Virus record (IMG/VR): IMGVR_UViG_3300021062_000016
Location: 1-61,788 of that record
Strand: one strand, 5' to 3'
DNA from: a virus
Lineage: Duplodnaviria; Caudoviricetes
Length of the DNA: 61,788 bases
Part shown: in pieces, positions 1-61,788 of the stretch
Layout of the letters: every line of letters begins with the position of its first letter
How positions within the stretch are numbered: position 1 is the first letter of the stretch
Program-made: the position numbers and the translations under genes
Notes under the pieces: generated by a model
What the model saw: only the letters and a program-made list of their open reading frames with translations
Told to the model about the DNA's origin: nothing
Database searches by the model: none

Positions 1-203
1 GCCCGTAGGAGCGGGCATAGCAGACGCTTGCGAAGCTCAATGAGGTCCGGCGGCATCCGGTCGTAAAGCTTGCACCATTCGGCCATTGTTTCTTCCGGGG
101 CATCCGGGGCGAGCGCAACGACAACATCGTCTATGCGCCAGAACAACCGCTCCTCGGAGGTGCGACCGCGCATGATCCGAGCCTCGGCGTCAGTCAATTC
201 CAT
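1..203 (-). CDS. Hypothetical protein spanning the circular join (MELTDAEARI...; stop at 61640-61642)
   Basis: ATG at 203 with purine-rich upstream (GGAAGGGATAGG); frame is open through the repeat and ends in TPAA-stop in the right-hand copy. Confidence 0.6.
   Translation of the reverse strand, partial: MELTDAEARIMRGRTSEERLFWRIDDVVVALAPDAPEETMAEWCKLYDRMPPDLIELRKRLLCPLLR
20..145. repeat. Terminal direct repeat, left copy (126 bp; probably assembly overlap)
   Basis: Identical to 61663-61788. Confidence 0.95.
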
Positions 204-327
204 TGCCTATCCCTTCCTTTCCTACCAGCGCCCTCAAGGGCGCCCTCTACTGAACCTGTCCCCCGTTTGTATACGTTTGGGGGACATCCCCCGGTCATCT
301 TCTCGGCCCTTGCGGGCCGTAATGGGG

Positions 328-444
328 TCATGGCGCGAAGCTCCCGCGACAAATGGGACGGCGACGGCTTTCAACTCCCCACACGCGCCCGCATTTTAGG
401 CAACGCCAAATCCCGCAAGCCTTTTCTTTCCACCAAGTGGACAC
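328..444 (-). CDS. Small Cys-rich hypothetical protein (38 aa, CLKC)
   Basis: GTG start with GAGGAGG upstream; MSTWWKEKACGIWRCLKCGRVWG... Confidence 0.35.
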   Translation of the reverse strand: MSTWWKEKACGIWRCLKCGRVWGVESRRRPICRGSFAP

Positions 445-464
445 CTATCCATCCCTCCTCACCG

Positions 465-654
465 GGAGTCGTGTGGATGACAACGGAGCCGGGCGGCGCG
501 CTACCAGACTGCGCCACGACACTTGCGTGTCGGCCGGATTTGAACCGGCGCAATGCTTGGGCATGACCCAAACACCCCGAGATGCGATGGGGCGCGACCC
601 CGCCACAGTTGCTCGGCTCCGCCATCGGCGTTCCGTTGTCATCTACACAACTCC
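465..654 (-). ncRNA. Circularly permuted tRNA-like RNA (YrlA/Y-RNA-like topology)
   Basis: Minus strand: T arm GCCGG-UUCAAAU-CCGGC, acceptor CGACAC-GCAA-GUGUCG, D arm GCGC-AGUCUGGUA-GCGC, enclosed by a 23-bp terminal stem (465-487/632-654). Confidence 0.7.
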
Positions 655-1038
655 GTCACAGCCCCTCCCCCAGCATGGGAGGGATGACTCATGGATGGCG
701 GGGCTGTCGCCGGGCTTACGCCCGGTAAGGGGCTGCCAATGGGTCGGTTCGGCAAAGGTGCCCGGATTGATCTTTGTGCTGTACCCCTCGCGGTCCCAGT
801 ACTCCCGGTCCCCGTCGCCGTTATCGACCCACAGGGAGACGTTCTCGCCTTTCTCCCCCTCGCGCTTGGTCCGGCAGTAGATGCGCTCAGGCATCGTCGC
901 CACGGGCTGCCAGCCCTCAGAAAGTGCGACACACGGGGCCGGATTCTCCTGGCCCGCTGCGGTCGATTTGGGGCCGGTGAGGGCGTCTAAGCCCTTGGCC
1001 TGTCTATTTGTGGAAGCCCTGCCGGGGTCGCCACTCAT
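643..1038 (-). CDS. DUF551-like protein; reading frame crosses attP, start uncertain
   Basis: WQPVATMP...EPTHWQPL motifs typical of DUF551. Confidence 0.55.
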   Translation of the reverse strand: MSGDPGRASTNRQAKGLDALTGPKSTAAGQENPAPCVALSEGWQPVATMPERIYCRTKREGEKGENVSLWVDNGDGDREYWDREGYSTKINPGTFAEPTHWQPLTGRKPGDSPAIHESSLPCWGRGCDGVV

Positions 1039-1096
1039 CGAAATAACCCTTTATTATCAACGGGTGCGACACATGGCGCGGGCCATGGTGCGACAC
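924..1096 (+). other. attP: core AGCCCTGCCGGGGTCGCCA (1015-1033) resembling a tRNA 3' end (tRNA-Arg-like), with arm-type repeats GTGCGACAC at 924, 1064, 1088
   Basis: T-stem/acceptor/CCA-like core directly downstream of the integrase operon; three identical 9-mers on both sides of the core. Confidence 0.75.
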
Positions 1097-1112
1097 CGAT
1101 GTTCACTTTTCG

Positions 1113-1604
1113 TCACAGACGCACCCCGTGGATTGCGTGTCCCAAGGCGTCGGCCGCGGTCCTTATCGAAGCCTCGATATTCTCAAGCGTGGTGGCGAAC
1201 CACTCCCCCGCTCGTCGTGTTGCCGCCATCGCTTCGTGAGAGGCGGCCTCGATCTCCCGAGCGAAGACCATGTTCGCCACAGAGAAAGCCCGGTGAATCT
1301 CAAGCTTGCGCGGGTTGCCGTTCTGAAGGTTCCGCAAACGGCGCTCGACGTTGCGCGCAATGCCGACCTTGAAGGGACCATTCCTCCCGCCGATGCAGTA
1401 GACGTAAGCGCCGCGGCCTAGGCTTGGACGCTTCGCTGGTTGCAATTCGCCGCGCACAAACATCACGTGCAGGGCCTCGAACTCTGGCGTGCCCGGCTCA
1501 TGGCGGATGCGAATGCGCTGCTGCCCACGCTTGCGAAAATACAGCCGCTCATTGCCGTGGCGGTCGGTGTCGTGGGTCAAATATTTGTAGTTACGCTCGG
1601 CCAC
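1113..1604 (-). CDS. GIY-YIG (T5orf172-like) nuclease with integrase-like N-terminal domain
   Basis: YVYCIG..FKVGIA..RRLRNLQNGNP..E..H..GEWF; GTG at 1604 preceded by AAGGAGG; N-terminus aligns with the integrase N-terminus. Confidence 0.85.
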   Translation of the reverse strand: MAERNYKYLTHDTDRHGNERLYFRKRGQQRIRIRHEPGTPEFEALHVMFVRGELQPAKRPSLGRGAYVYCIGGRNGPFKVGIARNVERRLRNLQNGNPRKLEIHRAFSVANMVFAREIEAASHEAMAATRRAGEWFATTLENIEASIRTAADALGHAIHGVRL

Positions 1605-2640
1605 GCTTGGCCTCCTTGGGGGTTTGATCCAACAGTTTCGCCGCTTCCCCGGCCAGGCGTTTGCGGTCTGCCCTGCGGGTGTAGCTCGTTGCCTGCCCCG
1701 GTGAGGTCCATCCGAACAGCGCCATGAGCTGGCGATCTGACGCGCCTTCGTCGGCCGCAATCGTCGCCCCGGCTTTGCGGAGACCGTGAGCGGAGCAGTG
1801 AGTAAGCCCCGCCTCGTTGCACCGCTCGCGGAACCAGTTGCCAAACCCGGCGGGCGTGAAGGGCTTCCCAAAGGAGGTCAGGAGGTAATGCATCTTGCCG
1901 CGGTGAAGGTTTAGGACCGCCCGAAGGCTTGGCAGGATGGGAAGGTCGCGCGCCTTCAGTTGCTGGCTGTCGCCCTTTTTCTCGATCAGCCTCAGCCACC
2001 CGTCGCCGGCCTCCAGTTGCCGGCCAAGGCCAACCACGTCGGATCGGCGCACTCCCAGGTAAAGGAGCAGGGCCATTGCCAAGCCAGCCTTCGTGTGTGC
2101 GGGATGCCTCTCGCGGAACTGCTCGATCTCCGCAACCGTCCATGTGTGGTGCCCGTCGCTGGGGGCCTTGATCTTCGCTAGATCACGGGCGGGATTGTGC
2201 TTCATGTGCCCCGCTTCGACCGCCCAACCGAACATCACGCGAAGGGCTTTCAGGAGGTTATTGGCAGCGTGGGGAAAGCCAGCCTTCTCGTCTCTGATCT
2301 TGCGGACGTACTTTGGCTCCAGGTCATGGATCTGACCGCCACCCCACGTGGGAAGCGTGGCCTCGATCATGGAGCGGCGGATTTTCTGAGTAGCGCCGTC
2401 AAGGCGCTTAAATTCCGGGCTCTTGAAATACTCCATGGCGAGCCAACGGTAGGTGCCTGGGACAATCCTCGCCGCGGAAGGCGGTAAGGGGCGAGCAGCC
2501 AGGGCAGCCTTGTACTCGGTCATGAAGGCGTCGGTTCCGGGCGTCTCGCGCATCCTGATCCGCTGCCGGCCTCGCTTGCGGAAGTACACCCGCACGTTGC
2601 CGTGGCGGTCGGGTTCCTCGGACAGGTACTTGAGCTTCAT
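1591..2640 (-). CDS. int: Tyrosine integrase
   Basis: GVRRSD, HGLRK, LFGW...Y catalytic motifs. Confidence 0.95.
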   Translation of the reverse strand: MKLKYLSEEPDRHGNVRVYFRKRGRQRIRMRETPGTDAFMTEYKAALAARPLPPSAARIVPGTYRWLAMEYFKSPEFKRLDGATQKIRRSMIEATLPTWGGGQIHDLEPKYVRKIRDEKAGFPHAANNLLKALRVMFGWAVEAGHMKHNPARDLAKIKAPSDGHHTWTVAEIEQFRERHPAHTKAGLAMALLLYLGVRRSDVVGLGRQLEAGDGWLRLIEKKGDSQQLKARDLPILPSLRAVLNLHRGKMHYLLTSFGKPFTPAGFGNWFRERCNEAGLTHCSAHGLRKAGATIAADEGASDRQLMALFGWTSPGQATSYTRRADRKRLAGEAAKLLDQTPKEAKRGRA

Positions 2641-2942
2641 TTCCCCGCTGCCGTCCTTAAGGATGATTCGCATATGGCCTCCCAGGAATTGCCCCCGCCG
2701 CTATCAGGCAACGCCTCAAAGGCCAGTGTCAACTTACGGACGGACCATACCGACCGCCCGTCGATCTTCTTGGGTCCGGGCATACGCCCGTCCTCCACCA
2801 TTTCTAGGAACTTGGTGAGCGAAACCCCAATAAAGGCAGCCGCTTCCTCTCGGGAAATGCCGGCGGGAGGTAGGCTCTTGGGCAATACGTCGCCCTTCGG
2901 CCGGCGGCCATCCTGCGGAACGAGCTTCAGGGGTTGTGTCAT
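2637..2942 (-). CDS. Excisionase / AlpA-like HTH protein
   Basis: SREEAAAFIGVS..FLEMVEDGRMP..KKIDGRSVW; directly upstream of int. Confidence 0.8.
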   Translation of the reverse strand: MTQPLKLVPQDGRRPKGDVLPKSLPPAGISREEAAAFIGVSLTKFLEMVEDGRMPGPKKIDGRSVWSVRKLTLAFEALPDSGGGNSWEAICESSLRTAAGK

Positions 2943-3032
2943 TCTATCCCCACCTGAGGAGGGAGGAATGGGGGCGCTGTTGAAGCGCGACGCTTATGCG
3001 TCGTAAGGGCTTGGCAATGGGTGCGGTCGGGG

Positions 3033-3605
3033 TCATGCCGCCACCTTCATCGCGTCGATGTTGCACTGGTGGACGGTGAAGGTCGGGGCGACGACTTCTG
3101 CGTTGGCCGCCCACGCGCCTTCGCCGTGCAGCGACTCCCACAGTCGCTTGAACAGCCGCCACGGTGCGACGCCTTCCTCAGGGGTCACGCCTTCAGCGAG
3201 CGCGTCGATCCCGTCGATGTCATTAAGCCGCTCGATCTTGGTGGCCTTCACCACCAGCGTCAGGCGCGACGCCCAGCGCGGCATGTGGATGGAGGGTATG
3301 CCCTTGGCGTAATGAGACGAGCCACGCACGCTCGATGCCGCGGAATCATCCGCCGTGTATGTCCAGTTCAACTCAGCATCGCGTTTAAGTGGCTCGAAGT
3401 CCTCGTCGCGGTTTGGGTAGAGAAATAAGTTCTCCCGCACCCAAAGCCGGTCGCCCGGCTTCACCTTCTGCCAGGGCGATGGCGTGACGATGCACGGCGC
3501 TGCTCCCTTTATGGGCCGCCACGCCAGCCGCCGCGTCATCGTCTTGCGGCCTTCGAGCAGAGCCCGAACCATCGACGCGGAAAAGATGATTGGAATATCG
3601 GTCAC
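3033..3605 (-). CDS. ASCH/PUA-like phage protein
   Basis: IIFSASMVRALLEGRKTMTRR, GDRLWVRE, PSIHMPRWASR. Confidence 0.75.
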   Translation of the reverse strand: MTDIPIIFSASMVRALLEGRKTMTRRLAWRPIKGAAPCIVTPSPWQKVKPGDRLWVRENLFLYPNRDEDFEPLKRDAELNWTYTADDSAASSVRGSSHYAKGIPSIHMPRWASRLTLVVKATKIERLNDIDGIDALAEGVTPEEGVAPWRLFKRLWESLHGEGAWAANAEVVAPTFTVHQCNIDAMKVAA

Positions 3606-3657
3606 TTCCCCATCTCCTCAGGCGCGCAAGCGCCGCTACTTAGGATGTAGTTGAGGG

Positions 3658-3945
3658 TCATGGGGGCTGCGCCGATGCTTGCGCATCGGAAGGAAGAAGG
3701 CCTGGCAACGAGTGTGCAAACGGGCGGTCCTCGTTCTTTGCCAGCGCTGCGGTCCAATTCGCAGCCAATACCTTGGCGTCTCCGGTCGGCACTGCAAACA
3801 GCCTCACACCGTTGAACGTGCCCTCGACGTTGCAATTGAGCGTTTTCGCGAGCGCTACCATCTCACCGCACGCATCCTCAATCCTCGATCCGACCGCGAT
3901 GTCGATATCGAGCGTCAGTGTTTTGACCCGATTGCCGTAGACCAT
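3658..3945 (-). CDS. Hypothetical protein
   Basis: ORF in operon orientation. Confidence 0.6.
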   Translation of the reverse strand: MVYGNRVKTLTLDIDIAVGSRIEDACGEMVALAKTLNCNVEGTFNGVRLFAVPTGDAKVLAANWTAALAKNEDRPFAHSLPGLLPSDAQASAQPP

Positions 3946-4003
3946 TTCCCAATCCCTTTGTCTGTTACAGCGGCGCAAGCCGCCCTACTTACCTACTTAC
4001 CAA

Positions 4004-4501
4004 TCACGTAGAAGCGGAGACTGTTATCTTCTCCCCTCGACACACGCGCTCGAAGGCGTCGAGGACGACGGACTTGGGGACGGCCTCCGGTGGATACTTG
4101 GCAAACTCGGGTATGAGATCCCTTATCCGGTCTGGTTTCACTTCCTGCTCCAATCTTGAGAAAAACGGAGCGTTGCCCCAGAAGATTAGTGACCTCATCT
4201 CGCCATCCGGTGGAGACATCGCGAGCAGGCGGCTAAATTCATCGTCCGGATCAGAGTCTCTCGCGATGGAGAGATGGCCGGCGATGCAGCAGAAACACGC
4301 CGCTTTTGGCGAACGAACGCTGTCGAGAACACCCTCATCAGTCGTTCGGGCGTAGTAGTAGGGAAAATAGAACGTCTCCGCCGGGTACTGCTTCAACAGG
4401 TCCAACGCCTCCTGTTGATCGCGCGTAAGCGCGGGCTTCATTTCCTTCGGTGGGAACTCAATCACTTGATGTTCTGGTGATGTAGGGGAGAGGGGTTTCA
4501 T
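4004..4501 (-). CDS. Hypothetical protein (CFCCIAGH motif)
   Basis: 165-aa ORF in operon orientation. Confidence 0.65.
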   Translation of the reverse strand: MKPLSPTSPEHQVIEFPPKEMKPALTRDQQEALDLLKQYPAETFYFPYYYARTTDEGVLDSVRSPKAACFCCIAGHLSIARDSDPDDEFSRLLAMSPPDGEMRSLIFWGNAPFFSRLEQEVKPDRIRDLIPEFAKYPPEAVPKSVVLDAFERVCRGEKITVSAST

Positions 4502-4540
4502 GACCTGTGAATCCTTTATTGATGTTGGGCTTTGCGGGGC

Positions 4541-4951
4541 TTACGCCCCTTGCTTGGCAATGAATTTGTGCAGGTCGGGTTGAGCGACGACGTACTTGCT
4601 GCGCTTTGTGATTTTGTTGCCGTGCTTCGCGATGAGCGCCTTAGCCTTCTGACCTGCTAGCGCGAAGTCATCGCTGTCGCCCTGGGCGTGGCGAGCAACG
4701 ATGTCATCCCAATCCGCGAGCGCGTCGATTTCTGTGGCGCAGGCGACCGCGCGTTCCAGGTCGTCCCAATTTGATGGGAGGGCAAGCCCGGTTTGGTGGT
4801 GTGTAATGCGCCAGTGGTCGCCAGATTTACCGACGCCGCGATGGACGCAGAGCCGACCGACCATGATGCACGGCTCAGATGTCTTCAGGGTGCCATCGGA
4901 ACGCGCTATGTAGACTGTGGCGTCAAACTTCGCGTCCTCCTCACGCGCCAT
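4541..4951 (-). CDS. Hypothetical protein
   Basis: ORF; WRITHHQTG motif. Confidence 0.65.
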   Translation of the reverse strand: MAREEDAKFDATVYIARSDGTLKTSEPCIMVGRLCVHRGVGKSGDHWRITHHQTGLALPSNWDDLERAVACATEIDALADWDDIVARHAQGDSDDFALAGQKAKALIAKHGNKITKRSKYVVAQPDLHKFIAKQGA

Positions 4952-4990
4952 AAGGCGCGCCCCTTGGCCCTCATTCCCCATGATCCTCTC

Positions 4991-5176
4991 CTATGGTGTG
5001 GGTGGCTCTGGTAGCGGCATCCAATGGGTGGGGTCTGATACGGGGTCTCCTTCCTCGTCGATCCACCCATCGCCGCGCCATTCAGTCAGCCCGTAGACCT
5101 TACTGCGAGCCCAATAGCCGAGAATCTCAGTCCCATCCTTCGGCGCAGTCGAAATCGGTTTCCATCCCCCGCTCAT
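4991..5176 (-). CDS. DUF551 family protein
   Basis: WKPISTAPKDGTEIL...PTHWMPLPEPP. Confidence 0.85.
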   Translation of the reverse strand: MSGGWKPISTAPKDGTEILGYWARSKVYGLTEWRGDGWIDEEGDPVSDPTHWMPLPEPPTP

Positions 5177-5595
5177 TCTGTAGAGCCTCCCTGCTTCTCC
5201 TGGAGCTTTGCTTCGTAGCGTTTGCGAGCCGGGGATATCTCCCACAGCCTCTTGGCTATCGCCTTCATGTCGATGCCCCATTCCTTCTCGAAAGCAGGCT
5301 CGCCAATTTGGTGCTGGCGCTTATGCGCCAGGGAGCACAGGGGAATGGTGAATGAATCGGACGGCTTCAATGATGTCCCGCCATCGGTCCCGGTGCGGAC
5401 GTGGGCGGCTTCGATGATCCCCTCGCATTCGTGCTGGTAGCCGTTCCACCCGGCGTCACCCGTGCAGGCCCTTGGCTCTCTCCCTGCCAAACAGCACACA
5501 AACGAGCGAATGAACTTTAGGTGAGACGCACACCGTATCTGTGACGGCTCCCTCACATTCATCCGGGGGCGCTGGCGACGTTTGGGCAGGTTCAT
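5173..5595 (-). CDS. DUF968-like putative HNH nuclease
   Basis: HLKFIRSFVCC, AAHVR, KPSD..IPLC..H..QH. Confidence 0.75.
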   Translation of the reverse strand: MNLPKRRQRPRMNVREPSQIRCASHLKFIRSFVCCLAGREPRACTGDAGWNGYQHECEGIIEAAHVRTGTDGGTSLKPSDSFTIPLCSLAHKRQHQIGEPAFEKEWGIDMKAIAKRLWEISPARKRYEAKLQEKQGGSTE

Positions 5596-6161
5596 GCGCG
5601 GCCTCTGTAGTCGAACGACGCCAACAAGCGGTCCCAATTTTCGCCATGGGTGCTGTTCGGGAAATCCAGTTGCTTCTTGCTGGTGATGCCGAGAACCTCT
5701 TTCAGTGTGAGGTCCGCAGCTTCAGGCGACAAACATTTGCCGTCGATGTAGTGACGGTCCCATATCTTCGGGTACGTCTCGGCAAGCCAGATTTGGAAGC
5801 CCTCGTCTTGAAGCTTGATTGCAGCCTGACGGCTTCTCGGTAGATCCCGGAAAGGTGTGCGGGGCTTATCCTGCGCTTTGCCTTCCGCGTCTTGGGGCTC
5901 GGGTAGCGGGTCATGAGCGAGCGCAGACCCATTCTCTACAGGCGCGCAAGCGCCTGCCCATTTCTTGAACGCATCCTCAGATATTCTGGTAATCGCAACG
6001 TACTTCTTAGCGCCGTCTAGCGACGGCGGAACACCCAAGACAACTTGGTTCGCCTCCCACAGCTCTAGGGGCATCTCTACGGTGACGCGCGCCACAGCGA
6101 GCTTGGTCAGGTACTCGACCTTCGTGTAATAGCCGCCGAGGACTGCGGGACGGTCGGACAC
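5592..6161 (-). CDS. Hypothetical protein
   Basis: 189-aa ORF coupled to neighbours. Confidence 0.7.
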   Translation of the reverse strand: MSDRPAVLGGYYTKVEYLTKLAVARVTVEMPLELWEANQVVLGVPPSLDGAKKYVAITRISEDAFKKWAGACAPVENGSALAHDPLPEPQDAEGKAQDKPRTPFRDLPRSRQAAIKLQDEGFQIWLAETYPKIWDRHYIDGKCLSPEAADLTLKEVLGITSKKQLDFPNSTHGENWDRLLASFDYRGRA

Positions 6162-6164
6162 GGG

Positions 6165-6587
6165 TTAGCGCCACTCCGGGCTGAATGGGATTGGATCGTC
6201 GTCCATGTGGGCGGGGCCTTGGCCCTTAGGGGCCGTGCTCGGCTTCCCATCCAGCAGAATCAACTCCGCACCGAAGCCCTGTAGCACCACCTCGGTCGAG
6301 TATTTGTCGTTGCCGTCCTTGTCCTGCCACTTCCGGGTTTGAAGCTGACCGGCCAGGTACACCTTCGATCCTTTGCGGGTGTACTTCTCCGCAATCTCAG
6401 CCAAAGGCCCGAAGATGACGACGCGGTGAAACTCCGTCCGCTCCTTCTTCTCGCCCGTGGCTTTGTCCTTCCAACTTTCGGAAGTCGCCACGGAGACGTT
6501 GGCGACCTTGCCGCCGTTCTGCATTGTCCTAACCTCGGGGTCTCTTCCGAGATTGCCGATCAGCATGACGCGATTGAGAGATGCCAT
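6165..6587 (-). CDS. ssb: Single-stranded DNA-binding protein
   Basis: [15 protein letters not shown]...DDDPIPF. Confidence 0.95.
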
Positions 6588-6592
6588 TGGTC

Positions 6593-7333
6593 CTATTCCG
6601 CTGCGTGTTGAATTGGTGCCTTCGCCTGTTCGCATTTCGAGAGCCAGGCTTCCATTGCCTTGGGGTTGCCCAGTTGCGTAGCAACCTTGAGGGCTTCCCC
6701 CCTCAATCCCGTTCCATCGGGGCCGGTCCACTCATTCGTGAAGATGGTCGCCACTTTGATGAACAGCGGCTTTCTGTCGTTCAGGAGGGCTAAAAGCTGC
6801 TCCCAATCAGAGCAGGCGTGGATTTCACGCATGACCTCGCGGACTTCCACCTTCACAGCAGAGATGCCGGGAGGGTTCTTGCCCTGGGTTGGGTCTGGGA
6901 AGTGTTCCGGGGCGCGGTCGCCGTTCGTCCGGTGCGTGCCGTTCTGCACAGCCGCGTTGCCATCATCGTCCTCAGCAATCACCCCAAGGGCTGCGGAGAG
7001 GGCGTACCGCCGCCCATACGAGATACCGGAGCCGACGCCGTGAGCGTCACGCTTGGAGAGCGGGACCACGATGGGGCCGAAGTCGATGAACTGGCCGGAC
7101 TCGTGCGCGATCCTGGTAACGACGGAGACGCCATCGGGCGTAAGCCCGACATCCTGGAGAGCAACCAGCTTGTTGTCCGATAGGGGTTTGCGAACGGCCT
7201 CCCACACCGAGGACAGGTCCGCGTACTTAGACTTGAAGTGCGGGTTGGTTGAGTCCTTCACCGCCGGCTGCAGAGCTGCTTGCGCCTTTTGCAGGGCCGC
7301 AAAGAGTTTCTCGGTTGTCTCACTGGTTCGCAT
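6593..7333 (-). CDS. erf: ERF-family ssDNA annealing recombinase
   Basis: [28 protein letters not shown]. Confidence 0.9.
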
Positions 7334-7449
7334 TTACTTCCTCCGTCCTCTTCCTGAGAGCGCGCAAGCGCTCTGCTTCCAACTTGATGGCCCAATAAAG
7401 TCTGATCCGTGTGACGTAGTGCATGGGGGTAGTCGCCGCTTACGCGGCT

Positions 7450-7821
7450 TCAGAAGGGCACAAGGTCCTCTTGGGCGGGCGCGGTCGAGGTCGTGGCCTT
7501 AACCTCGATTTCATCGTTCGTGATTTCGAGACCGCTGGTGCTCTCCAAGTCACGGTGCCGTTGCTGAGCTTCGTGCTCGTACTCGAACGTCTCGTTGACC
7601 TTGAGACCCCGGTACTCGCCGTGGAGGCGCCACACCTTCTTGGTCTCCGGTGCGGCGGGAACGCTGGCGGTCATCGAGTAGGACTCCATGCCGACCCGCA
7701 GCGCATTGCCGTCCTTATCGCGAATGACGACGTTCTTCAGCGAGCGGTCGCAGTAGTCGAGTCCGACCGTGACCCCGGACAACTTGATTTGCTCAGCAGA
7801 CTTGATCGTTTCCCATTTCAT
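7450..7821 (-). CDS. Hypothetical protein
   Basis: ORF with AAGGA RBS; C-terminal DLVPF. Confidence 0.6.
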   Translation of the reverse strand: MKWETIKSAEQIKLSGVTVGLDYCDRSLKNVVIRDKDGNALRVGMESYSMTASVPAAPETKKVWRLHGEYRGLKVNETFEYEHEAQQRHRDLESTSGLEITNDEIEVKATTSTAPAQEDLVPF

Positions 7822-7907
7822 TTTCGTTCCTTTCAGAAACAGCCCATAACAACCAGCCCAGATGCTCACCAACCCGAGGGTATCGAGGATGAAGGCCTTG
7901 GCGTCTG

Positions 7908-8201
7908 TCATGCGACATCCCGGTATCCAAGGATGTCGGCCAAGTGCTCGCGCTGTTCCTCAGGCGTCTTGTGCGAGAGTATCCAAGCGCGGGCCTTTTC
8001 CATCGACGCGGCGAAGGTGGGAGCCTCGAAGTCTTGTTTTGTCGCGTCGCCGAGCGTAATGCGGCAGCAAGCGTTTGGTTTGACGCCGGGCGTATAGTGC
8101 ATCCGATCGACAGAAACGTAGCTAGTCAGGCGGATGCCGCGCGCCATGCACTCTTGCCGAGCCCACTTCACGAAGTCGTCAATCTGCTGTTCCATTGTCA
8201 T
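7908..8201 (-). CDS. Hypothetical protein
   Basis: ORF in operon. Confidence 0.6.
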   Translation of the reverse strand: MTMEQQIDDFVKWARQECMARGIRLTSYVSVDRMHYTPGVKPNACCRITLGDATKQDFEAPTFAASMEKARAWILSHKTPEEQREHLADILGYRDVA

Positions 8202-8204
8202 GCC

Positions 8205-8489
8205 CTACTCCGCCGCCGCTACTTCACGCGCGTAAGCGCGCTTTCCATCCCTATAATCGTTGTCGTCCTCCAGATCCCTCATCCACCCTCTGACTGAATC
8301 CCCCAGGATGTCGTGCTCATGGGAGTTGATGAGGCTGCGGAACTCCTCCATCAGGTCGTCGGGGCTTTGCTTGAGCGTCTTGATTTCCAACAGGGCGCCG
8401 TAGACCTCGACCTTCATTTCCCTGAGATGTCTGGAAATGATTCTCTCTGCTGCGAGTAGGATGGCTTTGTCGTCAGAGGGGAGGTGCAT
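8205..8489 (-). CDS. Hypothetical protein
   Basis: ORF with AAGGAG RBS. Confidence 0.65.
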   Translation of the reverse strand: MHLPSDDKAILLAAERIISRHLREMKVEVYGALLEIKTLKQSPDDLMEEFRSLINSHEHDILGDSVRGWMRDLEDDNDYRDGKRAYAREVAAAE

Positions 8490-8491
8490 CG

Positions 8492-8773
8492 TTAGGCTCC
8501 TTGGGCTTCGCGGCGCTTACGCGCCAGAATGAGCTTGCGGGCCTCGCGCTTGTCCGACTTGCTCAGCGACAAGCCGCGCCGATAGCGGTCGATTAGGCAG
8601 TCCTCGTAGGCGATGCGGTGCTGGTCGAGTTCGTCGGCGGTGAAGGTCGGACCCGGACCCTGATCGACCAGAGCCTGCCGAGCCCCTTCCTTACGCTGCG
8701 TAAGCAGCGCCTCTTGGCCCATCTCTTCCATAATCCACTCTCCCCTTGGTATGTCGCGTGCGGTGATAAGCAT
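8492..8773 (-). CDS. Hypothetical protein
   Basis: ORF in operon; start uncertain. Confidence 0.55.
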   Translation of the reverse strand: MLITARDIPRGEWIMEEMGQEALLTQRKEGARQALVDQGPGPTFTADELDQHRIAYEDCLIDRYRRGLSLSKSDKREARKLILARKRREAQGA

Positions 8774-8778
8774 CTCGC

Positions 8779-8868
8779 TCACTCGTAAAACCCCAACCCC
8801 CACAGAATCTTCGGCCCCCACACGATCAGGGCCATGGCGAGGAGAGCGATGAAGAGGGCGCCTTTCAC
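8779..8868 (-). CDS. Small membrane peptide (29 aa)
   Basis: GTG overlapping upstream stop; hydrophobic LFIALLAMALIVW. Confidence 0.4.
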   Translation of the reverse strand: MKGALFIALLAMALIVWGPKILWGLGFYE

Positions 8869-9269
8869 GGCGCACCGACGATGGCTTTGCGGACGGCGGA
8901 CTCTGCAGTCAGCATCGTTGAGTGCGAAACCTTCAGCACCCAGCCGTCGTGGTCTGACTCCGACCACCGCGCAACGCGCGTGAACATGTCGAGCGCGGCA
9001 AGCAGTTCTGGCGCTCCAGCGATCAGGCGGGCGTTGGCTTCGGCCACGCGGGGGTCGTCGGTATTGCCGCCCTGAACCTTTGCAACGCGGGCAACATCAG
9101 GGCCGTGCACCAGGCAGAAGTGGTCGCCGAAGTTGCTGGACCTGGTGGCGCGCTTAGAAGCCGACCACGGCCCCGGTGTAAACGATGACCCAGCCGCCGT
9201 CGTGGGAGAGGGGCTATGTGCCGGGGGAGTGGCACCGAGGGCGGCTGGGGTTCTCATCGCAGGCTCCAT
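8865..9269 (-). CDS. Conserved phage hypothetical protein, first gene of leftward operon
   Basis: FTPGPW...ANARLIAGAPELLAAL motif common in phages. Confidence 0.7.
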   Translation of the reverse strand: MEPAMRTPAALGATPPAHSPSPTTAAGSSFTPGPWSASKRATRSSNFGDHFCLVHGPDVARVAKVQGGNTDDPRVAEANARLIAGAPELLAALDMFTRVARWSESDHDGWVLKVSHSTMLTAESAVRKAIVGAP

Positions 9270-9287
9270 TCGGTAGGAACGGAGCCA

Positions 9288-9339
9288 ACTATACGCACGC
9301 GTATAAACCGACGCAAGCGAAATTATGCGTTAACGTATA
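9288..9339 (-). promoter_or_regulatory. PL-like promoter and two operators
   Basis: TTGCGT-17-TATAGT on minus strand; palindromes TATACG-N4-CGTATA at 9290-9305 and 9324-9339 (one mismatch). Confidence 0.8.
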
Positions 9340-9342
9340 AAA

Positions 9343-10026
9343 TTATTCTGGTGCGTATTTCCCGGTGACGCGGGCGGTGATCCGGAGCTCTTCGTCTTCC
9401 GGCACGGCTTCAAGGAGAATGGGCGCTTGGTGATCGGGATGGTCGGACCTAGGCCAGAGATAATGCCGGCCGTCCTGAAGGACATATTCTTTGATTGTGG
9501 CCTCGACCTGCCCAGTCTTATCCCTGCGCTGGCAGACCACTTTCTCGCCGGGCAGGGGGTCCCGGGCGAGATCCAAGTAAGAGACAACAATGACGAACGA
9601 ACCGTCCGGATAATAGCGATTCATGGACGGGCCCTTTACTTGCAGAGCCCTGCGGGGGATGCCCGGAAACCTATTGTCTTCAGGCACTTGGATAGCAAAT
9701 TGCTGGTCGAACGGCCATTCTATGGCTTCCTGCCAAACGCCTGCCTCAACCGCACCTACAACTGGCACGGAATTAAGGTTAACACCCGATATTAATGTCG
9801 GGAAGCCCAGAAACTCGTCCACGGAACGGCAACCTGCGATGGTGGCAAGCGTTCGTAGCGCCGGATATTCCGGCTCGTCCGTCCCCGCCTCCCACCGGCT
9901 TACCGTCGGTTGAGAGACCTTTAGTTTCGCTGCGAACTGACTTTGATTCAGTTTCAGTTTTTCACGCAACTCGACAACTAGGTCGCGAACTTTTCTCGGC
10001 CGCCTCTGCATCTCCGGATGATGCAT
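9343..10026 (-). CDS. cI: CI-like repressor (XRE HTH + S24 peptidase)
   Basis: QSQFAAKLKVSQPTVSRWE; VKGPSM and ATIK Ser/Lys dyad. Confidence 0.92.
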   Translation of the reverse strand: MHHPEMQRRPRKVRDLVVELREKLKLNQSQFAAKLKVSQPTVSRWEAGTDEPEYPALRTLATIAGCRSVDEFLGFPTLISGVNLNSVPVVGAVEAGVWQEAIEWPFDQQFAIQVPEDNRFPGIPRRALQVKGPSMNRYYPDGSFVIVVSYLDLARDPLPGEKVVCQRRDKTGQVEATIKEYVLQDGRHYLWPRSDHPDHQAPILLEAVPEDEELRITARVTGKYAPE

Positions 10027-10045
10027 GCGACCCTACGGGGCGTCC

Positions 10046-10095
10046 AATACGCATGCGTATTTTTCCTTGCGCGGGTTTATACGTGAGCGTATAAG
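10046..10095 (+). promoter_or_regulatory. PR-like promoter and two operators
   Basis: TTGCGC-17-TATAAG; palindromes at 10046-10061 and 10078-10093; near-identical to PL. Confidence 0.8.
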
Positions 10096-10102
10096 TGAAG
10101 CC

Positions 10103-10327
10103 ATGCACCCGATCCGCCGCTTGCGAACCAAGGTCTTGAAAATCAGCCAGTCCGCCATGGCGGCAGCGGCCAACGTGACGCAGGCGACGGTTTCCCGCTG
10201 GGAAAGCGGTGAATTGGAGCCGTCGCTGTCGGAGCTGCTGGCGATCAAGGCGAGGTACGGCCGGCGCGTGAACCTGAGCGCGCTGCAGGCGAAGGACCAG
10301 GCCGAAATCAAGGCGAGGGCGTCGTGA
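10103..10327 (+). CDS. cro: Cro-like HTH protein
   Basis: SQSAMAAAANVTQATVSRWE; divergent from cI. Confidence 0.85.
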   Translation: MHPIRRLRTKVLKISQSAMAAAANVTQATVSRWESGELEPSLSELLAIKARYGRRVNLSALQAKDQAEIKARAS

Positions 10328-10331
10328 GCGA

Positions 10332-10658
10332 CTACCTCGGATTCACCTGCCGTCGTTCGTGCGACCCACAGGCTGGGTCGTGGCAGACCCACACTTCGAC
10401 GGCACCGTTCTGCTTGGAGCTTTCGAACCGCAGGGTGCGGTTCCCGCATTTGCGACAGACATCGGCCGGCGACTTGCCGCTGAGCAAATCGGCCATCTTC
10501 ACTTCCAGCGCCGCGACCCGCGCATCGAGATTGCCCGTACCCTCGATTGCCGCAATCCGGCGTTCCAGGTCCACGATTCGCTTGACCCACTTCCATGCCC
10601 ATTTCACCGCACCGACGGCGGTTTCGGGGATGTCCGATGGCTGATCCGACTGTGACAT
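10332..10658 (-). CDS. Coiled-coil + zinc-ribbon protein, antisense to the rightward operon
   Basis: Heptad segment, CRKC...CHDPAC. Confidence 0.6.
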   Translation of the reverse strand: MSQSDQPSDIPETAVGAVKWAWKWVKRIVDLERRIAAIEGTGNLDARVAALEVKMADLLSGKSPADVCRKCGNRTLRFESSKQNGAVEVWVCHDPACGSHERRQVNPR

Positions 10659-10894
10659 CGCGAAGCTCCGAACTGCTGGAAAGCACAGCGTACCCCGGCG
10701 CCGTCCACAATTGGGAGTCCGTCCTGGTGCAGCTAACCCTGCTGCCGCTCCTCAACGGCAACACCATGCTCTCCCTCCGGAGAGGGGATTCCACCCTTCG
10801 CATCGAACTACCTCCCCATTCCTGCGCAAACCTCGCGCGTCAGCTTGCCGAGCGTGGCGCCGTCGGCGTCACTCCGCAGCCGGAGGCCGCATGA
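10637..10894 (+). CDS. Hypothetical protein
   Basis: ORF coupled to next gene by ATGA. Confidence 0.5.
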   Translation: MADPTVTSRSSELLESTAYPGAVHNWESVLVQLTLLPLLNGNTMLSLRRGDSTLRIELPPHSCANLARQLAERGAVGVTPQPEAA

Positions 10895-11091
10895 CTCTCC
10901 CCCGCATCAAAGACGGCGAGACCTTCCAAGTAACTCGGCTCCGCTCGCATCGCTTGGGCTGCTGTGATTGCGGTTTGGTCCATGACCTTGAATTTAAGAT
11001 TCGCCGCATCGGCGCCGGCCACAAGTTGTTCATCCGCGCCACCAGGAATGCCCGTGCGACTGCCGCAGAGCGACGGGGCAAGGCCGCATGA
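10891..11091 (+). CDS. Small zinc-binding hypothetical protein
   Basis: GGAGG RBS; CCDCGLVH. Confidence 0.65.
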   Translation: MTLPRIKDGETFQVTRLRSHRLGCCDCGLVHDLEFKIRRIGAGHKLFIRATRNARATAAERRGKAA

Positions 11092-11183
11092 ACCGCCGCT
11101 CTCCCAAACACCGCCCCCGCAGCTTTCTGGAACTTGCTCAGGCAGCCGCCCGCGACACCCACCTACCTTCACCGGAGCCGCAC

Positions 11184-11357
11184 ATGAGAACAGCCATACA
11201 AACGGACGAAGACGACCGTCGCTACATCCGCCAGCGCTGCCTTGAACTCGCCGCGGGCAGTCATCCGCGCCCGCCGCTGAACGTGATCATCGAGCAGGCG
11301 CAGCAGATGGAAGACTACATCTGCGGTTCGGCCAAGAAGCGGAGCCGCCGTGGTTAA
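11184..11357 (+). CDS. Hypothetical protein
   Basis: GGAG RBS; RQRCLELA..AQQMEDYI. Confidence 0.55.
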   Translation: MRTAIQTDEDDRRYIRQRCLELAAGSHPRPPLNVIIEQAQQMEDYICGSAKKRSRRG

Positions 11358-11673
11358 CAAGACCACCTCCGCAGGGCAGGGGACCTGCAGGACCGGAATC
11401 AGCGGTCCTCTGTCCTGCGGTTCATTCACCACTTTCGGCGCCCACCCCTTGGCGCCGCGCTCCCCCGTCAGGGAGCCTCGCCTCGACCGTCGCGGATGTA
11501 CCGGCGGCGAGGCCCGTTTCGGCGTTCGCACGCCATCTCTCCAGGCGTTTGCGCGCGGCGTACTCGGCACGCGCATTCCACGTCAAAACCAAGATGCGCT
11601 GCGTCAGCGCACCGAACTTCATCATTTTTCTCGTTCGTGGAGGGGCGTGTGACTTGCTCACTGTCTCTCCCTG

Positions 11674-11698
11674 AAAAAAACCCCGCCTGGCAGCGGGG
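11674..11698 (-). terminator. Intrinsic terminator-like hairpin (minus strand, possibly bidirectional)
   Basis: A7-CCCCGC-loop-GCGGGG. Confidence 0.5.
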
Positions 11699-11765
11699 GT
11701 CTTTCGAACCGATGTTTTCAATCCGTCCTTCTCGGAACCTTTTTTATTTCGAAGGACGGGAGGAA

Positions 11766-12176
11766 ATGGCCGCACTTTCATCGGAGAGCGCCGTCAAGGC
11801 GCCGATATTTTCCAGGGAACGCAGCCTCAAGCGTGCACAGGAGAAGCTTCACGAGATCGTCAAGCCCATCGAGGCCGGCGATTCCAAGAAGACCCTGATT
11901 CGCCGGGCTCACCTCGCGCTTCTCAAGTACCTGCCCAAGATCAAGTACAGCCGTGTGAAGGACCTCTTCAACGCGGAGCAGCGGATCAGCGTCCGCGACT
12001 TCGAGACCGAAGCGATCATGGCTGCTTGGGAGGACTGGTTGGAGCGTTCGGAAAGCTGGCAATCACGGGGACTCCAGCGCACGCGGGACCTATTGGCGAG
12101 ACGGGGGATCACACGTGCCACGCCTGACGAGACTGCTTCTTCGAACCCTTCTTCTGCTGCCACTGCTGCTGATTAA
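11766..12176 (+). CDS. Hypothetical protein, CII-like position
   Basis: GGGAGG RBS; position after cro region. Confidence 0.6.
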   Translation: MAALSSESAVKAPIFSRERSLKRAQEKLHEIVKPIEAGDSKKTLIRRAHLALLKYLPKIKYSRVKDLFNAEQRISVRDFETEAIMAAWEDWLERSESWQSRGLQRTRDLLARRGITRATPDETASSNPSSAATAAD

Positions 12177-12280
12177 CGCAGTCTGCTGGCTGTTGAGTTG
12201 GGTGGTTGAACTGGGCGCGTGGATCGAGCGCGTCCGAGCGAAGCTAAAGCGCGAAGCTTCATTGCGCTGAGGTTGTGGGG

Positions 12281-12305
12281 ATCGGGCTTGCGCCCGATTT
12301 TTTTA
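12281..12305 (+). terminator. Intrinsic terminator
   Basis: ATCGGGC-TTGC-GCCCGAT followed by T-run. Confidence 0.65.
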
Positions 12306-12344
12306 CCGATGGGACTACCCGTAACGCTGAAAAAGGGGAAAAGC

Positions 12345-13163
12345 GTGCACACCGCACAGGTCCACTCGCTAAACAAGCATCCCGACTACCAACCGCACGA
12401 AGCTGCGGAGATTTTCCCCGCCATGGGCCAGGACGACATGGAGGCTTTGGCGAAGGACATTGATGAACATGGCCTTCGCGATCCGATCATTCTTCACGAA
12501 GGGAAAATCCTCGACGGGCGCCACCGCTACCAAGCCTGTCTGATCGCCGGAGTAATCCCGCGCTTTGAGGAATGGGACGGCGATGGCACTGCTGTTGCCT
12601 TCGTCATCTCCAAGAATCTCCACCGTCGTCACCTGACTGAAAGCCAGCGGGCGATGGTGGGGGCGAAACTGGCCACTCTCAAGGTTGGGCACGTGGCGTC
12701 TCAAAGAGATGGTGCCCGAATCCATTCACCAGGGCTATCGGCGCAAGAAGCAGCCGATCTTCTGCATGTCGGACGTCAAAGCGTCACCGATGCAAAGAAG
12801 GTTCTGTCCGAAGGAACGCCCGCTGAGGTATCTGCCGTGGAGCGCGGCGAAATGGCTGTCAGCACAATCGCCGATCAAATCCGTTCCGGTGAATCACCGA
12901 AGCAACGTCAACGGCGCCGTGACGAGTCTCTCTCCCAAACCGGGCGCAATCCCGAACGGATTCAGCGTCAGCAGATCAACGCAGAAATCTGGGGGCGCGT
13001 CAGAGATTCCCTCATTCACTTAACCAGTCTCCCAAAACCATCCGATGTCGTTTCAATCGCGTACGCGCACGACAAGACGGGCCTTATCGATGCGCGAGTC
13101 CCCCAGGCCCTCCAATGGCTCAAGGATTTTGCCGATGAATGCCGCAACCGTAACAAAGCTTAA
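12345..13163 (+). CDS. ParB/Srx N-terminal domain protein with HTH
   Basis: GLRDPII..ILDGRHRY..NLHRRHLT.SQRAM. Confidence 0.85.
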   Translation: MHTAQVHSLNKHPDYQPHEAAEIFPAMGQDDMEALAKDIDEHGLRDPIILHEGKILDGRHRYQACLIAGVIPRFEEWDGDGTAVAFVISKNLHRRHLTESQRAMVGAKLATLKVGHVASQRDGARIHSPGLSAQEAADLLHVGRQSVTDAKKVLSEGTPAEVSAVERGEMAVSTIADQIRSGESPKQRQRRRDESLSQTGRNPERIQRQQINAEIWGRVRDSLIHLTSLPKPSDVVSIAYAHDKTGLIDARVPQALQWLKDFADECRNRNKA

Positions 13164-13974
13164 ACCAAAGAGCGACGCACCGCAGATCGTCATGCTGACG
13201 CCAGACATGGCCACCGCCATGCTCGAGCATAACCAGCACAATCGCCCTCTCAGCGATTCGCACGTTCACCGTATCGCCTCTCAGATCGTCTCCGGCAAAT
13301 GGCGGTTCAACGGCGACACCATCAAAGTTGCCAAGACCGGCGACGTGTTGGATGGGCAGCATCGGCTGTGGGCGGTCATCGAATCCAAGACCCCGATCGA
13401 GACCATCGTGGTTTACGGCATCGAGAAAGACGCCTTCGCCACCATCGACACGTTGCGCAAGCCGCGGTCTGGCGCCGACATCCTCTCGCTTGCCGGCGCG
13501 ACTCGCCACCGTCAGGCCCTCGCTTCCGCCCTCACCTGGCTGATCCGCTGGCAGCGGGAGTGCATTGAGGATTATCGCGCTCCGCAAAACCGGGTCGAGA
13601 ACTCGGACATCGAAGAGGCTTACGAGACACACCAAGGAATGATCCGCGCAGTTGAGCGGGCATCAAACCTCCGTCGTCTCGCCAATGTCTCGTTGATGGC
13701 GTTCCTCTACTACGTCTTCTCGAATCGCAACCACGACGTTGCGGAGCGGATGATGGAAGTCCTCGAGAATCCGGCCGGAGTGGGAGTCAATGACCCGTTC
13801 TTCCGGCTGCGGGCCTACTTCACCGCCGATCATCACCAGAAGAAAGATCCAATCGTCACCATCGCCTTGGCGATCAAGGCGGCTAATGCCTGCAATGCCC
13901 GCAAGGCTGTTCAGGTCCTGTCCTGGAAGAACCAGGGCAAGAACCCGGAAGCGTTTCCTGAACTGACCATCTGA
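13135..13974 (+). CDS. ParB-like DGQHR domain protein
   Basis: NRPLS..GKWRFNGDTI..LDGQHRL. Confidence 0.8.
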   Translation: MNAATVTKLKPKSDAPQIVMLTPDMATAMLEHNQHNRPLSDSHVHRIASQIVSGKWRFNGDTIKVAKTGDVLDGQHRLWAVIESKTPIETIVVYGIEKDAFATIDTLRKPRSGADILSLAGATRHRQALASALTWLIRWQRECIEDYRAPQNRVENSDIEEAYETHQGMIRAVERASNLRRLANVSLMAFLYYVFSNRNHDVAERMMEVLENPAGVGVNDPFFRLRAYFTADHHQKKDPIVTIALAIKAANACNARKAVQVLSWKNQGKNPEAFPELTI

Positions 13975-13996
13975 ACCTCTTCAATTGGGGAATCAC

Positions 13997-14248
13997 ATGC
14001 GACTTCGCGAAACCCACGTCCTCGGCGGCATCTGCCTGCTCGGCTTCCTTGCGATGCAGGCCGGCTCCATCTACGGCGTCACCTTTGCTCCGACGACCGT
14101 TCAACTTTTCACCGGCTTCGGCTCTCTCATCTTCATCGTGTTCTTCGTCCTCTGGGCCATTGCCTGGCTTGAAGGACCCGACGATTTGGTGAAGCCCGGC
14201 GAGGGGATGGGAGCGGATTGGTCTTCCGAGCAGGATCGCCGCCCATGA
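13997..14248 (+). CDS. Small two-TM membrane protein
   Basis: Two hydrophobic stretches. Confidence 0.6.
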   Translation: MRLRETHVLGGICLLGFLAMQAGSIYGVTFAPTTVQLFTGFGSLIFIVFFVLWAIAWLEGPDDLVKPGEGMGADWSSEQDRRP

Positions 14249-14763
14249 AGCGCATCCTCACCCCCGCGAAAGACTGGGACCTCGAGCAGGACAAGCTCGT
14301 CCGCCGCTATTGGAAAACCAAACCCACCCAGGAACTTGCGGCCCAATTGGGCCGATCGGAGAAATCCGTCAAAGCCCGAGCTCAGCGACTTGGCCTGAGA
14401 AAGCGCCTGCATGAATCGCACCCGGTGATCCACCTGAAGCCAAAAGCGCAGGAGACGGAACCGCAGAAACTGATTCGTCTCCCGACACTGATTAAGCGTC
14501 GGCCGCAGCCGGAGTTCGTGCCGAAGCAATGCCAGTACATTTTGGGCAACCCCACCAAGGCCGACTACCGCCTGTACGGGACTCAGAAGTTCATGTGCGG
14601 TGACCCCGTCACACCTGGCAAGTCGTATTGCCAAGCTCATACCTCATGTTGCTTCGACATCGTCCGCACCGAAAACACCGCGGCAATTGCCGAGATCAAC
14701 CAAGCCTTCAACACCCCCACTGGGGCCAACAGCATCATCCGCAAGCGGAAGAGGGCGGCATGA
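14245..14763 (+). CDS. gcrA: GcrA-like regulator
   Basis: N-terminal W..LAAQLGRS..SV..RAQRLGL HTH; CQYILG..CG..SYCQAH. Confidence 0.8.
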   Translation: MKRILTPAKDWDLEQDKLVRRYWKTKPTQELAAQLGRSEKSVKARAQRLGLRKRLHESHPVIHLKPKAQETEPQKLIRLPTLIKRRPQPEFVPKQCQYILGNPTKADYRLYGTQKFMCGDPVTPGKSYCQAHTSCCFDIVRTENTAAIAEINQAFNTPTGANSIIRKRKRAA

Positions 14764-15206
14764 CGATCTACGTCAACAGAATCGTCCGCCCTCCGGCCCC
14801 GCCGATCTTCACCCCGAAGCCCATCATTGCGGTGCGGAAGAAGCGCGACCCCCGCCAGCCCTTCAAGTGGAGCCATCCCAGCCCAATGAAGGGCAAAGTC
14901 CGGATTCTCACCACGACCAAACCACGTACCGAGGTTGTCTCCATGCGAACCGGGCTGACGATCAACGAGTCCAAGGTCCTGAAGTTCATCGAGACCTACA
15001 TCGCACAGCACGGCCACAGCCCGAGCTACGAGGACATCGGCAAGCACATGCGCCTCAAAGCGTTCAGAGCTGGGGTGAATCGTTACGTCAAATCCCTCGT
15101 GAAGCGGGGCCACGTCACCTACATCCCCGGCCACGGTCGTTCCCTCATGGTGGTGAAGACCGAGTCCGACTGCTGCCCCACCTGCGGACAGAAGAGGGCG
15201 GCATGA
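14760..15206 (+). CDS. LexA DNA-binding-domain-only protein with C-terminal CxxC
   Basis: VLKFIETYIAQHGHSPSYEDIG..LVKRGHV..GRSL; CPTCG. Confidence 0.75.
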   Translation: MTIYVNRIVRPPAPPIFTPKPIIAVRKKRDPRQPFKWSHPSPMKGKVRILTTTKPRTEVVSMRTGLTINESKVLKFIETYIAQHGHSPSYEDIGKHMRLKAFRAGVNRYVKSLVKRGHVTYIPGHGRSLMVVKTESDCCPTCGQKRAA

Positions 15207-15610
15207 CCCGCAAGCGCTACGCCAACTACGGCCAGGGCGAGTATCTCATCCCTGACACTCTCGACCGTCAGGACGTGTTTGTCAGTCTGAAGGACTACGA
15301 ACCCATCGACATCGGCTGGACGCCCGTTGACGAGGTGCTGGACGGCATCCGCGCGACCGCTGGCAAGCATCCCACCGGCACGCTTGAGATCGAATTCCAT
15401 CCGCAGGGTTACGACGACGATTACAGGCTCAGCTACTCCCTTCGCCTCCGCCGTCCCGAGACCGATGAAGAATACAGCCTCCGTCAGGAAGGGCTTCGCG
15501 AAGCAAAGCAAAGGGCAGAGCAAGAGGCCATCCAGCGTAAAGCCGACGAAGAGGCTAGGGCCCGCGCCACCTACGAAAAGCTGAAGCAGAGGTTCGAGGC
15601 GCGCACATGA
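15203..15610 (+). CDS. Hypothetical protein
   Basis: Coupled ORF; RPETDEEY + helical tail. Confidence 0.7.
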   Translation: MTRKRYANYGQGEYLIPDTLDRQDVFVSLKDYEPIDIGWTPVDEVLDGIRATAGKHPTGTLEIEFHPQGYDDDYRLSYSLRLRRPETDEEYSLRQEGLREAKQRAEQEAIQRKADEEARARATYEKLKQRFEART

Positions 15611-15915
15611 AGCGCTACGCCCCCGTGACCTGGAAGAAGATCGCCGCGTGGCAGAACCACCGCTGCTACCTGTGCGGTAGGACCTTCCGCAAGATCACCT
15701 GCCGCCACGACGAGAAGCTTCCCGACGGCCCGACCATCGAACACATCGTTCCCCGCGCACAAGGGGGAGGTGGGTTGGGCAACATCGCTATCGCCCATCG
15801 TCGCTGCAACACCCGCAAGGGCATGAACACCCCGACCGTTTGCCAGCGGCTGTTCGGACGATTGCTGGCTGAGTGCGCCTTTTCGATGCACACGGTTGGC
15901 GAGGCGCGCACATGA
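15607..15915 (+). CDS. HNH endonuclease
   Basis: CYLCG, TIEHIVPRAQGG, N...H..CN..KG. Confidence 0.85.
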   Translation: MKRYAPVTWKKIAAWQNHRCYLCGRTFRKITCRHDEKLPDGPTIEHIVPRAQGGGGLGNIAIAHRRCNTRKGMNTPTVCQRLFGRLLAECAFSMHTVGEART

Positions 15916-16235
15916 CCGAGCAGGGCGATTTGCTCTCGTGGTCTTCGCCCGACTCCGACCGGCACGGGCGCACGTTTGACCGTGAACTCGACGGCAAGCG
16001 CCTGAACGGTCAGGCCCTGCGCGTCTATGAGGCGATGATCGACGGGGTCTACCGGACTCTCCGGGAAATCCACGACATCACCGGCGACCCGGAAGCTTCG
16101 ATTTCCAGTCGCTTGCGCGACTTCGACAAACCCGAGATGTCCCAGCTCAACATCTACAAGGACTCCCGCCGCCGCGCGGGCATGGAGAAGCGCGGGGTGT
16201 GGGAATACGCCCTGCTGAGCAGGAGAAAGCCATGA
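15912..16235 (+). CDS. Hypothetical winged-HTH-like protein
   Basis: TLREI..PEASISSRLRDF..WEY. Confidence 0.65.
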   Translation: MTEQGDLLSWSSPDSDRHGRTFDRELDGKRLNGQALRVYEAMIDGVYRTLREIHDITGDPEASISSRLRDFDKPEMSQLNIYKDSRRRAGMEKRGVWEYALLSRRKP

Positions 16236-16540
16236 CCAACATCGGCCCCAACATCGGCCACAACTCCGGCGACAAGGGCATCTCAGCCCAGAGGCTGAAG
16301 TCCTTTGTGAGTCGCATCGAGCGCCTCGCCAGCGAACGCGAGGGGTTGGGGGCGGACATCCGCGAAGTCTACTCGGAACTCAAGAGTGCGGGATTCAACC
16401 CCAAGATCGTCCGCAAGGTCGTCGCCCTGCGGAAGAAGAAGGACTCCGAACGCCAGGAAGAGCAAGCCCTGCTTGACGTCTACCTGGACGCCATCGGCTT
16501 CGAGAGCACACCACTGGGAGAGGCGGGGAAGCCGAAGTGA
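16232..16540 (+). CDS. gapR: GapR/DUF2312 nucleoid-associated protein
   Basis: RLKSFVSRIERL..DIREVYSELKSAGF..RKVVALRK..LLDVYLDAIG. Confidence 0.9.
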   Translation: MTNIGPNIGHNSGDKGISAQRLKSFVSRIERLASEREGLGADIREVYSELKSAGFNPKIVRKVVALRKKKDSERQEEQALLDVYLDAIGFESTPLGEAGKPK

Positions 16541-17697
16541 GCGTTGAAATCCGCATAGGCGACTGCCGCGAGATGTTGCGCGCCATGCCGGATGAGTCCG
16601 TGCACTGCGTGGTGACGAGTCCGCCGTATTGGGGGCTACGGGACTATGGCGTGTCTGGCCAACTCGGCATGGAACCGACCCTCGGCGAGCACATCGGCGT
16701 GATGGTCGAAGTGTTCCGCGAGGTGCGTAGGGTCCTAAAGAAGGATGGAACCTGCTGGCTGAACTACGGCGATTGCTATGCCACATCACCGAATGGCCGC
16801 AGCGCCGCGGAAGTCAAAGCCATCGGCAACGATGATCGGACGTTCCGGGATAAGCCCTTCAGCACTATCGGCGCGATCTACGACCCCGAAGGCGGCGCAA
16901 AGGGCGGAGGGGCGCGTGGGTCGAACAAGGGCAACGCGGCTCCACCATCAGGCCGGGTTGTCGCTGGCGGTTACTTGAAGGCCAAAGACCTCTGCATGAT
17001 GCCCAACCGCCTCGCCATTGCTCTGCAAGACGACGGCTGGTGGGTGCGCAGCGAGATCATCTGGCACAAGCCCAACCCAATGCCGGAGAGCATCAAGGAT
17101 CGGCCGGGATGCAGCCACGAGAAGATATGGCTGCTGTCAAGGTCCGAGCGCTATTTCTATGACCACCTCGCCGTTCGCCAGCCCTTAGCTGCTGCATCCT
17201 ACGCTCGGCTGGATCAGGACATCGACAACCAAGAAGGCAGCGACCGCGCCAATGGTGGCCGCAAGACCAACGGCAAGATGAAGGCCGTAAGGTTTGGCGG
17301 CAATAAGGGTGGCGGCGATCACGGTACTGCAGCGCGGCGGATGAGTGGGCGGGACTGGGAGCCCGCCGAAGAGATGGCGAGCCTCCGCAATGTATGGACC
17401 ATTCCGACAGCAGCTTTCAGTGATGCCCACTTCGCAACATTCCCGCCCGCCCTTGTCGAGCCCTGCATCAAGGCAGGCTGCCCCAAAGGCGGCACGGTGC
17501 TGGATCCCTTCGGTGGGGCCGGAACAGTCGGCCTTGTCGCCGACCGGCTGAAGCGCAACGCCATTCTCCTCGAGTTGAACCCGGCCTACGCCGAGATCGC
17601 CGAGCGCCGCATCAAACAGGACGCGGGCATGTTCGGTGACGTCACCAGCCAACCCCAGGAAGCGCCCGCGCTACTCGCTGCCATGGGTGCCGCATGA
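16537..17697 (+). CDS. DNA N4-C/N6-A methyltransferase (beta class)
   Basis: TSPPY before VLDPFGGAGT; HFATFP. Confidence 0.92.
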   Translation: MSVEIRIGDCREMLRAMPDESVHCVVTSPPYWGLRDYGVSGQLGMEPTLGEHIGVMVEVFREVRRVLKKDGTCWLNYGDCYATSPNGRSAAEVKAIGNDDRTFRDKPFSTIGAIYDPEGGAKGGGARGSNKGNAAPPSGRVVAGGYLKAKDLCMMPNRLAIALQDDGWWVRSEIIWHKPNPMPESIKDRPGCSHEKIWLLSRSERYFYDHLAVRQPLAAASYARLDQDIDNQEGSDRANGGRKTNGKMKAVRFGGNKGGGDHGTAARRMSGRDWEPAEEMASLRNVWTIPTAAFSDAHFATFPPALVEPCIKAGCPKGGTVLDPFGGAGTVGLVADRLKRNAILLELNPAYAEIAERRIKQDAGMFGDVTSQPQEAPALLAAMGAA

Positions 17698-17963
17698 CCG
17701 CCATCTGCACCCTCCGCGACCGCATGTTCGACCTCTTCGAACACAACGCCAAGGGCCTAGACGGCTCTCTCGTCGTCCGCGCCCTCAAGAACGCCTCCCA
17801 CAACATTTGGGAGTCAGGCATCGACCACGCCTACGAGGGCAGCAACCAGCGGACAACCCTGGAGTTTGCCACAGCCTTTGACCTGACCTGGCTCACCCAG
17901 GTGAATGTTGAACTCACCGCCCAGCGCAAGAAGCGGGGATTGCCGACGGGGGATGAGCGGTGA
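17694..17963 (+). CDS. Hypothetical protein
   Basis: Coupled ORF. Confidence 0.6.
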   Translation: MTAICTLRDRMFDLFEHNAKGLDGSLVVRALKNASHNIWESGIDHAYEGSNQRTTLEFATAFDLTWLTQVNVELTAQRKKRGLPTGDER

Positions 17964-18352
17964 TCGCACAAACCGAATCCCAGCTTCAGCGGGCCGTGGT
18001 CGATCTGCTGGTTGTCTACGAACGCCAGGGGAAGCTTCGCTACTACGCCGTGCCCAATGGCGGGAAGCGCGACCCCGTCACGCAGAAGAACCTGAAGCTT
18101 CAAGGGCAGCGCAACGGCGTGCCGGACCTCGTGATTCTGTTCCCGAAGCTTTCCACCCGCGTCCGCGAGATGTCCCTCTACTGGGAGCTCAAAGGCCCAT
18201 CCGGGCGCCTGTCTGACGAGCAAATGGACTGGCGCGACTGGCTTAAGTCCTCCGGGTTCATGTGGATGGAGATCCGCGACGCCGACGACGCGGCGGTGGT
18301 ACTCGCCGGGCTGCTGGCCAGCCGAGAGCATCTGGCGAGGGAAGCAGCATAG
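17960..18352 (+). CDS. VRR-NUC family nuclease
   Basis: ESQLQ, VPNGG, GVPDL, ELK..GRLS.EQ. Confidence 0.88.
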   Translation: MIAQTESQLQRAVVDLLVVYERQGKLRYYAVPNGGKRDPVTQKNLKLQGQRNGVPDLVILFPKLSTRVREMSLYWELKGPSGRLSDEQMDWRDWLKSSGFMWMEIRDADDAAVVLAGLLASREHLAREAA

Positions 18353-18354
18353 CC

Positions 18355-18567
18355 ATGGGCATCATCCTCCAGCTCGTCTCCCGCACCACCCCCGACCACT
18401 CCACAGAGGTAGGGGCCCAGAATCTCGCCAGGAGACTCCGCCTGTTCTGGAAGCACCGCGGTGTGGAGGTGGAGACCTGGATCGAGAACGCCGTCTGCAA
18501 GGCCGAGGGCATGAGCGTCTTCGGGGTGAGATCACGTTTTCCGAACAACAAGATTCCAAACACTTAA
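18355..18567 (+). CDS. Hypothetical protein
   Basis: ORF in operon. Confidence 0.55.
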   Translation: MGIILQLVSRTTPDHSTEVGAQNLARRLRLFWKHRGVEVETWIENAVCKAEGMSVFGVRSRFPNNKIPNT

Positions 18568-18588
18568 GCGCGGGGGCGCGGGGGACCA

Positions 18589-19785
18589 ATGCCTGAACCG
18601 ATTGCAAAGTGGATGCCGGTCTATATCGCCGACTACCTGGCCGATACCGGGCATTTGAACCGCAGCCAGCACGGCTCGTACCTGCTGTTGTTGTTCACCA
18701 TGTGGCGCCGCGGTGGGGGGTTGCCGGACGCTGACGCCTTGCTGGCACAGATCGCCGGCTGCACGGCGAAGGAGTGGCGTGCCGATCGTCCTGTGTTGGC
18801 CCCGCTATTTCAGATCAAAGACGGTGTCTGGACACAGAAAAGGCTGGGCGAAGAACTCGCCAAAGCCATCAAGAACCACGCCGCCAAAGCAGAAGCAGGG
18901 GCGAGGGGTGCGGCAAAGCGATGGCACACAGATGGCACAGCTATCGTCCCGCCAATAGCTGACACGTCACAACCCCAATGCCGAACAGATGCACCGTCAC
19001 CTTCACACTCTCCTATCGGAGAGACAGGTGCTAACGCACCTGTGCCGCGCAAACCCCGGAAAGCCAGGAGGACTCGCCTTGCAGACGATTGGCAGCCTAA
19101 CGAAATCGATCGTGCCTACGGACGAAACGTCGGGCTCGCTGACGAAGAAATCGACACCGTTGCCAGCGAATTCAAGCGCTATTGGCTCAGCGGGGACGCC
19201 GTCAAAGGCGGTCTCCGCGCCGACTGGCACGCGACGTGGTGCAATCGCGTTGACGCCGTCGCCCAGCGTGTCATTGCCAGCCGCTCTCGCGGGGGACTCG
19301 CCGCGCGACACGGATCAAGCCCTCGAAATGTCTTTGACGCGGTTGCTCGGGCGAAAGCCCGTGCCGCTCGAGAGGACGACCTTCACGGACGCGGGGATGG
19401 ACTCGGTGTTGGAGGGCTACAGCCTTCCGGCGATGACCCCGGAGCAGCGGGAGAATGCGCTGATCGAGGTGGCGAAATCATTGAGTCCGATGAGACAGAC
19501 CGACTGCATCGGGATGCTGGGGGAACTGAAACTTCTGACGGCCTGCCGGCCGGAACAGCAGCACGACCTGGAGATTCAGCTGACCCTCTACGCCCGGATG
19601 CTCCAGGAATTTCCGGCGGACGTGGTCCGGCATGTGCTCAAAACCCAGCCGAAAATCTCAAAGTGGTGGCCCACTTGGCAGGAGCTGAACGACCGGCTGG
19701 AACTGCACACGGCCAAGCGGAAGGCCCTTATGCGGGCGCTGAAGACTTCGAACCGCTCCCCGACTTCCTCCGCCGCAGTGCGTGA
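18589..19785 (+). CDS. YdaU/DUF1376 replication initiator-like protein
   Basis: WMPVYIADYLADT.HL...HGSYLLLL; TRLADDWQP; DWHATW.N. Confidence 0.85.
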   Translation: MPEPIAKWMPVYIADYLADTGHLNRSQHGSYLLLLFTMWRRGGGLPDADALLAQIAGCTAKEWRADRPVLAPLFQIKDGVWTQKRLGEELAKAIKNHAAKAEAGARGAAKRWHTDGTAIVPPIADTSQPQCRTDAPSPSHSPIGETGANAPVPRKPRKARRTRLADDWQPNEIDRAYGRNVGLADEEIDTVASEFKRYWLSGDAVKGGLRADWHATWCNRVDAVAQRVIASRSRGGLAARHGSSPRNVFDAVARAKARAAREDDLHGRGDGLGVGGLQPSGDDPGAAGECADRGGEIIESDETDRLHRDAGGTETSDGLPAGTAARPGDSADPLRPDAPGISGGRGPACAQNPAENLKVVAHLAGAERPAGTAHGQAEGPYAGAEDFEPLPDFLRRSA

Positions 19786-19912
19786 AAAACCCGAACCCAT
19801 GGAATGCTACGAGGCCCCGCCTCCGTTGGAACCGCTGTCTGCTGTCGTGCTCACTGACGACGACCTGGAAGCCCGCAAGCGCCAATTCCTGGAGCAGTGC
19901 GAGTCCGCATGA
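19328..19912 (+). CDS. Putative helicase loader/inhibitor-like protein, overlapping initiator C-terminus
   Basis: Y..MLQEFPADVV..KWWPTWQEL; position after initiator. Confidence 0.6.
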   Translation: MSLTRLLGRKPVPLERTTFTDAGMDSVLEGYSLPAMTPEQRENALIEVAKSLSPMRQTDCIGMLGELKLLTACRPEQQHDLEIQLTLYARMLQEFPADVVRHVLKTQPKISKWWPTWQELNDRLELHTAKRKALMRALKTSNRSPTSSAAVREKPEPMECYEAPPPLEPLSAVVLTDDDLEARKRQFLEQCESA

Positions 19913-20205
19913 AATCCCCCATGGACATCGCCCACCATCTCCTGGACGTGGACTCCCCCCACGGTCGAGTCCAGATCCGCGGCGACATCTCCGTTGAACG
20001 CGCCCGCGAACTGATCATCCAAGGCATCAACCAGGACCGGGACCAGAAGAGACCCAACCTCGAGACCTACGCCGACACCATCCTGGTCCAGTGCACACCG
20101 GATGGGTGGACGACGGAGAGAGTCAGGATGGCAATGCTGGCCGTGCTGCACTACGCGCAAGGCCAAGGCGAACGATTTGGCCAGGGGGAACCTCATGCAA
20201 GATAA
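19909..20205 (+). CDS. Hypothetical protein
   Basis: Coupled ORF. Confidence 0.55.
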   Translation: MKSPMDIAHHLLDVDSPHGRVQIRGDISVERARELIIQGINQDRDQKRPNLETYADTILVQCTPDGWTTERVRMAMLAVLHYAQGQGERFGQGEPHAR

Positions 20206-20716
20206 CACCGCGCAAGCCTACGCCACCGACGTTGGGACGAAAGAACGCGGCCGGCACAATGGAGGCGTAACCCTCACCACCCGCACCGTCACCGAGGGAG
20301 GCATCGAAACCTCCGTTGGGGCAAAAGCCACGTTCGAGTGCGTGCTTGACCAACTCTTGGGCCGAAAGGTCTCCGAGGGCCAGTTGATGGGCACCCAGGG
20401 CACCCGCAGCGACCGGGAAGCCGTCGCCCACTCGCGCTACATCGCCGGCATGAGGCTGCGACGTTTGTTCGTAGATGCGGGCTTGGTCGGCATCGCCGCA
20501 AAAGACCCAAATCGTTCCCCAGGCAAAGGCGAGATCAGCGACAAACGGGATCAAGCCCTGAAGGAATACCACCGCATCATCCGCTCTCTCGGCCCCGCCT
20601 GGGGCCCTCAAGCCTCCGCCTGGTGCTGCCATGCCAACGAACCCCCGACCACTGAGGCACAGAAGAACAACTGCCGCATCGCGTTGGACAAGCTGTGCGA
20701 GGTGATGGGCTTATGA
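20195..20716 (+). CDS. DUF6456-like putative late regulator
   Basis: AGMRLRRLF..AG; RIALDKL; Q-like position. Confidence 0.55.
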   Translation: MQDNTAQAYATDVGTKERGRHNGGVTLTTRTVTEGGIETSVGAKATFECVLDQLLGRKVSEGQLMGTQGTRSDREAVAHSRYIAGMRLRRLFVDAGLVGIAAKDPNRSPGKGEISDKRDQALKEYHRIIRSLGPAWGPQASAWCCHANEPPTTEAQKNNCRIALDKLCEVMGL

Positions 20717-21603
20717 GCGATCTAGCTACGCCGTTTGGCAGCCGCCGCAAAGACCGAGGATTGGCGATAGAGGAATTAACCGATCTCGTCGTTGATAATC
20801 TGGTTTTGGCACGCCCCCTCAAAGACGGCTGGTCGCTGACCAATCCACGGGACACGTTCGGCCCAATGGACCCTATCGGGTTTGAAAGCGAGTGGGACGA
20901 TGATGACGAGAGGTGGTTTTTCAACCCCGAGGAACTGACTCCCGAAGTGCTGTGGCCCTTCGACTACACGACCGTCCATCCAGTGAACGGCGAATGGCAG
21001 GTTAACCGGCGCTTCTCCTGCACGGCGTCGCAAGCCCGCGGCTTCACCCGCATCCAGCCAAAATACATGGCGCAAATTCGTGTTGGCTATTTGAAGCCCG
21101 GTGGCGGAACTCTCGAAACCCAAGCCAGATTTGCTGGGTGGATGAACGGACGGTTCCGGCCAATCGACTTCGGCGTCGTTCGGCATCAAAAAACGGACGG
21201 ACTTCGAGGCGACTGGTCTGGTCTGCGGATGCGCCCGGATGACGCCAAGCATCTCGCCGAGATAGACGATTCGGTGAGGATGGCGATGTCTATGGCCTTT
21301 CGCGCACGATACTTGTGGCATGTGATGGTTGGCGTTGAAGATGGCCCGCAAGTTCGGTTTGAAACTGACCCGGCCGGGTCAATGGAAATTTTCCGAGACC
21401 GGGACAGACCAGAGACAAAAGATCGCCGCGCCGCTTTGCGGAACTGGGTCCGGGCTCATTGGCGCCGACATCGCACCGACCCAAGCGCAGAAAGTTACGT
21501 CCGAGAACACCTTCGGGGCGCGACCTCGTTTAAGTGGCGCGGCTTCGATTGCCGGATAAGCCCGCCGCAGTTTGATTTGGAAAAGAGTGGCGTAAAGCCA
21601 TGA
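20713..21603 (+). CDS. Hypothetical protein (C-terminal VRAHWR...VREHLRG)
   Basis: Long coupled ORF. Confidence 0.75.
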   Translation: MSDLATPFGSRRKDRGLAIEELTDLVVDNLVLARPLKDGWSLTNPRDTFGPMDPIGFESEWDDDDERWFFNPEELTPEVLWPFDYTTVHPVNGEWQVNRRFSCTASQARGFTRIQPKYMAQIRVGYLKPGGGTLETQARFAGWMNGRFRPIDFGVVRHQKTDGLRGDWSGLRMRPDDAKHLAEIDDSVRMAMSMAFRARYLWHVMVGVEDGPQVRFETDPAGSMEIFRDRDRPETKDRRAALRNWVRAHWRRHRTDPSAESYVREHLRGATSFKWRGFDCRISPPQFDLEKSGVKP

Positions 21604-22121
21604 ACCGCCGCCACTTCTTCGGCGCCGCTGCTGGTGCGGTGGCCACAGCGCCAGTGGCCGCTAAAGCCGCAGTTAGCAGATTCGGACGGCAGATTGCCGG
21701 GACGGCAGTGCCGAAAGCGGCAGGGCTGGCTGGCAACTTGAACCAACTCTTCTCCTCTGCGCCGGACGCGCCCGCGCCATCCCCGTACACCGAGACGTAC
21801 ACCAAAGAGCCCCACGACCCCCGCTACAGCATCATGCGCGAGGCCTGCCGGCTTCTCGAGCGCGACTACGAAGACAAGAGGTGGCGCGCGTCCCTCCGCA
21901 CGTCGGCGCAATCCCTGGACTACGACATCGAATGCCTGCGGTCCGTCGCCCCCTACCGCAAGGTCCAGATGCAGAATGAGCGTCTGATTGCGCAACGCGA
22001 CGCGAGCAGGAGCGCCTACGAGCTCATCGGAGAGATTCGCCGCAGCCCCGTCGAAAAAGCAGCCAACCTCTTGGGCAGCTTCTGGAATCGCGCCGCCAGC
22101 ATGGTGAAGGAGGAGACGTGA
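21600..22121 (+). CDS. Hypothetical protein with twin-arginine-like N-terminus
   Basis: MNRRHFFGAAAGAVATAPVAAKA. Confidence 0.65.
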   Translation: MNRRHFFGAAAGAVATAPVAAKAAVSRFGRQIAGTAVPKAAGLAGNLNQLFSSAPDAPAPSPYTETYTKEPHDPRYSIMREACRLLERDYEDKRWRASLRTSAQSLDYDIECLRSVAPYRKVQMQNERLIAQRDASRSAYELIGEIRRSPVEKAANLLGSFWNRAASMVKEET

Positions 22122-22474
22122 GCCGCATCGAAATCACAGATGAGATGATCGACCGCGCCATAGCTGCGGGGTTCGGTCGGTACCGCAAACTGGCGCCGCA
22201 CTTCGCCGACCAGGGAATCCGCGAGGGTTACCGTAAGGCTCTGGAAGCAGCCCTCAACCCACCTGCCGAGCCCGAGATACCGGTGACCGAGGAAATGGTG
22301 CGGGCTGGAGAACAGGCCCATCTCGAGTGCGAGCGCGTCGGCAACACCCGAGGGACGCGCTACCTGTACCAGATGGTCTACCGCGCCATGTTCAAGGCTC
22401 GGCCATATCCCAATGTGCCGGTCACGATCAACAATCCGTTTGGCCAGCCCCGCCGCAAGGACGACCCCAAGTGA
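22118..22474 (+). CDS. Hypothetical protein (two TxEM repeats)
   Basis: ITDEMIDRA / VTEEMVRAG; strong RBS. Confidence 0.7.
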   Translation: MSRIEITDEMIDRAIAAGFGRYRKLAPHFADQGIREGYRKALEAALNPPAEPEIPVTEEMVRAGEQAHLECERVGNTRGTRYLYQMVYRAMFKARPYPNVPVTINNPFGQPRRKDDPK

Positions 22475-22779
22475 GACCGCCAACCGAGATGGAAGAGCGG
22501 GTGGCCAAGGCGCTGACCCGCTATGACATGGCCGAAGCCCTGAAGCACTCCGTATTCGACACGTCACACCCCACCGTCATCGGCGCGATGCAGGTTGTTG
22601 TGGATACGAAGTGGGAGAAGATGCTTCCGCTAGCCCGCATTGCCATCCGGTCCATGCGCGAAGTGACCCAAGGCCAAGCCGACGCACTCAGCGCCACCGA
22701 CAAAATGTGGAAAGACCTGAATTCCCAAACAGTTTGGCAGACATACATCGACGCCGCCTCATCCCCGGAGGAAAAATGA
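22471..22779 (+). CDS. Hypothetical protein
   Basis: Coupled ORF. Confidence 0.6.
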   Translation: MRPPTEMEERVAKALTRYDMAEALKHSVFDTSHPTVIGAMQVVVDTKWEKMLPLARIAIRSMREVTQGQADALSATDKMWKDLNSQTVWQTYIDAASSPEEK

Positions 22780-23015
22780 CCCCAGCACAGATCGCCGAAG
22801 CCCAAACGCTGCTCGGCCAGCGTAGCCGGTGGAAAGAGATGTTGGCTGAAGCCAAGAAGGGGCGGCTGTGGATCGGCAGTGAGGTGCGCAACGCCTACAC
22901 CTGCTGCGGCTACACCGTTTACGGCAGGGTATCCGAGGAAATGGCGACGCAATGGGCCAGAGAGAAGCTGGCTCAGGTGGAGGCCAAGCTCGTGGCGCTC
23001 GGGGTGACGCCGTGA
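22776..23015 (+). CDS. Hypothetical protein
   Basis: GGAGG RBS, coupled. Confidence 0.65.
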   Translation: MTPAQIAEAQTLLGQRSRWKEMLAEAKKGRLWIGSEVRNAYTCCGYTVYGRVSEEMATQWAREKLAQVEAKLVALGVTP

Positions 23016-23461
23016 AAATCGCCCTCTACATCGAAGACGGCCTTACCACGAAAAGACGCAGCCCCCTCCACGACGCCCTCACTTACCTTCAGTCCGTAAG
23101 GCAATGGGAGGGTGACGTTCACTTCGCCGTTGTTGCCGCCCTACGCCAAGCCGCGCTGGACGGGGATATCCCAATGTGGGGAGAGGAGCAGGAATCCAAC
23201 CCGTCCAACTCCACCCCGCCTAGGGTGAAGATCGAATCTGACCACTGGCGGGATCATGGCATCGACCCGACCTCGATCTCGGTCCCGCCCAGCGAGGCCC
23301 CTAGATGGGGCGCTTTCTCGGAAGCCGATACATCGACAGCAAGGGGCTATTATCACCTGCACACGGACATGACTGCTGTACGGAAGGCGTGGCCGGCACC
23401 CAAATTTTGGCGGACATTGCCCGCTATCAAAGGTTTCTTGGGTTGGCCTGGCCGAGGCTGA
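23012..23461 (+). CDS. Hypothetical protein, possibly chimeric
   Basis: GTGA-coupled ORF. Confidence 0.55.
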   Translation: MKIALYIEDGLTTKRRSPLHDALTYLQSVRQWEGDVHFAVVAALRQAALDGDIPMWGEEQESNPSNSTPPRVKIESDHWRDHGIDPTSISVPPSEAPRWGAFSEADTSTARGYYHLHTDMTAVRKAWPAPKFWRTLPAIKGFLGWPGRG

Positions 23462-23696
23462 CGGTGACAGCGCATCAAGGCCGCTCGGAGTGGATGGTTT
23501 GGAACCGGTGAACGTGTGAGACCCGATTTTTCTTCACTTTCAGCGTCAGCTTCTTCAAATGCCAAGGCGGGTGGGTGAGGTACGGCCAACCGTGGACCGG
23601 CAACTACGGGACGTCGGGCGACGACGAGAGCACAATGATCGTTCTCCGCCGCCAGGCACCAGATGCGGGCGCCACAGACTCGCCACATACTGCCCC

Positions 23697-23725
23697 TTGA
23701 CTCGCTTCGCTGATTAAATGATACA
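23697..23725 (+). promoter_or_regulatory. Candidate late promoter
   Basis: TTGACT-17-GATACA in intergenic gap before terS. Confidence 0.35.
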
Positions 23726-23935
23726 GACGGCAGCGCCACAGGTGCGCCTGCACCTCGGCACACGAGAACAACACCCCGCACGGGACCTTCGGGCCGCACC
23801 AGCGGGGTTACTTTTTGGCCCCGCCGCATTTCGCCGCAGGGCTTCCATCATCCACAGCACAGCTTTGCCCGCCCCATCCCGGGGCCGACGGCTTGCGAGG
23901 ATCCATGACCCAAAAAGATTCAAAGGAATTCAATC

Positions 23936-24226
23936 GTGGCTAGGGGAGGCCCCCGCAAGGGCGCCGGCCGCAAGCCCGGGGTTCCAAGCAAAAAGACACA
24001 GGACGTCGCCGACAGACTCGCTGCATTGGGCTGCGACCCCCTCGAAGGCATGGCCATGATCGCCATGAACGAGGAGAACGCGCCCGAGCTCCGCGGACGC
24101 ATGTTCGCCGAACTGGCCCAGTACGTCCTGCCCAAACGGAAGGCCATCGAGCACTCAGGCCCCGCCGGCGGACCCATCCCCTTCACGGGCATCACGCGGA
24201 CCATCGTTGAGCCAGCTCAACATTGA
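23936..24226 (+). CDS. terS: Terminase small subunit
   Basis: RGGPRKGAGRKPG..K.T; IEHSG..GGPI; precedes terL. Confidence 0.8.
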   Translation: MARGGPRKGAGRKPGVPSKKTQDVADRLAALGCDPLEGMAMIAMNEENAPELRGRMFAELAQYVLPKRKAIEHSGPAGGPIPFTGITRTIVEPAQH

Positions 24227-25490
24227 CACCGCCAAGGTGTTCCGGCCCTTGCTGGAGCCCTCGCGGTACAAAGGGGCTCACGGGGGGAGAGGGTCGGGAA
24301 AGAGCCACTTCTTCGCCGAGCTTCTGGTTGAGCGTTGTGTGCTTCAGCCTACCCGCTGGGCCTGCATCCGTGAGGTGCAGAACACCATCAAGGATTCCGT
24401 CCGTCAGCTTTTGGCGGACAAGATCAACAAGCTAGGTCTTTCGTCAGCATTCGAGATCCTCGAGACCGAGATACGAGGGCCGAACAATTCCCTGATCATC
24501 TTCAAGGGAATGCAGCACTACAACGCTTCCACCATCAAATCCCTCGAAGGTTACGATGGGGCATGGGTGGAGGAAGCTCAGGACTTCAGCCAAACCTCGC
24601 TCGATCTGCTCCGCCCGACCATCCGCAAGGAGAGATCGGAACTGTGGTTCAGCTGGAACCCCACCAGCAGCAAGGACCCCGTAGACCTGTTTCTGCGTGG
24701 CCCGAATTGCCCCAAGGACGCCATCGTCGTTGAGGCCAACTGGAAAGATAACCCCTGGTTCCCCGAAGTCCTCCGCAAGGAGATGGAAGAGGACCGGGCC
24801 GCGGATGCCGACAAAGCCGGCCACGTGTGGGACGGCAAATATCAGACCGCTCCCAAAGGGGCGTATTACGCCCGACTGCTTGCCATAGCGAAGACCGAAG
24901 GCCGGATTGGATTTGTCCCCTACGATCCGGTCCACGAAGTCAGGGTGTGCTTCGACCTGGGTAATGGTCCGAACATGTCCGCCTGGTTCCTGCAGTGGAT
25001 TGGGCTGGAGATCAGGGCGATCGATTACCTGCAAGGCGACGAGCAGGCCAAGAACGAAGGCTGGCCCTGGTACATCAAGAAGCTGCGAGAGAAGCCTTAC
25101 AGTTACAGCGAAATCGTCCTTCCCCATGACGCCGCTCCTGCACAGCGGGTCACGGGCAAGGGTGACCAGCAGACCCTGGTGGATGCCGGGTTCCGCACGA
25201 CGGTGGTCCCGAAGATGGACCCTGCCGAGCGAGTGAAACTGGTCCAACGCTATCTGCCCCGATGCCGCTTCGATGAAACGAAGTGCGCCGATGGGCTTGA
25301 GGCCTTGCGGCAGTACCAGTCGAATTACGACGAACGGCTGCAGCTGGATAAAGGTCCCTTACACAACTGGGCGTCACATCCTAGCGATGCCCTTGGCCAT
25401 GGGATCCAGGCCTACCAGGAACCGCACGGGTTCAAGATGTCCGGGGCCATCGGCTCCGCAGGACGAGGCGACAGGAGGGCCGGATATTGA
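24207..25490 (+). CDS. terL: Terminase large subunit (PBSX-like)
   Basis: GGRGSGKS, WVEEA, WNP, HNWASHPSDA. Confidence 0.95.
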   Translation: MSQLNIDTAKVFRPLLEPSRYKGAHGGRGSGKSHFFAELLVERCVLQPTRWACIREVQNTIKDSVRQLLADKINKLGLSSAFEILETEIRGPNNSLIIFKGMQHYNASTIKSLEGYDGAWVEEAQDFSQTSLDLLRPTIRKERSELWFSWNPTSSKDPVDLFLRGPNCPKDAIVVEANWKDNPWFPEVLRKEMEEDRAADADKAGHVWDGKYQTAPKGAYYARLLAIAKTEGRIGFVPYDPVHEVRVCFDLGNGPNMSAWFLQWIGLEIRAIDYLQGDEQAKNEGWPWYIKKLREKPYSYSEIVLPHDAAPAQRVTGKGDQQTLVDAGFRTTVVPKMDPAERVKLVQRYLPRCRFDETKCADGLEALRQYQSNYDERLQLDKGPLHNWASHPSDALGHGIQAYQEPHGFKMSGAIGSAGRGDRRAGY

Positions 25491-25696
25491 CCACAGCCTC
25501 ATCGAACGACCGCCGCAAATCCAGGGTTGAACGCTTCATGCGCGGGGACTGTCCCGACTGGCCCGAGCTGTACATGCGTGGGGAGATTGACGACCTCACC
25601 CTGTACGAAAAGACGGGACTGAATCCCGGCGACCTGGTGACCATCGTGGTGCCAAGGGTCCACGCAAACGCTTTGCTTGAGCAAGAAGGCCACTGA
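25487..25696 (+). CDS. Hypothetical protein
   Basis: Coupled ORF. Confidence 0.5.
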   Translation: MTTASSNDRRKSRVERFMRGDCPDWPELYMRGEIDDLTLYEKTGLNPGDLVTIVVPRVHANALLEQEGH

Positions 25697-25866
25697 TGAG
25701 CCGGAACGACGACGGCGAGACGGCGCGCGAATACATCGAGCCTGAGCGGGAGCGCTGGTCCGGCCTCTACAACAAGGACGGACAGAAGCTTTTCCGGGAA
25801 CAACCGACAATCGGCTTTGATCCCCACAGAAGGGACTCGCGCAAGGGAAAACGGAAAGGCAAGTGA
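25696..25866 (+). CDS. Hypothetical protein (56 aa)
   Basis: TGATG coupling; GLYNKDG...IGF. Confidence 0.5.
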   Translation: MSRNDDGETAREYIEPERERWSGLYNKDGQKLFREQPTIGFDPHRRDSRKGKRKGK

Positions 25867-28061
25867 AGATGGCGACCGCCGGACAACAGAAGGCCGGCGA
25901 CATCAAGGTAGCCATCGAGACGATCATTGGCGGGCTGGAAAAAGAGGCTGAGCGTAGAGTCTCCCGCCGTTCCTCCATCGAAGACCGGTGGATCGAAGAC
26001 ACCCGCCAGTATCACGGGGAGTATGACGAGAGCACGCTTTCCGACCTGAGCTCTCAGAACAAGTCGCAACTGTTCATCAACCAGACGCGGCCGAAGACCA
26101 ACGCCTGCTCCGCCCGTCTGTTCGACATGCTGTTCCCGACCGACGACAAGAACTGGGACGTCCAACCCACCCCCGTTCCTGAGCTGTCCAACCTCGCGAC
26201 CCAAGCCACTTCTGTTGCCGAGCAAGGCAAGGAACTGGCGGACAGGGCTATCGCTCGTGGAGATATGGCCACAGCACGGTGGATTGTCGAAGAATCCAAC
26301 GCGCAACTTGATGCAGGGGTCAACGCTCAGTCCCTGATTGACGAAGCCAAGCGCCGCTGCGATGCGATGCGCGAGGAGATGGAGGACCAGCTCCGGGAGT
26401 GCCGGTACGCCGAGGAAATGCGTCTGGTTCTCGAGGACGCCTGCAAGCTGGGCACCGGCATCGCCGAAGGCCCGGTGGTTAATGACAGGGTCCGCCGGAA
26501 TTGGACCAAGAGCCAACTCAACAACGGCGCTGAGGTCTACGAACTGAAGGGCACCGAAGACGCACGGCCGGCTTTTCGCCGCATTAATCCATGGGACTTC
26601 TTCCCCGACATGGATGCGATGAGCCCGGAGGAGTCGGAAGGGTTCTTCATCCGGCACCTTGAGACCAAGAAAGGCCTCAGAAAGCTTGCCCGTGAGCCGG
26701 GCTTCGACAAAGACGCCATCCGCGAATTGCTCAGGGAATCTCCCCGTTCAAAGGTCCCCACCTACATCTCCGAATTGCGGGAGATCAGCGGCAACGACCA
26801 AGATTCAAACCTCGAGCGTTATACCGTTTGGAAATACACCGGGCCCATCACCGCTGAAGACCTGGAGGCCCTGGTCGAATTCACCGGGCAGGAGAAGATC
26901 GAAGGCGAGACCGACCCGCTGAAGGAATTGCCGGTCACCATTTGGTTCTCCCAAGGGAAGCTTCTCAAGTTCGGCATCTACCACATGGACTCCGGGGATC
27001 CGATCTACTCGGTGTTTCCGTTCGAGAAAGACGACTCGTCCATGTTCGGCAAGGGCGTGCCTTGCCTGATGCGGGATAGTCAAAAGGCACTGAACGCCGC
27101 CTGGCGCATGATGATGGACAACTCGGGGCTGTCGTCTGGGCCCCAGGTTGAGATTGACCCGACAGTCATTGAACCGGTGGATGGTGAATGGGGGCTTGCC
27201 CCCCGCAAACTTTGGAAGAGGCTAGCTACCGCTCTCCCCGGCAAGAAGGGCATGGAGACCTACGAGATCGAGTCCCACCAACAGGAACTCGCCAATATCA
27301 TCACCCTTGCCAAGCAGTTCATTGACGACGAGTCGTCCATGTCCGTCCTGGCTCAAGGGGAACAGGGTAGTCACACCACTCAGACCGCGGGCGGCATGTC
27401 TATCCTGATGAACGCCGTCAATGTGGTGTTCCGCCGCATCGTGAAGAACTTCGATGACTGCATGACGGTGCCGAACCTTCGTCGCTTGTACGATTGGAAC
27501 ATGCAGTTCTCGACTAAGGAAGACATCAAGGGCGACTTCGAAGTCGATGCCCGCGGTTCCTCGGTTCTGCTGGTCCGTGAAATCCAGAGCCAGAATCTGA
27601 TGGCCCTCACCACCAACTGGTCCGGGCATCCGGTGCTGGGACTGTTGCTGAAAGCCGCGCCCGCTGCCCGCAAAACCGTGCAGTCCCTCATGATCGCCGC
27701 GAACGAGATCATCAAGACCGACGACGAGTTGAAGGCAGAGGAAGAGGCGAGGGCAAATCAGGAACAACCTGAAGACCCCGCCGTAACCATGAAGCGCATG
27801 GAACTGGAGGATCGTGAACGCGACCGTCAGCACAAGGAGCGCATGGCTGCGATGCAGCGCGACACCGAGATGGTCCGGCTGTCTGCCCAAACCAATGTGA
27901 CCTTGGACAAGATCAGGGCGCAGCTGCAGGACTCCCGCGAGGAGCGCGCCAGTTCCGAGCGCAAATTCGCCGCGGAAGTGGCTGTCGAGAAGCAGAACAA
28001 GGAAGAAGCCCTCGCCAGGGGTGACGAGCCCCAAGGTTCCGGCGGGTTTGTCTCGCAGTGA
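25863..28061 (+). CDS. Portal protein (podovirus type)
   Basis: 732 aa after terL; PWDFFPD, TAGGMSILM, coiled-coil tail. Confidence 0.9.
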   Translation: MKMATAGQQKAGDIKVAIETIIGGLEKEAERRVSRRSSIEDRWIEDTRQYHGEYDESTLSDLSSQNKSQLFINQTRPKTNACSARLFDMLFPTDDKNWDVQPTPVPELSNLATQATSVAEQGKELADRAIARGDMATARWIVEESNAQLDAGVNAQSLIDEAKRRCDAMREEMEDQLRECRYAEEMRLVLEDACKLGTGIAEGPVVNDRVRRNWTKSQLNNGAEVYELKGTEDARPAFRRINPWDFFPDMDAMSPEESEGFFIRHLETKKGLRKLAREPGFDKDAIRELLRESPRSKVPTYISELREISGNDQDSNLERYTVWKYTGPITAEDLEALVEFTGQEKIEGETDPLKELPVTIWFSQGKLLKFGIYHMDSGDPIYSVFPFEKDDSSMFGKGVPCLMRDSQKALNAAWRMMMDNSGLSSGPQVEIDPTVIEPVDGEWGLAPRKLWKRLATALPGKKGMETYEIESHQQELANIITLAKQFIDDESSMSVLAQGEQGSHTTQTAGGMSILMNAVNVVFRRIVKNFDDCMTVPNLRRLYDWNMQFSTKEDIKGDFEVDARGSSVLLVREIQSQNLMALTTNWSGHPVLGLLLKAAPAARKTVQSLMIAANEIIKTDDELKAEEEARANQEQPEDPAVTMKRMELEDRERDRQHKERMAAMQRDTEMVRLSAQTNVTLDKIRAQLQDSREERASSERKFAAEVAVEKQNKEEALARGDEPQGSGGFVSQ

Positions 28062-28276
28062 TCGAGCCCGCATCCGAGACCTGGAAAGAGATCGTCAAGT
28101 GGGCGGAAGCCAACAGGCTTAACGCCACCATGCGCCTGTGTGCCCACGGCACCGGCATGGAAGAGACCGAATACCAACGGGGGCGTGCCTCCGTGCTCAA
28201 CGAATTGCTGGCGCTGACCAAGCCACAGCCTGACCTGACCGGCATGAGTAGGCCGGATCGGAAGACCGGCTACTAG
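28058..28276 (+). CDS. Conserved small protein after portal
   Basis: TEYQRGR..L.ELL. Confidence 0.7.
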   Translation: MIEPASETWKEIVKWAEANRLNATMRLCAHGTGMEETEYQRGRASVLNELLALTKPQPDLTGMSRPDRKTGY

Positions 28277-28315
28277 CGGGCCGCCCGTACCGGGCCGCCA
28301 AAACCAGAGGACATC

Positions 28316-29317
28316 ATGACCGAGAAGACCGCAGAGACCGCGGTCGCCGGTGATTCGCAGGAATCGCCCGCGACGCAGGACGAAGCGAGCCAAGCCTGGG
28401 CGGAGTTCGAACAGGCCGACAACCCCAAAGGCAAAGAGCCGGAGGAGGAGCTTGAAGGCGGTGATGATCAGACCGCCGACAAGAAAGACGGTGAGGAACC
28501 GTCCAAGGACAAGGCCGAAGAGAAGCCGGCCGAGAAGACCGAAGCCAAGCCCGACATCTGGGCCAACGCCCCGCCTGAACTGAAGGCCGCCTACGAGGCC
28601 GCCGAGAAGAAGGCGAGGGACCTTGAGCACCGGAAGAAGTCGGACGACGGCAGAGTCGCGACCTATCAGCGGCAGGTCAAAGCACTCACCGACCAGATTT
28701 CCGAACTTCAGAAGGGCAAGAAGGACGGCGCCACCCAGGCGTCCTCCGAAAAGAAAGCCGGAGAAATCTCCGACAAGCTTGCCAAGCTGAAGACCGACTA
28801 CCCGGAGATCGCCGAGCCTATCGAACACCTCGAGGGCCGGCTGAACGATGCGCTCAAGAAGATCGACTCTTTGACGAGCGAGTTCTCCGGCATCTCCAAG
28901 GAACGTTCGGAGAAGCAATTCGCCACCCAGGAGAAGATCGTCCTGGAGGCGCACAAAGACTACGACGCCATCGCCGAGTCCGACGAGTTCTACGCCTGGT
29001 ATGCGCAATCACCCGCCTTCATCAAGGCCGGTGTTGAGCGCAACGCCCGCGGGATCGTGGACGGCCATGAAGTCAAGAAGATCATCGACCTCTTCAAGCT
29101 GGAGACCGGGAAGGTCTCCACCGGCGCCGTGACGGCGACGAAGACTGAACCGGCCGACAAAGGCCAATCCAACAACCCAGCCCCTGCCGATCCTCACAGG
29201 AAACGGCAACTCGAATCAGCTTCCAGTCCTCGCAGCAAGTCTCTCGGCCCCACGCCAAGTGGAATCCCGGACGACCCTGAAGGCGCCTGGAATGCCTTCG
29301 AGCGCATGGGGCTTTGA
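28316..29317 (+). CDS. Scaffolding protein
   Basis: Acidic/coiled-coil ORF just before capsid gene. Confidence 0.75.
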   Translation: MTEKTAETAVAGDSQESPATQDEASQAWAEFEQADNPKGKEPEEELEGGDDQTADKKDGEEPSKDKAEEKPAEKTEAKPDIWANAPPELKAAYEAAEKKARDLEHRKKSDDGRVATYQRQVKALTDQISELQKGKKDGATQASSEKKAGEISDKLAKLKTDYPEIAEPIEHLEGRLNDALKKIDSLTSEFSGISKERSEKQFATQEKIVLEAHKDYDAIAESDEFYAWYAQSPAFIKAGVERNARGIVDGHEVKKIIDLFKLETGKVSTGAVTATKTEPADKGQSNNPAPADPHRKRQLESASSPRSKSLGPTPSGIPDDPEGAWNAFERMGL

Positions 29318-29333
29318 CCTCAACAGGTAACCC

Positions 29334-30344
29334 ATGACCACGACCAAATACTCCGACTCGGGGATTTCCCCCCGTACAAACGTCTACGCCGTCCGGCAGA
29401 TGCTCAAGCATGCCGGCCCGGTCGTCGTTCTCGACAAGTTCGGCCTCATGCAGAAGATGCCGAAGAACAAGACCCAGACCATCAAGTGGCGCCGTCCGAA
29501 CGTGTTCTCGGCCGCGTCCGTTCCCTTGGTGGAAGGCGTGACTCCTTCGACCACGCAGTTCAGCTACACCGACGTGGAAGCCACCCTCAAGGAATACGGC
29601 CAGTTGGTGGAGATCACCGACGCCATCGAGGACACCCACGAGGATCCTGTTCTCAACGATGCGGCGGTCCAGGCGGGCGAGAACATCGGCCGCACCATCG
29701 AGGCCCTGACCTATGGCGTTGTCCGTGCGGGCACCAACGTGGTGCGCGCCAACGGCTCCGCTCGTACCGACATTAACACTCCGGTGACCCTGAACGGTCT
29801 CCGCTCGGTGGTGAAGTCGCTCAAGGCCCAGAAGGCGATGATGATCACCAAGGTCCTGGACGGATCGGTCAACTACGCCACCCGTTCGGTGGAAGCGGCT
29901 TATATCGCCGTGTGCCACACCGACCTGGAGCCCGACCTCCGCAACCTGGCCGGCTTCCTTCCTGTCGCCCAGTACGGCTCGCGCAAGACCGTGCACGACC
30001 AGGAGTTCGGCACGGTGGAGAACGTCCGTTTTGTCACTACGCCCGACCTGACTCCCTTCACCGATGCGGGCGGCGCCAAGGCCGGCGCGGTCGGCACGAT
30101 GGTCTCCACCACGGGCACCTCGGCCGATGTGTATCCCATCCTGATCTTCGGCAAGGAAGCCTACGGCGTGGTCCCGCTTCGCGGCATGGAGTCGGTCTCT
30201 CCGTCCATCATCCCTCCGGGGAAGAAGGACAAGAGCGATCCTCTCGGCCAGCGCGGCTATGTGGGTTGGTTGACGTGGTTCACGTCGAAGATCCTCAATG
30301 ACAACTGGCTGTATCGTTACGAGGTGGCCGCGACGGCTATCTAA
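29334..30344 (+). CDS. Major capsid protein, N4-gp56 family
   Basis: MPKNKT, LVEGVTP, DKSDPLGQRGYVGW. Confidence 0.92.
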   Translation: MTTTKYSDSGISPRTNVYAVRQMLKHAGPVVVLDKFGLMQKMPKNKTQTIKWRRPNVFSAASVPLVEGVTPSTTQFSYTDVEATLKEYGQLVEITDAIEDTHEDPVLNDAAVQAGENIGRTIEALTYGVVRAGTNVVRANGSARTDINTPVTLNGLRSVVKSLKAQKAMMITKVLDGSVNYATRSVEAAYIAVCHTDLEPDLRNLAGFLPVAQYGSRKTVHDQEFGTVENVRFVTTPDLTPFTDAGGAKAGAVGTMVSTTGTSADVYPILIFGKEAYGVVPLRGMESVSPSIIPPGKKDKSDPLGQRGYVGWLTWFTSKILNDNWLYRYEVAATAI

Positions 30345-30363
30345 CGGCTGAGTTGAATCAACC

Positions 30364-30399
30364 GCGGGGCGCGCTCTCAGAGCCGCCCCGCTTCCTTTT
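30364..30399 (+). terminator. Terminator-like hairpin after capsid gene
   Basis: GCGGGGC...GCCCCGC then TTCCTTTT. Confidence 0.5.
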
Positions 30400-30416
30400 C
30401 CAGGAGATCACAAACC

Positions 30417-30734
30417 ATGTTTCCCAACGTCAAAGTAGGCGAGGTTTCCGGCACCGGCAATACGGTGCTCGTCAACCTCGGCTGGCAGCCCGACTACATC
30501 GAGACCATCAACCTCACCGACAAAGACCAGATGTACAAGTTCCACTCTGGCATGTCGGCCGGCACTGCCATCGACATCAACAAGGCCGGTTCCATCGCCG
30601 AACTCGCGTCCGAGGGCTTCACCCTGGTGAACAACGCCACGGACAACGTCTGCGGGTTCAAGATCGGCACGACCATCTCCGAGTCCTCCAAGCGCATCGC
30701 GTACCTCGCGGTCCGCAACGGGCCCGGGAACTAA
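30417..30734 (+). CDS. Putative capsid decoration protein
   Basis: Follows MCP; paralog of next gene's C-terminal domain. Confidence 0.7.
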   Translation: MFPNVKVGEVSGTGNTVLVNLGWQPDYIETINLTDKDQMYKFHSGMSAGTAIDINKAGSIAELASEGFTLVNNATDNVCGFKIGTTISESSKRIAYLAVRNGPGN

Positions 30735-30740
30735 GGATCG

Positions 30741-30765
30741 AAGGGCGGGAGCGATCCCGCCCTTT
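30741..30765 (+). terminator. Hairpin/terminator
   Basis: AAGGGCGGGA-GCGA-TCCCGCCCTTT. Confidence 0.55.
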
Positions 30766-30784
30766 GTCCTTTTAGGAGCAAACC

Positions 30785-31318
30785 ATGAGCACAACCAATA
30801 TCACCAACGCCGCTCTCCGGGCGCAGATCGTTTCCGGCGAGACCATGCTGGGCCAGTTGGCGCAGGCTGTCCGTCAGGTCCTTCGGGGCAATGGCAATCG
30901 CACGAATGCCGGTAACCCGAACGGAGTCCTGACTCCTCAAAACCGTGGCGAGCGGGTGTGGGACACCACCAATTCCCGCGAGTTCGTGGCCACCGGATTG
31001 ACCAACACCTCGTGGTTTCCGACCACGGGCGTTCCGGTAACCGCTGAAGTCTCAGGCACCGGCAGCACAGTCACGGTCAACCTTGGCTTCACGCCCTCTT
31101 ATGTGATGACGCTGAACCTCACCGACTTCGACGTCCAGTACGAGTGGACCGACACCATGGCCAATGGAACCGCCATCGAGCACAACAAGGCGGGTTCCAT
31201 CCAGCAGCTGGCCTCTGAAGGCATCACGCCCATCACCACCGCTGGGTCTGAAGGCTTCCAGATCGGCACCACGATCTCGGAAAGCTCCAAGCGCATCGCT
31301 TACGTCGCGCATCCGTAA
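30785..31318 (+). CDS. Putative virion decoration protein (paralogous C-terminal domain)
   Basis: Shares EVSGTG, NKAGSI, LASEG, IGTTISESSKRIAY with 30417-30734. Confidence 0.7.
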   Translation: MSTTNITNAALRAQIVSGETMLGQLAQAVRQVLRGNGNRTNAGNPNGVLTPQNRGERVWDTTNSREFVATGLTNTSWFPTTGVPVTAEVSGTGSTVTVNLGFTPSYVMTLNLTDFDVQYEWTDTMANGTAIEHNKAGSIQQLASEGITPITTAGSEGFQIGTTISESSKRIAYVAHP

Positions 31319-31323
31319 CGGGG

Positions 31324-31346
31324 TGGGGGCTTCGGCCCCCATTTCC
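31324..31346 (+). terminator. Intrinsic terminator
   Basis: TGGGGGC-TTCG-GCCCCCA TTT. Confidence 0.55.
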
Positions 31347-31357
31347 TTACCCATAGG

Positions 31358-31867
31358 ATGGCCATGAGAACCTTCACCAATAATCTGTGGATGCCGGCCG
31401 TGTCGATCACCCGGCCCGCGAACACCACGACCTATGCCACAGGTGATGCGGTAGGCGCGGCAGCCGGCTCGCGTCTGTCGTTCGTCGTGCCGCATCCCCA
31501 CGGGCTGGTGAAGTCAGCCCGGCTGTGGAAGTCATCGACCGGCACGACCGCGGACGACTTCCGCCTCCTGCTGTTCACCAAGCAGCCCACCAACAACCCG
31601 GTGGACAACGCCGCGCCGACCACCTCGTTCATCGATATCGCCGACGCCGGCAGTTACGTGGGCTCCATCGACTTCGAGACCATCGATCATACCTTGGCTG
31701 CTGGGATCACCTACGTCGGCCAGGACTATGTTCCGTCCACGGGAATCCCATTTCATCTAGGCGGCACTGGCCACGCCAACGTGCTGTTCGGGATACTCAC
31801 CGTGGTCGGCAACTACGACCCCGGCTCCGCCGAAGTCTTCACCATCAGCCTTCAGATCGACCAGTAA
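31358..31867 (+). CDS. Putative virion structural protein
   Basis: ITRPANTTTYATGDAV; beta-rich. Confidence 0.7.
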   Translation: MAMRTFTNNLWMPAVSITRPANTTTYATGDAVGAAAGSRLSFVVPHPHGLVKSARLWKSSTGTTADDFRLLLFTKQPTNNPVDNAAPTTSFIDIADAGSYVGSIDFETIDHTLAAGITYVGQDYVPSTGIPFHLGGTGHANVLFGILTVVGNYDPGSAEVFTISLQIDQ

Positions 31868-31953
31868 TTCCTTCGCGTGTCTCCGACACGATAACCCGCC
31901 GCTCTCTCCTCCACCTGATACCCGGACGTGAGAGCCGCAAGCCAGAGGACTCC

Positions 31954-32463
31954 ATGCGCAAAGAAATCCCCGTCAAGGAAGCCAGCAACAACGACCTTCG
32001 CCAGTACGCGGAAGAGAAGGGGATCAACGTCCACCCTGGGGCAAAACGGGATCAGCTTCTGACCAAGCTGAATCTCAACGATGAGATGTCCATCTCCATC
32101 GGCGCCGGCGACCTACCGAAGGAAAACGACGCTCCGGACTATGTGATCGTCCGCATCGCGACCTCGGAAAGCGAAGGCGGCGATAAACCCGTGGTGCTGG
32201 GATTCAACACCAAGCTGATGCTGGTGGAGCGTGGCGCCTGGTCGCTCATTCCCTGGGGTTATTACAACAGCCTCAAGGATGCGGTGGAAGACCGCTACGA
32301 TCCGTTGCCCGGTGGTGGAGTGGGCGCCCCTCGTCAGGTGCCGCGGTTCCCGCACGAACTGTGGGACAGAACCGATCCCCCGGCCGACCTCAAGACGCCC
32401 CCGGCCTTCAGCGGGAACGTGGACGAGATACTCGCCAAACGGCGCGTCAAGCGGGCGGCCTAA
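31954..32463 (+). CDS. Hypothetical protein
   Basis: GAGGA RBS; ORF in structural operon. Confidence 0.7.
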   Translation: MRKEIPVKEASNNDLRQYAEEKGINVHPGAKRDQLLTKLNLNDEMSISIGAGDLPKENDAPDYVIVRIATSESEGGDKPVVLGFNTKLMLVERGAWSLIPWGYYNSLKDAVEDRYDPLPGGGVGAPRQVPRFPHELWDRTDPPADLKTPPAFSGNVDEILAKRRVKRAA

Positions 32464-32469
32464 GCACCC

Positions 32470-33186
32470 ATGGCCACTTTCTTGCAGCTCGCACAGAAGG
32501 TGGCCCGCGAGAGCGGAACTGTTTCTGGGACTCAACCTTCCTCGGTCACCAGTCAGACCGATCGCCTTCTGAAAATCGTCAACTGGACGGCGGACGCCTG
32601 GACCCACATCCAGAACTCCAAGCCCAACTGGATGTGGATGGACGCCAGCTGGTCCGCCACGCTGACGGCTAACACTACGACCTACACGGCTTCGGCTCTG
32701 GGCATCTCCTCCCGTTTCGGGGCCTGGGTGCAGGACAACCCGATCAAGAGGTTCTACCCCACCACCATGTACGATTCCTCCATCGGCGTGTCGGATGAAG
32801 GAATCCTCCGCCAGCTCACCTACAGCCAGTGGCTGACACGGTATGGCAGGGGGACGCAGACCGCGAACAAACCCGGACACTGGGCGATTGCGAACAACAA
32901 CTCTCTGGTGTTCGGCCCCAAGCCTGATTTGAGCACCTACGTGGTGAGCGGACGGTACCGCAAGGGACCGCAGACTCTTTCGGCTAATGCGGACGAACCG
33001 GAGATGCCGGAGCGCTTCCACGACGCGATTGTCTGGTACGCCCTCGGGTACCTGGTCGAGCACGACGAGGCGGTGAATCAAGTTGCCGGGTTCCGTTCCC
33101 GCTACATGCAGCTCATGCACCAGCTTGAGCGCGACCAACTACCACCTGAGAGCCAGCCGCACATCGCCGCGGGCCCGCTTGCGTAA
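32470..33186 (+). CDS. Head-tail adaptor protein
   Basis: TFLQLAQKV..E; PEMPERFHDAIVWYAL. Confidence 0.8.
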   Translation: MATFLQLAQKVARESGTVSGTQPSSVTSQTDRLLKIVNWTADAWTHIQNSKPNWMWMDASWSATLTANTTTYTASALGISSRFGAWVQDNPIKRFYPTTMYDSSIGVSDEGILRQLTYSQWLTRYGRGTQTANKPGHWAIANNNSLVFGPKPDLSTYVVSGRYRKGPQTLSANADEPEMPERFHDAIVWYALGYLVEHDEAVNQVAGFRSRYMQLMHQLERDQLPPESQPHIAAGPLA

Positions 33187-33191
33187 GTCCG

Positions 33192-35261
33192 ATGCAACAG
33201 ACCGCCTTCTTCTCCCTTCAAGGCGGGCTCGATCTTGTGACTCCCGCCATCCAGACGCCGTCTGGACGGATGATTGCCGGATACAACTACGAACCCGGTC
33301 CAAGAGGCTACAAGCGCGTTGACGGCTACGAGCGATACGACGGACGTCCTGAACCACAGAACGCGACTTATTACCTGCTGAACTTCGACGCCGGCACTGC
33401 TGCGATTACCGAGGGGCAGACCGTCACGGGCGCGACATCGGGAGCCACCGGCAAAGCGCTGATTGATGCTGTTGTCTCCTCCGGCTCCTACGGCGGTGGA
33501 AACGCCGCTGGATACCTGATCCTCGATCTCGTCACTGGGACCTTCCAGGACAACGAGAACCTTCAGGTATCGGCGGTCACCAAGTCGGTGGCCAACGGCG
33601 TTGCGATTGAACGGGGCGCCGCCACAGACGCCCTCGACACCACGTATTACCGCGATGCGATCGAGACCCGCAGAGCCCTGATTGCCGCGCCTACTGGATC
33701 CGGTCCGATCCGGGGTGTGTGGGTGTTCAACGGCACCGCCTACTGCTTCCGCAACAACGCGGGCGGAACAGCTGGGTTGATGTACAAGGCCACCACATCG
33801 GGGTGGTCGGCTGTTTCGCTGGGTGTGAAGCTTGCCTTCACGGGCGGAACGTCATCGACCGTTGCCGACGGCCAAACCCTTGTAGGTGCGAGCTCGGGCG
33901 CGACTGGCGTTGTTACTCGCCAAGCCATTCGGACAGGTACCGTCGCCGCGTCCACGGCGGCCGGCATCTTCACCTTTGCCAGCGTCACCGGAACATTCAC
34001 CAACGGTGAGAACCTCCAAGTCGGAGGCGTGACCAAAGCTGTTGCCTCTGGGACTCAGGCCGCCATCACGCTCCCGGCCGGCGGTCGCTACGAGTTCGTG
34101 AACCACAATTTCTTCGGCGCCTCCAATCTCGCCCGGATGTACGGCGTGAACGGAGTGGGTACGGCATTCGACTTCGATGGAACGACCTTCGTTCCCATCG
34201 CTACGTCGATGACCACCGACACACCGAAGCATATCGCGGTTCACAAGCAGCATCTGTTTCTGGCTTTCCCCGGTGGCTCTGCCCAGCACTCGGGGACCGG
34301 AGATCCTTACGCCTGGACCCCCGTCACCGGCGCTGCCGAGTTGGGCATCGGTGAGGAAATCACCGGTTTCATCCAGGATTTTGCCAAGCAATTGGTGATC
34401 CTGGGTCGGAACAAGATCGCTGTGTTGTACGGCAACGATAGTTCGGACTGGGTTCTGGTTCCGATTGCTGATGACGCAGGCGCGATCGAATGGACCGCGC
34501 AGAGAATTCGTAACCCGATCTACGTTGACGACCGCGGCATCCGCGACATGCGGGCCACGCCTGCGTTCGGCGACTTCAACATGGGAGCGGTGAGTCAGCT
34601 CATCGAGCCATTGTTCCGGACGAAGAAGGTTGCTGGGATTACACCCACCGCTTCTGTCCGTGTTCGAGCCAAGGATCAATATCGTTTCTTCTGGTCCGAC
34701 GACACCGGGGTGACCGTCTACCTCGGGCGCAAAAACCCCGAGTGCACATTCTTCAAGTTCAGCCATTCAGTCGAATGCGCCTGTTCCTCTGAAGACTCAA
34801 ACGGCAACGAGATCATGCTGTTCGGGTCCGACAATGGGATGGTTTATCGCCTGGATGCGGGGACGAGTTTCGACGGCGGCACGGTTGAAGCCTTCATTCG
34901 CCTGCCGTTTAACCACGTCGGTTCGCCGACGCAGAACAAGCGCTGGCACAAAGCAACGCTGGAAGGAAACTTCTCCGCTGCGGTGAGCCTGGGGATGCTC
35001 GCGGAGTTCTCCTACGGCGATCCCGGCACACCTCCTGCGATTGAACAGACCTTCTCTGTCCAAGGGGGCGGCGACTTTTGGAACGAGCTGACACTCAACG
35101 ACTTCTACTGGTCCGCCCCTGTTGAAGGGGTGGCCGAATGCTCCGTTGACGGCCTCGGCCGCAACATCTCCATCGCGGTTGTGAGCTCGTCCATCTACGA
35201 GGAACCACATCAATTGCATGGCCTAACTTTACACTACAGTCATAGGGGATTGGCGCGGTGA
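33192..35261 (+). CDS. Tail nozzle/stabilisation protein
   Basis: GGLDLV N-terminus, beta-propeller-like, follows adaptor. Confidence 0.75.
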   Translation: MQQTAFFSLQGGLDLVTPAIQTPSGRMIAGYNYEPGPRGYKRVDGYERYDGRPEPQNATYYLLNFDAGTAAITEGQTVTGATSGATGKALIDAVVSSGSYGGGNAAGYLILDLVTGTFQDNENLQVSAVTKSVANGVAIERGAATDALDTTYYRDAIETRRALIAAPTGSGPIRGVWVFNGTAYCFRNNAGGTAGLMYKATTSGWSAVSLGVKLAFTGGTSSTVADGQTLVGASSGATGVVTRQAIRTGTVAASTAAGIFTFASVTGTFTNGENLQVGGVTKAVASGTQAAITLPAGGRYEFVNHNFFGASNLARMYGVNGVGTAFDFDGTTFVPIATSMTTDTPKHIAVHKQHLFLAFPGGSAQHSGTGDPYAWTPVTGAAELGIGEEITGFIQDFAKQLVILGRNKIAVLYGNDSSDWVLVPIADDAGAIEWTAQRIRNPIYVDDRGIRDMRATPAFGDFNMGAVSQLIEPLFRTKKVAGITPTASVRVRAKDQYRFFWSDDTGVTVYLGRKNPECTFFKFSHSVECACSSEDSNGNEIMLFGSDNGMVYRLDAGTSFDGGTVEAFIRLPFNHVGSPTQNKRWHKATLEGNFSAAVSLGMLAEFSYGDPGTPPAIEQTFSVQGGGDFWNELTLNDFYWSAPVEGVAECSVDGLGRNISIAVVSSSIYEEPHQLHGLTLHYSHRGLAR

Positions 35262-35860
35262 CCAACTTGTACTTCGACACCGGCGACTATACCGCCCTGA
35301 CCAGGCACTCACTTGGGCGTGCTGAGTCGGTCAACGCAATTTTTTCAGCGGTTGAAGTCGGTTTTGATCAACTGCCGACCCCGACCGAGATCAAGCAAAG
35401 CAAGGTGACCTTCGTTGCCACCGACACCGGAGCAGCGAATGCCTACTTGGTGAGCCTGACCTACGCGCCCGCCAGTTATAGCGACGGGCTTGAAGTCGTC
35501 TTCCGCGTCGGCAACACCAACACCAGCACGGCCACCATCAACGTCAATTCCCTGGGCGTGAAGTCCATCCGCAATTACGCGGGCACTGCGCTTTCTGGCG
35601 GGGAACTGGTGCAGGGCGCTCTCGTCACGCTGCGCTACGACAACACCAATGGGTATTTCCGCATCACCTCACCGGTGACCACGGTCGGTTCGGTGACCGG
35701 GATCGACATCAACGGCCTCACCCAGGCCAGCGAAGTCGATACCGCTGCGGACTTTGTCCCCATCTACGACGCTTCCGCCGGCGGACACCGCAAGGTGCTG
35801 CCCAGCCTCATCGCCGATGAAGGCAACCTCTGCCTTGCCGCAGGAGTATTCGCGCTATGA
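35258..35860 (+). CDS. Tail fibre/adaptor protein
   Basis: TGAANAY..YSDGL..NT.TATINVN.LG.KSI. Confidence 0.7.
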   Translation: MTNLYFDTGDYTALTRHSLGRAESVNAIFSAVEVGFDQLPTPTEIKQSKVTFVATDTGAANAYLVSLTYAPASYSDGLEVVFRVGNTNTSTATINVNSLGVKSIRNYAGTALSGGELVQGALVTLRYDNTNGYFRITSPVTTVGSVTGIDINGLTQASEVDTAADFVPIYDASAGGHRKVLPSLIADEGNLCLAAGVFAL

Positions 35861-36252
35861 CTCAGTTCACCATCGTCCCGTTGTCGGGCTCCACCGACTT
35901 TCGGGGCATCCTGGTTACGCCTACAGCCTTGGGCTCGGCCGAGACAATCCACACCGCACAGGGCTCGGCGTCGCTGCCGGACCTGGTGAGCATCGAAGCC
36001 TACAACTCCGATACCGTCGCGCGCCCGCTGAAGCTCGCCTGGGGCGGCACGACGGACCCTGACGATGTATTGGCCTTCGTGCTCTTGCCCGGAGAGACGC
36101 GGATGATCGTCCACCAGCGGCCGATCCGCAATTCGCTGATCATCAAGGCGGCGTCGGTCACCATGACGTGGGTGGATGGCCAGTCTTACACCGGCGCGGC
36201 CGACAAGATCGTCATCACCGGCGGCTCCTACGTGCAGAGGCAAACGTCATGA
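35857..36252 (+). CDS. Putative tail-associated protein
   Basis: Coupled ORF in tail cluster. Confidence 0.65.
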   Translation: MTQFTIVPLSGSTDFRGILVTPTALGSAETIHTAQGSASLPDLVSIEAYNSDTVARPLKLAWGGTTDPDDVLAFVLLPGETRMIVHQRPIRNSLIIKAASVTMTWVDGQSYTGAADKIVITGGSYVQRQTS

Positions 36253-37388
36253 GCCAGAGTCCTGACGTCTTTGGCGAAGCCTTCAAGGCGCTGCTCGTTC
36301 GCGGGCGTGTGGTTCCATTGCCAGCGATAGAGCGCTTCGGTCCTGGCACATACACCATTCCGATCCCGGATCGGTGTGAGGCATGGGAATGCGGCGTCAT
36401 GGGCGGTGGTGGGTCCGGCGCAGCTCTCGAGGGCGATGACCTTGCCAACGAACAGAACGCAACCGGTGGCGCGGGGGGATCGTGGGCGCATGGCTTCCGC
36501 AAGCTGACTCCGGGCGTCACGAGTCTGACGCTGGTCATTGGTGCCGGTGGCGCGTCAGTCACAGAAACATCCGGCGGTACCAATGGTAATGCCGGAAGCT
36601 CGTCCACCTGTTCTGACGGAACGATCACCTTCACCGCACCTGGTGGCGGAGGTGGCTTGTTTACTGCCAACGGGCCAGCGTCTGGGGCTACGCCTGGCGC
36701 CACTGGGTCTGTGAATGACGGTGGCGACGTTGATAGTGCGCAGGGCGGCGCGTCCGGTGCGGCCACCACCACAGCTAACGGCGGCGCATCTGGCGGCGGC
36801 TCTCCCGGCGGGCCATGGGGAGATGGGAAGGCTTCCGGTGCGTGTTCAGGAACAGCGCAGGCGTCGTCTGGCGGGGCCAGCCCACTGTTTGCATCGGCTG
36901 CCGCCACGACTTCCACTGGCGGTGCTGGTCTGGGTGGAACTAGCGCGCAGACAGCGGGTGGCGGCGGTCTTGGGGCCGCCGTAACGACTACGGCAGGCGA
37001 TGGCATGGATGGTGGCATTGTCACCATGGGTGTCGGTGCGCCGTTGGTATACGCCACTGCCTACGGAAAAGGAGGCGGCGCCGGAGCCGCGGGAGACGAT
37101 GGCGGCGGTGGCGGAGGGAATACCGCCGGGAACGGTGGTGACGGAGGCTTTAAAGCCGGCGGTGGCGGCACCAGCAATACGTCAGGCGGGAGCGCAGGGC
37201 ATGGCGGGTTGTTCGCTGGCGGAGGCGGGGCATGTGTAGTCGGCGGAGCCTCCACGGGAACGTCAGGAAGAGGACGCGCCGGTGGCGGTAGCGGTGCAGC
37301 CGTCAACCTGTCCGACAGCGCGACGGCCACTTCGTCACCCGGCGGCAACGGCTACGGCTTTGTGATCCTCTACGTGAGGTTGCCCTAA
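36249..37388 (+). CDS. Glycine-rich tail fibre/receptor-binding protein
   Basis: GGGGSG/GGAGG polyglycine repeats. Confidence 0.75.
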   Translation: MSQSPDVFGEAFKALLVRGRVVPLPAIERFGPGTYTIPIPDRCEAWECGVMGGGGSGAALEGDDLANEQNATGGAGGSWAHGFRKLTPGVTSLTLVIGAGGASVTETSGGTNGNAGSSSTCSDGTITFTAPGGGGGLFTANGPASGATPGATGSVNDGGDVDSAQGGASGAATTTANGGASGGGSPGGPWGDGKASGACSGTAQASSGGASPLFASAAATTSTGGAGLGGTSAQTAGGGGLGAAVTTTAGDGMDGGIVTMGVGAPLVYATAYGKGGGAGAAGDDGGGGGGNTAGNGGDGGFKAGGGGTSNTSGGSAGHGGLFAGGGGACVVGGASTGTSGRGRAGGGSGAAVNLSDSATATSSPGGNGYGFVILYVRLP

Positions 37389-37957
37389 TGGCTAAGTACG
37401 CACGCCCGGTGGACCACTCCACGGCGCAGGACGGCAGCGACGTCCGCATGATCGATGTGGTGACGGTACAAACCCCATTGCCGCCATGGGCAGCGAACGA
37501 TGCTGACTGGCTGTCCAAGATGTACGGCGCTACCGCCAACCAATTCGTGCTGATCCCCGACAGCATCCAACCATGCGCCAAGTACAACGGGGGCGGCTAT
37601 GGCAACCCGAGCAACTATACGAACCCAGGCGCGTCTCCAACGCCACAGCCCGTCGTCTACACCAGCCGCAAGGCTGTGAGGAGACACCTCGTCTCTCAGC
37701 TTGGCGGTGGTTCCACAGGAGAAATTCGTCTAGGCGCGATCATCAAGGGCATCAAGGGATCAACGGACGAGCGCGTGAACTACGCCTGGGACTATTTCAG
37801 CTCGGCAATGGATTTCGAAAAGGCTGAGATCGTTGGGCTGTTCCAACTCGCTCGTGCCAAGGACTTGCCGAGCGCCGACACTAGCGGCGCAAACGTGGCC
37901 CGTAAGGTCGAAGCCGCGGAAATCACAGCAATCTCCAACAACTGGCCGGAAGTCTGA
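37388..37957 (+). CDS. Hypothetical (tail fibre assembly-like) protein
   Basis: TAATG coupling after fibre gene. Confidence 0.6.
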   Translation: MAKYARPVDHSTAQDGSDVRMIDVVTVQTPLPPWAANDADWLSKMYGATANQFVLIPDSIQPCAKYNGGGYGNPSNYTNPGASPTPQPVVYTSRKAVRRHLVSQLGGGSTGEIRLGAIIKGIKGSTDERVNYAWDYFSSAMDFEKAEIVGLFQLARAKDLPSADTSGANVARKVEAAEITAISNNWPEV

Positions 37958-37958
37958 C

Positions 37959-38462
37959 ATGGCCCTCCAACGCTCCGGCATTTTCACCTTCCGCAACGGC
38001 GTCGAGATTTTCTTCGGCGTCGAGTGGGACGATTACAACATCGGCCTGCGCAGCAAGAAGTACATCGGCGAGAATTGGGTAGACATGGCGGCCAAGGCCG
38101 GCCTAACGGCCCCGAACGGCACGCGCCCCACGGCAAAGCACTGGACCTTCGCCTACTACGGCCCGCTCTACACCAAGGGACAATCCTTCGATCCAGACGG
38201 GTCCATGGGACCGCTGCCGCAGAAAGCGGGCGACCTGATCGAGTACGCCAACGAACACGGGATTGCCGCCATGGTAACCAACCATTTCGATGAACACGAC
38301 TGGCTGGTGGCCAACGACCCGGACCTGCAAGCCACAACCTCAACTCCCCCTCCGACCCAAGGCACCTACACCACCGCGCAGCAGGTGGGCGCCGATCTCA
38401 TGTCGTTCCTCAATGGGAAGGTCGGCTACGGGCCCGACGGAAAGCTGACGAGACTCGCATGA
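37959..38462 (+). CDS. Hypothetical protein
   Basis: ORF in operon. Confidence 0.6.
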   Translation: MALQRSGIFTFRNGVEIFFGVEWDDYNIGLRSKKYIGENWVDMAAKAGLTAPNGTRPTAKHWTFAYYGPLYTKGQSFDPDGSMGPLPQKAGDLIEYANEHGIAAMVTNHFDEHDWLVANDPDLQATTSTPPPTQGTYTTAQQVGADLMSFLNGKVGYGPDGKLTRLA

Positions 38463-38749
38463 GCGACGACCGGCAAGAGCGCCGCAAATCCCATCTCACC
38501 GACCACGACCTGGAGCGCATCGGCGATGCCTTCGATGAAAGGCTCTCCAAGCGCTTCGAGTTGATCGGTTACGACGACACCACCCCGGAATCGCGCGCTG
38601 AGATCCGCAAGGACCATGAGTGGACGCGGACCACCCGCCAGTTCAAGACCGCCATCATCATGGCCATTGCCCTGGCAATAGCCGGGGGGATTGGGACCAC
38701 GATCTACAACGGCATGACCGTCGCAGCCCAAGAGCAGCCGAGGAAGTAA
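38459..38749 (+). CDS. Single-TM membrane protein (holin-like)
   Basis: ERRK N-terminus, C-terminal TM AIIMAIALAIAGGIG. Confidence 0.55.
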   Translation: MSDDRQERRKSHLTDHDLERIGDAFDERLSKRFELIGYDDTTPESRAEIRKDHEWTRTTRQFKTAIIMAIALAIAGGIGTTIYNGMTVAAQEQPRK

Positions 38750-39933
38750 TGGCCGACCTTGACGACATCAACCGACGGTACGCCACCTGGCGCACGGGGC
38801 AACTCGCGGCAGGCAAGACCGATGCAGACTTGCCGAACGCCCCTGGCTTCGCCGACTTCGAGCAGGAGCTGGCCGGACATTATTCGACACTGAGTAATCC
38901 AAACGACATCGCCGCTGAGATCAACAAAACCCAGGCCCGCACCGGCACCGACAATCCCTTCAAGGACTCAGCCGACCGCCTCCTCAACACCCTGAGCACC
39001 CGCCAAGCCAACCTGAACATCAGCGGGCAGGGTGGTGGTGGGACCCCATCCACCCCGCAGAGCACCACGCCCGGACTCATCGCCCCACCGCGGCTCGCCG
39101 CGCCACGCACCCTCACTCCACCACCGAAGATTTGGACCGAGCAGAGCGCCGACGTCACCCCGCGTCTGAAGGGACTCCTCGATTCCGGCTCCCCCCTCAT
39201 GCAGCAGGCGGAGACGGCCGGACTCCAGCAGGCCAACAAGCGCGGACTGCTGAACAGCAGCATGGCCGTGGGTGCGGCGCAGGATTCCGCTTATCGCGTG
39301 GCTGTGCCGATTGCGAGCCAGGAAGCATCCCAAATCCACCAGCGCAACTTGTCCGGCCAGAACTACCAGCAAGAAGGCGTCCTTCAGGACCAGCGCGTTG
39401 ACTCATCCGAGCGCATCGCCGAGTTGGGAGAAGAGGGCGCGCTGACCCGGCAGACGCAACAGATCCAATCGAACGAGCGCATCTCCGCTGCGGAGATCGA
39501 CTCAGCCATGGCTCGCCTTCGTCAGCAGGGTGTGGACCAGCGCACCTTGCAGATCATGACCGACGCGGCGCAAAAGGAGCGGCTGGGCCAGGAGTTGAGC
39601 AGCCTCGAGAAGCGCGCCCTCGACACGCTGAACGAGGACGTCCGTCAGTTCAACCAAAGCCAGGGCGCCACAGCCCGCGACGCCACGGCCACCGCCGTTC
39701 GCAGCGTGGATGAAGCCTACAACCGAGCCGTCGATTCTATCATTCAGAACAAAGATTTGAATGACGCGAACCGGACCACCGCTCTCATGGCAGCAGCTCG
39801 TGTTCGTGACTCATCCATGCGGCTCATCGAGCAAATCTACAACGTCGATCTCACTTGGGATTCGCCCGTACCGCCGAACACGACACCAACCACGCCCGCA
39901 GTCGATCCGCCTGCGGACCAGAACGTAGGGTAA
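38749..39933 (+). CDS. Internal virion/ejection protein
   Basis: Q/A-rich helical; RGLLNSSMA. Confidence 0.7.
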   Translation: MADLDDINRRYATWRTGQLAAGKTDADLPNAPGFADFEQELAGHYSTLSNPNDIAAEINKTQARTGTDNPFKDSADRLLNTLSTRQANLNISGQGGGGTPSTPQSTTPGLIAPPRLAAPRTLTPPPKIWTEQSADVTPRLKGLLDSGSPLMQQAETAGLQQANKRGLLNSSMAVGAAQDSAYRVAVPIASQEASQIHQRNLSGQNYQQEGVLQDQRVDSSERIAELGEEGALTRQTQQIQSNERISAAEIDSAMARLRQQGVDQRTLQIMTDAAQKERLGQELSSLEKRALDTLNEDVRQFNQSQGATARDATATAVRSVDEAYNRAVDSIIQNKDLNDANRTTALMAAARVRDSSMRLIEQIYNVDLTWDSPVPPNTTPTTPAVDPPADQNVG

Positions 39934-39945
39934 AGAGGAACGGCA

Positions 39946-40851
39946 ATGGGTCTTTTCAAGTCAGTAGGCAAGATTTTCAAGAAGGTCGGGAAGACCGTCG
40001 CCAAGGTCGCCCCCTATGCACTTGCTGCTGCCGCCGTTGTTTTCACGGGCGGTGCCGCTTTGGGCGTTGGTGCGATGGCTGGTGGGTGGGGTGCTGCGGC
40101 TGCCTCACTCGCCTCATTTGCGGGGCCAACGCTCGCGCCAATAATTGGTGGCGCCTTGACGCAAGCAGGCTACGGCGCTGCGGTCGGCGGAGTTCTTGGC
40201 GGAAAGCGCGGTCTGAAAAGCGGTGCTGCGATCGGCGCCATCACGGGCGCCACCATGGGCGCCATGGGGATGAACACTGACCCGCTCAAGGGTGTGTGGG
40301 AGAAGAAAGCCGCGGCCGACGCTGCGCAGACCTACGGCAGCGGAAAGGGATTGATCCGCGCTGAGAACTTGGCGCCGGCGCAGGTGGCGCAGGCTCCAGG
40401 GGAAACAACGTCTTTGTCGGCGGCGGGCGCGGGTGGAGGTTCTGGTGCTGGTGATCAAGTGGCCAAGACTGGCTGGGACAAATTCCTTGAGTCTTCGGCC
40501 GCCGGCGGAGTTGCATCAGGTGTCGGCCAAGGCCTGCTCTCGCTGGCCCAGTCCTCCGACGACGGACTCCAGCGCGACCGCGAGGAGCGCGCCGCTGTGG
40601 AGAAAAACTATGGCACCCTCGGCAAAGGCCTGCTGAGCGAGAGCCAGATGGACAACACCGTCCGTCCGTTACCGCATGAGCGCTTCGGCGGTGGTCTACT
40701 GCCCCCAGGCACGCCCGCCGCGGCTGCCGCGGGCGGGAACAACGGGCTGCTCCGGGCGCCACAGGCTAAGGCGCTCCCGCGGTTCGACCCCGGCAACACC
40801 GGCCGAGTCGAAGTGGGCCCGGACGGTCGCCTGCAGTGGGTGGCGGCCTAA
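39946..40851 (+). CDS. Ejection/pilot protein
   Basis: MGLFKSVGKIFKKVGK amphipathic start, G/A-rich hydrophobic segments. Confidence 0.75.
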   Translation: MGLFKSVGKIFKKVGKTVAKVAPYALAAAAVVFTGGAALGVGAMAGGWGAAAASLASFAGPTLAPIIGGALTQAGYGAAVGGVLGGKRGLKSGAAIGAITGATMGAMGMNTDPLKGVWEKKAAADAAQTYGSGKGLIRAENLAPAQVAQAPGETTSLSAAGAGGGSGAGDQVAKTGWDKFLESSAAGGVASGVGQGLLSLAQSSDDGLQRDREERAAVEKNYGTLGKGLLSESQMDNTVRPLPHERFGGGLLPPGTPAAAAAGGNNGLLRAPQAKALPRFDPGNTGRVEVGPDGRLQWVAA

Positions 40852-41093
40852 TGAACGGTGTGATCTAGCGGCAGCAGATCGATGCCGTAGCAGTGAAAGA
40901 CGTGCTCGATCTGACTTAGTTGTTCCTGGGTGTAGCCCAAACCGTTGGGAGCGCGAGGCAGGAACAGTGGCGTCCCGTCGCGGACGAAGAAATAAGACTG
41001 CGGCGTGTGATTCTCTTTAACTTCGCGCCACCCATCCTGGACGAGCTTCGTCACGACGGCGGCTTCCGCCGCGACGATATAGCCGTCCGACAC
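40848..41093 (-). CDS. Divergent HicA-like protein
   Basis: KLVQDGWREV..H..FFVRDG..LFLP; downstream of HicB-like gene. Confidence 0.45.
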   Translation of the reverse strand: MSDGYIVAAEAAVVTKLVQDGWREVKENHTPQSYFFVRDGTPLFLPRAPNGLGYTQEQLSQIEHVFHCYGIDLLPLDHTVH

Positions 41094-41099
41094 GTGTGA

Positions 41100-41423
41100 T
41101 TACGCGGCTTGAGCCAGCGACGCCCAAGAAAGCGACGCAGACGGGATGGGCGAGAAGGAAGGGCTGGCCTCTTCGATGTTCTTCTGAAGCCACGCAAAGA
41201 AGGCCTCATACGGCAGAGCCGGCTTCACCGACGCCTTCTTCGGCAGCTTGAGATGATGAGTGATCAAGACGTTGAGCTGGGCGGTGACTTCGTTGTACGC
41301 GGTCTCCGGATCTTGACTGGCCACGCAAAGGCCCTTCGCGAGATCGTCCTGCGACCAAAAGAAATGCGCGCCATCTACATATTTGTAGATGACTTTGATT
41401 TGCCCCTTACCTTCGTTCGTCAT
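41100..41423 (-). CDS. HicB-like (partial RNase H fold) protein
   Basis: SQDDLAKGLCVASQDPETAYNEV. Confidence 0.5.
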   Translation of the reverse strand: MTNEGKGQIKVIYKYVDGAHFFWSQDDLAKGLCVASQDPETAYNEVTAQLNVLITHHLKLPKKASVKPALPYEAFFAWLQKNIEEASPSFSPIPSASLSWASLAQAA

Positions 41424-41610
41424 GACACTATTCCCGGTACCCGTTGCCAACACCGTAACCCCGACGGCGTTGCTAAGTGGTTATCGCGCAAAGGGTATAT
41501 GGGAGCAATGTGGCATTTTTGCAATACAGCCGACCGCAGCAACGCATTGATATAGCGACGGTTTCGAAGACAGCCTTGACGCGAACTCGGGGCGCCCCAT
41601 TCTACGTGGG

Positions 41611-42249
41611 ATGAAGTACCTCCGAGTCATTATATGTGCGCTGCTTTCGGCCTGCACCCAACTGGCCGACCCCGAGTCCATGCGGGCCCCGCAGACCGCG
41701 GAGGAAAGGGCGGAGTGGGAGAGACTGTACCCGGGTGTGGAGCGGACCCGCCAAGCCCTGATGTTCGGCAACCGTGAGGTTTGCGACTGGTCAGCGCCGC
41801 GGTGCGTGCTCAACGTATCGTTATCAATCGCTGGAGGCGTGGGTTCTTTTGCGCGAGACGGGTATGTCTGGGTGCCAACCGGCATGGCCGAGTTCTTGGA
41901 AAGTGATGCGGAGTTTGCCTTGGTTATGGCCCATGAGTGGAGCCACAACATTCTCGGCCACGCCGGCGGTGACTTCTCGGAGCTGAAAGAGTCCCAAGCC
42001 GACTGCCTCGGCACCCTCCTTGCCGAGCGCGCTGGCTACGACGCTATAGCTGCTTCCGACGTCCACCGCCGCCTGGCAGCGAGCGAACTCAGGACTCAGA
42101 TCGGCTGGGCGTTCTTCGGGGTGTACCAGCCCGGAGCCAAGTTTGACTGGGGTCGTCGGCGGGAACTGATCGCTCAAGCCGCTACCCAGGGGCGCCAAGC
42201 CCCGCTGACAAAAGCACGTATGCAGCAAATCTGCGGCGTGACGTTCTGA
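41611..42249 (+). CDS. M48-like zinc metallopeptidase lipoprotein
   Basis: Lipobox LSAC; ALVMAHEWSH; ESQAD.LG..AGYD. Confidence 0.85.
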   Translation: MKYLRVIICALLSACTQLADPESMRAPQTAEERAEWERLYPGVERTRQALMFGNREVCDWSAPRCVLNVSLSIAGGVGSFARDGYVWVPTGMAEFLESDAEFALVMAHEWSHNILGHAGGDFSELKESQADCLGTLLAERAGYDAIAASDVHRRLAASELRTQIGWAFFGVYQPGAKFDWGRRRELIAQAATQGRQAPLTKARMQQICGVTF

Positions 42250-42366
42250 CCGTCGTGCGCTCGCGACGGTGTTTCGCTAAGACCTGCGCATGAGCACCGC
42301 AGGCCGCCCGGGTTGATCGCCGGGCGCTCGTATCCGCTACGCCCGTAGGCGGGCACGAAAACATGG

Positions 42367-42409
42367 CCGGCCCCTCTGCACCGAAAGGTGTACGGGCCGG
42401 TTTTCATTT
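42367..42409 (+). terminator. Intrinsic terminator
   Basis: CCGGCCC..TGCACC-GAAA-GGTGTA..GGGCCGG TTTT. Confidence 0.6.
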
Positions 42410-42428
42410 CTACAACCGAGGACCATCC

Positions 42429-42962
42429 ATGCCCAACAAGGGACTGCTTCGCCAAACCGAGCCCGAGGAGATGGAGGGCATGGCCGCGGCCAATGAGAAC
42501 ACAGGGCAGGAAGCCTCACCTGAAGAGCAAAAAGCCTACGAAACCTTCGTCGGCAACGCCCTGTCGCTCGTGTACGAGAACGAGAAGGTGCTCCCCGCTG
42601 TCATCCAGACCCTTCAGTCCGGCGACCCCATCGAGTCCCTCGGCACCGCAGCCGCCAACATCATCACCCGCCTTCTCGACTCAGCCGAAGAGAAGGGCGC
42701 CCCCATCTCCGACGACATCCTCCTCCACGGCTCCCGGGAAATTGTTGAAGACCTGGCCGACCTTTCCGCCACCGCAAAGATCCACACCTACACCGAACAG
42801 GAACTTGGCGGAGCCTTCACCCGCGCCATGGATGAAGTGCGGAACACCCGGGAGAAGACCGGCAAGCTGAACCCCGACAGCATCAACGAAGACTGGCAGG
42901 CCATCCAGCAGGCCGACCAGGATGGGACTCTCGCTTCCATGGTGGGAGGCGCCTATGGCTAA
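42429..42962 (+). CDS. Putative internal virion protein
   Basis: GAGGA RBS; acidic helical ORF in ejection cluster. Confidence 0.7.
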   Translation: MPNKGLLRQTEPEEMEGMAAANENTGQEASPEEQKAYETFVGNALSLVYENEKVLPAVIQTLQSGDPIESLGTAAANIITRLLDSAEEKGAPISDDILLHGSREIVEDLADLSATAKIHTYTEQELGGAFTRAMDEVRNTREKTGKLNPDSINEDWQAIQQADQDGTLASMVGGAYG

Positions 42963-43791
42963 AGGATTGTTGAGGGTCGCCGCGGCCATTGGAGGCGGAG
43001 TGCTTCAGGCCGCGGGAAACGCGCGTCTTGAGGAGATCAAATCCGCCCGTGCGGAGAAGCTTCAGAAGCTTGAGCAGGAGTGGCGATCGACCGAATCCCG
43101 CCTTGACAGGGAGCACCGCGACCGGGTGGAGGGTGAGCGTCAGTTTGCCCAGCTTGGCTCCGACACCCTCCGCATCAAGTCTCAGGAGCGTAGCGATGAC
43201 CTCCGTGAAGGCAACGCCGAGCGCCGGCATAAAGAAGGCTTGGGCAACGCCGAGCGGATCGCAAACGCCAACCGCGAAGCCGACACTACCCGCACGAACA
43301 CCAGCCAAGCGGAGCTCATCGAGGAGCCCGACGGCTCGCTGACATGGTCTTACCCCGACGGCACTTCCAAGCCTGCAATGAAGGGCGACAAGCCCCTGAA
43401 GGGACGGCGCTCAGGCTTGACTCCGTCCGTCACCGCCCCCTCTGGCTTCAGTGCACAGGCCATGAACGCGATCAAGGTTGCCGAGACTCAAGAGGGACTG
43501 GACGAATACGCTGACCCAGAGGAGCGCTCTGCTGCCGTGGCCCGGGTGGCGACGCGCCTCCGCAACGCCGGGCTGAAGACCGACGCCGACCGCTATGAGG
43601 CGTTGGGCGGCAAACTTGAAGAGCCCACCGACACTGGCGCTGCGCGTCCGCCGCCGGACCCCACCACCGCCACCGCTGCGGAACCCGTGGTCAAACCACC
43701 CAAACCCACCCAATACCCCCAGGCTCAGTGGTCCGACAAAGCCAACGCCTGGGTGATCCAGCAAAACGGCCAGTGGTTCGCGGTCGAGTAA
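42955..43791 (+). CDS. Putative ejection protein
   Basis: GGGAGG RBS; charged helical. Confidence 0.7.
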   Translation: MAKGLLRVAAAIGGGVLQAAGNARLEEIKSARAEKLQKLEQEWRSTESRLDREHRDRVEGERQFAQLGSDTLRIKSQERSDDLREGNAERRHKEGLGNAERIANANREADTTRTNTSQAELIEEPDGSLTWSYPDGTSKPAMKGDKPLKGRRSGLTPSVTAPSGFSAQAMNAIKVAETQEGLDEYADPEERSAAVARVATRLRNAGLKTDADRYEALGGKLEEPTDTGAARPPPDPTTATAAEPVVKPPKPTQYPQAQWSDKANAWVIQQNGQWFAVE

Positions 43792-46700
43792 ATGCCCCTC
43801 CGTCCCCTGTCTTTCGACCCGTTCGAATCAAGCGAACAGGGAACGGCGATGCTGCGCCCGCTGGACTTCGATCCGTTTGAAGCGAAGGCAGCGCCGACGC
43901 TAAGACCACTCGACTTCGACCCCTTCGCGCGCAAGGGCCTGGACCAGATGCCGGGGGCGGGCATGGTGGGAGGCGGCGGCAAGCGTCTGACACCCGAAGA
44001 GGGCCTGGACCTTGCTCGTAGCATCCCCGCTGGCGCCGTTAAGGGTGTCGGCATGGCGGCCCGTGGTCTCGGCACCGCATATGAATCTGTCGGCCGCTCA
44101 CTCGCGCGCCCCGTTGAAGCCGGCCTACGTGCCGCAGGAATGGGCGATGTCGTAGACGCCCTCAACTCCAACACCCCCTGGTGGCTGCAACCTTCAGAAA
44201 TCCTCAAGCGGCCCGGCGAGCAAACCGTCAAAGCGGGCGAAGCTATTGGAGTGCCTGAAGAGCGCCGCACGATTGGCACCGACATTGGAGAGGGTGTTGG
44301 CCAGCTGGGCGGCCAGATCACCGCCGCTCTCCTCTCTGGCGGTGCTTCTGCAACATCATCCCTCGCCATGCTTTACGGCCAGGGCGTGGATCAGATGGAG
44401 CAGCTCCGAAAGGAGCACGCCCCTGATCGACAGGATGCCGTGACCGATACCGCCGTTCTCGGGGGAGGGGCGATCACCGCCCTGACCGAACGGTATGGCC
44501 TCGACAAAATCCTCAACCGTATCCCGCCCAAGATTAAGAACGCAGTCCTCCGTCAACTGGCTGATGTGTCGATCGCAGGAGGCATCGAAGCTGCCCAGGA
44601 AGTTGCCGAGAACGTCCTTCAGCGCCTGACCGCCATCGCCACCTTTGCCCCGGATGCCTCCGTACTCGAGGGCGCGGGCCGCGAAGCCATCGCTGCCGGC
44701 GGTGCGGGCGCCATCGCCCGCGGCCTTCTCAACACTGCACTCCCCGGCCGCCAACCAGCCCCCACCGAAAACGCGCCCCTCCCTGTCTCCCCCGAGATCC
44801 GCGCCCAGACCACCGCGGACGACATCAACTCCCCCATCCCCACCGAATTGATCGAGGGCGGTCGCCAGGTTGTCGCCGACGCCATGGGTAGCCGTCGCTC
44901 TCCTGTTCCTTCCACCGACCGCCCACAAGAAAGTGCGCCGAACGTCGGGGGACCGACGGCGCCGCCACCGGCGCTTGAGGCTTTGCCCCGCGCCGGTGGT
45001 CTCCCCTCAGCGCCAGTAGGCGCGCCCCCGGCAGAAGTCACGGCTCCGGCCGCGCAGCCGGGGGTTTCCGTTCAGCCCACAGAGGCCAGCAATGTCGAAC
45101 CTCGTGTTGATGGACAGCCACCGCCCGTCCGAAGCGGAACGCCTCCGCCGCCACAACCGATTGTTGGAGCGCCAGTACCTCAAGGCCCGCAACCAATCCC
45201 CGCCCCTGGCCCAACTGTTGCCCTTCCCGAAAGCGTGGGAGGGGATCAGCTCGTCACACGACAGGACGGAACACCCTGGGCTTCTGAAACCGACGCACGC
45301 ACGGCAAGAACCTCCCGACCGGACCTGAGAGGCAAGGCGTTCGAGCCGGTTCAGGTTGAGGGCGGGTGGGCCTTGCGGCCCCTGCCTGCGCCCCCGATTG
45401 AGATACCTGCCGCGCCCATTGGAACACTTAACCCGCCCATTGAGACAGTTAAGCAGCCGGTTGCCGAACCGCAAAAGGCACCGCCCCTCCGACGGCACGA
45501 AGGAAGCTGGGTGGTCGTCAAAAAGGGTACGCTCGAACCGGTCCTGGAGACCTTCGAGCAGAAGACCGCCGACGCGATCAACCGCGAGAAGTACGACGTT
45601 CTGACCGCGGGCGACTACCTTGGCCGCAAGAACCAGGAAATCAGGCAGCAGGACGCCGCCCGGCCGTCTGCCGAGCCAGCCTTCAGCCGCACCAACGCAC
45701 CCCCGCCGCCGGACACCAGGCTGGCGAACATCAGCCGCGGCAAGGACGCAATCGAGCGCGCCCTGAAGAACGAGGACGAACCCTACGCCGTCCACCGGAA
45801 GGACACGGGCTGGATTGGCGTGTACGCCAACAACATCGCGCATGCCATTCGTGAGCGCATGTCGGCGGTTAAGCAGCGGATGACCCGCGAACAAGCCGTC
45901 GCGATGATCAGGGAATTGCCGGTGGTCCTGGCCAACGGCCGCCTGGGGACGCCCTATACCCAAGACGGCAAGACCGTCTCCCGCAACATCAACTACAACG
46001 GCAAGACGGCAGTCCTGAGATTCGAGCGCTTCGGTGAACGGGAGACCTGGGTCGTCACCGCCTATCCAGGCATGCAACAGATGCCCATGACGGGCAAAAA
46101 GCTGTCTGAAGCCGAAGCGGAGAAGATGATCGCCGATGCGGTCACCCCGGGTTTTAAGCTCCGTGATGATGCTACGCAACCGGACCATCAAGCGGTCCTA
46201 CGTGCCCCGGTCTCCGAAGAGACTTCTGCCCCGAAGGGCAGCCCCAGTATTTCGACTGAGGCGGGTCCGGCTAACAGACCTCCCGTGAGGGAGCCCTCGG
46301 GCCGGTTGGGAGCGGCGACAGCCGATAATGTAGTCACAAAAACGCCCGAAAACAAGGCAGCCGAGAAAGACGAACCACAGCAACGCCTTGCCGAGCCTCG
46401 GGAATCCGCACCCGTCCTCACCGACGAACAGATCACCCAGGCCAAGGAAGAACTCCTCGCCGACCTCAAGCGCATGGACCCTTCCGGCCGTCTGGCCATG
46501 CGTCTGGTGAAGCAGATCAACAACGCCGTCACGGGACAGCAGGAGCCCAACGCCGACGGTCAATACTTCCGCCGGCTCATCGAGATCGCCCACCAGGCCA
46601 TCAAGGACAACCGGGGAAAGCACGTCCTCAATCACGAAGTCATCCACGCCCTGCGTGACCTAGGTCTGTTCACAGACTTCGAGTGGAGAGCCCTGGTACG

Positions 46701-49700
46701 GGCAGCCCGCAGCGACAAAGCCCTGATGGACAGGATCAACCGCACCTACAAGGACCTCCCCCTTGGAAAGCGGATGGAAGAAGCCGTCGCCGAACTGTTT
46801 GCACAGTGGAGCAACGGAAACCTTGAAGCCAAAGGCTTCCTGCGCACGGCGATGGAGAAGATCAAACTGGTGTGGGAGGCGCTGTCCAACCTTGCACTCG
46901 GCAACAGACTCACCACCGCCCGCGGCGTCATGCGCAAGGTGGAGAGCGGGGAGGTGGGCGCGAGGGAATCTCGCGAGACCCGCGACGCTGAACCCAGCTT
47001 CAGCCGCAGCGAGAAGCCTTTCTACTCCGCCCTGACCCGCGCCGCAGAGAAAGCCAAGGACTCCAAAGCCACCCCCGGCCAGTGGATGGGCATCCTCAAA
47101 AACTCCCCCGGCGTTAAGCAAGACGAACTTGACTGGTCCGGCATCCAAGAGTGGCTGAACACCCACGCCAAGCCCGTGACCAAAGAAGACCTGCTCGCCT
47201 TCCTCCGCGCCAACGAGGTGCAAGTGCAGGAGGTGGTGAAGGGCAACACCGCGAAGGACCGGAACGAAATCAAGAAGCAGATGCGCGAAATCATCAAGCG
47301 CAATGACAATCTTGGTTTCGATACAGTCGGCGAAGCCATCCAGGCGCTAATTGCCGAGCCTTCCAGGACGGCGGACGCCTGGGAATTTGGCGGCGACGAC
47401 GGGCAGAAAATGAACGCGCTGCTCGCCGACTATCACACCGAACTGAACAGCACGACCAAATTCCAGTCCTACACCCTCCCCGGCGGAGAGAACTACCGCG
47501 AGCTGCTGCTGACCTTGCCAACAAAAGGCGAGGGCGGGAAGCGGGTGCGCGTCTACACCAGCGACGGATTGAGCGCGGTGCAAACTATGACGGACGCTCA
47601 GATCGAGGGAATGCGCGAACGTGGCCGTCGCCGGTTTGAAGTGCTCGACACCGTCCATCCGCAGGGAACTTTTCAGCAGGGCCACTACGATGAAGCGAAC
47701 GTGGTCGCCCATATCCGCTTCAACGAACGCACCGACACCGATGGAAAGCGCGTGCTCTTCATCGAGGAAATCCAGTCCGACTGGCACCAGAAGGGGCGGA
47801 AGCAGGGGTATGCGAGCAAACGCACCATCGAGCAAATCGACGCTGACATTGACGCGGTATACGCAGAAGCCGAGCGGCGCGAACCCGGCATGGACCGCGA
47901 ATCAGCGGGTGGATGGCAGGCGGTGTGGGACACGCACCCCGACCTGAAAGTCCGCCACGATGCTCTCTTCCTTGAGCGCGGTCGCACCCAGGCAGGCGGT
48001 ATCCCCGACGCCCCCTTCAAGACCACCTGGCCCGAACTCGCCTTCAAGCGCGCCCTGAGATGGGCAGCGGAGAATGGATTCGACAGTGTGGCTTGGACAA
48101 CCGGCACGCAACAAGCGGAGAGGTACGACCTAAGCAAGCAGATCGGGCGCATTGAGTGGCAGCGCGAAGATGACGGCACGTATGAAGTTCGTGCGTATCA
48201 GGCTGAGGATGTGCGTCGCGGCGAGGGCTCGCTGATCGACAAGCGCGGCATGTCGCCGGAAGCTGTCGCGGACACCATCGGCAAAGAGCTTGCTGATCGC
48301 ATCGTCAACAGTGCGGATACTCACGGCACGATCAAGGGCGAGGGCCTCCGTGTCGGCGGCGAGGGCATGAAGGGCTTCTACGACCAGATTCTCCCCGCCT
48401 TCGCCAACAAGTACGGCAAGAAGTGGGGGGCGAGGGTTGGGACAACGAATCTAGATGTCTCCGGCCTGTATCAAACCGCCCCAGACCTTGCCGAGCTGGA
48501 AGCGGAAGACGCCGAGCAACAGGCCATCATAGACAGCGGCAAAAAACACAAAACCGCCACCGCGACCGTCCACTCCCTCCCTATCACCCCCCACATGCGC
48601 GCGAGCGTCATGGAGGGCCAGCCGATGTTCAGCCGGCGCGTCCCCGAAGTGAAGGAACGGGACACCCCGCCCCGCCGCTCCGACGGCACCTACGCTTCCC
48701 CCACCGACCCCAACTACAAAGCCCCCAAGGGAACCCCTACCCAGCAGAGGGCGGTGAACAAGGCCATCTCCGCCGACAAGCCCGGCGGCCTGTGGGCCCG
48801 CACCCGCGAGACCTACGACACCATCCGCAACACCATCAAAGACGAGATTATCTGGGCCACGGCGGATGAGTTCTACGGTCAGCGCAAGCTGGGCAAGCAC
48901 ATCATGCCCAAGAGCGCGGATACGGACCTTGCGGCGTGGATGGCTGCCGGCATGGCAAGACATTCCGCTGGACAAATCGAAGCCTTCCTGCGTCATGGGG
49001 CTCCGAAGTGGAACGGCGATGACGCCGTTCTCGAGCAGGACAAGGAGACATCACCCGGCTTCTACGAGATCGTCGCCCCCCTGTACGAAAAAGGCCTGGA
49101 CCGTCTCTTCGAAGGCTATGCGTATGCACGTCGTGTGAAGACCCAGAACCTTATCGAGGACGGGCGCGAGCACAACATCACGGCTGAAGAACGTGACTCC
49201 CTCGTCGCCCTCGAAAACGAGTTCCCCGAGTTCAAGCGCATCTTCAACCAAATCCAGACCTTCAAGAAAGCTGTGTTGGATGCAGCCCAGGACATGGGCC
49301 TGATCGACAAGGAGCAGCGGAAGGTTTGGGAGCAGGCGGACCACGTTCCGTTCTACCGGGTGGCGGAGGAGGAAGACTCCAGCGCAGGACCGTTCCGCAA
49401 GAAGGGCCTCGCCGGTCAGTCTCCCCAGATCGGCCGGCTCACCGGCGGCGAAGAACGCTTCGTCGTCTTCAATCCCGAAGGCGAAGTGGTCTCCCGCCAC
49501 GAGACCAAGAGCGCAGCCAATCTGGAAGCGAAGAAACTGGGCAAGGGCCACACCGTCGAGTCCGCCGGCCAACCCATCGTTGGAATCATCGAGAACCTCG
49601 TTAAGAACTTCTCCCACCTGATCGACGCCAGCATGAAGAACTACGCGGCGGTGCTGGCAGTTGACGACGCTCTGCAAGTCGGGATCGCCGAAAAGGTGGG

Positions 49701-51495
49701 CATGGAGCACACCCAGGCTCTGGTTCCCCGTGCCGTCATGGCAAAAGCCCTGGGCCTGGATCCGAAGCAGGAAGACGGGATTGAGGCAGTAGCTGCGATC
49801 AAGAGCCCCGTCCGCCCGGACAACGACGTCATCTCTATTCGTCGTGACGGGAAGGTGGAGTTCTACCGGATCAAGGACAAGCTTCTGTACCGCGGCGTTG
49901 CCGGACTCCATCGCGCTGCGATGTCTTGGTGGACCAAGCCCCTTGTGAAGCTGAAGAACATCTTCACCCGGAGCATCACGGCCACCCCCGCCTTCATGGC
50001 GCGCAACTTCTTCCGTGACTCCCAGTCTGCCTGGTTGCAGACGCCCGAACGTGGCTACAACGTGCTGAGCGAGATGGCCAAGAGCGTCAAAGCCCTCGGC
50101 ACGCGCCTGGACGACCCCCGCGTGAAAGCCATCATGGCTGCGGGTGGAGACACGGGTTGGTACCAGAACGCCCCCGAAGACGTGGTGAAGCAGCTGCGTC
50201 AAATGGAAGCGGACGGCAAAGCAACCCTCATCGGCCTGGCAGACGTCCGCAAATGGTGGCGCACCTGGGAGCGAATTGGCCGGGCGTCGGAAATCGCCAA
50301 CCGCGTTGTGACCTATGATGCCACCCTGAAAGCCTCTGGCTCCAAACGCAAAGCCGCCTTTGCCGCCGCGGACCTGCTCGACTTCCAACGTCGTGGGGGA
50401 GCCGAGTGGATGCAGTTCCTGACGGCTGTTACCCCGTTCCTGAACGCCAGAATCCAGGGCCTCTATAAACTTGGCAGATTGGCGACCGCCGGCGACAAAC
50501 AAGCCCGCAAGGCTCTGCTCACCAAGGCCGGTATGATGATTGCGTTCTCCACCACCCTTGCGATCCTCAATGCTGGAGACGACGAAGACGACGGCTACAA
50601 CGACCTTCCAGAGTACGTGAAGGACGGAAGCTGGGTCATCAACCTGAAGCGCATGGGAATTGAAGGCGAGGGGGTTCCCCGCTTCATCCTGATCCCCAAA
50701 CCCTTCGAGCTCGGCGTCCTGCTTGGAACCGTGCCCGAGCGCGCCGTTCAACTGATTGCAGGAAACGACCGCGCCAAAGACACGTGGGATGCCCTGGAGA
50801 GAACGGTTGTCGATACCTTCTCCATCAACCCGCTTGGGAATCCCTTGGTGAAGGAAACCGTGGAGCAGTGGGCCAACCGGGACTTCTTCACCGGCAGACC
50901 CATTGTGAACCAGACCCTGCAATTCCTTCCCCCGGAACAGCAGTACGACAGCGGCACGAGCGAAACCGCGAAAGGGCTGGGCAAGATGTTTGATGCTTCC
51001 CCCGCCAGAATCGAACACGCCATCCGTGGATTCACCGGTGACATGGGCATGTTTGCCGTTGCCGTGGCCGACGCCATCATGCGCGGCACGGGTATGAGCC
51101 CTCAGTTGCCGAGCGAGCGCATAGACGAGATGCCCGTGGTCAAATCCTTCATCCGCCAAGATCCAGCCCGTAACTCCAAGTGGGTGGAGCGCTTCTACGA
51201 CATCCGCAACGAAGCGGAGGAAGTCGTCAGGGGCATGAATGCAAGCAGGAAGGCCGGTGACCTGGAAGGAGCCCGTGAACTCCGCGACGAGAACCGCGGC
51301 CTTCTCCGTGTCCGCAAGGAACTGGATGACCGTGCAGACACCATGGCTGCCCTCAACAAGCAGTCCCGCGAGATCAAGGTCAGGGATGATTTGACCCCCG
51401 ACGAGAAGCGCCGCCGCCTTGATGCAATCACCCGGCGCCGAAACGAAATCGCCAAAGCCGGCGCCCAGAGAGCCGAGACCGCTTCCGAGCGGTAA
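43792..51495 (+). CDS. Large polyvalent ejection protein (BECR-like nuclease, zincin HExxH, LPD38-like C-terminus)
   Basis: 2567 aa; IAH..WVVTAY; NHEVIH..EEAVAE; IEEIQSDWHQ; PFLNARIQG, IPKPFELG, NRDFFTGRPI. Confidence 0.85.
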   Translation: MPLRPLSFDPFESSEQGTAMLRPLDFDPFEAKAAPTLRPLDFDPFARKGLDQMPGAGMVGGGGKRLTPEEGLDLARSIPAGAVKGVGMAARGLGTAYESVGRSLARPVEAGLRAAGMGDVVDALNSNTPWWLQPSEILKRPGEQTVKAGEAIGVPEERRTIGTDIGEGVGQLGGQITAALLSGGASATSSLAMLYGQGVDQMEQLRKEHAPDRQDAVTDTAVLGGGAITALTERYGLDKILNRIPPKIKNAVLRQLADVSIAGGIEAAQEVAENVLQRLTAIATFAPDASVLEGAGREAIAAGGAGAIARGLLNTALPGRQPAPTENAPLPVSPEIRAQTTADDINSPIPTELIEGGRQVVADAMGSRRSPVPSTDRPQESAPNVGGPTAPPPALEALPRAGGLPSAPVGAPPAEVTAPAAQPGVSVQPTEASNVEPRVDGQPPPVRSGTPPPPQPIVGAPVPQGPQPIPAPGPTVALPESVGGDQLVTRQDGTPWASETDARTARTSRPDLRGKAFEPVQVEGGWALRPLPAPPIEIPAAPIGTLNPPIETVKQPVAEPQKAPPLRRHEGSWVVVKKGTLEPVLETFEQKTADAINREKYDVLTAGDYLGRKNQEIRQQDAARPSAEPAFSRTNAPPPPDTRLANISRGKDAIERALKNEDEPYAVHRKDTGWIGVYANNIAHAIRERMSAVKQRMTREQAVAMIRELPVVLANGRLGTPYTQDGKTVSRNINYNGKTAVLRFERFGERETWVVTAYPGMQQMPMTGKKLSEAEAEKMIADAVTPGFKLRDDATQPDHQAVLRAPVSEETSAPKGSPSISTEAGPANRPPVREPSGRLGAATADNVVTKTPENKAAEKDEPQQRLAEPRESAPVLTDEQITQAKEELLADLKRMDPSGRLAMRLVKQINNAVTGQQEPNADGQYFRRLIEIAHQAIKDNRGKHVLNHEVIHALRDLGLFTDFEWRALVRAARSDKALMDRINRTYKDLPLGKRMEEAVAELFAQWSNGNLEAKGFLRTAMEKIKLVWEALSNLALGNRLTTARGVMRKVESGEVGARESRETRDAEPSFSRSEKPFYSALTRAAEKAKDSKATPGQWMGILKNSPGVKQDELDWSGIQEWLNTHAKPVTKEDLLAFLRANEVQVQEVVKGNTAKDRNEIKKQMREIIKRNDNLGFDTVGEAIQALIAEPSRTADAWEFGGDDGQKMNALLADYHTELNSTTKFQSYTLPGGENYRELLLTLPTKGEGGKRVRVYTSDGLSAVQTMTDAQIEGMRERGRRRFEVLDTVHPQGTFQQGHYDEANVVAHIRFNERTDTDGKRVLFIEEIQSDWHQKGRKQGYASKRTIEQIDADIDAVYAEAERREPGMDRESAGGWQAVWDTHPDLKVRHDALFLERGRTQAGGIPDAPFKTTWPELAFKRALRWAAENGFDSVAWTTGTQQAERYDLSKQIGRIEWQREDDGTYEVRAYQAEDVRRGEGSLIDKRGMSPEAVADTIGKELADRIVNSADTHGTIKGEGLRVGGEGMKGFYDQILPAFANKYGKKWGARVGTTNLDVSGLYQTAPDLAELEAEDAEQQAIIDSGKKHKTATATVHSLPITPHMRASVMEGQPMFSRRVPEVKERDTPPRRSDGTYASPTDPNYKAPKGTPTQQRAVNKAISADKPGGLWARTRETYDTIRNTIKDEIIWATADEFYGQRKLGKHIMPKSADTDLAAWMAAGMARHSAGQIEAFLRHGAPKWNGDDAVLEQDKETSPGFYEIVAPLYEKGLDRLFEGYAYARRVKTQNLIEDGREHNITAEERDSLVALENEFPEFKRIFNQIQTFKKAVLDAAQDMGLIDKEQRKVWEQADHVPFYRVAEEEDSSAGPFRKKGLAGQSPQIGRLTGGEERFVVFNPEGEVVSRHETKSAANLEAKKLGKGHTVESAGQPIVGIIENLVKNFSHLIDASMKNYAAVLAVDDALQVGIAEKVGMEHTQALVPRAVMAKALGLDPKQEDGIEAVAAIKSPVRPDNDVISIRRDGKVEFYRIKDKLLYRGVAGLHRAAMSWWTKPLVKLKNIFTRSITATPAFMARNFFRDSQSAWLQTPERGYNVLSEMAKSVKALGTRLDDPRVKAIMAAGGDTGWYQNAPEDVVKQLRQMEADGKATLIGLADVRKWWRTWERIGRASEIANRVVTYDATLKASGSKRKAAFAAADLLDFQRRGGAEWMQFLTAVTPFLNARIQGLYKLGRLATAGDKQARKALLTKAGMMIAFSTTLAILNAGDDEDDGYNDLPEYVKDGSWVINLKRMGIEGEGVPRFILIPKPFELGVLLGTVPERAVQLIAGNDRAKDTWDALERTVVDTFSINPLGNPLVKETVEQWANRDFFTGRPIVNQTLQFLPPEQQYDSGTSETAKGLGKMFDASPARIEHAIRGFTGDMGMFAVAVADAIMRGTGMSPQLPSERIDEMPVVKSFIRQDPARNSKWVERFYDIRNEAEEVVRGMNASRKAGDLEGARELRDENRGLLRVRKELDDRADTMAALNKQSREIKVRDDLTPDEKRRRLDAITRRRNEIAKAGAQRAETASER

Positions 51496-51553
51496 GTCCT
51501 CCGAAACAGAAACAGGAGTCCCCTATGCGCAACCGCACGACGGCGGGTGGTTG

Positions 51554-51841
51554 ATGCCGTTCAAATCGAAAAGCAAGCGAGCCGCGTATCACCGGGTCTA
51601 TCGGGCCAAGAACGCAGAAAAGATTCACGCCAAGGACCGCGCCTATCGGTCAATATGCGCAGACGCCGAGCGGGCGCGATTCCGGCAAAACTACTTGGCC
51701 CACGGCGACGAACTCCTGGCCCGACGCCGGCAGAAATACGCCACCGACCCTGAGCACCGAACTCGCATCCTCGCCTCCAACCGCGCCTCGTGGAAGCGCC
51801 TCTCTCACACATGGAAGAGGGCCCGTCATGGCACCGCCTAA
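51554..51841 (+). CDS. Basic hypothetical protein
   Basis: R/K/Y-rich helical repeat like HNH N-termini, no nuclease domain. Confidence 0.55.
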   Translation: MPFKSKSKRAAYHRVYRAKNAEKIHAKDRAYRSICADAERARFRQNYLAHGDELLARRRQKYATDPEHRTRILASNRASWKRLSHTWKRARHGTA

Positions 51842-52949
51842 ACGCACGGAAGCGGAGCGGATCGGTCTGCTCGATGACGAAATCCGCCGTCTTCGCGCCC
51901 AACTTGCCCAAGCCAATCGCGATCGGTTGCAGCGTCAGCGGGCCGACGACAGCGCCGAAGCCATCCGCAAGGAAATCTTCAACCTCGCCGCCCGCAGTCC
52001 GGAGGCGCCCACCTGGGTCACATCGATCAAGGGCGGGGCTGACGGACGGCGCGGAACCCCCTGCACCATCTGGTCCGACTGGCATTTCGGCGAAGTCGTC
52101 AACCCTGCGGAAGTAGGGGGTGTCAACGAGTTCAACACCGACATCGCCAACAAGCGCGTCAAGCGATTGGTGGATACGACCATCGACCTGTCCTTCAACC
52201 ACATGGGGCGCGCGAAGGCGGATTACCCTGGGGTAGTGATCTGCCTCGGCGGTGACATGATGACGGGGGACATCCATGAAGAAATCGTCATCACCAACGA
52301 TCGGACACCGCAGCAACAGATCAACGATCTTACGGACACTTTGGCGGGTGCTATTGACCGCATGGCTACGGCGTTCGGGAAAGCGTTCGTGCCGTGCGTC
52401 GTCGGCAACCATGGCCGTGACAGCAAAAAGCCGAGGCTCAAGGGTCGCGTCTTCACGTCCCACGAATGGGTGATCTACACCAACCTTGAGCGTCACTTCC
52501 GCAAGTCAAAGAACATCATCATCCACGTCCCGTCGGAGAGCGACGCCTACTTCAAGGTTTACGGTCACCGGTACCTTTTGACTCACGGAGACAGCCTCGG
52601 AGTGAAGGGTGGTGACGGAATCATTGGCGCCATCGGGCCGATCATGCGCGGGACGATCAAGACTGGACGGTCCGAAGCCCAGATTGGACGCGACTTCGAC
52701 ACCCTGATCCTTGGGCACTGGCATCAGCTCCTCTGGCTGCCCGGCTGCATCGTCAACAATTCGCTCAAGGGCTACGACGAGTTCGCCCGCCTGATCCTTC
52801 GGGCGCCGTACAGCCGGCCATCCCAGGCCCTGTGGTTCACCCATCCCGACCACGGCATCACGGCACGGTGGGAGATTTACCTGGAAGGCCAGCGCCAAGC
52901 CAAACAGCAGAACGAGTGGGTCACGTTTCAGCAGCGGAGCGCCGCATGA
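51828..52949 (+). CDS. Calcineurin-like metallophosphoesterase
   Basis: SDWH, GGD, GNHG, THGD, GHWH. Confidence 0.88.
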   Translation: MAPPKRTEAERIGLLDDEIRRLRAQLAQANRDRLQRQRADDSAEAIRKEIFNLAARSPEAPTWVTSIKGGADGRRGTPCTIWSDWHFGEVVNPAEVGGVNEFNTDIANKRVKRLVDTTIDLSFNHMGRAKADYPGVVICLGGDMMTGDIHEEIVITNDRTPQQQINDLTDTLAGAIDRMATAFGKAFVPCVVGNHGRDSKKPRLKGRVFTSHEWVIYTNLERHFRKSKNIIIHVPSESDAYFKVYGHRYLLTHGDSLGVKGGDGIIGAIGPIMRGTIKTGRSEAQIGRDFDTLILGHWHQLLWLPGCIVNNSLKGYDEFARLILRAPYSRPSQALWFTHPDHGITARWEIYLEGQRQAKQQNEWVTFQQRSAA

Positions 52950-53380
52950 CCGTGAACCCGAAGGAGTCTATCGGCAGCAAGAAAGCGCCGATGTCCGCGC
53001 TATCTGGCCCGGTTCTCCTTGAGATCGGACTAGGGATGCTGGAAGGCGCATGCAAGTACGGCCGACACAACTACCGCATCACTGGCGTGAGAGCCTCGGT
53101 CTATTACGACGCCGCGATGCGCCATCTCATGGCCTGGTGGGAAGGTGAGGACATCGACCCACAAAGCGGCCTTCCGCATATCAGCAAAGCCATGTCCTGC
53201 CTCGCCGTGGTCCGCGATGCACAGATGCTCGGCAAGTTCCGCGATGACCGGCCGCCGCCTCACCCCACCGGGTGGGTGGAGCGCGCGAGTGAGACCGCAG
53301 CGCAAATTATCGCGCGCTTCCCTGACCCCGTCGCGCCCTACACCCGCGAGTCCACGGAACTGAACAAGCCCGATGTGTAA
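52946..53380 (+). CDS. DUF5664 dATP/dGTP diphosphohydrolase-like protein
   Basis: GACKYGRHNYR, AAMRHL.AWWEGEDIDPQSGLPH. Confidence 0.85.
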   Translation: MTVNPKESIGSKKAPMSALSGPVLLEIGLGMLEGACKYGRHNYRITGVRASVYYDAAMRHLMAWWEGEDIDPQSGLPHISKAMSCLAVVRDAQMLGKFRDDRPPPHPTGWVERASETAAQIIARFPDPVAPYTRESTELNKPDV

Positions 53381-53526
53381 ACCCATCGACATGGAGTGGC
53401 CATGCGCAAACACCGAAAGCGTAAGCAGCCCATGAAACCTCGAACCCGCACCTTCGACCCCGACGACGAACAGGACAAATCCATGGACGAAGAAAAGACC
53501 CCGATCTACCTGGGCCCGGTGAACAA

Positions 53527-54861
53527 ATGAGCGAAGTGAGTCCCCCCATGGACCCAGGCGTAGAGGTTCTGGCCACCGATATTGCCCATCCCGAATCCTT
53601 CGCTAGAGCCATCTACCACCAATGCAGGGCAGGGGATTCACCCGGAGCCATCGACCTGGGAGCGACAGCCCTTCAGCTATATCCGAACCACGCCCCCATC
53701 TGGGACGCCGTTGCTCTGGCTCTTCGCTACCCCGACAGGCTCGAAGACGCCGAAGCGTTCCACCGCAGAGCCGTAGCGCTTGAACCCAACAACCCGGGCT
53801 TCAAGACCAACCTCGCCATGACTCTGATTGACCTGGGCCGGACACAAGAAGCTAGCCAGCTTCTGCGCGAAGTCCTCAATGCCAATCCGTTTTTCCAATA
53901 CGCCGGCATCCAACTGATGCTGGCTGAGCTGATGAGCGGGAATCTGGAAGAGGGATGGAAGGTCCACAGCCAAAGACTCGGCTGGCACGCCTACGCCAGC
54001 CAGATTCGGGACAGCAAACTCCCCACATGGGACGGCAAGTCCAAGGGCAAGATTCTCCTCCTCGGTGAAGAAGGCGCCGGCGAACGCATGATGTACGCCT
54101 CCATGTTCCAGGAGGTTATGGATTCTGGAAACGAGATCGTCATCGAATGCTGTGGTGTGAACGGAGGCTTCAAGCGCTTCGCCCGTTTGATGGAACGAAG
54201 CTTCCCCCAGGCTGAGATTTCCCTGACCCCCGGCAGCGCCAAAGCAGATTACCAACTCGCGATGGGATCCCTGGCCCCCATCTTCCGCCCCACCTGGGAT
54301 CACTTCCCCAAGCACCGTGGCTACCTGAAAGCCAACCCCGCCCGGACGGAACAGCTCCGCCGCAAGATCAACGCCAAGGGCCTCACCGTCGGTCTCTCAT
54401 GGAAGTCCGGCAGCACCAACCTGATGCCGCGCAAGAGCCTGCCCATCCATGCGTTCAAACAGATTCTCGGCATCGACAACATCACCTTCGTGAACCTTCA
54501 GTTCGGCGAAACCGTAGACGACCGCAATTCATCCCACGAAGCCATGAGCATCGTTGATACCGGAGTGGACCTCTACAACGACATGGAGGGAGTTGCTTCC
54601 CTGATGAAAGCCTGCGACCTGGTCATCACGGTGAGCAACACCAATGCTCATCTTGCTGGTGCACTGGGAATCCCCACCTGGATTCTCGTCCCCGCCCGCA
54701 CCGGGCGCATGTGGTTCTGGGGCCTGAACCGCGACGACTGCCCCTGGTACCCCAGCGTCAAACTGTTCCGCCAGGAAGAGACCTGGGGCCCGGCGCTGGC
54801 GAAGCTTCATCGTTCCCTGCTGAACCTGCAGTGGGAACGCCAGTTCCTGAGCGCGGCGTGA
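53527..54861 (+). CDS. TPR + GT-B glycosyltransferase (GT9/FlmG-like architecture)
   Basis: TPRs; EEGAGERMMY; GLSW; DLVITVSNTNAHLAGALG; PWYPSVKLFRQ. Confidence 0.85.
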   Translation: MSEVSPPMDPGVEVLATDIAHPESFARAIYHQCRAGDSPGAIDLGATALQLYPNHAPIWDAVALALRYPDRLEDAEAFHRRAVALEPNNPGFKTNLAMTLIDLGRTQEASQLLREVLNANPFFQYAGIQLMLAELMSGNLEEGWKVHSQRLGWHAYASQIRDSKLPTWDGKSKGKILLLGEEGAGERMMYASMFQEVMDSGNEIVIECCGVNGGFKRFARLMERSFPQAEISLTPGSAKADYQLAMGSLAPIFRPTWDHFPKHRGYLKANPARTEQLRRKINAKGLTVGLSWKSGSTNLMPRKSLPIHAFKQILGIDNITFVNLQFGETVDDRNSSHEAMSIVDTGVDLYNDMEGVASLMKACDLVITVSNTNAHLAGALGIPTWILVPARTGRMWFWGLNRDDCPWYPSVKLFRQEETWGPALAKLHRSLLNLQWERQFLSAA

Positions 54862-54864
54862 CAC

Positions 54865-55287
54865 GTGCTCGTCCGCATCGAGCGTTTGGACACAAGCGAC
54901 CAAGGAACTTTTGGAAGACTCACCGCCGGCGGACTGACTCTCTTCACCGGCGAGCTCCCGGATCGAAACAACGCACCGAACGTCTCCTGCATCCCGGCCG
55001 GGAACTACCAGTGCCTATGGACCTTCTCACCGACGTTTAAGCGCTTCATGTACGCCGTGGTCCCTGTAACCGGGAGATCGGGGATCAGGGTCCATCCCGC
55101 GAATTACATGGGCGAAAACCCGCCGTGGAGGAAACAACTCCATGGCTGCATCGCGCTCGGCGAAAAACTCGGGTGGATGGACAAGCAAAAAGCCGTCCTC
55201 CTTTCGGCGCCCGCGGTCACCAAACTCGAAAACACCCTTGAGCGGCAACCCTTCACTTTGGAGATCATCAATGCTTGGGCTTCTTAG
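54865..55287 (+). CDS. DUF5675 protein (L,D-transpeptidase-like, candidate endolysin)
   Basis: TFGRL, SCIPAGNY, RSGIRVHPAN..GCIALG. Confidence 0.75.
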   Translation: MLVRIERLDTSDQGTFGRLTAGGLTLFTGELPDRNNAPNVSCIPAGNYQCLWTFSPTFKRFMYAVVPVTGRSGIRVHPANYMGENPPWRKQLHGCIALGEKLGWMDKQKAVLLSAPAVTKLENTLERQPFTLEIINAWAS

Positions 55288-55828
55288 CTCCGTCCTCTCC
55301 GGCGGCCTCACCGGAATCCTGGGAGCCGGCATCCAGCGCTTCGCCGACTTCATGAACAAGAAGCAGGATATCAAGATCATGGAGTTGAAGTTCGCCCAGG
55401 AGGTGAAGCTGAAGGAGGTAGACGCCTCGATCATGCGGGAGGAATGGGCCCAGCGCACCAAAGTGGCCGAAGTGGAGGGGGCCGCGAAAGTCTCCGTTGC
55501 AGAGCAGGAAGCCTTCGCCAAGTCCTTCGAGATGGAGCCACAGCGTTACAGCGAGAAGGTGAAACCCGGAGCTGTTGCAGGGTTCATGCTCGTCCTGATC
55601 GACTTCATCCGCGGCCTCGTCCGCCCTGGATTGACGATTTACCTCTGCGTGCTCACCACGCTGATCTACTTCCAGGCCCGCGCGCTGTTGAATGATCAGG
55701 CCTTGTCGCCTGCAGAAGCAATGGCCCTCACCACCACCATCACCGAAACGGTGCTGTACCTCTTCACGACGGTAACGCTTTGGTACTTCGGCACGCGCAA
55801 TTCAGCAAAAGGACCCATGGCAAAGTGA
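55271..55828 (+). CDS. Holin-like membrane protein
   Basis: RGLVRP, TM segments, WYFGTR. Confidence 0.65.
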   Translation: MLGLLSSVLSGGLTGILGAGIQRFADFMNKKQDIKIMELKFAQEVKLKEVDASIMREEWAQRTKVAEVEGAAKVSVAEQEAFAKSFEMEPQRYSEKVKPGAVAGFMLVLIDFIRGLVRPGLTIYLCVLTTLIYFQARALLNDQALSPAEAMALTTTITETVLYLFTTVTLWYFGTRNSAKGPMAK

Positions 55829-56139
55829 GCGGGGAAACTTGGGACAAAGTCTTGGCCGTTGCGTGCGCCGCAGCCGGGCTAGCGTTCCTCGTCAAGTGTG
55901 CGACTGCCGACGCCGCAGAAGAACCCGTGATGCCGCCCTTGTCCGTCGCCTACTCCTGTCCAACCGGCGACGTCCTCCACGTCGCATCGAATCACCCCGA
56001 CGTTCACATTGCGCACCTCATGGTGATGATCGGCCGCATCACCCCTGACCAATACATCGCATTACTCACCAGCATCACGCCCGACTTCGAACCAGCTGCC
56101 CATAAATTCCTCATCGAGTGCTTCGGCCAGGGTGTGTGA
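55825..56139 (+). CDS. Hypothetical exported/membrane protein
   Basis: N-terminal hydrophobic segment. Confidence 0.55.
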   Translation: MSGETWDKVLAVACAAAGLAFLVKCATADAAEEPVMPPLSVAYSCPTGDVLHVASNHPDVHIAHLMVMIGRITPDQYIALLTSITPDFEPAAHKFLIECFGQGV

Positions 56140-56996
56140 TGCAAAGCACAGGGACGCTGGGCAGGGTCAGATACCTGCCTGTGTCCCTTTACGCCGCTGG
56201 CTTGGTTCTCCTCGTCATTTCCCTGTTCCGCCCCGAAGCCGTCATCACCTGGCTTGCCCCAAGAGCCACCGTGATTCTCGCGATGGACATCTCCGGCTCC
56301 ATGCTGGCGGAGGATGTAAAGCCCACTCGTATTGACGCTGCAAGAGAAGCCGCCCGGGGATTCATCGCCGAACAGCCCGATGACGTGATGATCGGCTTGG
56401 TCGCGTTTGCCGAGTCCTCCCTCCTCGTCCAACCCCCAACCCACGACAAGGAGGCGTTGAGCCGAGCAATCGGCAGCTTGGAAGCGCAACCCGGAACCGC
56501 TGTTGGGTCCGGGATACTCCAAGCCCTCCAAGCTTTGGAGCCTCTAGCCGTACCGGACGACGACGAGCCGACGGCACCCGATCAACTCCAAGTCCCCGGC
56601 TCCAACCAGTCCTCCATCATCATCCTGATGACGGACGGCCAGACCACAAACGGCCCCGACCCGATCGACAGCGCCAGACTCACGTCCCACTACGGCATCC
56701 GCGTTTACACCGTGGGATTCGGAACCACGGAAGGAACGCTCGTCCCCATGGGCGAACGATTCCTCCACGTGGATATGGATGAAGCGACTCTCCGAACGGT
56801 CGCCGACATCACCCGGGCCAAATACTTCCATGCTTCGGATGGTGAGCAACTGAGACACGTCTACTCCACCCTGACCCGCGAGTTCATCGAGGGCAGGGCC
56901 AGAACGGAACTTACTGCTCTCTTCTGCCTCGCCGCAGCGATCCTCATCACCTTCGCTGTTTTCATCTCCCTCGGCCTCACCGGCCGCCCGCTCTAA
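56139..56996 (+). CDS. VWA-domain membrane protein (BatA-like)
   Basis: MIDAS DISGS, GTAVG, TDG; N- and C-terminal TM. Confidence 0.88.
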   Translation: MQSTGTLGRVRYLPVSLYAAGLVLLVISLFRPEAVITWLAPRATVILAMDISGSMLAEDVKPTRIDAAREAARGFIAEQPDDVMIGLVAFAESSLLVQPPTHDKEALSRAIGSLEAQPGTAVGSGILQALQALEPLAVPDDDEPTAPDQLQVPGSNQSSIIILMTDGQTTNGPDPIDSARLTSHYGIRVYTVGFGTTEGTLVPMGERFLHVDMDEATLRTVADITRAKYFHASDGEQLRHVYSTLTREFIEGRARTELTALFCLAAAILITFAVFISLGLTGRPL

Positions 56997-57015
56997 CCCA
57001 CAATCGAGGTCCCCA

Positions 57016-57909
57016 ATGAACCAGGTTCTCGGAACCCGGGCCGTATCCACGCGCCCTGGGAAGATCGTTGATGGACTCAGCTTCCCTCCAAGCAACGTCG
57101 AGACTCCCGCCGGAAACCTCAGCATCCTGCAAAACGCAGGGGAGGTGATACTCGAACCCTTCCCCCACATCGTGATTCACGATGCATTACCGGCTGACTT
57201 GTACAAAGCCCTGGCAGAGTCGCGCATCTCCGGCGACGACATCTCCCAAAACCGCAGGCATATGAACAACATGCGCGTGGATGTGAACACCGCCTCACTC
57301 CTGCGGTCCAGCGGCCTCGCCCCGGTGTGGAAAGATTTCATCACCTACCACACGTCCAATGCTTTCTGGCAGGAGGTGGTGACCAAGTTCGGCCCCGCGA
57401 TTTCAAACAACTACCCCACCCTCGATCGCTTCCTCGGAGATCTTCGGACTTTACCCACTGGCGTCCGCTTCCGCGACAACTGCGCCATCCACATGGAGTG
57501 CCAGATCGGCGTGAACACGCCGGTGTTTGGAATGAGCCGCGTCCGCGGCCCCCACTTGGACAACCCCCTCGAGCTCTTCGCCGGCCTGCTCTACATGCGG
57601 GACGAGGACGACGAAGACACGACGGGGGGAGATTTCCTGATTCACAGCCTCATCCATCAACCCAGCTTCTACGGCAAGGCGGAGATCGAGGACTACTGCG
57701 TCCGCCTCCATTCCCAGGTGCGGTATGGATCAAACGTGTTCGTCGCCTTCATCAACACACCAGTAGCCGTACATTCGGTGAGGGAACGCGCCCCGACGAA
57801 GCGGTACCGTAACCTCGTCAACTTCGCAGCCGAACTCTCCGTTCCCCTCTACGACTTCAACCTTGCCAAGCAGCAATGGAACCGGCGGAGCTGGGGCGCT
57901 ACCGCTTAG
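57016..57909 (+). CDS. 2OG-Fe(II) oxygenase
   Basis: EPFPHIVI.D.LP; HLD; GG; HSV; R..VN. Confidence 0.85.
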   Translation: MNQVLGTRAVSTRPGKIVDGLSFPPSNVETPAGNLSILQNAGEVILEPFPHIVIHDALPADLYKALAESRISGDDISQNRRHMNNMRVDVNTASLLRSSGLAPVWKDFITYHTSNAFWQEVVTKFGPAISNNYPTLDRFLGDLRTLPTGVRFRDNCAIHMECQIGVNTPVFGMSRVRGPHLDNPLELFAGLLYMRDEDDEDTTGGDFLIHSLIHQPSFYGKAEIEDYCVRLHSQVRYGSNVFVAFINTPVAVHSVRERAPTKRYRNLVNFAAELSVPLYDFNLAKQQWNRRSWGATA

Positions 57910-58108
57910 CCTTCACGGGCTTCATCCCCACCGACTTCCGCATGGCGTTCGCCTCATCCCAGGCGTGGGCGTCCTCCCGCTCCTGACGGAGATCCCGGAT
58001 TGGCAGGTCGGCTATGGCCGTCAAGTCGGCTACCCGCCGGCGGGTCTTGCGCAGCTTGTTCCCTGGACCGATTTTGTAGAGCGGGATGGTGCGGGGCTTC
58101 TTTGCCAT
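57899..58108 (-). CDS. Small basic hypothetical protein
   Basis: ORF; start uncertain. Confidence 0.45.
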   Translation of the reverse strand: MAKKPRTIPLYKIGPGNKLRKTRRRVADLTAIADLPIRDLRQEREDAHAWDEANAMRKSVGMKPVKAKR

Positions 58109-58133
58109 AACCGACATTGTACAATGCCGTCCC

Positions 58134-58403
58134 ATGCCGTCCATATCAGACCCCGACCTTACTTTCGCTGACGCCCAATCCCAGGGCTACACCCACCTGG
58201 TGACCACCTGCCACTGCCAGCAGGTGACCCATTGGCCTTGGAAGCTCCTGAAGGTGCCCATGAGCACCACCCTGGGCGACATGATGAGAAAGGGCCGCTG
58301 TCGGCGGGCGGATTGCCGCAAACCGCCAGTCAGCGTCGTGGCGTGGAGGAACGCTCCGATAGAGGACGAGCTGGCGAAGAACCGCGCTTCATCTGGCGGA
58401 TGA
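58134..58403 (+). CDS. Zinc-finger-like hypothetical protein
   Basis: CHC...CRRADC. Confidence 0.55.
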   Translation: MPSISDPDLTFADAQSQGYTHLVTTCHCQQVTHWPWKLLKVPMSTTLGDMMRKGRCRRADCRKPPVSVVAWRNAPIEDELAKNRASSGG

Positions 58404-58572
58404 GCCTGACCCACCGGTCGCAGGTGAGGGCGATGGGGTGCTCGTTCCCAACAGCCACGGCCTCGAGGCGCTCAACCGTGCAGCCACAGACCTCGGCAAT
58501 GGCTTCGTCGCTGTACCCGTCCTGGCGGGCCCAGGCGATTATCATGCGAACGTTTCGGGGTGTGGCGGGCAT
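58330..58572 (-). CDS. Small HTH-like hypothetical protein
   Basis: GYSDEAIAEVCGCT. Confidence 0.45.
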   Translation of the reverse strand: MPATPRNVRMIIAWARQDGYSDEAIAEVCGCTVERLEAVAVGNEHPIALTCDRWVRLIRQMKRGSSPARPLSERSSTPRR

Positions 58573-58611
58573 CTGGCACAGATAGGCCAGACGGACCGCG
58601 GCGCCACGGGG

Positions 58612-58821
58612 CTAGGGTTGAGTTGTGGGCGGTGGACTCACTGGTCCCAACAACTTCCTCACGTCCTCTTTCGTCCCGCACAGCAGAAGCAGCTTACCGT
58701 GTGGTGGATCCAGGTCTATTTGGAAAGCAGCGCTTCCTGTGTGCTCGAATAGGTCCAGGGCTGATTGACGGAGCTGCTTCGCAAGCTTCTCTCTACGGGC
58801 GTTCCAGAGTTGGTCGGTCAT
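58612..58821 (-). CDS. Hypothetical protein
   Basis: ORF in leftward cluster. Confidence 0.55.
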   Translation of the reverse strand: MTDQLWNARREKLAKQLRQSALDLFEHTGSAAFQIDLDPPHGKLLLLCGTKEDVRKLLGPVSPPPTTQP

Positions 58822-58843
58822 GGGGTGCGGCGCTTAGGTGCCC

Positions 58844-59065
58844 CTAGTGCTTCCATTTGAACGAGCAGACGACCGCAGCGAGGAGCAGTTTGGTGGCCAC
58901 CGTCAATGCAGCCCAGGGGGGCAGCGCAACCCATTTACCGAAGCGGCCCTGCAGTAACATCAGCGTTACTTCTCCGTTTTCGCCGCTCACCTTGACATCC
59001 ACGCGGCCGGAATGCTCTAGCGTGGCAGTCGCACCCTCAACGTCTTTCTTCACCGTGTCACGCAT
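58844..59065 (-). CDS. Hypothetical protein with C-terminal hydrophobic segment
   Basis: GAGG RBS. Confidence 0.5.
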   Translation of the reverse strand: MRDTVKKDVEGATATLEHSGRVDVKVSGENGEVTLMLLQGRFGKWVALPPWAALTVATKLLLAAVVCSFKWKH

Positions 59066-59133
59066 TGCCAAGCCTCTTCCTGTTCACGCGCCATAAGGCG
59101 CGTATAACCCCATGATATACGCACTAGCGTATA

Positions 59134-59520
59134 TTACCGGAGGCTATCCATAAATTCGCCCCACAGGCCCTTGTTGAGGATGAAGTCGTCACGGCTGTTC
59201 AGATTCCGTTCAAGCTGAGTGATCCTATCGTCTCTTTGGTCGATGGTGGCGAACAGCCGCAATTCGCACACCGCTGCTGAAATCAGTTTCGGGTTGTCCT
59301 CCCTTATTTTCCGCCACTGCTTCAATTCTTCTGCCGTCAGTGGCTCTGCTGTCCCTGGCTTGTCATTGCTGCTGCCGTCGCATCTCACGGCATGGCGCAG
59401 GAAGTCATCGGTTAGGTGCTCGCCGCGTCCAAGCCTCGCGAGGAAATCAGCGCATTCGGCGCCCATATCAGCATCAGCGTTGGGCTCTCCTGTCGGAGTC
59501 GGGGGTGTGGAGGTGGTCAT
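59134..59520 (-). CDS. Hypothetical protein
   Basis: GAGG RBS. Confidence 0.55.
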   Translation of the reverse strand: MTTSTPPTPTGEPNADADMGAECADFLARLGRGEHLTDDFLRHAVRCDGSSNDKPGTAEPLTAEELKQWRKIREDNPKLISAAVCELRLFATIDQRDDRITQLERNLNSRDDFILNKGLWGEFMDSLR

Positions 59521-59774
59521 GGCAAGCACCTCTTACCTTTGTGCATACGCCACTTAATTGCTTGGAACGGCTTGCCCGTCAAAAAGTTGAGCCGGTCCCG
59601 CACCTGTGCGTCTTGCCACGGCGGGCGCTTGTGACAGAGCCGAGTGCGGCGCAGTCGGTTCCTCCATCTCGGGCGTAAGCGTAGCCTGATGTCTTCAAGA
59701 AACGAGCGGTGGCGGGCCTCAAAATATTCATGCCGCGCCTCGGCGCTCCATCCGCGGAAGTAAGGGTCACTCAT
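59517..59774 (-). CDS. Hypothetical protein
   Basis: AAGGA RBS, coupled. Confidence 0.5.
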   Translation of the reverse strand: MSDPYFRGWSAEARHEYFEARHRSFLEDIRLRLRPRWRNRLRRTRLCHKRPPWQDAQVRDRLNFLTGKPFQAIKWRMHKGKRCLP

Positions 59775-59835
59775 CTATACGTCCTTCCCTGTGGTGGCTT
59801 GGGATGGGGGCAAGCGCCACTAAGCCCAGAGGGTG

Positions 59836-60048
59836 TCATGGCTTCACCTTGCGCGGGTCTTCGCTGTCCAGCAAAAACGACGGTGCGCCAGCTTCTGCAA
59901 CGGCGATTGCCTTCTCTTCACTGAGGTACGCGACGTGGTAATAATCCGGCGGAGTGAATGTCGGATAGTCTCGAAGCTGAAGCTTGTAGGCGCGCTTTGC
60001 GTCTCCCTTCGCTTCAAGATCAGATGATTTTCTAATGATGAGGTCCAT
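59836..60048 (-). CDS. Hypothetical protein
   Basis: GGAGG RBS. Confidence 0.6.
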   Translation of the reverse strand: MDLIIRKSSDLEAKGDAKRAYKLQLRDYPTFTPPDYYHVAYLSEEKAIAVAEAGAPSFLLDSEDPRKVKP

Positions 60049-60414
60049 CTACCTCCCTCCTTCCGCTGGAGTGGGGAGGGAGGCGAGGGCGTCTCGCAAC
60101 TGGCCCCACTCATGGTACGTGTAGCCGTTCACGCAGTTCGGCATTTTGTCGGTGCTGGATAGATTGTTGATGCAGCGCGCCGCCTCCACCACTCTTTCCA
60201 TCGCGTCGATCTGATCGAGCATGGAGGTGATGACTTCGGGGGAACAGGCGGCGAAAAATGAGGCGTCATTATCGCCGTTCTCATTATGGAACTTGCAGAT
60301 GGAGTATCCGCGCGCATCGAATACCGCGTGGTTCTCTCCGTGCCCAACGTGATGTAGCCCAGGCGTCGCCTTCCCCGCCAACTCCCGCAGGGCCGCTCTT
60401 TCGTCGGGGGTCAT
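60049..60414 (-). CDS. Ead/Ea22-like protein
   Basis: LRELAGKATPG...NDASFFAACSPEVI.SMLD. Confidence 0.75.
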   Translation of the reverse strand: MTPDERAALRELAGKATPGLHHVGHGENHAVFDARGYSICKFHNENGDNDASFFAACSPEVITSMLDQIDAMERVVEAARCINNLSSTDKMPNCVNGYTYHEWGQLRDALASLPTPAEGGR

Positions 60415-60725
60415 GGAATAACCCCCAGAGGCTTCCATCGCGTAATGCACTGATCCGGGATGAACTTCCCGAATGTTGTTCTCCAGCCATCGACCTTGTA
60501 GGCTGCTTCCACAATATGTTCCTTGCACCAATTACTTGGCATGACGACGTAGAGCAGGACGTGAGTGCCGTCCCTCGGGGCCGTGTCCATTTGTTGCCAC
60601 TTCGCGGTCTCCAGCAATCGCGACCCGAGCGCCTTCAGCCGATCCATTGAATATCGGCGCTTGCCTGATTGGTTAAGAAGCTGGCGTTCAAATTCTCCAA
60701 TTTCCGCGCCACTGATAGCTGCCAT
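60411..60725 (-). CDS. DUF551-like protein
   Basis: WQQMDTAPRDGTHVLL...TRWKPL. Confidence 0.7.
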   Translation of the reverse strand: MAAISGAEIGEFERQLLNQSGKRRYSMDRLKALGSRLLETAKWQQMDTAPRDGTHVLLYVVMPSNWCKEHIVEAAYKVDGWRTTFGKFIPDQCITRWKPLGVIP

Positions 60726-61243
60726 CACCCTTTTCCCTTCAGCTTGGCGTCGGCCTCGTCTAGCCAAGTTCGAAGCGGCTTCGGTACCGCAAACGTCTCG
60801 CGTAAATGCGTCGCCAACTCTTCCCTCGTCATCCCCTTCCCCGGTGCTGGTGTGGTGGGCTGAGAGGAGAGGGAGCGGATGCGTGTCGCAAGTCCGAACG
60901 GTGAAAATGGCGTTTCGTGTTTGTACACCTCTGCCAACTTCGCCGCTTCCTCCAGCGCCTCAGCCCGCGCGAGTGTCAGGGCTTTGGTGATGAAAGCTGT
61001 TGCTGCGTGTACGTTGTCGTTATTGAAGCGGCCCCCTTCTACGCACTTCTTCATTATGTAAAGCGCCAACTCCCGCGCTCTATCTTCCATTGTCGCGGTC
61101 ACTTCACCTACTTCCAGGGCCTGGGCGACGACTTCTGTAGCCCGATGATAGTTGGCGCCGTTTACCACGCATGGGTTTAAATTCAGCGCATCAAAGACAG
61201 ACGCCAGCAACTTCCTCGCGCTCTCCATGTCTGGCTGGGTCAT
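60725..61243 (-). CDS. Hypothetical protein
   Basis: ARAEALEEAAKLAE..IRSL motif. Confidence 0.65.
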   Translation of the reverse strand: MTQPDMESARKLLASVFDALNLNPCVVNGANYHRATEVVAQALEVGEVTATMEDRARELALYIMKKCVEGGRFNNDNVHAATAFITKALTLARAEALEEAAKLAEVYKHETPFSPFGLATRIRSLSSQPTTPAPGKGMTREELATHLRETFAVPKPLRTWLDEADAKLKGKG

Positions 61244-61383
61244 GCGAGTTCCTTCCATGGCCTGGTGTAGGGACAGCTATCGCAATGCCAGAGCGCGTCC
61301 CTGTACGCGGCAAAGTCATGGATCATGTACCGTCCACCGCAAACAAACGCATGGTGGAGCCAGAGTTGTATTCTCCTAATCAT
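61240..61383 (-). CDS. Small Cys-containing hypothetical protein
   Basis: ATGA coupling both ends. Confidence 0.5.
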   Translation of the reverse strand: MIRRIQLWLHHAFVCGGRYMIHDFAAYRDALWHCDSCPYTRPWKELA

Positions 61384-61598
61384 CTCTTCCCCTCTTCGTC
61401 CGTCCCTGGGGTCTTGCGGGTGAGGGTGGCTAACTTTTCCAGGGTGGCCGACAATTCCCATGCCCTGCTGTTCGCCGCACCCTTGAACACATCCGATCCT
61501 TTCGCGCGCACAATGTCGCGAAAGGTGTCGCGAGCCCTCGTTACCGCGCGGATGATCTCCTCCACCTCTGCGTCACTCGGGGAGTGGGATGGGGTCAT
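61380..61598 (-). CDS. Hypothetical protein
   Basis: AGGA RBS. Confidence 0.55.
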   Translation of the reverse strand: MTPSHSPSDAEVEEIIRAVTRARDTFRDIVRAKGSDVFKGAANSRAWELSATLEKLATLTRKTPGTDEEGKR

Positions 61599-61662
61599 GA
61601 TGGAATCCTATATGGGGGTAGTGGGCCAAGGGGCGCGGCTTAGGCCGCTGGGGTCGGGCATC

Positions 61663-61788
61663 GCAGACGCTTGCGAAGCTCAATGAGGTCCGGCGGCATC
61701 CGGTCGTAAAGCTTGCACCATTCGGCCATTGTTTCTTCCGGGGCATCCGGGGCGAGCGCAACGACAACATCGTCTATGCGCCAGAACA
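61663..61788. repeat. Terminal direct repeat, right copy
   Basis: Identical to 20-145. Confidence 0.95.

What the first reader, a model, noticed from the sequence alone, without database searches (positions are those of the whole stretch)
228..8709. Dispersed array of ~23 C-NYAA-G tetraloop hairpins concentrated in the leftward early region
Seen: perfect 5-7 bp GC-rich inverted repeats, all closed by C-G (mostly GC..GC) around a loop reading GCAA, GTAA, ATAA, CTAA or TCAA. They start at 228, 304, 517, 710, 2988, 3621, 3672, 3970, 4420, 4536, 4944, 5314, 5939, 6221, 7134, 7357, 7435, 8227, 8512 and 8694, and across the circular join at 59087, 61635 and 58829 (one G-T). Stems differ in sequence but keep pairing, while the loop is conserved. 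About half have the NYAA loop on each strand, and many lie inside ORFs (ssb, erf, DUF968). None was found in int or the GIY-YIG gene, and a non-exhaustive scan of 9.3-58 kb found only two (12281, 37663). A rough base-composition estimate predicts under one per 12 kb. Inference: strand-independence argues for a DNA-level structural signal (cruciform or ssDNA hairpin) rather than RNA terminators. Candidate roles are marks for recombination or gene shuffling, binding or decoy sites, or hairpin promoters loosely like the C-GNA-G hairpins of N4 early promoters. I do not recognise this as a described element.
Basis: partly seen in the sequence, partly recalled or inferred. Interest (0 to 1): 0.88.

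Follow-up and report, generated by a model that had tools for sequence, protein, structure and literature searches.

The report
Polar hairpin cassettes at phage gene boundaries
A soil phage marks the starts and ends of its accessory early genes with small GC-rich hairpins that always carry the same kind of four-base loop, and two related phages have gained, lost or swapped genes at these marks.

Summary
All 23 listed hairpins exist. The 13-kb leftward gene block has 22 perfect C-NYAA-G / C-TTRN-G hairpins, against 0.18 expected from shuffles. The other 48.6 kb has 4, not 2.

Orientation follows gene polarity:
- Hairpins whose mRNA loop reads UURN sit beside start codons, either abutting the Shine-Dalgarno sequence or about 10-25 nt inside the ORF.
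- Hairpins whose mRNA loop reads NYAA sit at stop codons, twice with the TAA stop in the loop.
- Fisher p = 0.005 for the window, and 6e-5 with relatives included.

Ten hairpins lie inside coding sequence, against 0.66 in synonymous-codon shuffles.

About 1.8 Mb of related phage and prophage DNA lacks the array. Two metagenome contigs (L181, L180) carry it. There, 35-80-nt cassettes around the hairpins are 97-100% identical to the window while adjoining genes are unrelated. Stems show compensatory changes, and one 227-nt gene unit is gained or lost between two cassette copies.

Best reading: polar, structured gene-boundary cassettes that act on the polycistronic RNA and serve as homology patches for module shuffling. 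This resembles the PeSLs of T4-type phages, but without their promoter. The RNA-level role is inferred, not shown.

The parts
8694..8709 (-). Start-side hairpin (mRNA loop UUAC), nt 23-38 of ORF 8731..8492. It is the core of the 58-nt cassette 8674-8731.
   Evidence: The cassette is 58/58 identical to L181 4609-4666, while the ORF bodies downstream are unrelated.
8512..8525 (-). Stop-side hairpin (mRNA loop GUAA), 20 nt before the stop of ORF 8731..8492 and 23 nt before the ATG at 8489.
   Evidence: It shares its right flank with the 4536 cassette. The stem differs from 4536 by one double (compensatory) change.
8227..8240 (-). Start-side hairpin (UUAC), 26 nt before the start at 8201 and inside the last codons of ORF 8489..8205.
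7435..7448 (-). Stop-side hairpin (GUAA), 2 nt after the stop of ORF 7911..7450.
7357..7374 (-). Start-side hairpin (UUGC), 24 nt before the erf start and followed by a GGAGGAAG Shine-Dalgarno sequence.
   Evidence: 59/60 nt around it are identical in L181 (5924-5983), although that erf is only 53% identical in protein.
7134..7149 (-). Hairpin inside erf (UUAC), codons 62-67, in a variable surface loop.
   Evidence: no insertion relative to 45 homologues. It is absent at this site in L180 and L181, so it may be lineage-specific or chance.
6221..6234 (-). Stop-side hairpin (CUAA) in the ssb linker, 56 nt before the stop and just upstream of the acidic tail codons.
   Evidence: L181 has the same hairpin (56/57 nt). 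L180's unrelated ssb has a CUAA hairpin with a different stem at the same relative place.
5939..5956 (-). Hairpin inside ORF 6161..5592 (UUGC), in the linker between a variable N-terminal part and a conserved C-terminal domain.
   Evidence: The L181 homologue has a UUAC hairpin in the same linker. 16 nt are identical to the 3621 hairpin.
5314..5331 (-). Hairpin inside the DUF968/HNH-like gene (AUAA), 141 nt before its stop.
4944..4959 (-). Start-side hairpin (UUAU), nt 23-38 of ORF 4981..4541. It is the core of cassette 4932-5001.
   Evidence: 61/62 nt are identical to L181 8802-8863, with unrelated flanks on both sides. 19 nt are identical to the 59086 hairpin. The stem differs from 8694 by two double changes.
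4536..4549 (-). Stop-side hairpin (GUAA) with the TAA stop of ORF 4981..4541 in the loop.
   Evidence: 34/35 nt are identical to L181 5152-5186, where it joins a different upstream ORF to the homologue of ORF 8489.
4420..4433 (-). Start-side hairpin (UUAC), nt 9-22 after the ATG at 4441.
3970..3983 (-). Start-side hairpin (UUGC), 25 nt before the ATG at 3945.
3672..3689 (-). Stop-side hairpin (GCAA), 14 nt before the stop of ORF 3945..3658.
3621..3634 (-). Start-side hairpin (UUGC), directly followed by TGAGGAG and 16 nt before the start at 3605.
2988..3003 (-). Stop-side hairpin (AUAA), between the stop at 3033 and the xis-like start at 2942.
710..725 (-). Hairpin (GUAA on the minus strand) in the tRNA/att region. 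There is no confident gene model here.
517..532 (-). Hairpin (GCAA on the minus strand) formed by the 3' acceptor strand of the tRNA-Pro-like gene and a downstream copy of its 5' strand. Membership in the family is doubtful.
304..319 (-). Hairpin (GCAA on the minus strand) in the att-proximal region.
228..243 (-). Start-side hairpin (UUGA), 25 nt before the ATG at 203, followed by a GGAAAGGAAGGG Shine-Dalgarno tract.
   Evidence: A homologous hairpin-plus-SD-plus-ATG cassette precedes a different gene in L180.
61635..61648 (-). Stop-side hairpin (CUAA) with the TAA stop of the ORF that starts at 203 in the loop.
   Evidence: Its flank resembles the flank of 4944 in inverted orientation.
59086..59103 (-). 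Start-side hairpin (UUAU), 21 nt before the ATG at 59065. An operator-like palindrome lies just upstream at 59115.
58829..58842 (-). Stop-side hairpin (CUAA), 2 nt after the stop at 58844. It is imperfect, with an A.C on the mRNA strand and a G.T on the + strand.
12281..12298 (+). Canonical intrinsic terminator with the same core (7-bp stem, loop UUGC) plus a run of 7 T.
   Evidence: It is the only family-like hairpin with a U tract.

Best explanation
The hairpins are the structured cores of short (about 35-65 nt) gene-boundary cassettes. They lie in the leftward accessory operon of a temperate Bcep22-like podophage. That operon runs from the repressor side through erf, ssb, xis and int, then past attP to 57.9 kb. 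The host is probably a Hyphomicrobiales alphaproteobacterium.

The cassettes are polar and come in two mirror forms.
- Start-side form. The mRNA reads stem, C-UURN-G, stem, then T(G/A)AGGAGG-like purines. It lies 16-26 nt before a start codon, abutting the Shine-Dalgarno sequence. Alternatively it lies about 10-25 nt inside the ORF, as part of a short translated leader shared by unrelated proteins.
- Stop-side form. The mRNA reads stem, C-NYAA-G, stem, mostly the GNRA-type loops GCAA and GUAA, in a C-rich context. It lies on the stop codon or within about 55 nt of it.

Proposed mechanism: on the polycistronic transcript each hairpin folds (about -9 to -14.5 kcal/mol) and punctuates the cistrons. 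The hairpins would protect processed 5' and 3' ends from decay and keep each ribosome-binding site free of neighbouring structure.

The cassettes are almost the only sequence shared among otherwise unrelated small genes. They therefore serve as homology patches, at which the phage's own ERF/SSB annealing system, or the host's recombination, inserts, deletes and replaces genes.

Shown here: the enrichment, the polarity with respect to genes, the use of codon choice to build hairpins, compensatory stem changes, conservation at mosaic junctions, and one cassette-bounded indel.

Inferred only: that RNA is the acting molecule, what the hairpins do to it, and which recombinase is involved.
For: 1. 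Enrichment. 22 hairpins against 0.18 expected in the leftward block. 10 lie inside CDS against 0.66 in 500 synonymous-codon shuffles.

2. Polarity.
- 9 of 11 UURN-type hairpins lie within 26 nt of a start codon. Six are 16-26 nt upstream and three are 8-22 nt inside the ORF.
- 7 of 12 NYAA-type hairpins lie within 30 nt of a stop, and two have the TAA stop in the loop.
- Nearest-boundary table: 9/2 against 1/8, p = 0.0055. With L181 and L180 added: 13/3 against 1/13, p = 5.6e-5.
- Six genes are bracketed by a UURN hairpin at the 5' end and an NYAA hairpin at the 3' end.
- Where both types share one intergenic space (7435/7357 and 3672/3621), the order on the mRNA is NYAA then UURN.

3. Flanks. 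The base after the stem is T in 8 of 11 start-side elements and is followed by SD-like purines. The pair flanking the stem is G..T in 8 of those 11.

4. Restricted to one transcription direction. The equally dense rightward early operon has no such array.

5. Relatives that carry the array.
- L181 has 8 hairpins in 9.1 kb against 0.14 expected. L180 has 2 in 1.6 kb against 0.04.
- Cassettes are 97-100% identical to the window: 58/58, 61/62, 59/60, 34/35 and 56/57 nt.
- Neighbouring genes are unrelated or 76-84% identical.
- 5 of 16 hairpins fall in the 6.9% of positions 2600-9300 that is at least 90% identical to L181 (p = 0.0035).

6. Structure is selected. Homologous cassettes differ by double changes that keep pairing:
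- 4944 against 8694, two pairs.
- 4536 against 8512, one pair.
- The ssb-linker hairpin of the window and L181 against that of L180, with different stems, the same CUAA loop and the same position.

7. Shuffling.
- L181 carries an extra 227-nt unit, a 76-codon ORF, between two copies of a 13-nt leader. Each copy is followed by a TTAC hairpin. The window has one copy.
- One 19-residue leader heads two unrelated ORF bodies.
- L181 hairpin 5163 joins the end of a different ORF to the homologue of ORF 8489.

8. Plausibility of the recombination step. Erf-family recombinases recombine short and diverged homology efficiently (PMC3945230, passages read). PeSL cassettes of T4-type phages behave the same way (PMC2839356, passages read).
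Against: - No transcript data exist, so the RNA-level role is inference. No RNA run holds this phage.
- The loop family is symmetric under reverse complement, which an RNA hairpin that acts only as a barrier does not require.
- UURN loops are not a known stable RNA tetraloop class (recalled knowledge).
- ViennaRNA gives no energy difference between strands. The hairpins fold in 150-nt context on either strand: 20 of 23 on the mRNA strand and 19 of 23 on the antisense strand.
- Flanks are G-rich in the TTRN orientation for both classes. Stop-side elements therefore carry an antisense SD-like tract, twice with a well-spaced ATG, that has no evident RNA-level use.
- The two imperfect members (58829 and L181 about 8845) carry A.C on the mRNA strand and G.T on the other strand.
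- Not all mosaic breakpoints lie at hairpins, for example window 7834, 6907 and 5816.
- The J1 crossover maps to the leader beside the hairpins, not to the stems.
- Gene models are my own, from ORFs, a codon score and partial PHROG/Pfam support. Three hairpins near attP have no gene model.
- The only relatives with the array are two contigs whose names share one prefix.
Confidence: 0.55

Rival explanations
1. DNA-level signal. The palindromes extrude as cruciforms or fold in single-stranded DNA. A structure- and loop-specific protein (recombinase, nuclease, primase or the like) reads them and actively drives cassette exchange or replication events.
For: - The loop family NYAA/TTRN is closed under reverse complement.
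- The conserved core is the 6-8 bp around the loop, while outer stems vary.
- Flanks are G-rich in the TTRN orientation in both classes, so the element has a polarity of its own.
- Some elements share 16-22 nt in inverted orientation. An 11-nt SD-plus-ATG flank of the 59086 element recurs reverse-complemented at 2988 and 4536.
- Imperfect members pair as G.T on the non-mRNA strand.
- Hairpins occur inside ORFs.
- The block encodes ERF, SSB, a DUF968/HNH-like protein and a GIY-YIG nuclease.
Against: - Orientation follows gene polarity (p = 5.6e-5).
- The start-side type abuts Shine-Dalgarno sequences.
- The array is confined to one transcription direction.
- No Y1/HUH transposase was found in the genome (PF01797: 0 matches here, while 6 of 14 control genomes matched). 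PHROG and Pfam scans of 20 left-block proteins found no hairpin-specific enzyme.
- Stems of 5-7 bp are short for cruciform extrusion (established knowledge, recalled).
- The one mapped indel crossover lies in the leader, not in the stem or loop.
Confidence: 0.15
2. Transcriptional punctuation. The hairpins are attenuators or pause sites, or parts of Rho-dependent terminators, in an operon read through by an antitermination system. This would match the stem-loop half of PeSLs or the multiple tL terminators of lambda.
For: - The phage's one canonical intrinsic terminator (12281) has the same core, C-UUGC-G on a 7-bp GC stem.
- In the NYAA orientation every class sits in a C-rich, G-poor context, about 0.35-0.40 C against 0.16-0.22 G over 24 nt. 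This resembles rut sites (the rut comparison is recalled).
- The operon has the layout of a lambdoid pL operon: repressor, erf, ssb, Ea22-like, xis, int.
- PeSL stem-loops are experimentally shown terminators (PMC2839356).
Against: - There are no U tracts. The terminator-like scan found 9 sites in 1-10500 against 10.1 expected. The two that coincide with family hairpins (5939, 4419) are on the antisense strand.
- Half the hairpins present the non-GNRA loop to the sense transcript.
- Several lie just inside ORFs, where translating ribosomes would melt them.
- No N-like or Q-like antiterminator was identified. Not all genes were scanned.
Confidence: 0.12
3. Miniature mobile repeats of the REP or MITE kind, which insert in either orientation and have accumulated in a dispensable region. 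Any function would be secondary.
For: Sub-families share 16-22 identical nt, including in inverted orientation. Both orientations occur. The elements are confined to the accessory region. A GTAG lies next to several stems (228, 3621, 3970, 7435, 61635), as at REP feet (recalled).
Against: - Stems differ in sequence with compensatory changes, so they are not copies.
- The erf-internal hairpin is not an insertion relative to 45 homologues.
- No target duplications were seen and no RAYT/Y1 transposase was found.
- Orientation is tied to gene ends.
- Absent from 19 prophage loci of candidate host relatives, which have 0-1 each.
Confidence: 0.05
4. By-product without function. Quasi-palindrome correction and gene conversion by the phage recombination system create and homogenise small perfect palindromes in a fast-evolving region.
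For: Stems are perfect. Near-identical patches occur within and between genomes. The erf-internal hairpin is not conserved in L180 or L181.
Against: - Specific loop family: 22 against 0.18, while other loops are at expectation.
- Positional and orientation rules.
- The same relative position in two unrelated ssb genes, with different stems.
- Absent from the rightward early operon of the same genome.
Confidence: 0.05

Closest known systems
PeSLs (promoter-early stem-loops) of T4-type phages (Arbiol et al. 2010, PMC2839356, passages read; Comeau et al. 2014, PMC4122927, abstract read)
   Same: Both are short composite regulatory motifs with a GC-rich stem-loop. Both are repeated many times, are confined to the hyperplastic region of small orphan genes, and flank those genes. 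Both mark the places where close relatives differ by insertion, deletion or replacement of genes.
   Different: - A PeSL is a stem-loop plus a consensus sigma-70 early promoter. Here no promoter accompanies the hairpins: 1 promoter-like site in 1-10500 against 2.5 expected, and none next to a hairpin. The partner element is a Shine-Dalgarno sequence and start codon, or a stop codon.
- PeSLs are described as direct repeats. Here two mirror orientations are used, one at gene starts and one at gene ends.
- The loop is a fixed tetraloop family and the stems vary, whereas PeSLs have GGGG...CCCC stems.
- The phage here is a temperate podophage, not a T4-like myovirus.
- Mini-circles have not been tested here.
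Intercistronic stabiliser hairpins of bacterial and phage operons: REP/BIME in E. coli operons, the puf intercistronic hairpins of Rhodobacter, and the C(UUCG)G hairpins between T4 genes (all recalled, not read here)
   Same: These are stable GC-rich hairpins, often with special tetraloops, placed between cistrons of a polycistronic RNA. They are thought to block exonucleases and set segmental mRNA stability.
   Different: Those elements have one orientation relative to transcription. The array here uses both, sorted by gene end. Hairpins also lie inside coding sequence, and the 5' form carries a non-canonical UURN loop.
Integron attC sites (recalled)
   Same: Both are structured recombination sites at gene-cassette boundaries, in which structure is conserved more than sequence.
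   Different: attC sites are 57-141 nt imperfect palindromes with extrahelical bases, are read by an IntI integrase, and occur once per cassette in one orientation. Here the hairpins are 14-18 nt and perfect, and no IntI-type partner is identified.
Hairpin early promoters of phage N4
   Same: Both are small 5-7 bp hairpins upstream of early genes.
   Different: N4 hairpins have 3-nt loops, number three per genome, and need a virion RNA polymerase. Here the loops have 4 nt and there are 23 sites, half of them at gene 3' ends. Pfam found no RNA polymerase domain in the giant virion protein.

Membership tests
PeSL (T4-type promoter-early stem-loop cassette) | Consensus sigma-70-type early promoter adjacent to the stem-loop | tested here: not met
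   1 promoter-like site in 1-10500 (at 1028-1057) against 2.5 +/- 1.5 in shuffles, and none beside a hairpin. The scan uses the E. coli consensus, so an alphaproteobacterial promoter could be missed.
PeSL (T4-type promoter-early stem-loop cassette) | Repeated motif concentrated in the hyperplastic region, flanking orphan genes | tested here: met
   22 of 26 hairpins lie in the 13-kb accessory block. Six genes are bracketed. Several bracketed genes have no family hit.
PeSL (T4-type promoter-early stem-loop cassette) | Indels and replacements between close relatives have their junctions at the motifs | tested here: met
   a 227-nt unit lies between two cassette copies, a chimeric junction sits at L181 hairpin 5163, and 58-62-nt cassettes with unrelated flanks are shared. 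Some breakpoints (7834, 6907, 5816) are not at hairpins.
PeSL (T4-type promoter-early stem-loop cassette) | The stem-loop terminates transcription; mini-circles form by recombination between motifs | not testable with these tools
   Needs reporter assays and inverse PCR. Contig laying showed no alternative joints at hairpins, which is not informative.
Intrinsic (Rho-independent) terminator | GC-rich hairpin followed by a U tract on the transcribed strand | tested here: not met
   9 terminator-like sites against 10.1 expected. None of the 23 has a T run on the mRNA strand. Only 12281 in the right arm qualifies.
N4-type hairpin promoter | 5-7 bp stem with a 3-nt loop, read by a virion-borne RNA polymerase | tested here: not met
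   All loops are 4 nt. Pfam on the 2567-aa virion protein gives only LPD38.
REP / RAYT system or IS200/IS605-type hairpin ends | Conserved repeat sequence plus a Y1 (HUH) transposase that reads it | tested here: not met
   Stems vary. PF01797 has 0 matches in the phage, while 6 of 14 control genomes match. The host genome is unknown and was not tested.
Integron attC | 57-141 nt imperfect palindrome with R/L boxes and extrahelical bases, plus an IntI integrase | tested here: not met
   The hairpins are 14-18 nt and perfect. The only integrase is a phage-type tyrosine integrase next to attP and a tRNA. The IntI-specific features of that integrase were not examined.
boxB / nut antitermination hairpin | One or two sites per operon, with boxA and an N-like protein | tested here: inconclusive
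   23 sites are far too many, and half face the wrong way. No N-like protein was searched for.

The most novel reading that the evidence does not exclude
The hairpins are not merely conserved RNA punctuation that recombination happens to use. They are the dedicated sites of a phage gene-cassette system. A phage protein (ERF/SSB, the DUF968/HNH-like protein, or the GIY-YIG nuclease fused to an integrase arm-binding domain) would recognise the C-TTRN-G hairpin on one DNA strand. Mirror-oriented sites would define the two ends of each cassette. Cassettes would be excised, captured or inverted at these sites. That would be an integron-like mechanism built from 14-18-nt tetraloop hairpins inside a temperate phage.
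Probability: 0.12. Interest if true: 0.88.

Novelty: new variant of a known kind. Interest (0 to 1): 0.62.

Why it matters
Phage genomes are mosaics, but sequence signals that organise the shuffling have been described in very few groups. The main example is the PeSLs of T4-type phages.

This is a second, differently built example, in a temperate alphaproteobacterial-type podophage:
- It has no promoter.
- It uses a fixed tetraloop family on variable, covarying stems.
- It obeys a clear rule that one orientation marks gene starts and the mirror orientation marks gene ends.

If the RNA-level reading is right, it offers compact, portable parts for insulating cistrons: hairpin plus Shine-Dalgarno sequence plus leader, and stop codon inside a hairpin.

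If the DNA-level reading is right, it would be a new cassette-exchange mechanism.

[quoted passage not shown] Neither search returned a description of such an array.

Tried and rejected
Searches for the array elsewhere that came back empty or near empty:
- GenBank phages: no megablast match to 1-9500. blastn of 1-8000 gave only ssb matches at 65-69%.
- 80 ERF-encoding IMG/VR loci, 830 kb: 23 motif hairpins in all.
- Five whole capsid relatives of 59-64 kb and similar G+C: 0-3 each.
- Eight loci with the phrog_874 protein, and the 100%-capsid contig L083: 0.
- 19 prophage loci with the nearest integrases (best Filomicrobium insigne, 48%): 0-1 each.
- 78 of the 80 metagenome ERF loci: 13 hairpins in about 443 kb.
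- Two cassette patterns scanned in IMG/VR: 0 matches each.

Other negative results:
- Rfam: no family in the window.
- The ORFan 7911..7450 has no homologue other than itself among 5.8 billion proteins.
- No RNA holder is listed for the stretch, so expression could not be examined.
- Laying the contigs of the two soil runs that hold the phage showed the same sequence. There were 3 single-base differences, none in a hairpin, and no alternative joints at hairpins. The loose end at 4941 is the other copy of the 19-nt repeat at 59084.

Ideas rejected:
- Loop-loop kissing between the 5' and 3' hairpins of one gene. Only 2 of 6 bracketed genes have fully complementary loops, against about 1.5 expected from loop frequencies (my arithmetic).
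- A long panhandle between the two cassettes of a gene. Complementarity is limited to the 8-nt core.
- Antisense small ORFs starting at the SD-plus-ATG found on the antisense side of 2988, 710 and 4536. By my reading of the sequence, they run only about 7-20 codons.
- A strand difference in hairpin stability: none.

Not seen: supplementary files of the PeSL papers, which may list motif consensus sequences relevant to the comparison.

Full report
THE GENOME

The window is a complete-looking IMG/VR virus record of 61,788 bp. Its ends repeat: 12-145 matches 61655-61788 at 99%.

It has the layout of a temperate Bcep22-like podophage:
- Terminase, portal and capsid at 24-30 kb, and a 2567-aa LPD38 polyvalent protein at 43792-51495.
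- A LexA-like repressor ORF at 9343-10026.
- A leftward, minus-strand block that runs from about 9300 through small orphan genes, erf (7333-6593), ssb, a DUF968/HNH-like gene, a DUF551 gene, a phrog_874 gene, an xis-like gene, int (2673-1591) and a T5orf172 GIY-YIG gene.
- The block then passes a tRNA-Pro-like gene (525-607) and crosses the join to 57899, through an Ea22-like gene and more orphans.

The nearest integrases are in Hyphomicrobiales genomes (best 48%), so the host is probably an alphaproteobacterium. Two soil-metagenome runs hold the phage.

THE OBSERVATION

I scanned for perfect stems of at least 5 bp, a 4-nt loop, a C-G closing pair and a loop of NYAA or TTRN.
- The 13,045-nt leftward block has 22, against 0.18 +/- 0.43 in 300 dinucleotide shuffles (max 2).
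- The other 48,598 nt have 4, against 0.66 expected.
- The excess is confined to this loop family. Hairpins with other loops number 18, close to the 16 expected for all loops.
- The 23rd hairpin, 58829, has one G.T.
- Ten hairpins lie wholly inside my gene models, against 0.66 +/- 0.78 (max 4) in 500 synonymous-codon shuffles. Codon choice, and not only intergenic sequence, builds them.

ORIENTATION IS NOT RANDOM

All long genes of the block are on the minus strand, so I read each hairpin on the mRNA strand.

Eleven have a UURN loop there.
- Six of these lie 16-26 nt upstream of a start codon: 59086, 228, 3621, 3970, 7357 and 8227.
- Three lie 8-22 nt downstream of one: 4420, 4944 and 8694.
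- Two are internal: 5939 and 7134.

Twelve have an NYAA loop on the mRNA.
- Seven lie within 30 nt of a stop codon.
- Two of these have the TAA stop in the loop (4536, 61635), and two begin 2 nt after the stop (7435, 58829).
- The ssb hairpin is 56 nt before the stop, just ahead of the acidic-tail codons.
- One is internal to DUF968.
- Three, in the tRNA/att region, have no gene model.

Scoring each hairpin by its nearest boundary gives 9 start and 2 stop for UURN, against 1 start and 8 stop for NYAA (Fisher p = 0.0055).

Six genes are bracketed by a UURN hairpin at the 5' end and an NYAA hairpin at the 3' end. Where both kinds share an intergenic space (7435/7357 and 3672/3621), NYAA comes first.

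In the TTRN orientation:
- The base after the stem is T in 8 of 11 start-side elements and 6 of 12 stop-side elements.
- It is followed by T(G/A)AGGAGG-like purines, the complement of the 16S rRNA tail. That identification is established knowledge, recalled here.
- Both flanks are G-rich: 0.34-0.40 G and 0.16-0.22 C, against about 0.30 of each in the block.
- The pair next to the perfect stem is G..T in 11 of 22 hairpins and A..C in 2 of 22.

The elements are polar, and their polarity tracks the genes.

A RARE TRAIT, SHARED BY TWO RELATIVES

About 1.8 Mb of related DNA lacks the array (see Tried and rejected).

A metagenome scan with ERF found two contigs that have it.
- L181 is 9,095 nt of a 16.7-kb contig, with ERF 53% identical. 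It has 8 hairpins, against 0.14 in shuffles.
- L180 is 1,555 nt, with ERF 73% identical. It has 2, against 0.04.

The same rule holds in them.
- On the mRNA strand of L181, the TTRN hairpins (4406, 4631, 5944, 7385) lie near starts. 7385 lies in the linker of the ORF-6161 homologue.
- All four NYAA hairpins (5163, 5763, 7127, 8424) lie at or just before stops, and 5163 has the stop in the loop.
- In L180, a TTAG hairpin follows a stop and precedes an SD plus ATG. A CTAA hairpin lies in the ssb linker.
- Pooling all three sequences gives p = 5.6e-5.

MOSAIC JUNCTIONS

blastn of L181 against the window gives a patchwork. Around the hairpins are short islands of near identity:
- 58/58 nt at window 8674-8731.
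- 61/62 nt at the 4944 cassette.
- 59/60 nt upstream of erf.
- 34/35 nt at the 4536 cassette.
- 56/57 nt from the ssb hairpin to the ssb stop.

The adjoining genes are unrelated or 76-84% identical. Five of the 16 hairpins between 2600 and 9300 fall in the 6.9% of that stretch that is at least 90% identical to L181 (p = 0.0035).

Three junctions were read base by base.
1. L181 has two tandem genes that each begin with the same 13-nt leader followed by a TTAC hairpin. The window has one. The difference is a 227-nt unit holding a 76-codon ORF, bounded by the two cassette copies.
2. The 19-residue leader that contains hairpin 8694 heads two unrelated protein bodies (P0002 and P0003). These were the only two proteins returned when ORF 8731..8492 was searched against 5.8 billion proteins.
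3. L181 hairpin 5163 has the left flank of window hairpin 4536 and the right flank of window hairpin 8512. It joins a different upstream ORF to the homologue of ORF 8489.

The hairpin-plus-SD-plus-ATG cassette before the window's ORF at 203 recurs before a different small gene in L180.

Not every breakpoint is at a hairpin. A small membrane ORF conserved in L180 and L181 is fused to an orphan body in the window at 7834, with no hairpin there. Other patch ends (6907, 5816) lie inside genes.

STRUCTURE IS UNDER SELECTION

Cassettes that are alignable through their flanks differ in the stem by changes on both sides that keep pairing:
- 4944 against 8694: two pairs.
- 4536 and its two L181 copies against 8512: one pair.
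- The ssb-linker hairpin: GGCCC/GGGCC in the window and L181, and CGCGGC/GCCGCG in L180's unrelated ssb, with the same CUAA loop and the same place before the acidic tail.

The erf-internal hairpin replaces six codons of a variable loop without any insertion. It is absent in L180 and L181, so it is the weakest member.

Hairpin 517 closes the acceptor stem of a permuted tRNA-like arrangement. It may not belong to the family.

WHAT IT MOST LIKELY IS

The elements are polar boundary cassettes of one leftward transcription unit.

They act on RNA by inference only. The supporting points are the tie to gene ends, the abutting Shine-Dalgarno sequences, the stop codons in loops, the G.U-compatible flanking pair at start-side elements, and the absence of such hairpins from the rightward early operon.

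A hairpin of -9 to -14.5 kcal/mol at each end of a cistron is the arrangement expected for protection of processed ends and for insulating ribosome-binding sites. The intercistronic hairpins of bacterial operons and of T4 work this way (recalled).

The comparative data show directly that the cassettes sit at gene gain, loss and replacement junctions. This is the behaviour described for PeSLs of T4-type phages (PMC2839356, passages read; PMC4122927, abstract read).

An Erf-family recombinase is encoded in the block. Such enzymes recombine short and diverged homology well (PMC3945230, passages read). Its involvement here is inferred.

WHAT REMAINS UNEXPLAINED

The loop family is symmetric under reverse complement. 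Stop-side elements carry, on the antisense strand, the same G-rich and SD-like flanks as start-side elements carry on the sense strand. An 11-nt SD-plus-ATG flank of the 59086 element recurs reverse-complemented at 2988 and 4536.

The simplest account is that stop-side cassettes descend from inverted copies of start-side cassettes, or the reverse. A protein that reads one DNA strand is not excluded. Folding energies do not separate the strands.

No hairpin-reading enzyme was found. There is no Y1 transposase, and PHROG and Pfam scans of 20 left-block proteins found nothing relevant.

KNOWN FAMILIES

- PeSL: not a member, because the defining promoter is absent, but the array behaves like one.
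- Intrinsic terminators: not a member, because there are no U tracts.
- N4 promoters: the loop length is wrong and no virion RNA polymerase was detected.
- REP/RAYT: the stems vary and there is no transposase.
- attC: the size and form are wrong.

Two full-text searches found no description of such an array.

That note is an unchecked lead on other DNA and is not support.

VERDICT

The array is real and highly non-random. The shuffling role is supported by two relatives whose contig names share a prefix. I class it as a new variant of a known kind.

Noticed in passing
window 9290-9305, 10046-10061, 10077-10094 and 59115-59134: Four palindromes of the form TATACG-N4-CGTATA. Three lie in the repressor/cro intergenic zone and look like operators. 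The fourth lies just upstream of hairpin 59086 and the ORF that starts at 59065. This suggests a repressor-controlled promoter far from the immunity region.
   Followed up: no
window 465-654 (minus strand): ARAGORN calls a tRNA-Pro(tgg) at 525-607. Directly after its 3' acceptor strand come GCAA and a second copy of the tRNA 5' strand and D arm.
   Followed up: partly
window 7821-7911; L181 5797-5900; L180 1-68: A small hydrophobic ORF of about 35 codons is conserved in L181 and L180. In the window it is cut at 7834 and fused in frame to the Shine-Dalgarno region and body of an orphan gene with no homologues. The annotated 153-aa ORF may therefore be a fusion, or may really start at the ATG at 7821.
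   Followed up: partly
window 3602-3658, 2944-3036, 194-331 and 7320-7424 (minus strand): Mini-ORFs of 19-45 codons fill the spaces between genes. Their starts overlap the preceding stop (ATGA) in two cases and are preceded by a C-rich tract (CCCCCATGACC) in place of a Shine-Dalgarno sequence. Several contain a hairpin.
   Followed up: no
window 16107-16122, 37663-37676 and 45368-45381: Three family-type hairpins lie inside rightward genes, one of them in the 2567-aa protein. With the terminator at 12281 they make 4, against 0.66 expected. They may be chance or functional.
   Followed up: no
window 12-145 and 61655-61788: A terminal direct repeat of 134 nt at 99% identity, so the record is circularly closed or has a short terminal redundancy.
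   Followed up: no
L083 (IMG/VR contig of 27,525 nt) and the 62,237-nt contig of P0003: A second IMG/VR contig has a capsid gene 100% identical to the window's. The L181-type relative exists as a 62.2-kb contig in another assembly that could not be fetched.
   Followed up: no
window 12268 and 14006; L181 528-654: L181 lacks the two rightward genes at 12345-13974 and the terminator hairpin at 12281. One end of that difference lies 13 nt from the terminator.
   Followed up: partly

Follow-up and report, generated by a model that had tools for sequence, protein, structure and literature searches.

The gene at positions 1113 to 1604 (minus strand) of the window, by which we mean the whole 61,788-bp stretch of viral DNA that was analysed, encodes a protein in which an N-terminal domain of the type that opens the neighbouring tyrosine integrase is followed by a nuclease domain of the MUG113/T5orf172 kind. 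From comparison of sequences, we give an even chance to the reading that this protein is a free-standing, homing-type T5orf172 endonuclease (GIY-YIG superfamily) aimed at integrase arm sites. The window is an entire IMG/VR virus record with a CheckV completeness of 100% and is classed as linear in IMG/VR. A direct repeat of 145 nt is present at both record ends (1–145 and 61644–61788, 96% identical), and positions 43792–51495 on the plus strand hold a very long ORF (2567 aa).

On the minus strand, the Xis-like gene is followed by the tyrosine integrase gene (int), the nuclease gene and then three copies of GTGCGACAC (Table 1). The longest int ORF begins at 2673 and encodes 360 aa. Its product matched the Pfam families Phage_integrase (E = 1.2e-11, residues 183–336) and Phage_int_M (E = 7.6e-6, residues 78–166), as well as the phrog_1 integrase (E = 5e-35). 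The small gene upstream of int matched phrog_25900, a transcriptional regulator (E = 2e-11), and phrog_66, an excisionase/regulator (E = 0.001); a Pfam search with this gene gave no match at E ≤ 0.01. At 2637–2640, an ATGA joins the stop of the Xis-like gene to the likely integrase start M12, an arrangement that points to xis, int and the nuclease gene being translated as one coupled unit.

Table 1. Coordinates of the int–nuclease region of the window, with the arm-like repeats of four related loci
Feature	Position	Strand	Basis or remark
Two-domain nuclease gene (P0001), 163 aa, GTG start	1113..1604	-	Translation, Pfam, alignment of homologues, AlphaFold2
N-terminal domain of integrase type, residues ~5–55 of P0001	1440..1592	-	BLASTP against integrase; conservation; predicted structure
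MUG113/T5orf172 GIY-YIG nuclease domain, residues ~63–155 of P0001	1140..1418	-	Pfam; conservation; fold match
Ribosome-binding site AAGGAGG	1611..1617	-	6 nt before GTG, within int 3' end; read from sequence
Tyrosine integrase (int)	1591..2640	-	Likely start M12 of 360-aa ORF; ATG overlaps upstream stop (ATGA)
Integrase N-terminal domain, homologous to nuclease N-domain	2494..2640	-	BLASTP; two-domain profile
Xis-like or regulator-like small gene, upstream of int	2637..2942	-	PHROG matches
Proximal arm-like repeat GGTGCGACAC	1087..1096	+	16 nt from nuclease stop codon
Second proximal arm-like repeat GGTGCGACAC	1063..1072	+	24 nt spacing from first
Distal arm-like repeat AGTGCGACAC	923..932	+	140 nt from second repeat
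L201 repeat GGTGCGACA	nuclease-gene 3' end		3 copies
L215 repeat GGTG(A/G)GACA	nuclease-gene 3' end		4 copies
L200 repeat GGTTAGACA	between int and nuclease gene		3 copies
L074 repeat GGTTAGACA	between int and nuclease gene		2 copies

The nuclease gene starts with GTG at 1604–1602 and ends with the stop codon at 1113–1115. An earlier, sequence-only reading of this DNA had assigned the gene its own ribosome-binding site, an overlap with the int stop and a distance of 16 bp to the nearest arm repeat, and each of these assignments was borne out: the AAGGAGG lies 6 nt upstream of the GTG, the ORF overlaps the int stop codon (1591–1593) by 14 nt, and 16 nt separate its own stop codon from the GTGCGACAC copy at 1088–1096. 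An AlphaFold2 model of the whole protein, built with 51 homologues, had a mean pLDDT of 94.8 and consisted of three strands and a helix (residues 9–50), a short linker and an alpha/beta domain. The 163-aa protein had no match in NCBIfam, and domain searches found no winged-helix/HTH domain of the excisionase or recombination directionality factor type in it.

The C-terminal domain, which the same reading had called a T5orf172-like GIY-YIG domain, scored above the cut-offs of both MUG113 (PF13455; 48.6 bits, cut-off 22.3, E = 1.2e-12, residues 78–148) and T5orf172 (PF10544; 37.2 bits, cut-off 20, E = 4.5e-9, residues 67–148). The generic GIY-YIG family PF01541 scored 14.3 bits, below its cut-off of 22.6. 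Seven residues, Y69, K79, G81, R89, E119, E134 and W135, were invariant in 51 homologues, E134 lying within a GEWF motif. Y69, R89 and E134 are the putative active-site Tyr, Arg and Glu of a GIY-YIG nuclease. The best PDB fold match of the whole model was Slx1 (6seh_C), with a probability of 1.00 but an E-value of 0.08 and a TM-score of 0.44 by query; the other GIY-YIG entries, 1zg2 and 1ywl, matched more weakly than Slx1.

Residues 3–42 of the nuclease aligned with residues 11–50 of the 360-aa integrase with 25 of 40 positions identical (63%, BLASTP E = 1e-14), which upholds the close N-terminal match first noticed in the sequence-only reading. A profile of the two-domain family also gave a second match in the window, at 2467–2640 (E = 3.6e-18), which is the integrase N-terminus. 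Identity of the corresponding DNA stretches was only 73% over 99 nt (1489–1587 against 2534–2632), and the two N-terminal domains are therefore homologous rather than a fresh duplicate. R15, G17, R20, R24 and F42 were each shared by no fewer than 90% of the 51 two-domain homologues. The sequence-only reading had made its proposal depend on a conserved N-terminal segment, and the domain was indeed retained across these 51 diverged proteins.

In predicted models the N-terminal domain has strands at residues 9–13, 19–23 and 31–33 and a helix at 40–50. Modelled alone, it had a pLDDT of 82.7, and its best match in BFVD was the predicted structure of an integrase family protein (probability 1.00, rmsd 1.6 over 45 columns, E = 0.017). 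In the PDB, Foldseek paired this domain with no integrase arm-binding domain; all matches had chemokine-like topologies and E > 0.2. Searching PDB sequences with a profile gave no match below E = 0.5, and the Pfam Arm-DNA-bind family did not match in the domain. As no solved structure matched, the presumed arm-binding role rests on position and on the repeats. With respect to position, the domain stands N-terminal of Phage_int_M and Phage_integrase in Int. It is common at integrase N-termini, its carriers including alphaproteobacterial records by the record titles of a genome scan.

Homologues of the whole protein were collected with an exhaustive phmmer search, which returned 4764 proteins at E ≤ 0.001, of which 82 reached E ≤ 1e-10. 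A search for the two-domain architecture had been recommended by the sequence-only reading; apart from the query, 52 of the best 150 representatives aligned over both domains, and 51 of these 52 entered the conservation alignment. Ten representatives that we looked up were mostly singletons from metagenome assemblies, the sole name among them being 'predicted GIY-YIG superfamily endonuclease'. The nearest ESM Atlas clusters were MUG113/T5orf172 proteins, mostly viral. A word-based homologue search recovered the query itself only. With tblastn, 19 of 50,697 phage records matched, none with both domains (18 with the C-terminal domain and 1 with an integrase N-terminus), and 18 of 72,556 plasmid records matched, again none with both domains. 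When 401 genomes from a single order were searched with a profile, with 8 candidates scored in each genome, 6 matches at E ≤ 1e-20 were obtained, all to the C-terminal domain only.

Scans with the N-terminal motif alone found 140 relatives in viral sequences (80 kept), 21 in genomes and at least 518 in metagenomes (80 kept), and in each set almost all were integrases. When the two-domain profile was run over 195 loci from these motif scans, L074 was the sole match. IMG/VR was also scanned with a degenerate DNA pattern for DRHG, K.G and GEWF at their observed spacings, a pattern that does not require an integrase. Thirteen matches were obtained, 7 of them with a complete two-domain ORF. The other six (L197, L202 and L204–L207) were rejected, the 'DRHG' codons having arisen by chance, with in-frame stops or no N-terminal domain. 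T5orf172-only genes devoid of the integrase-type domain were seen at L229 (2253–2792, plus strand) and L237 (5117–5626, minus strand), in both cases within ~1 kb of related integrases that have no two-domain gene.

Linkage to int had been put forward as a test of the proposal, and it was found throughout: a tyrosine integrase gene lies upstream on the same strand in all eight viral contigs with a two-domain gene, the window included. The two genes overlap in half of these contigs (the window, L201, L208 and L215), are separated by ~70–240 nt in L217, L200 and L074, and by ~1 kb in L216. The fusion recurs beside integrases that are 23–47% identical to each other. In L217 the integrase at 3857–4966 (plus strand) has a different type of N-terminal domain and is followed by the two-domain nuclease at 5035–5589 (plus strand), a pairing that looks mismatched and may reflect a recent move. 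In L074, five tRNA genes (Gln, Gln, Asn, Trp and Pro) lie at 7775–8207 on the minus strand, 1.5 kb past the nuclease gene.

We then considered the repeats. Exact GTGCGACAC occurs three times in 61,788 bp, each time on the plus strand and all within 173 bp (924, 1064 and 1088). When one mismatch was allowed, 14 copies were found against 20 expected genome-wide, which is no enrichment, and the 11 inexact copies were scattered; the distinctive trait of the motif is the clustering of its exact copies. Clusters of GGTNNGACA touch the ends of the nuclease gene in the window, L201, L215, L200 and L074, and a one-off variant lies at the nuclease-gene end in L208. As the repeats of L200 and L074 stand between int and the nuclease gene, the latter is located beyond the repeat cluster in these two loci. 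No GGTNNGACA cluster was found near the nuclease gene of L216 or L217.

Repeats of this type were also present where the nuclease gene is missing. Among 83 nuclease-free loci with the same integrase type and at least 400 bp of downstream sequence, 19 carried at least two GGTNNGACA copies in the zone from −150 to +1200 relative to the int end, mostly on the strand opposite int. With a background of 0.17 copies per kb, about 2 of the 83 loci would be expected by hand calculation. The exact motif pair of the window recurs in the nuclease-free locus L137, where the copies stand at +7 and +29, immediately past the int stop; in the window, it is the nuclease stop that precedes them, and they stand at +17 and +41. 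The L208 lineage has its repeats in the stretch from int to a tRNA-Arg 3' end, and those of L208 and L251 are 30–100 bp from the tRNA att core, which is where arm sites beside an att core would be expected. These sequence comparisons support the view that, across many related phages, the repeats may act as arm-type sites.

No attP core was identified in the window. The sequence-only reading had implied a tRNA attachment site, and the candidate, an ARAGORN 'tRNA-Pro' at 525–607, was rejected: it has no Rfam tRNA match and sits within a larger structured RNA. The 'same tRNA site' part of its suggestion that the protein cuts the attP of rival phages finds no support in the window. The structured RNA candidate extends over 465–654 on the minus strand (MFE −115.2 kcal/mol, z = −5.25), and none of 200 shuffled sequences folded as well. 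A 23-nt inverted repeat (465–487 and 632–654, 91% complementary) closes its multi-branch fold, which includes T-arm-like and D-arm-like hairpins. A partial match to the Rfam YrlA (Y RNA-like) family was found at 498–550, with 33 bits (E = 1e-4) against a gathering score of 69; no TROVE/Ro protein is encoded in the 61,788-bp window. Just past the distal repeat, a small ORF of 84 aa (643–897, minus strand) gave a weak DUF551 match that was below the cut-off (E = 0.005), and the 3' end of this ORF overlaps the stem of the structured RNA.

Presence and absence of the gene were compared in the L201, L215 and L208 lineages, which are also the source of the cassette boundaries given here, the window phage not being among them. 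Neither the window integrase nor that of L200 has a close relative in IMG/VR, the best match of the former being 49% identical. In all three lineages, close relatives with integrases 84–99% identical do not have the nuclease gene, and the gene is a cassette of ~0.5 kb inside the 3' end of int. The left junctions lie ~5 bp (L201), 11–13 bp (L215) and 1 bp (L208) before the first repeat.

The L201 comparison was made with the largest set of relatives. Its integrase has 10 relatives that are 68–97% identical, and all 10 are without the nuclease gene. Between L201 and L226, homology of 92.7% extends into the int 3' end, where 550 bp stand in place of 71 bp, and then resumes. The empty genomes of this lineage have TGTCTCACC 5 bp past the junction, after which come another repeat, the stop codon of int and a further two repeats, the repeat positions being −99, −80/−76, +26 and +75. 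Since distant L201 relatives also have no such gene, insertion is more parsimonious than repeated loss. In the second lineage, L215 has 581 bp where L244, with an 84% identical integrase, has 109 bp, and the first repeat begins ~11–13 bp past the junction. In the third, the nuclease gene of L208 is absent from L250–L252 (integrases 95–99% identical), with the junction 1 bp before ATGTCTAACC...GGTTAGACA. L251 runs from int straight into the repeats and then into the tRNA-Arg 3' end with no nuclease gene; the L250 and L252 sequences end at the int stop. The last integrase residues replaced by the insertion were read off in two lineages, ~35 in L225 and ~15 in L249, and in L225 the new stop of int and the nuclease start share an ATGA. 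Of the three roles that the sequence-only reading had entertained, homing fits best with these patterns of presence and absence and with junctions that adjoin the repeats in every lineage compared.

The source of the N-terminal domain was examined in six pairs of nuclease and neighbouring integrase. Identity between the nuclease N-terminal domain and that of its own integrase was 0.38–0.56. In all six pairs this exceeded the median identity to other integrases; the cognate domain ranked 27, 43, 9, 42, 1 and 32 of 138, so that it came first once, and cognate domains were only modestly more alike than non-cognate ones. The possibility that each genome's nuclease recently took its domain from the int beside it was considered and is not borne out by these ranks. 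For the window nuclease, integrases of other phages were closer than its own, which ranked 27 of 138 in an integrase set that had been picked for likeness to P0001; the earlier description of the segment as a copy of the integrase domain thus holds for homology (E = 1e-14) and is overstated as to copying. In a quick tree of 190 N-terminal domains, 27 changes between nuclease and integrase labels were counted versus 50.4 ± 2.5 for shuffled labels, indicating that the nuclease domains are neither randomly placed nor a single clade. These sequences would be explained best by a single ancient fusion that then diverged, with some exchange.

In the homing reading, the N-terminal domain would bind GGTG(C/A/G)GACA-type repeats at the int 3' end, the presumed arm-type sites of attP, with GTGTCGCACC as the repeat sequence in the presumed target DNA. 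In phages without the gene, the nuclease domain, held on a linker of ~10 residues, would cut the DNA a few bp from the first repeat, on the side facing int, and repair from a gene-carrying genome would copy the ~0.5-kb cassette into the cut spot. Nuclease-carrying genomes keep most of their repeats, so self-cutting would have to be avoided, and replacement of the cut site could provide self-immunity. As a side effect, the insertion replaces the ~15–35 C-terminal residues of the integrase noted for L249 and L225 and couples nuclease translation to int. We infer DNA binding, cleavage, the cut position and immunity by cut-site replacement. In a wider form that we hold more tentatively, falling somewhat short of an even chance, selfish cassettes of this kind would specialise in the int–attP junction of temperate alphaproteobacterial-type phages; upon insertion they would recast the C-terminal tail of the integrase and be co-translated with int, and in this way may alter integration or bar rivals from a shared att site. 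Because such a cassette would carry the integrase's own arm-site reader, its target would be a sequence that the phage cannot afford to lose.

The most serious competing explanation, which we nevertheless consider unlikely, is that the nuclease acts like Odn of phage ICP1 as a weapon, destroying att regions in competing temperate phages or satellites with the same integrase family and so protecting the carrier phage or lysogen. The architecture is the same as in Odn, a T5orf172 domain with a DNA-binding domain common to the protein of another element, and a weak match to the candidate defence family PDC-S57 was obtained (E = 4e-4). The repeat motif is common to many unrelated phages, so one nuclease could strike many rivals, but the carrier holds the same repeats and no target element was identified. 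In L208 the gene lies at the prophage end, adjoining att. Precise repeat-adjoining junctions are predicted by homing and are superfluous for a weapon. A protein could nevertheless have both roles.

A role as an accessory or regulator of recombination appears less probable still. The protein would then compete with Int or assist it at arm sites, for example in the balance between integration and excision, and the GIY-YIG-like domain would serve as a binding module or nickase. Translational coupling to int through the 14-nt overlap, the retention of residues that are conserved in integrase N-terminal domains, and the constant order of int upstream and nuclease gene downstream in 8 of 8 contigs are all consistent with such a role. 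However, the gene is dispensable, as judged from the relatives with 84–99% identical integrases that do without it in 3 of 3 lineages, and the residues to be expected in a catalytically active GIY-YIG domain do not vary among the aligned homologues. Control of directionality, one of the roles suggested by the sequence-only reading, is unlikely to be essential for the same reason, and a separate Xis-like gene is present at 2637–2942. Finally, the int–att junction is a common place for accessory genes and T5orf172-only genes also lie near related integrases (L229 and L237), but ordinary cargo at a recombination-prone spot, that is, a T5orf172 gene fused by chance to a duplicated piece of int and having an N-terminal domain with no targeting role, is improbable given the conservation of that domain across 51 diverged homologues with a confidently predicted fold, the recurrence of the fusion with integrases 23–47% identical to each other, and the repeat-adjoining junctions in 3 of 3 lineages.

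If the homing reading is true, a nuclease reads the arm sites of an integrase and colonises the 3' end of that integrase's own gene, and selfish nucleases would thereby be tied, in a testable manner, to how the int–att module evolves. It would also open a comparative route to the arm-type sites of an uncharacterised integrase family, here GGTNNGACA, and the protein would be a compact natural pairing of a putative DNA reader of ~50 residues with a nuclease of ~90 residues.

Several known systems can be compared with this arrangement. Tyrosine integrases of the lambda type have an arm-binding domain at the extreme N-terminus. The domain described here resembles it in standing N-terminal to the core-binding domain, in its predicted three strands and helix, and in the repeats beside int; it differs in having no sequence, Foldseek or Pfam match to arm-binding domains. 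In I-TevI and the free-standing Seg proteins, GIY-YIG endonucleases of phage T4, a tethered DNA-binding domain binds one place and the nuclease cuts nearby, and the T4 seg genes spread without an intron, the gene being inserted at or beside its target. In contrast to I-TevI and Seg, the binding domain comes first here (the order is reversed), the nuclease belongs to another subfamily, and the target is a presumed recombination site of a temperate phage rather than a gene of a lytic phage. The architecture of I-TevI is also described in the available part of a preprint on phage T5orf172 genes (bioRxiv 10.1101/2023.03.23.533998).

That preprint, in the part available, treats the T5orf172 genes of ICP1-like and T5-like phages as modular homing endonucleases, and reports that 200 of 229 surveyed T5orf172 genes carry CapR, DUF723 or DUF4397 zinc-finger domains and a few carry RepA_N (bioRxiv 10.1101/2023.03.23.533998). 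The cassettes studied here share with those genes the nuclease domain, the modular DNA-binding parts and a sporadic distribution among related phages, whereas no integrase-type domain is named in the same part of the text (bioRxiv 10.1101/2023.03.23.533998). In the libraries searched, we found no paper that connects T5orf172/GIY-YIG nucleases in such a way to attP or to arm-type sites.

The closest parallel is Odn (Gp88) of Vibrio phage ICP1, a T5orf172 nuclease with an N-terminal domain 42% identical to the RepA_N of the PLE satellite, which is termed an origin-directed nuclease in a section heading of the source, as far as its accessible text goes (PMC8263062). In Odn, according to the same sections, a borrowed N-terminal DNA-binding domain, thought to give specificity, precedes a C-terminal T5orf172 domain (PMC8263062). 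P0001 shows this order too, with a presumed DNA-binding domain at its N-terminus. P0001 likewise has the make-up of a chimeric nuclease as outlined there, T5orf172 joined to a presumed DNA-binding domain of a mobile element, the identity being 63% over 40 residues as compared to 42% for Odn. On that account, the domain of Odn comes from a satellite replication initiator and targets an origin, whereas here it is of the integrase N-terminal type and would be directed at presumed arm-type att sites in phages like its carrier; the gene described here is a cassette within the target cluster. Exchange of DNA-binding modules is known among homing endonucleases. The novelty lies in the choice of reader domain and target, which, if the homing reading is true, would extend the idea behind Odn to site-specific recombination.
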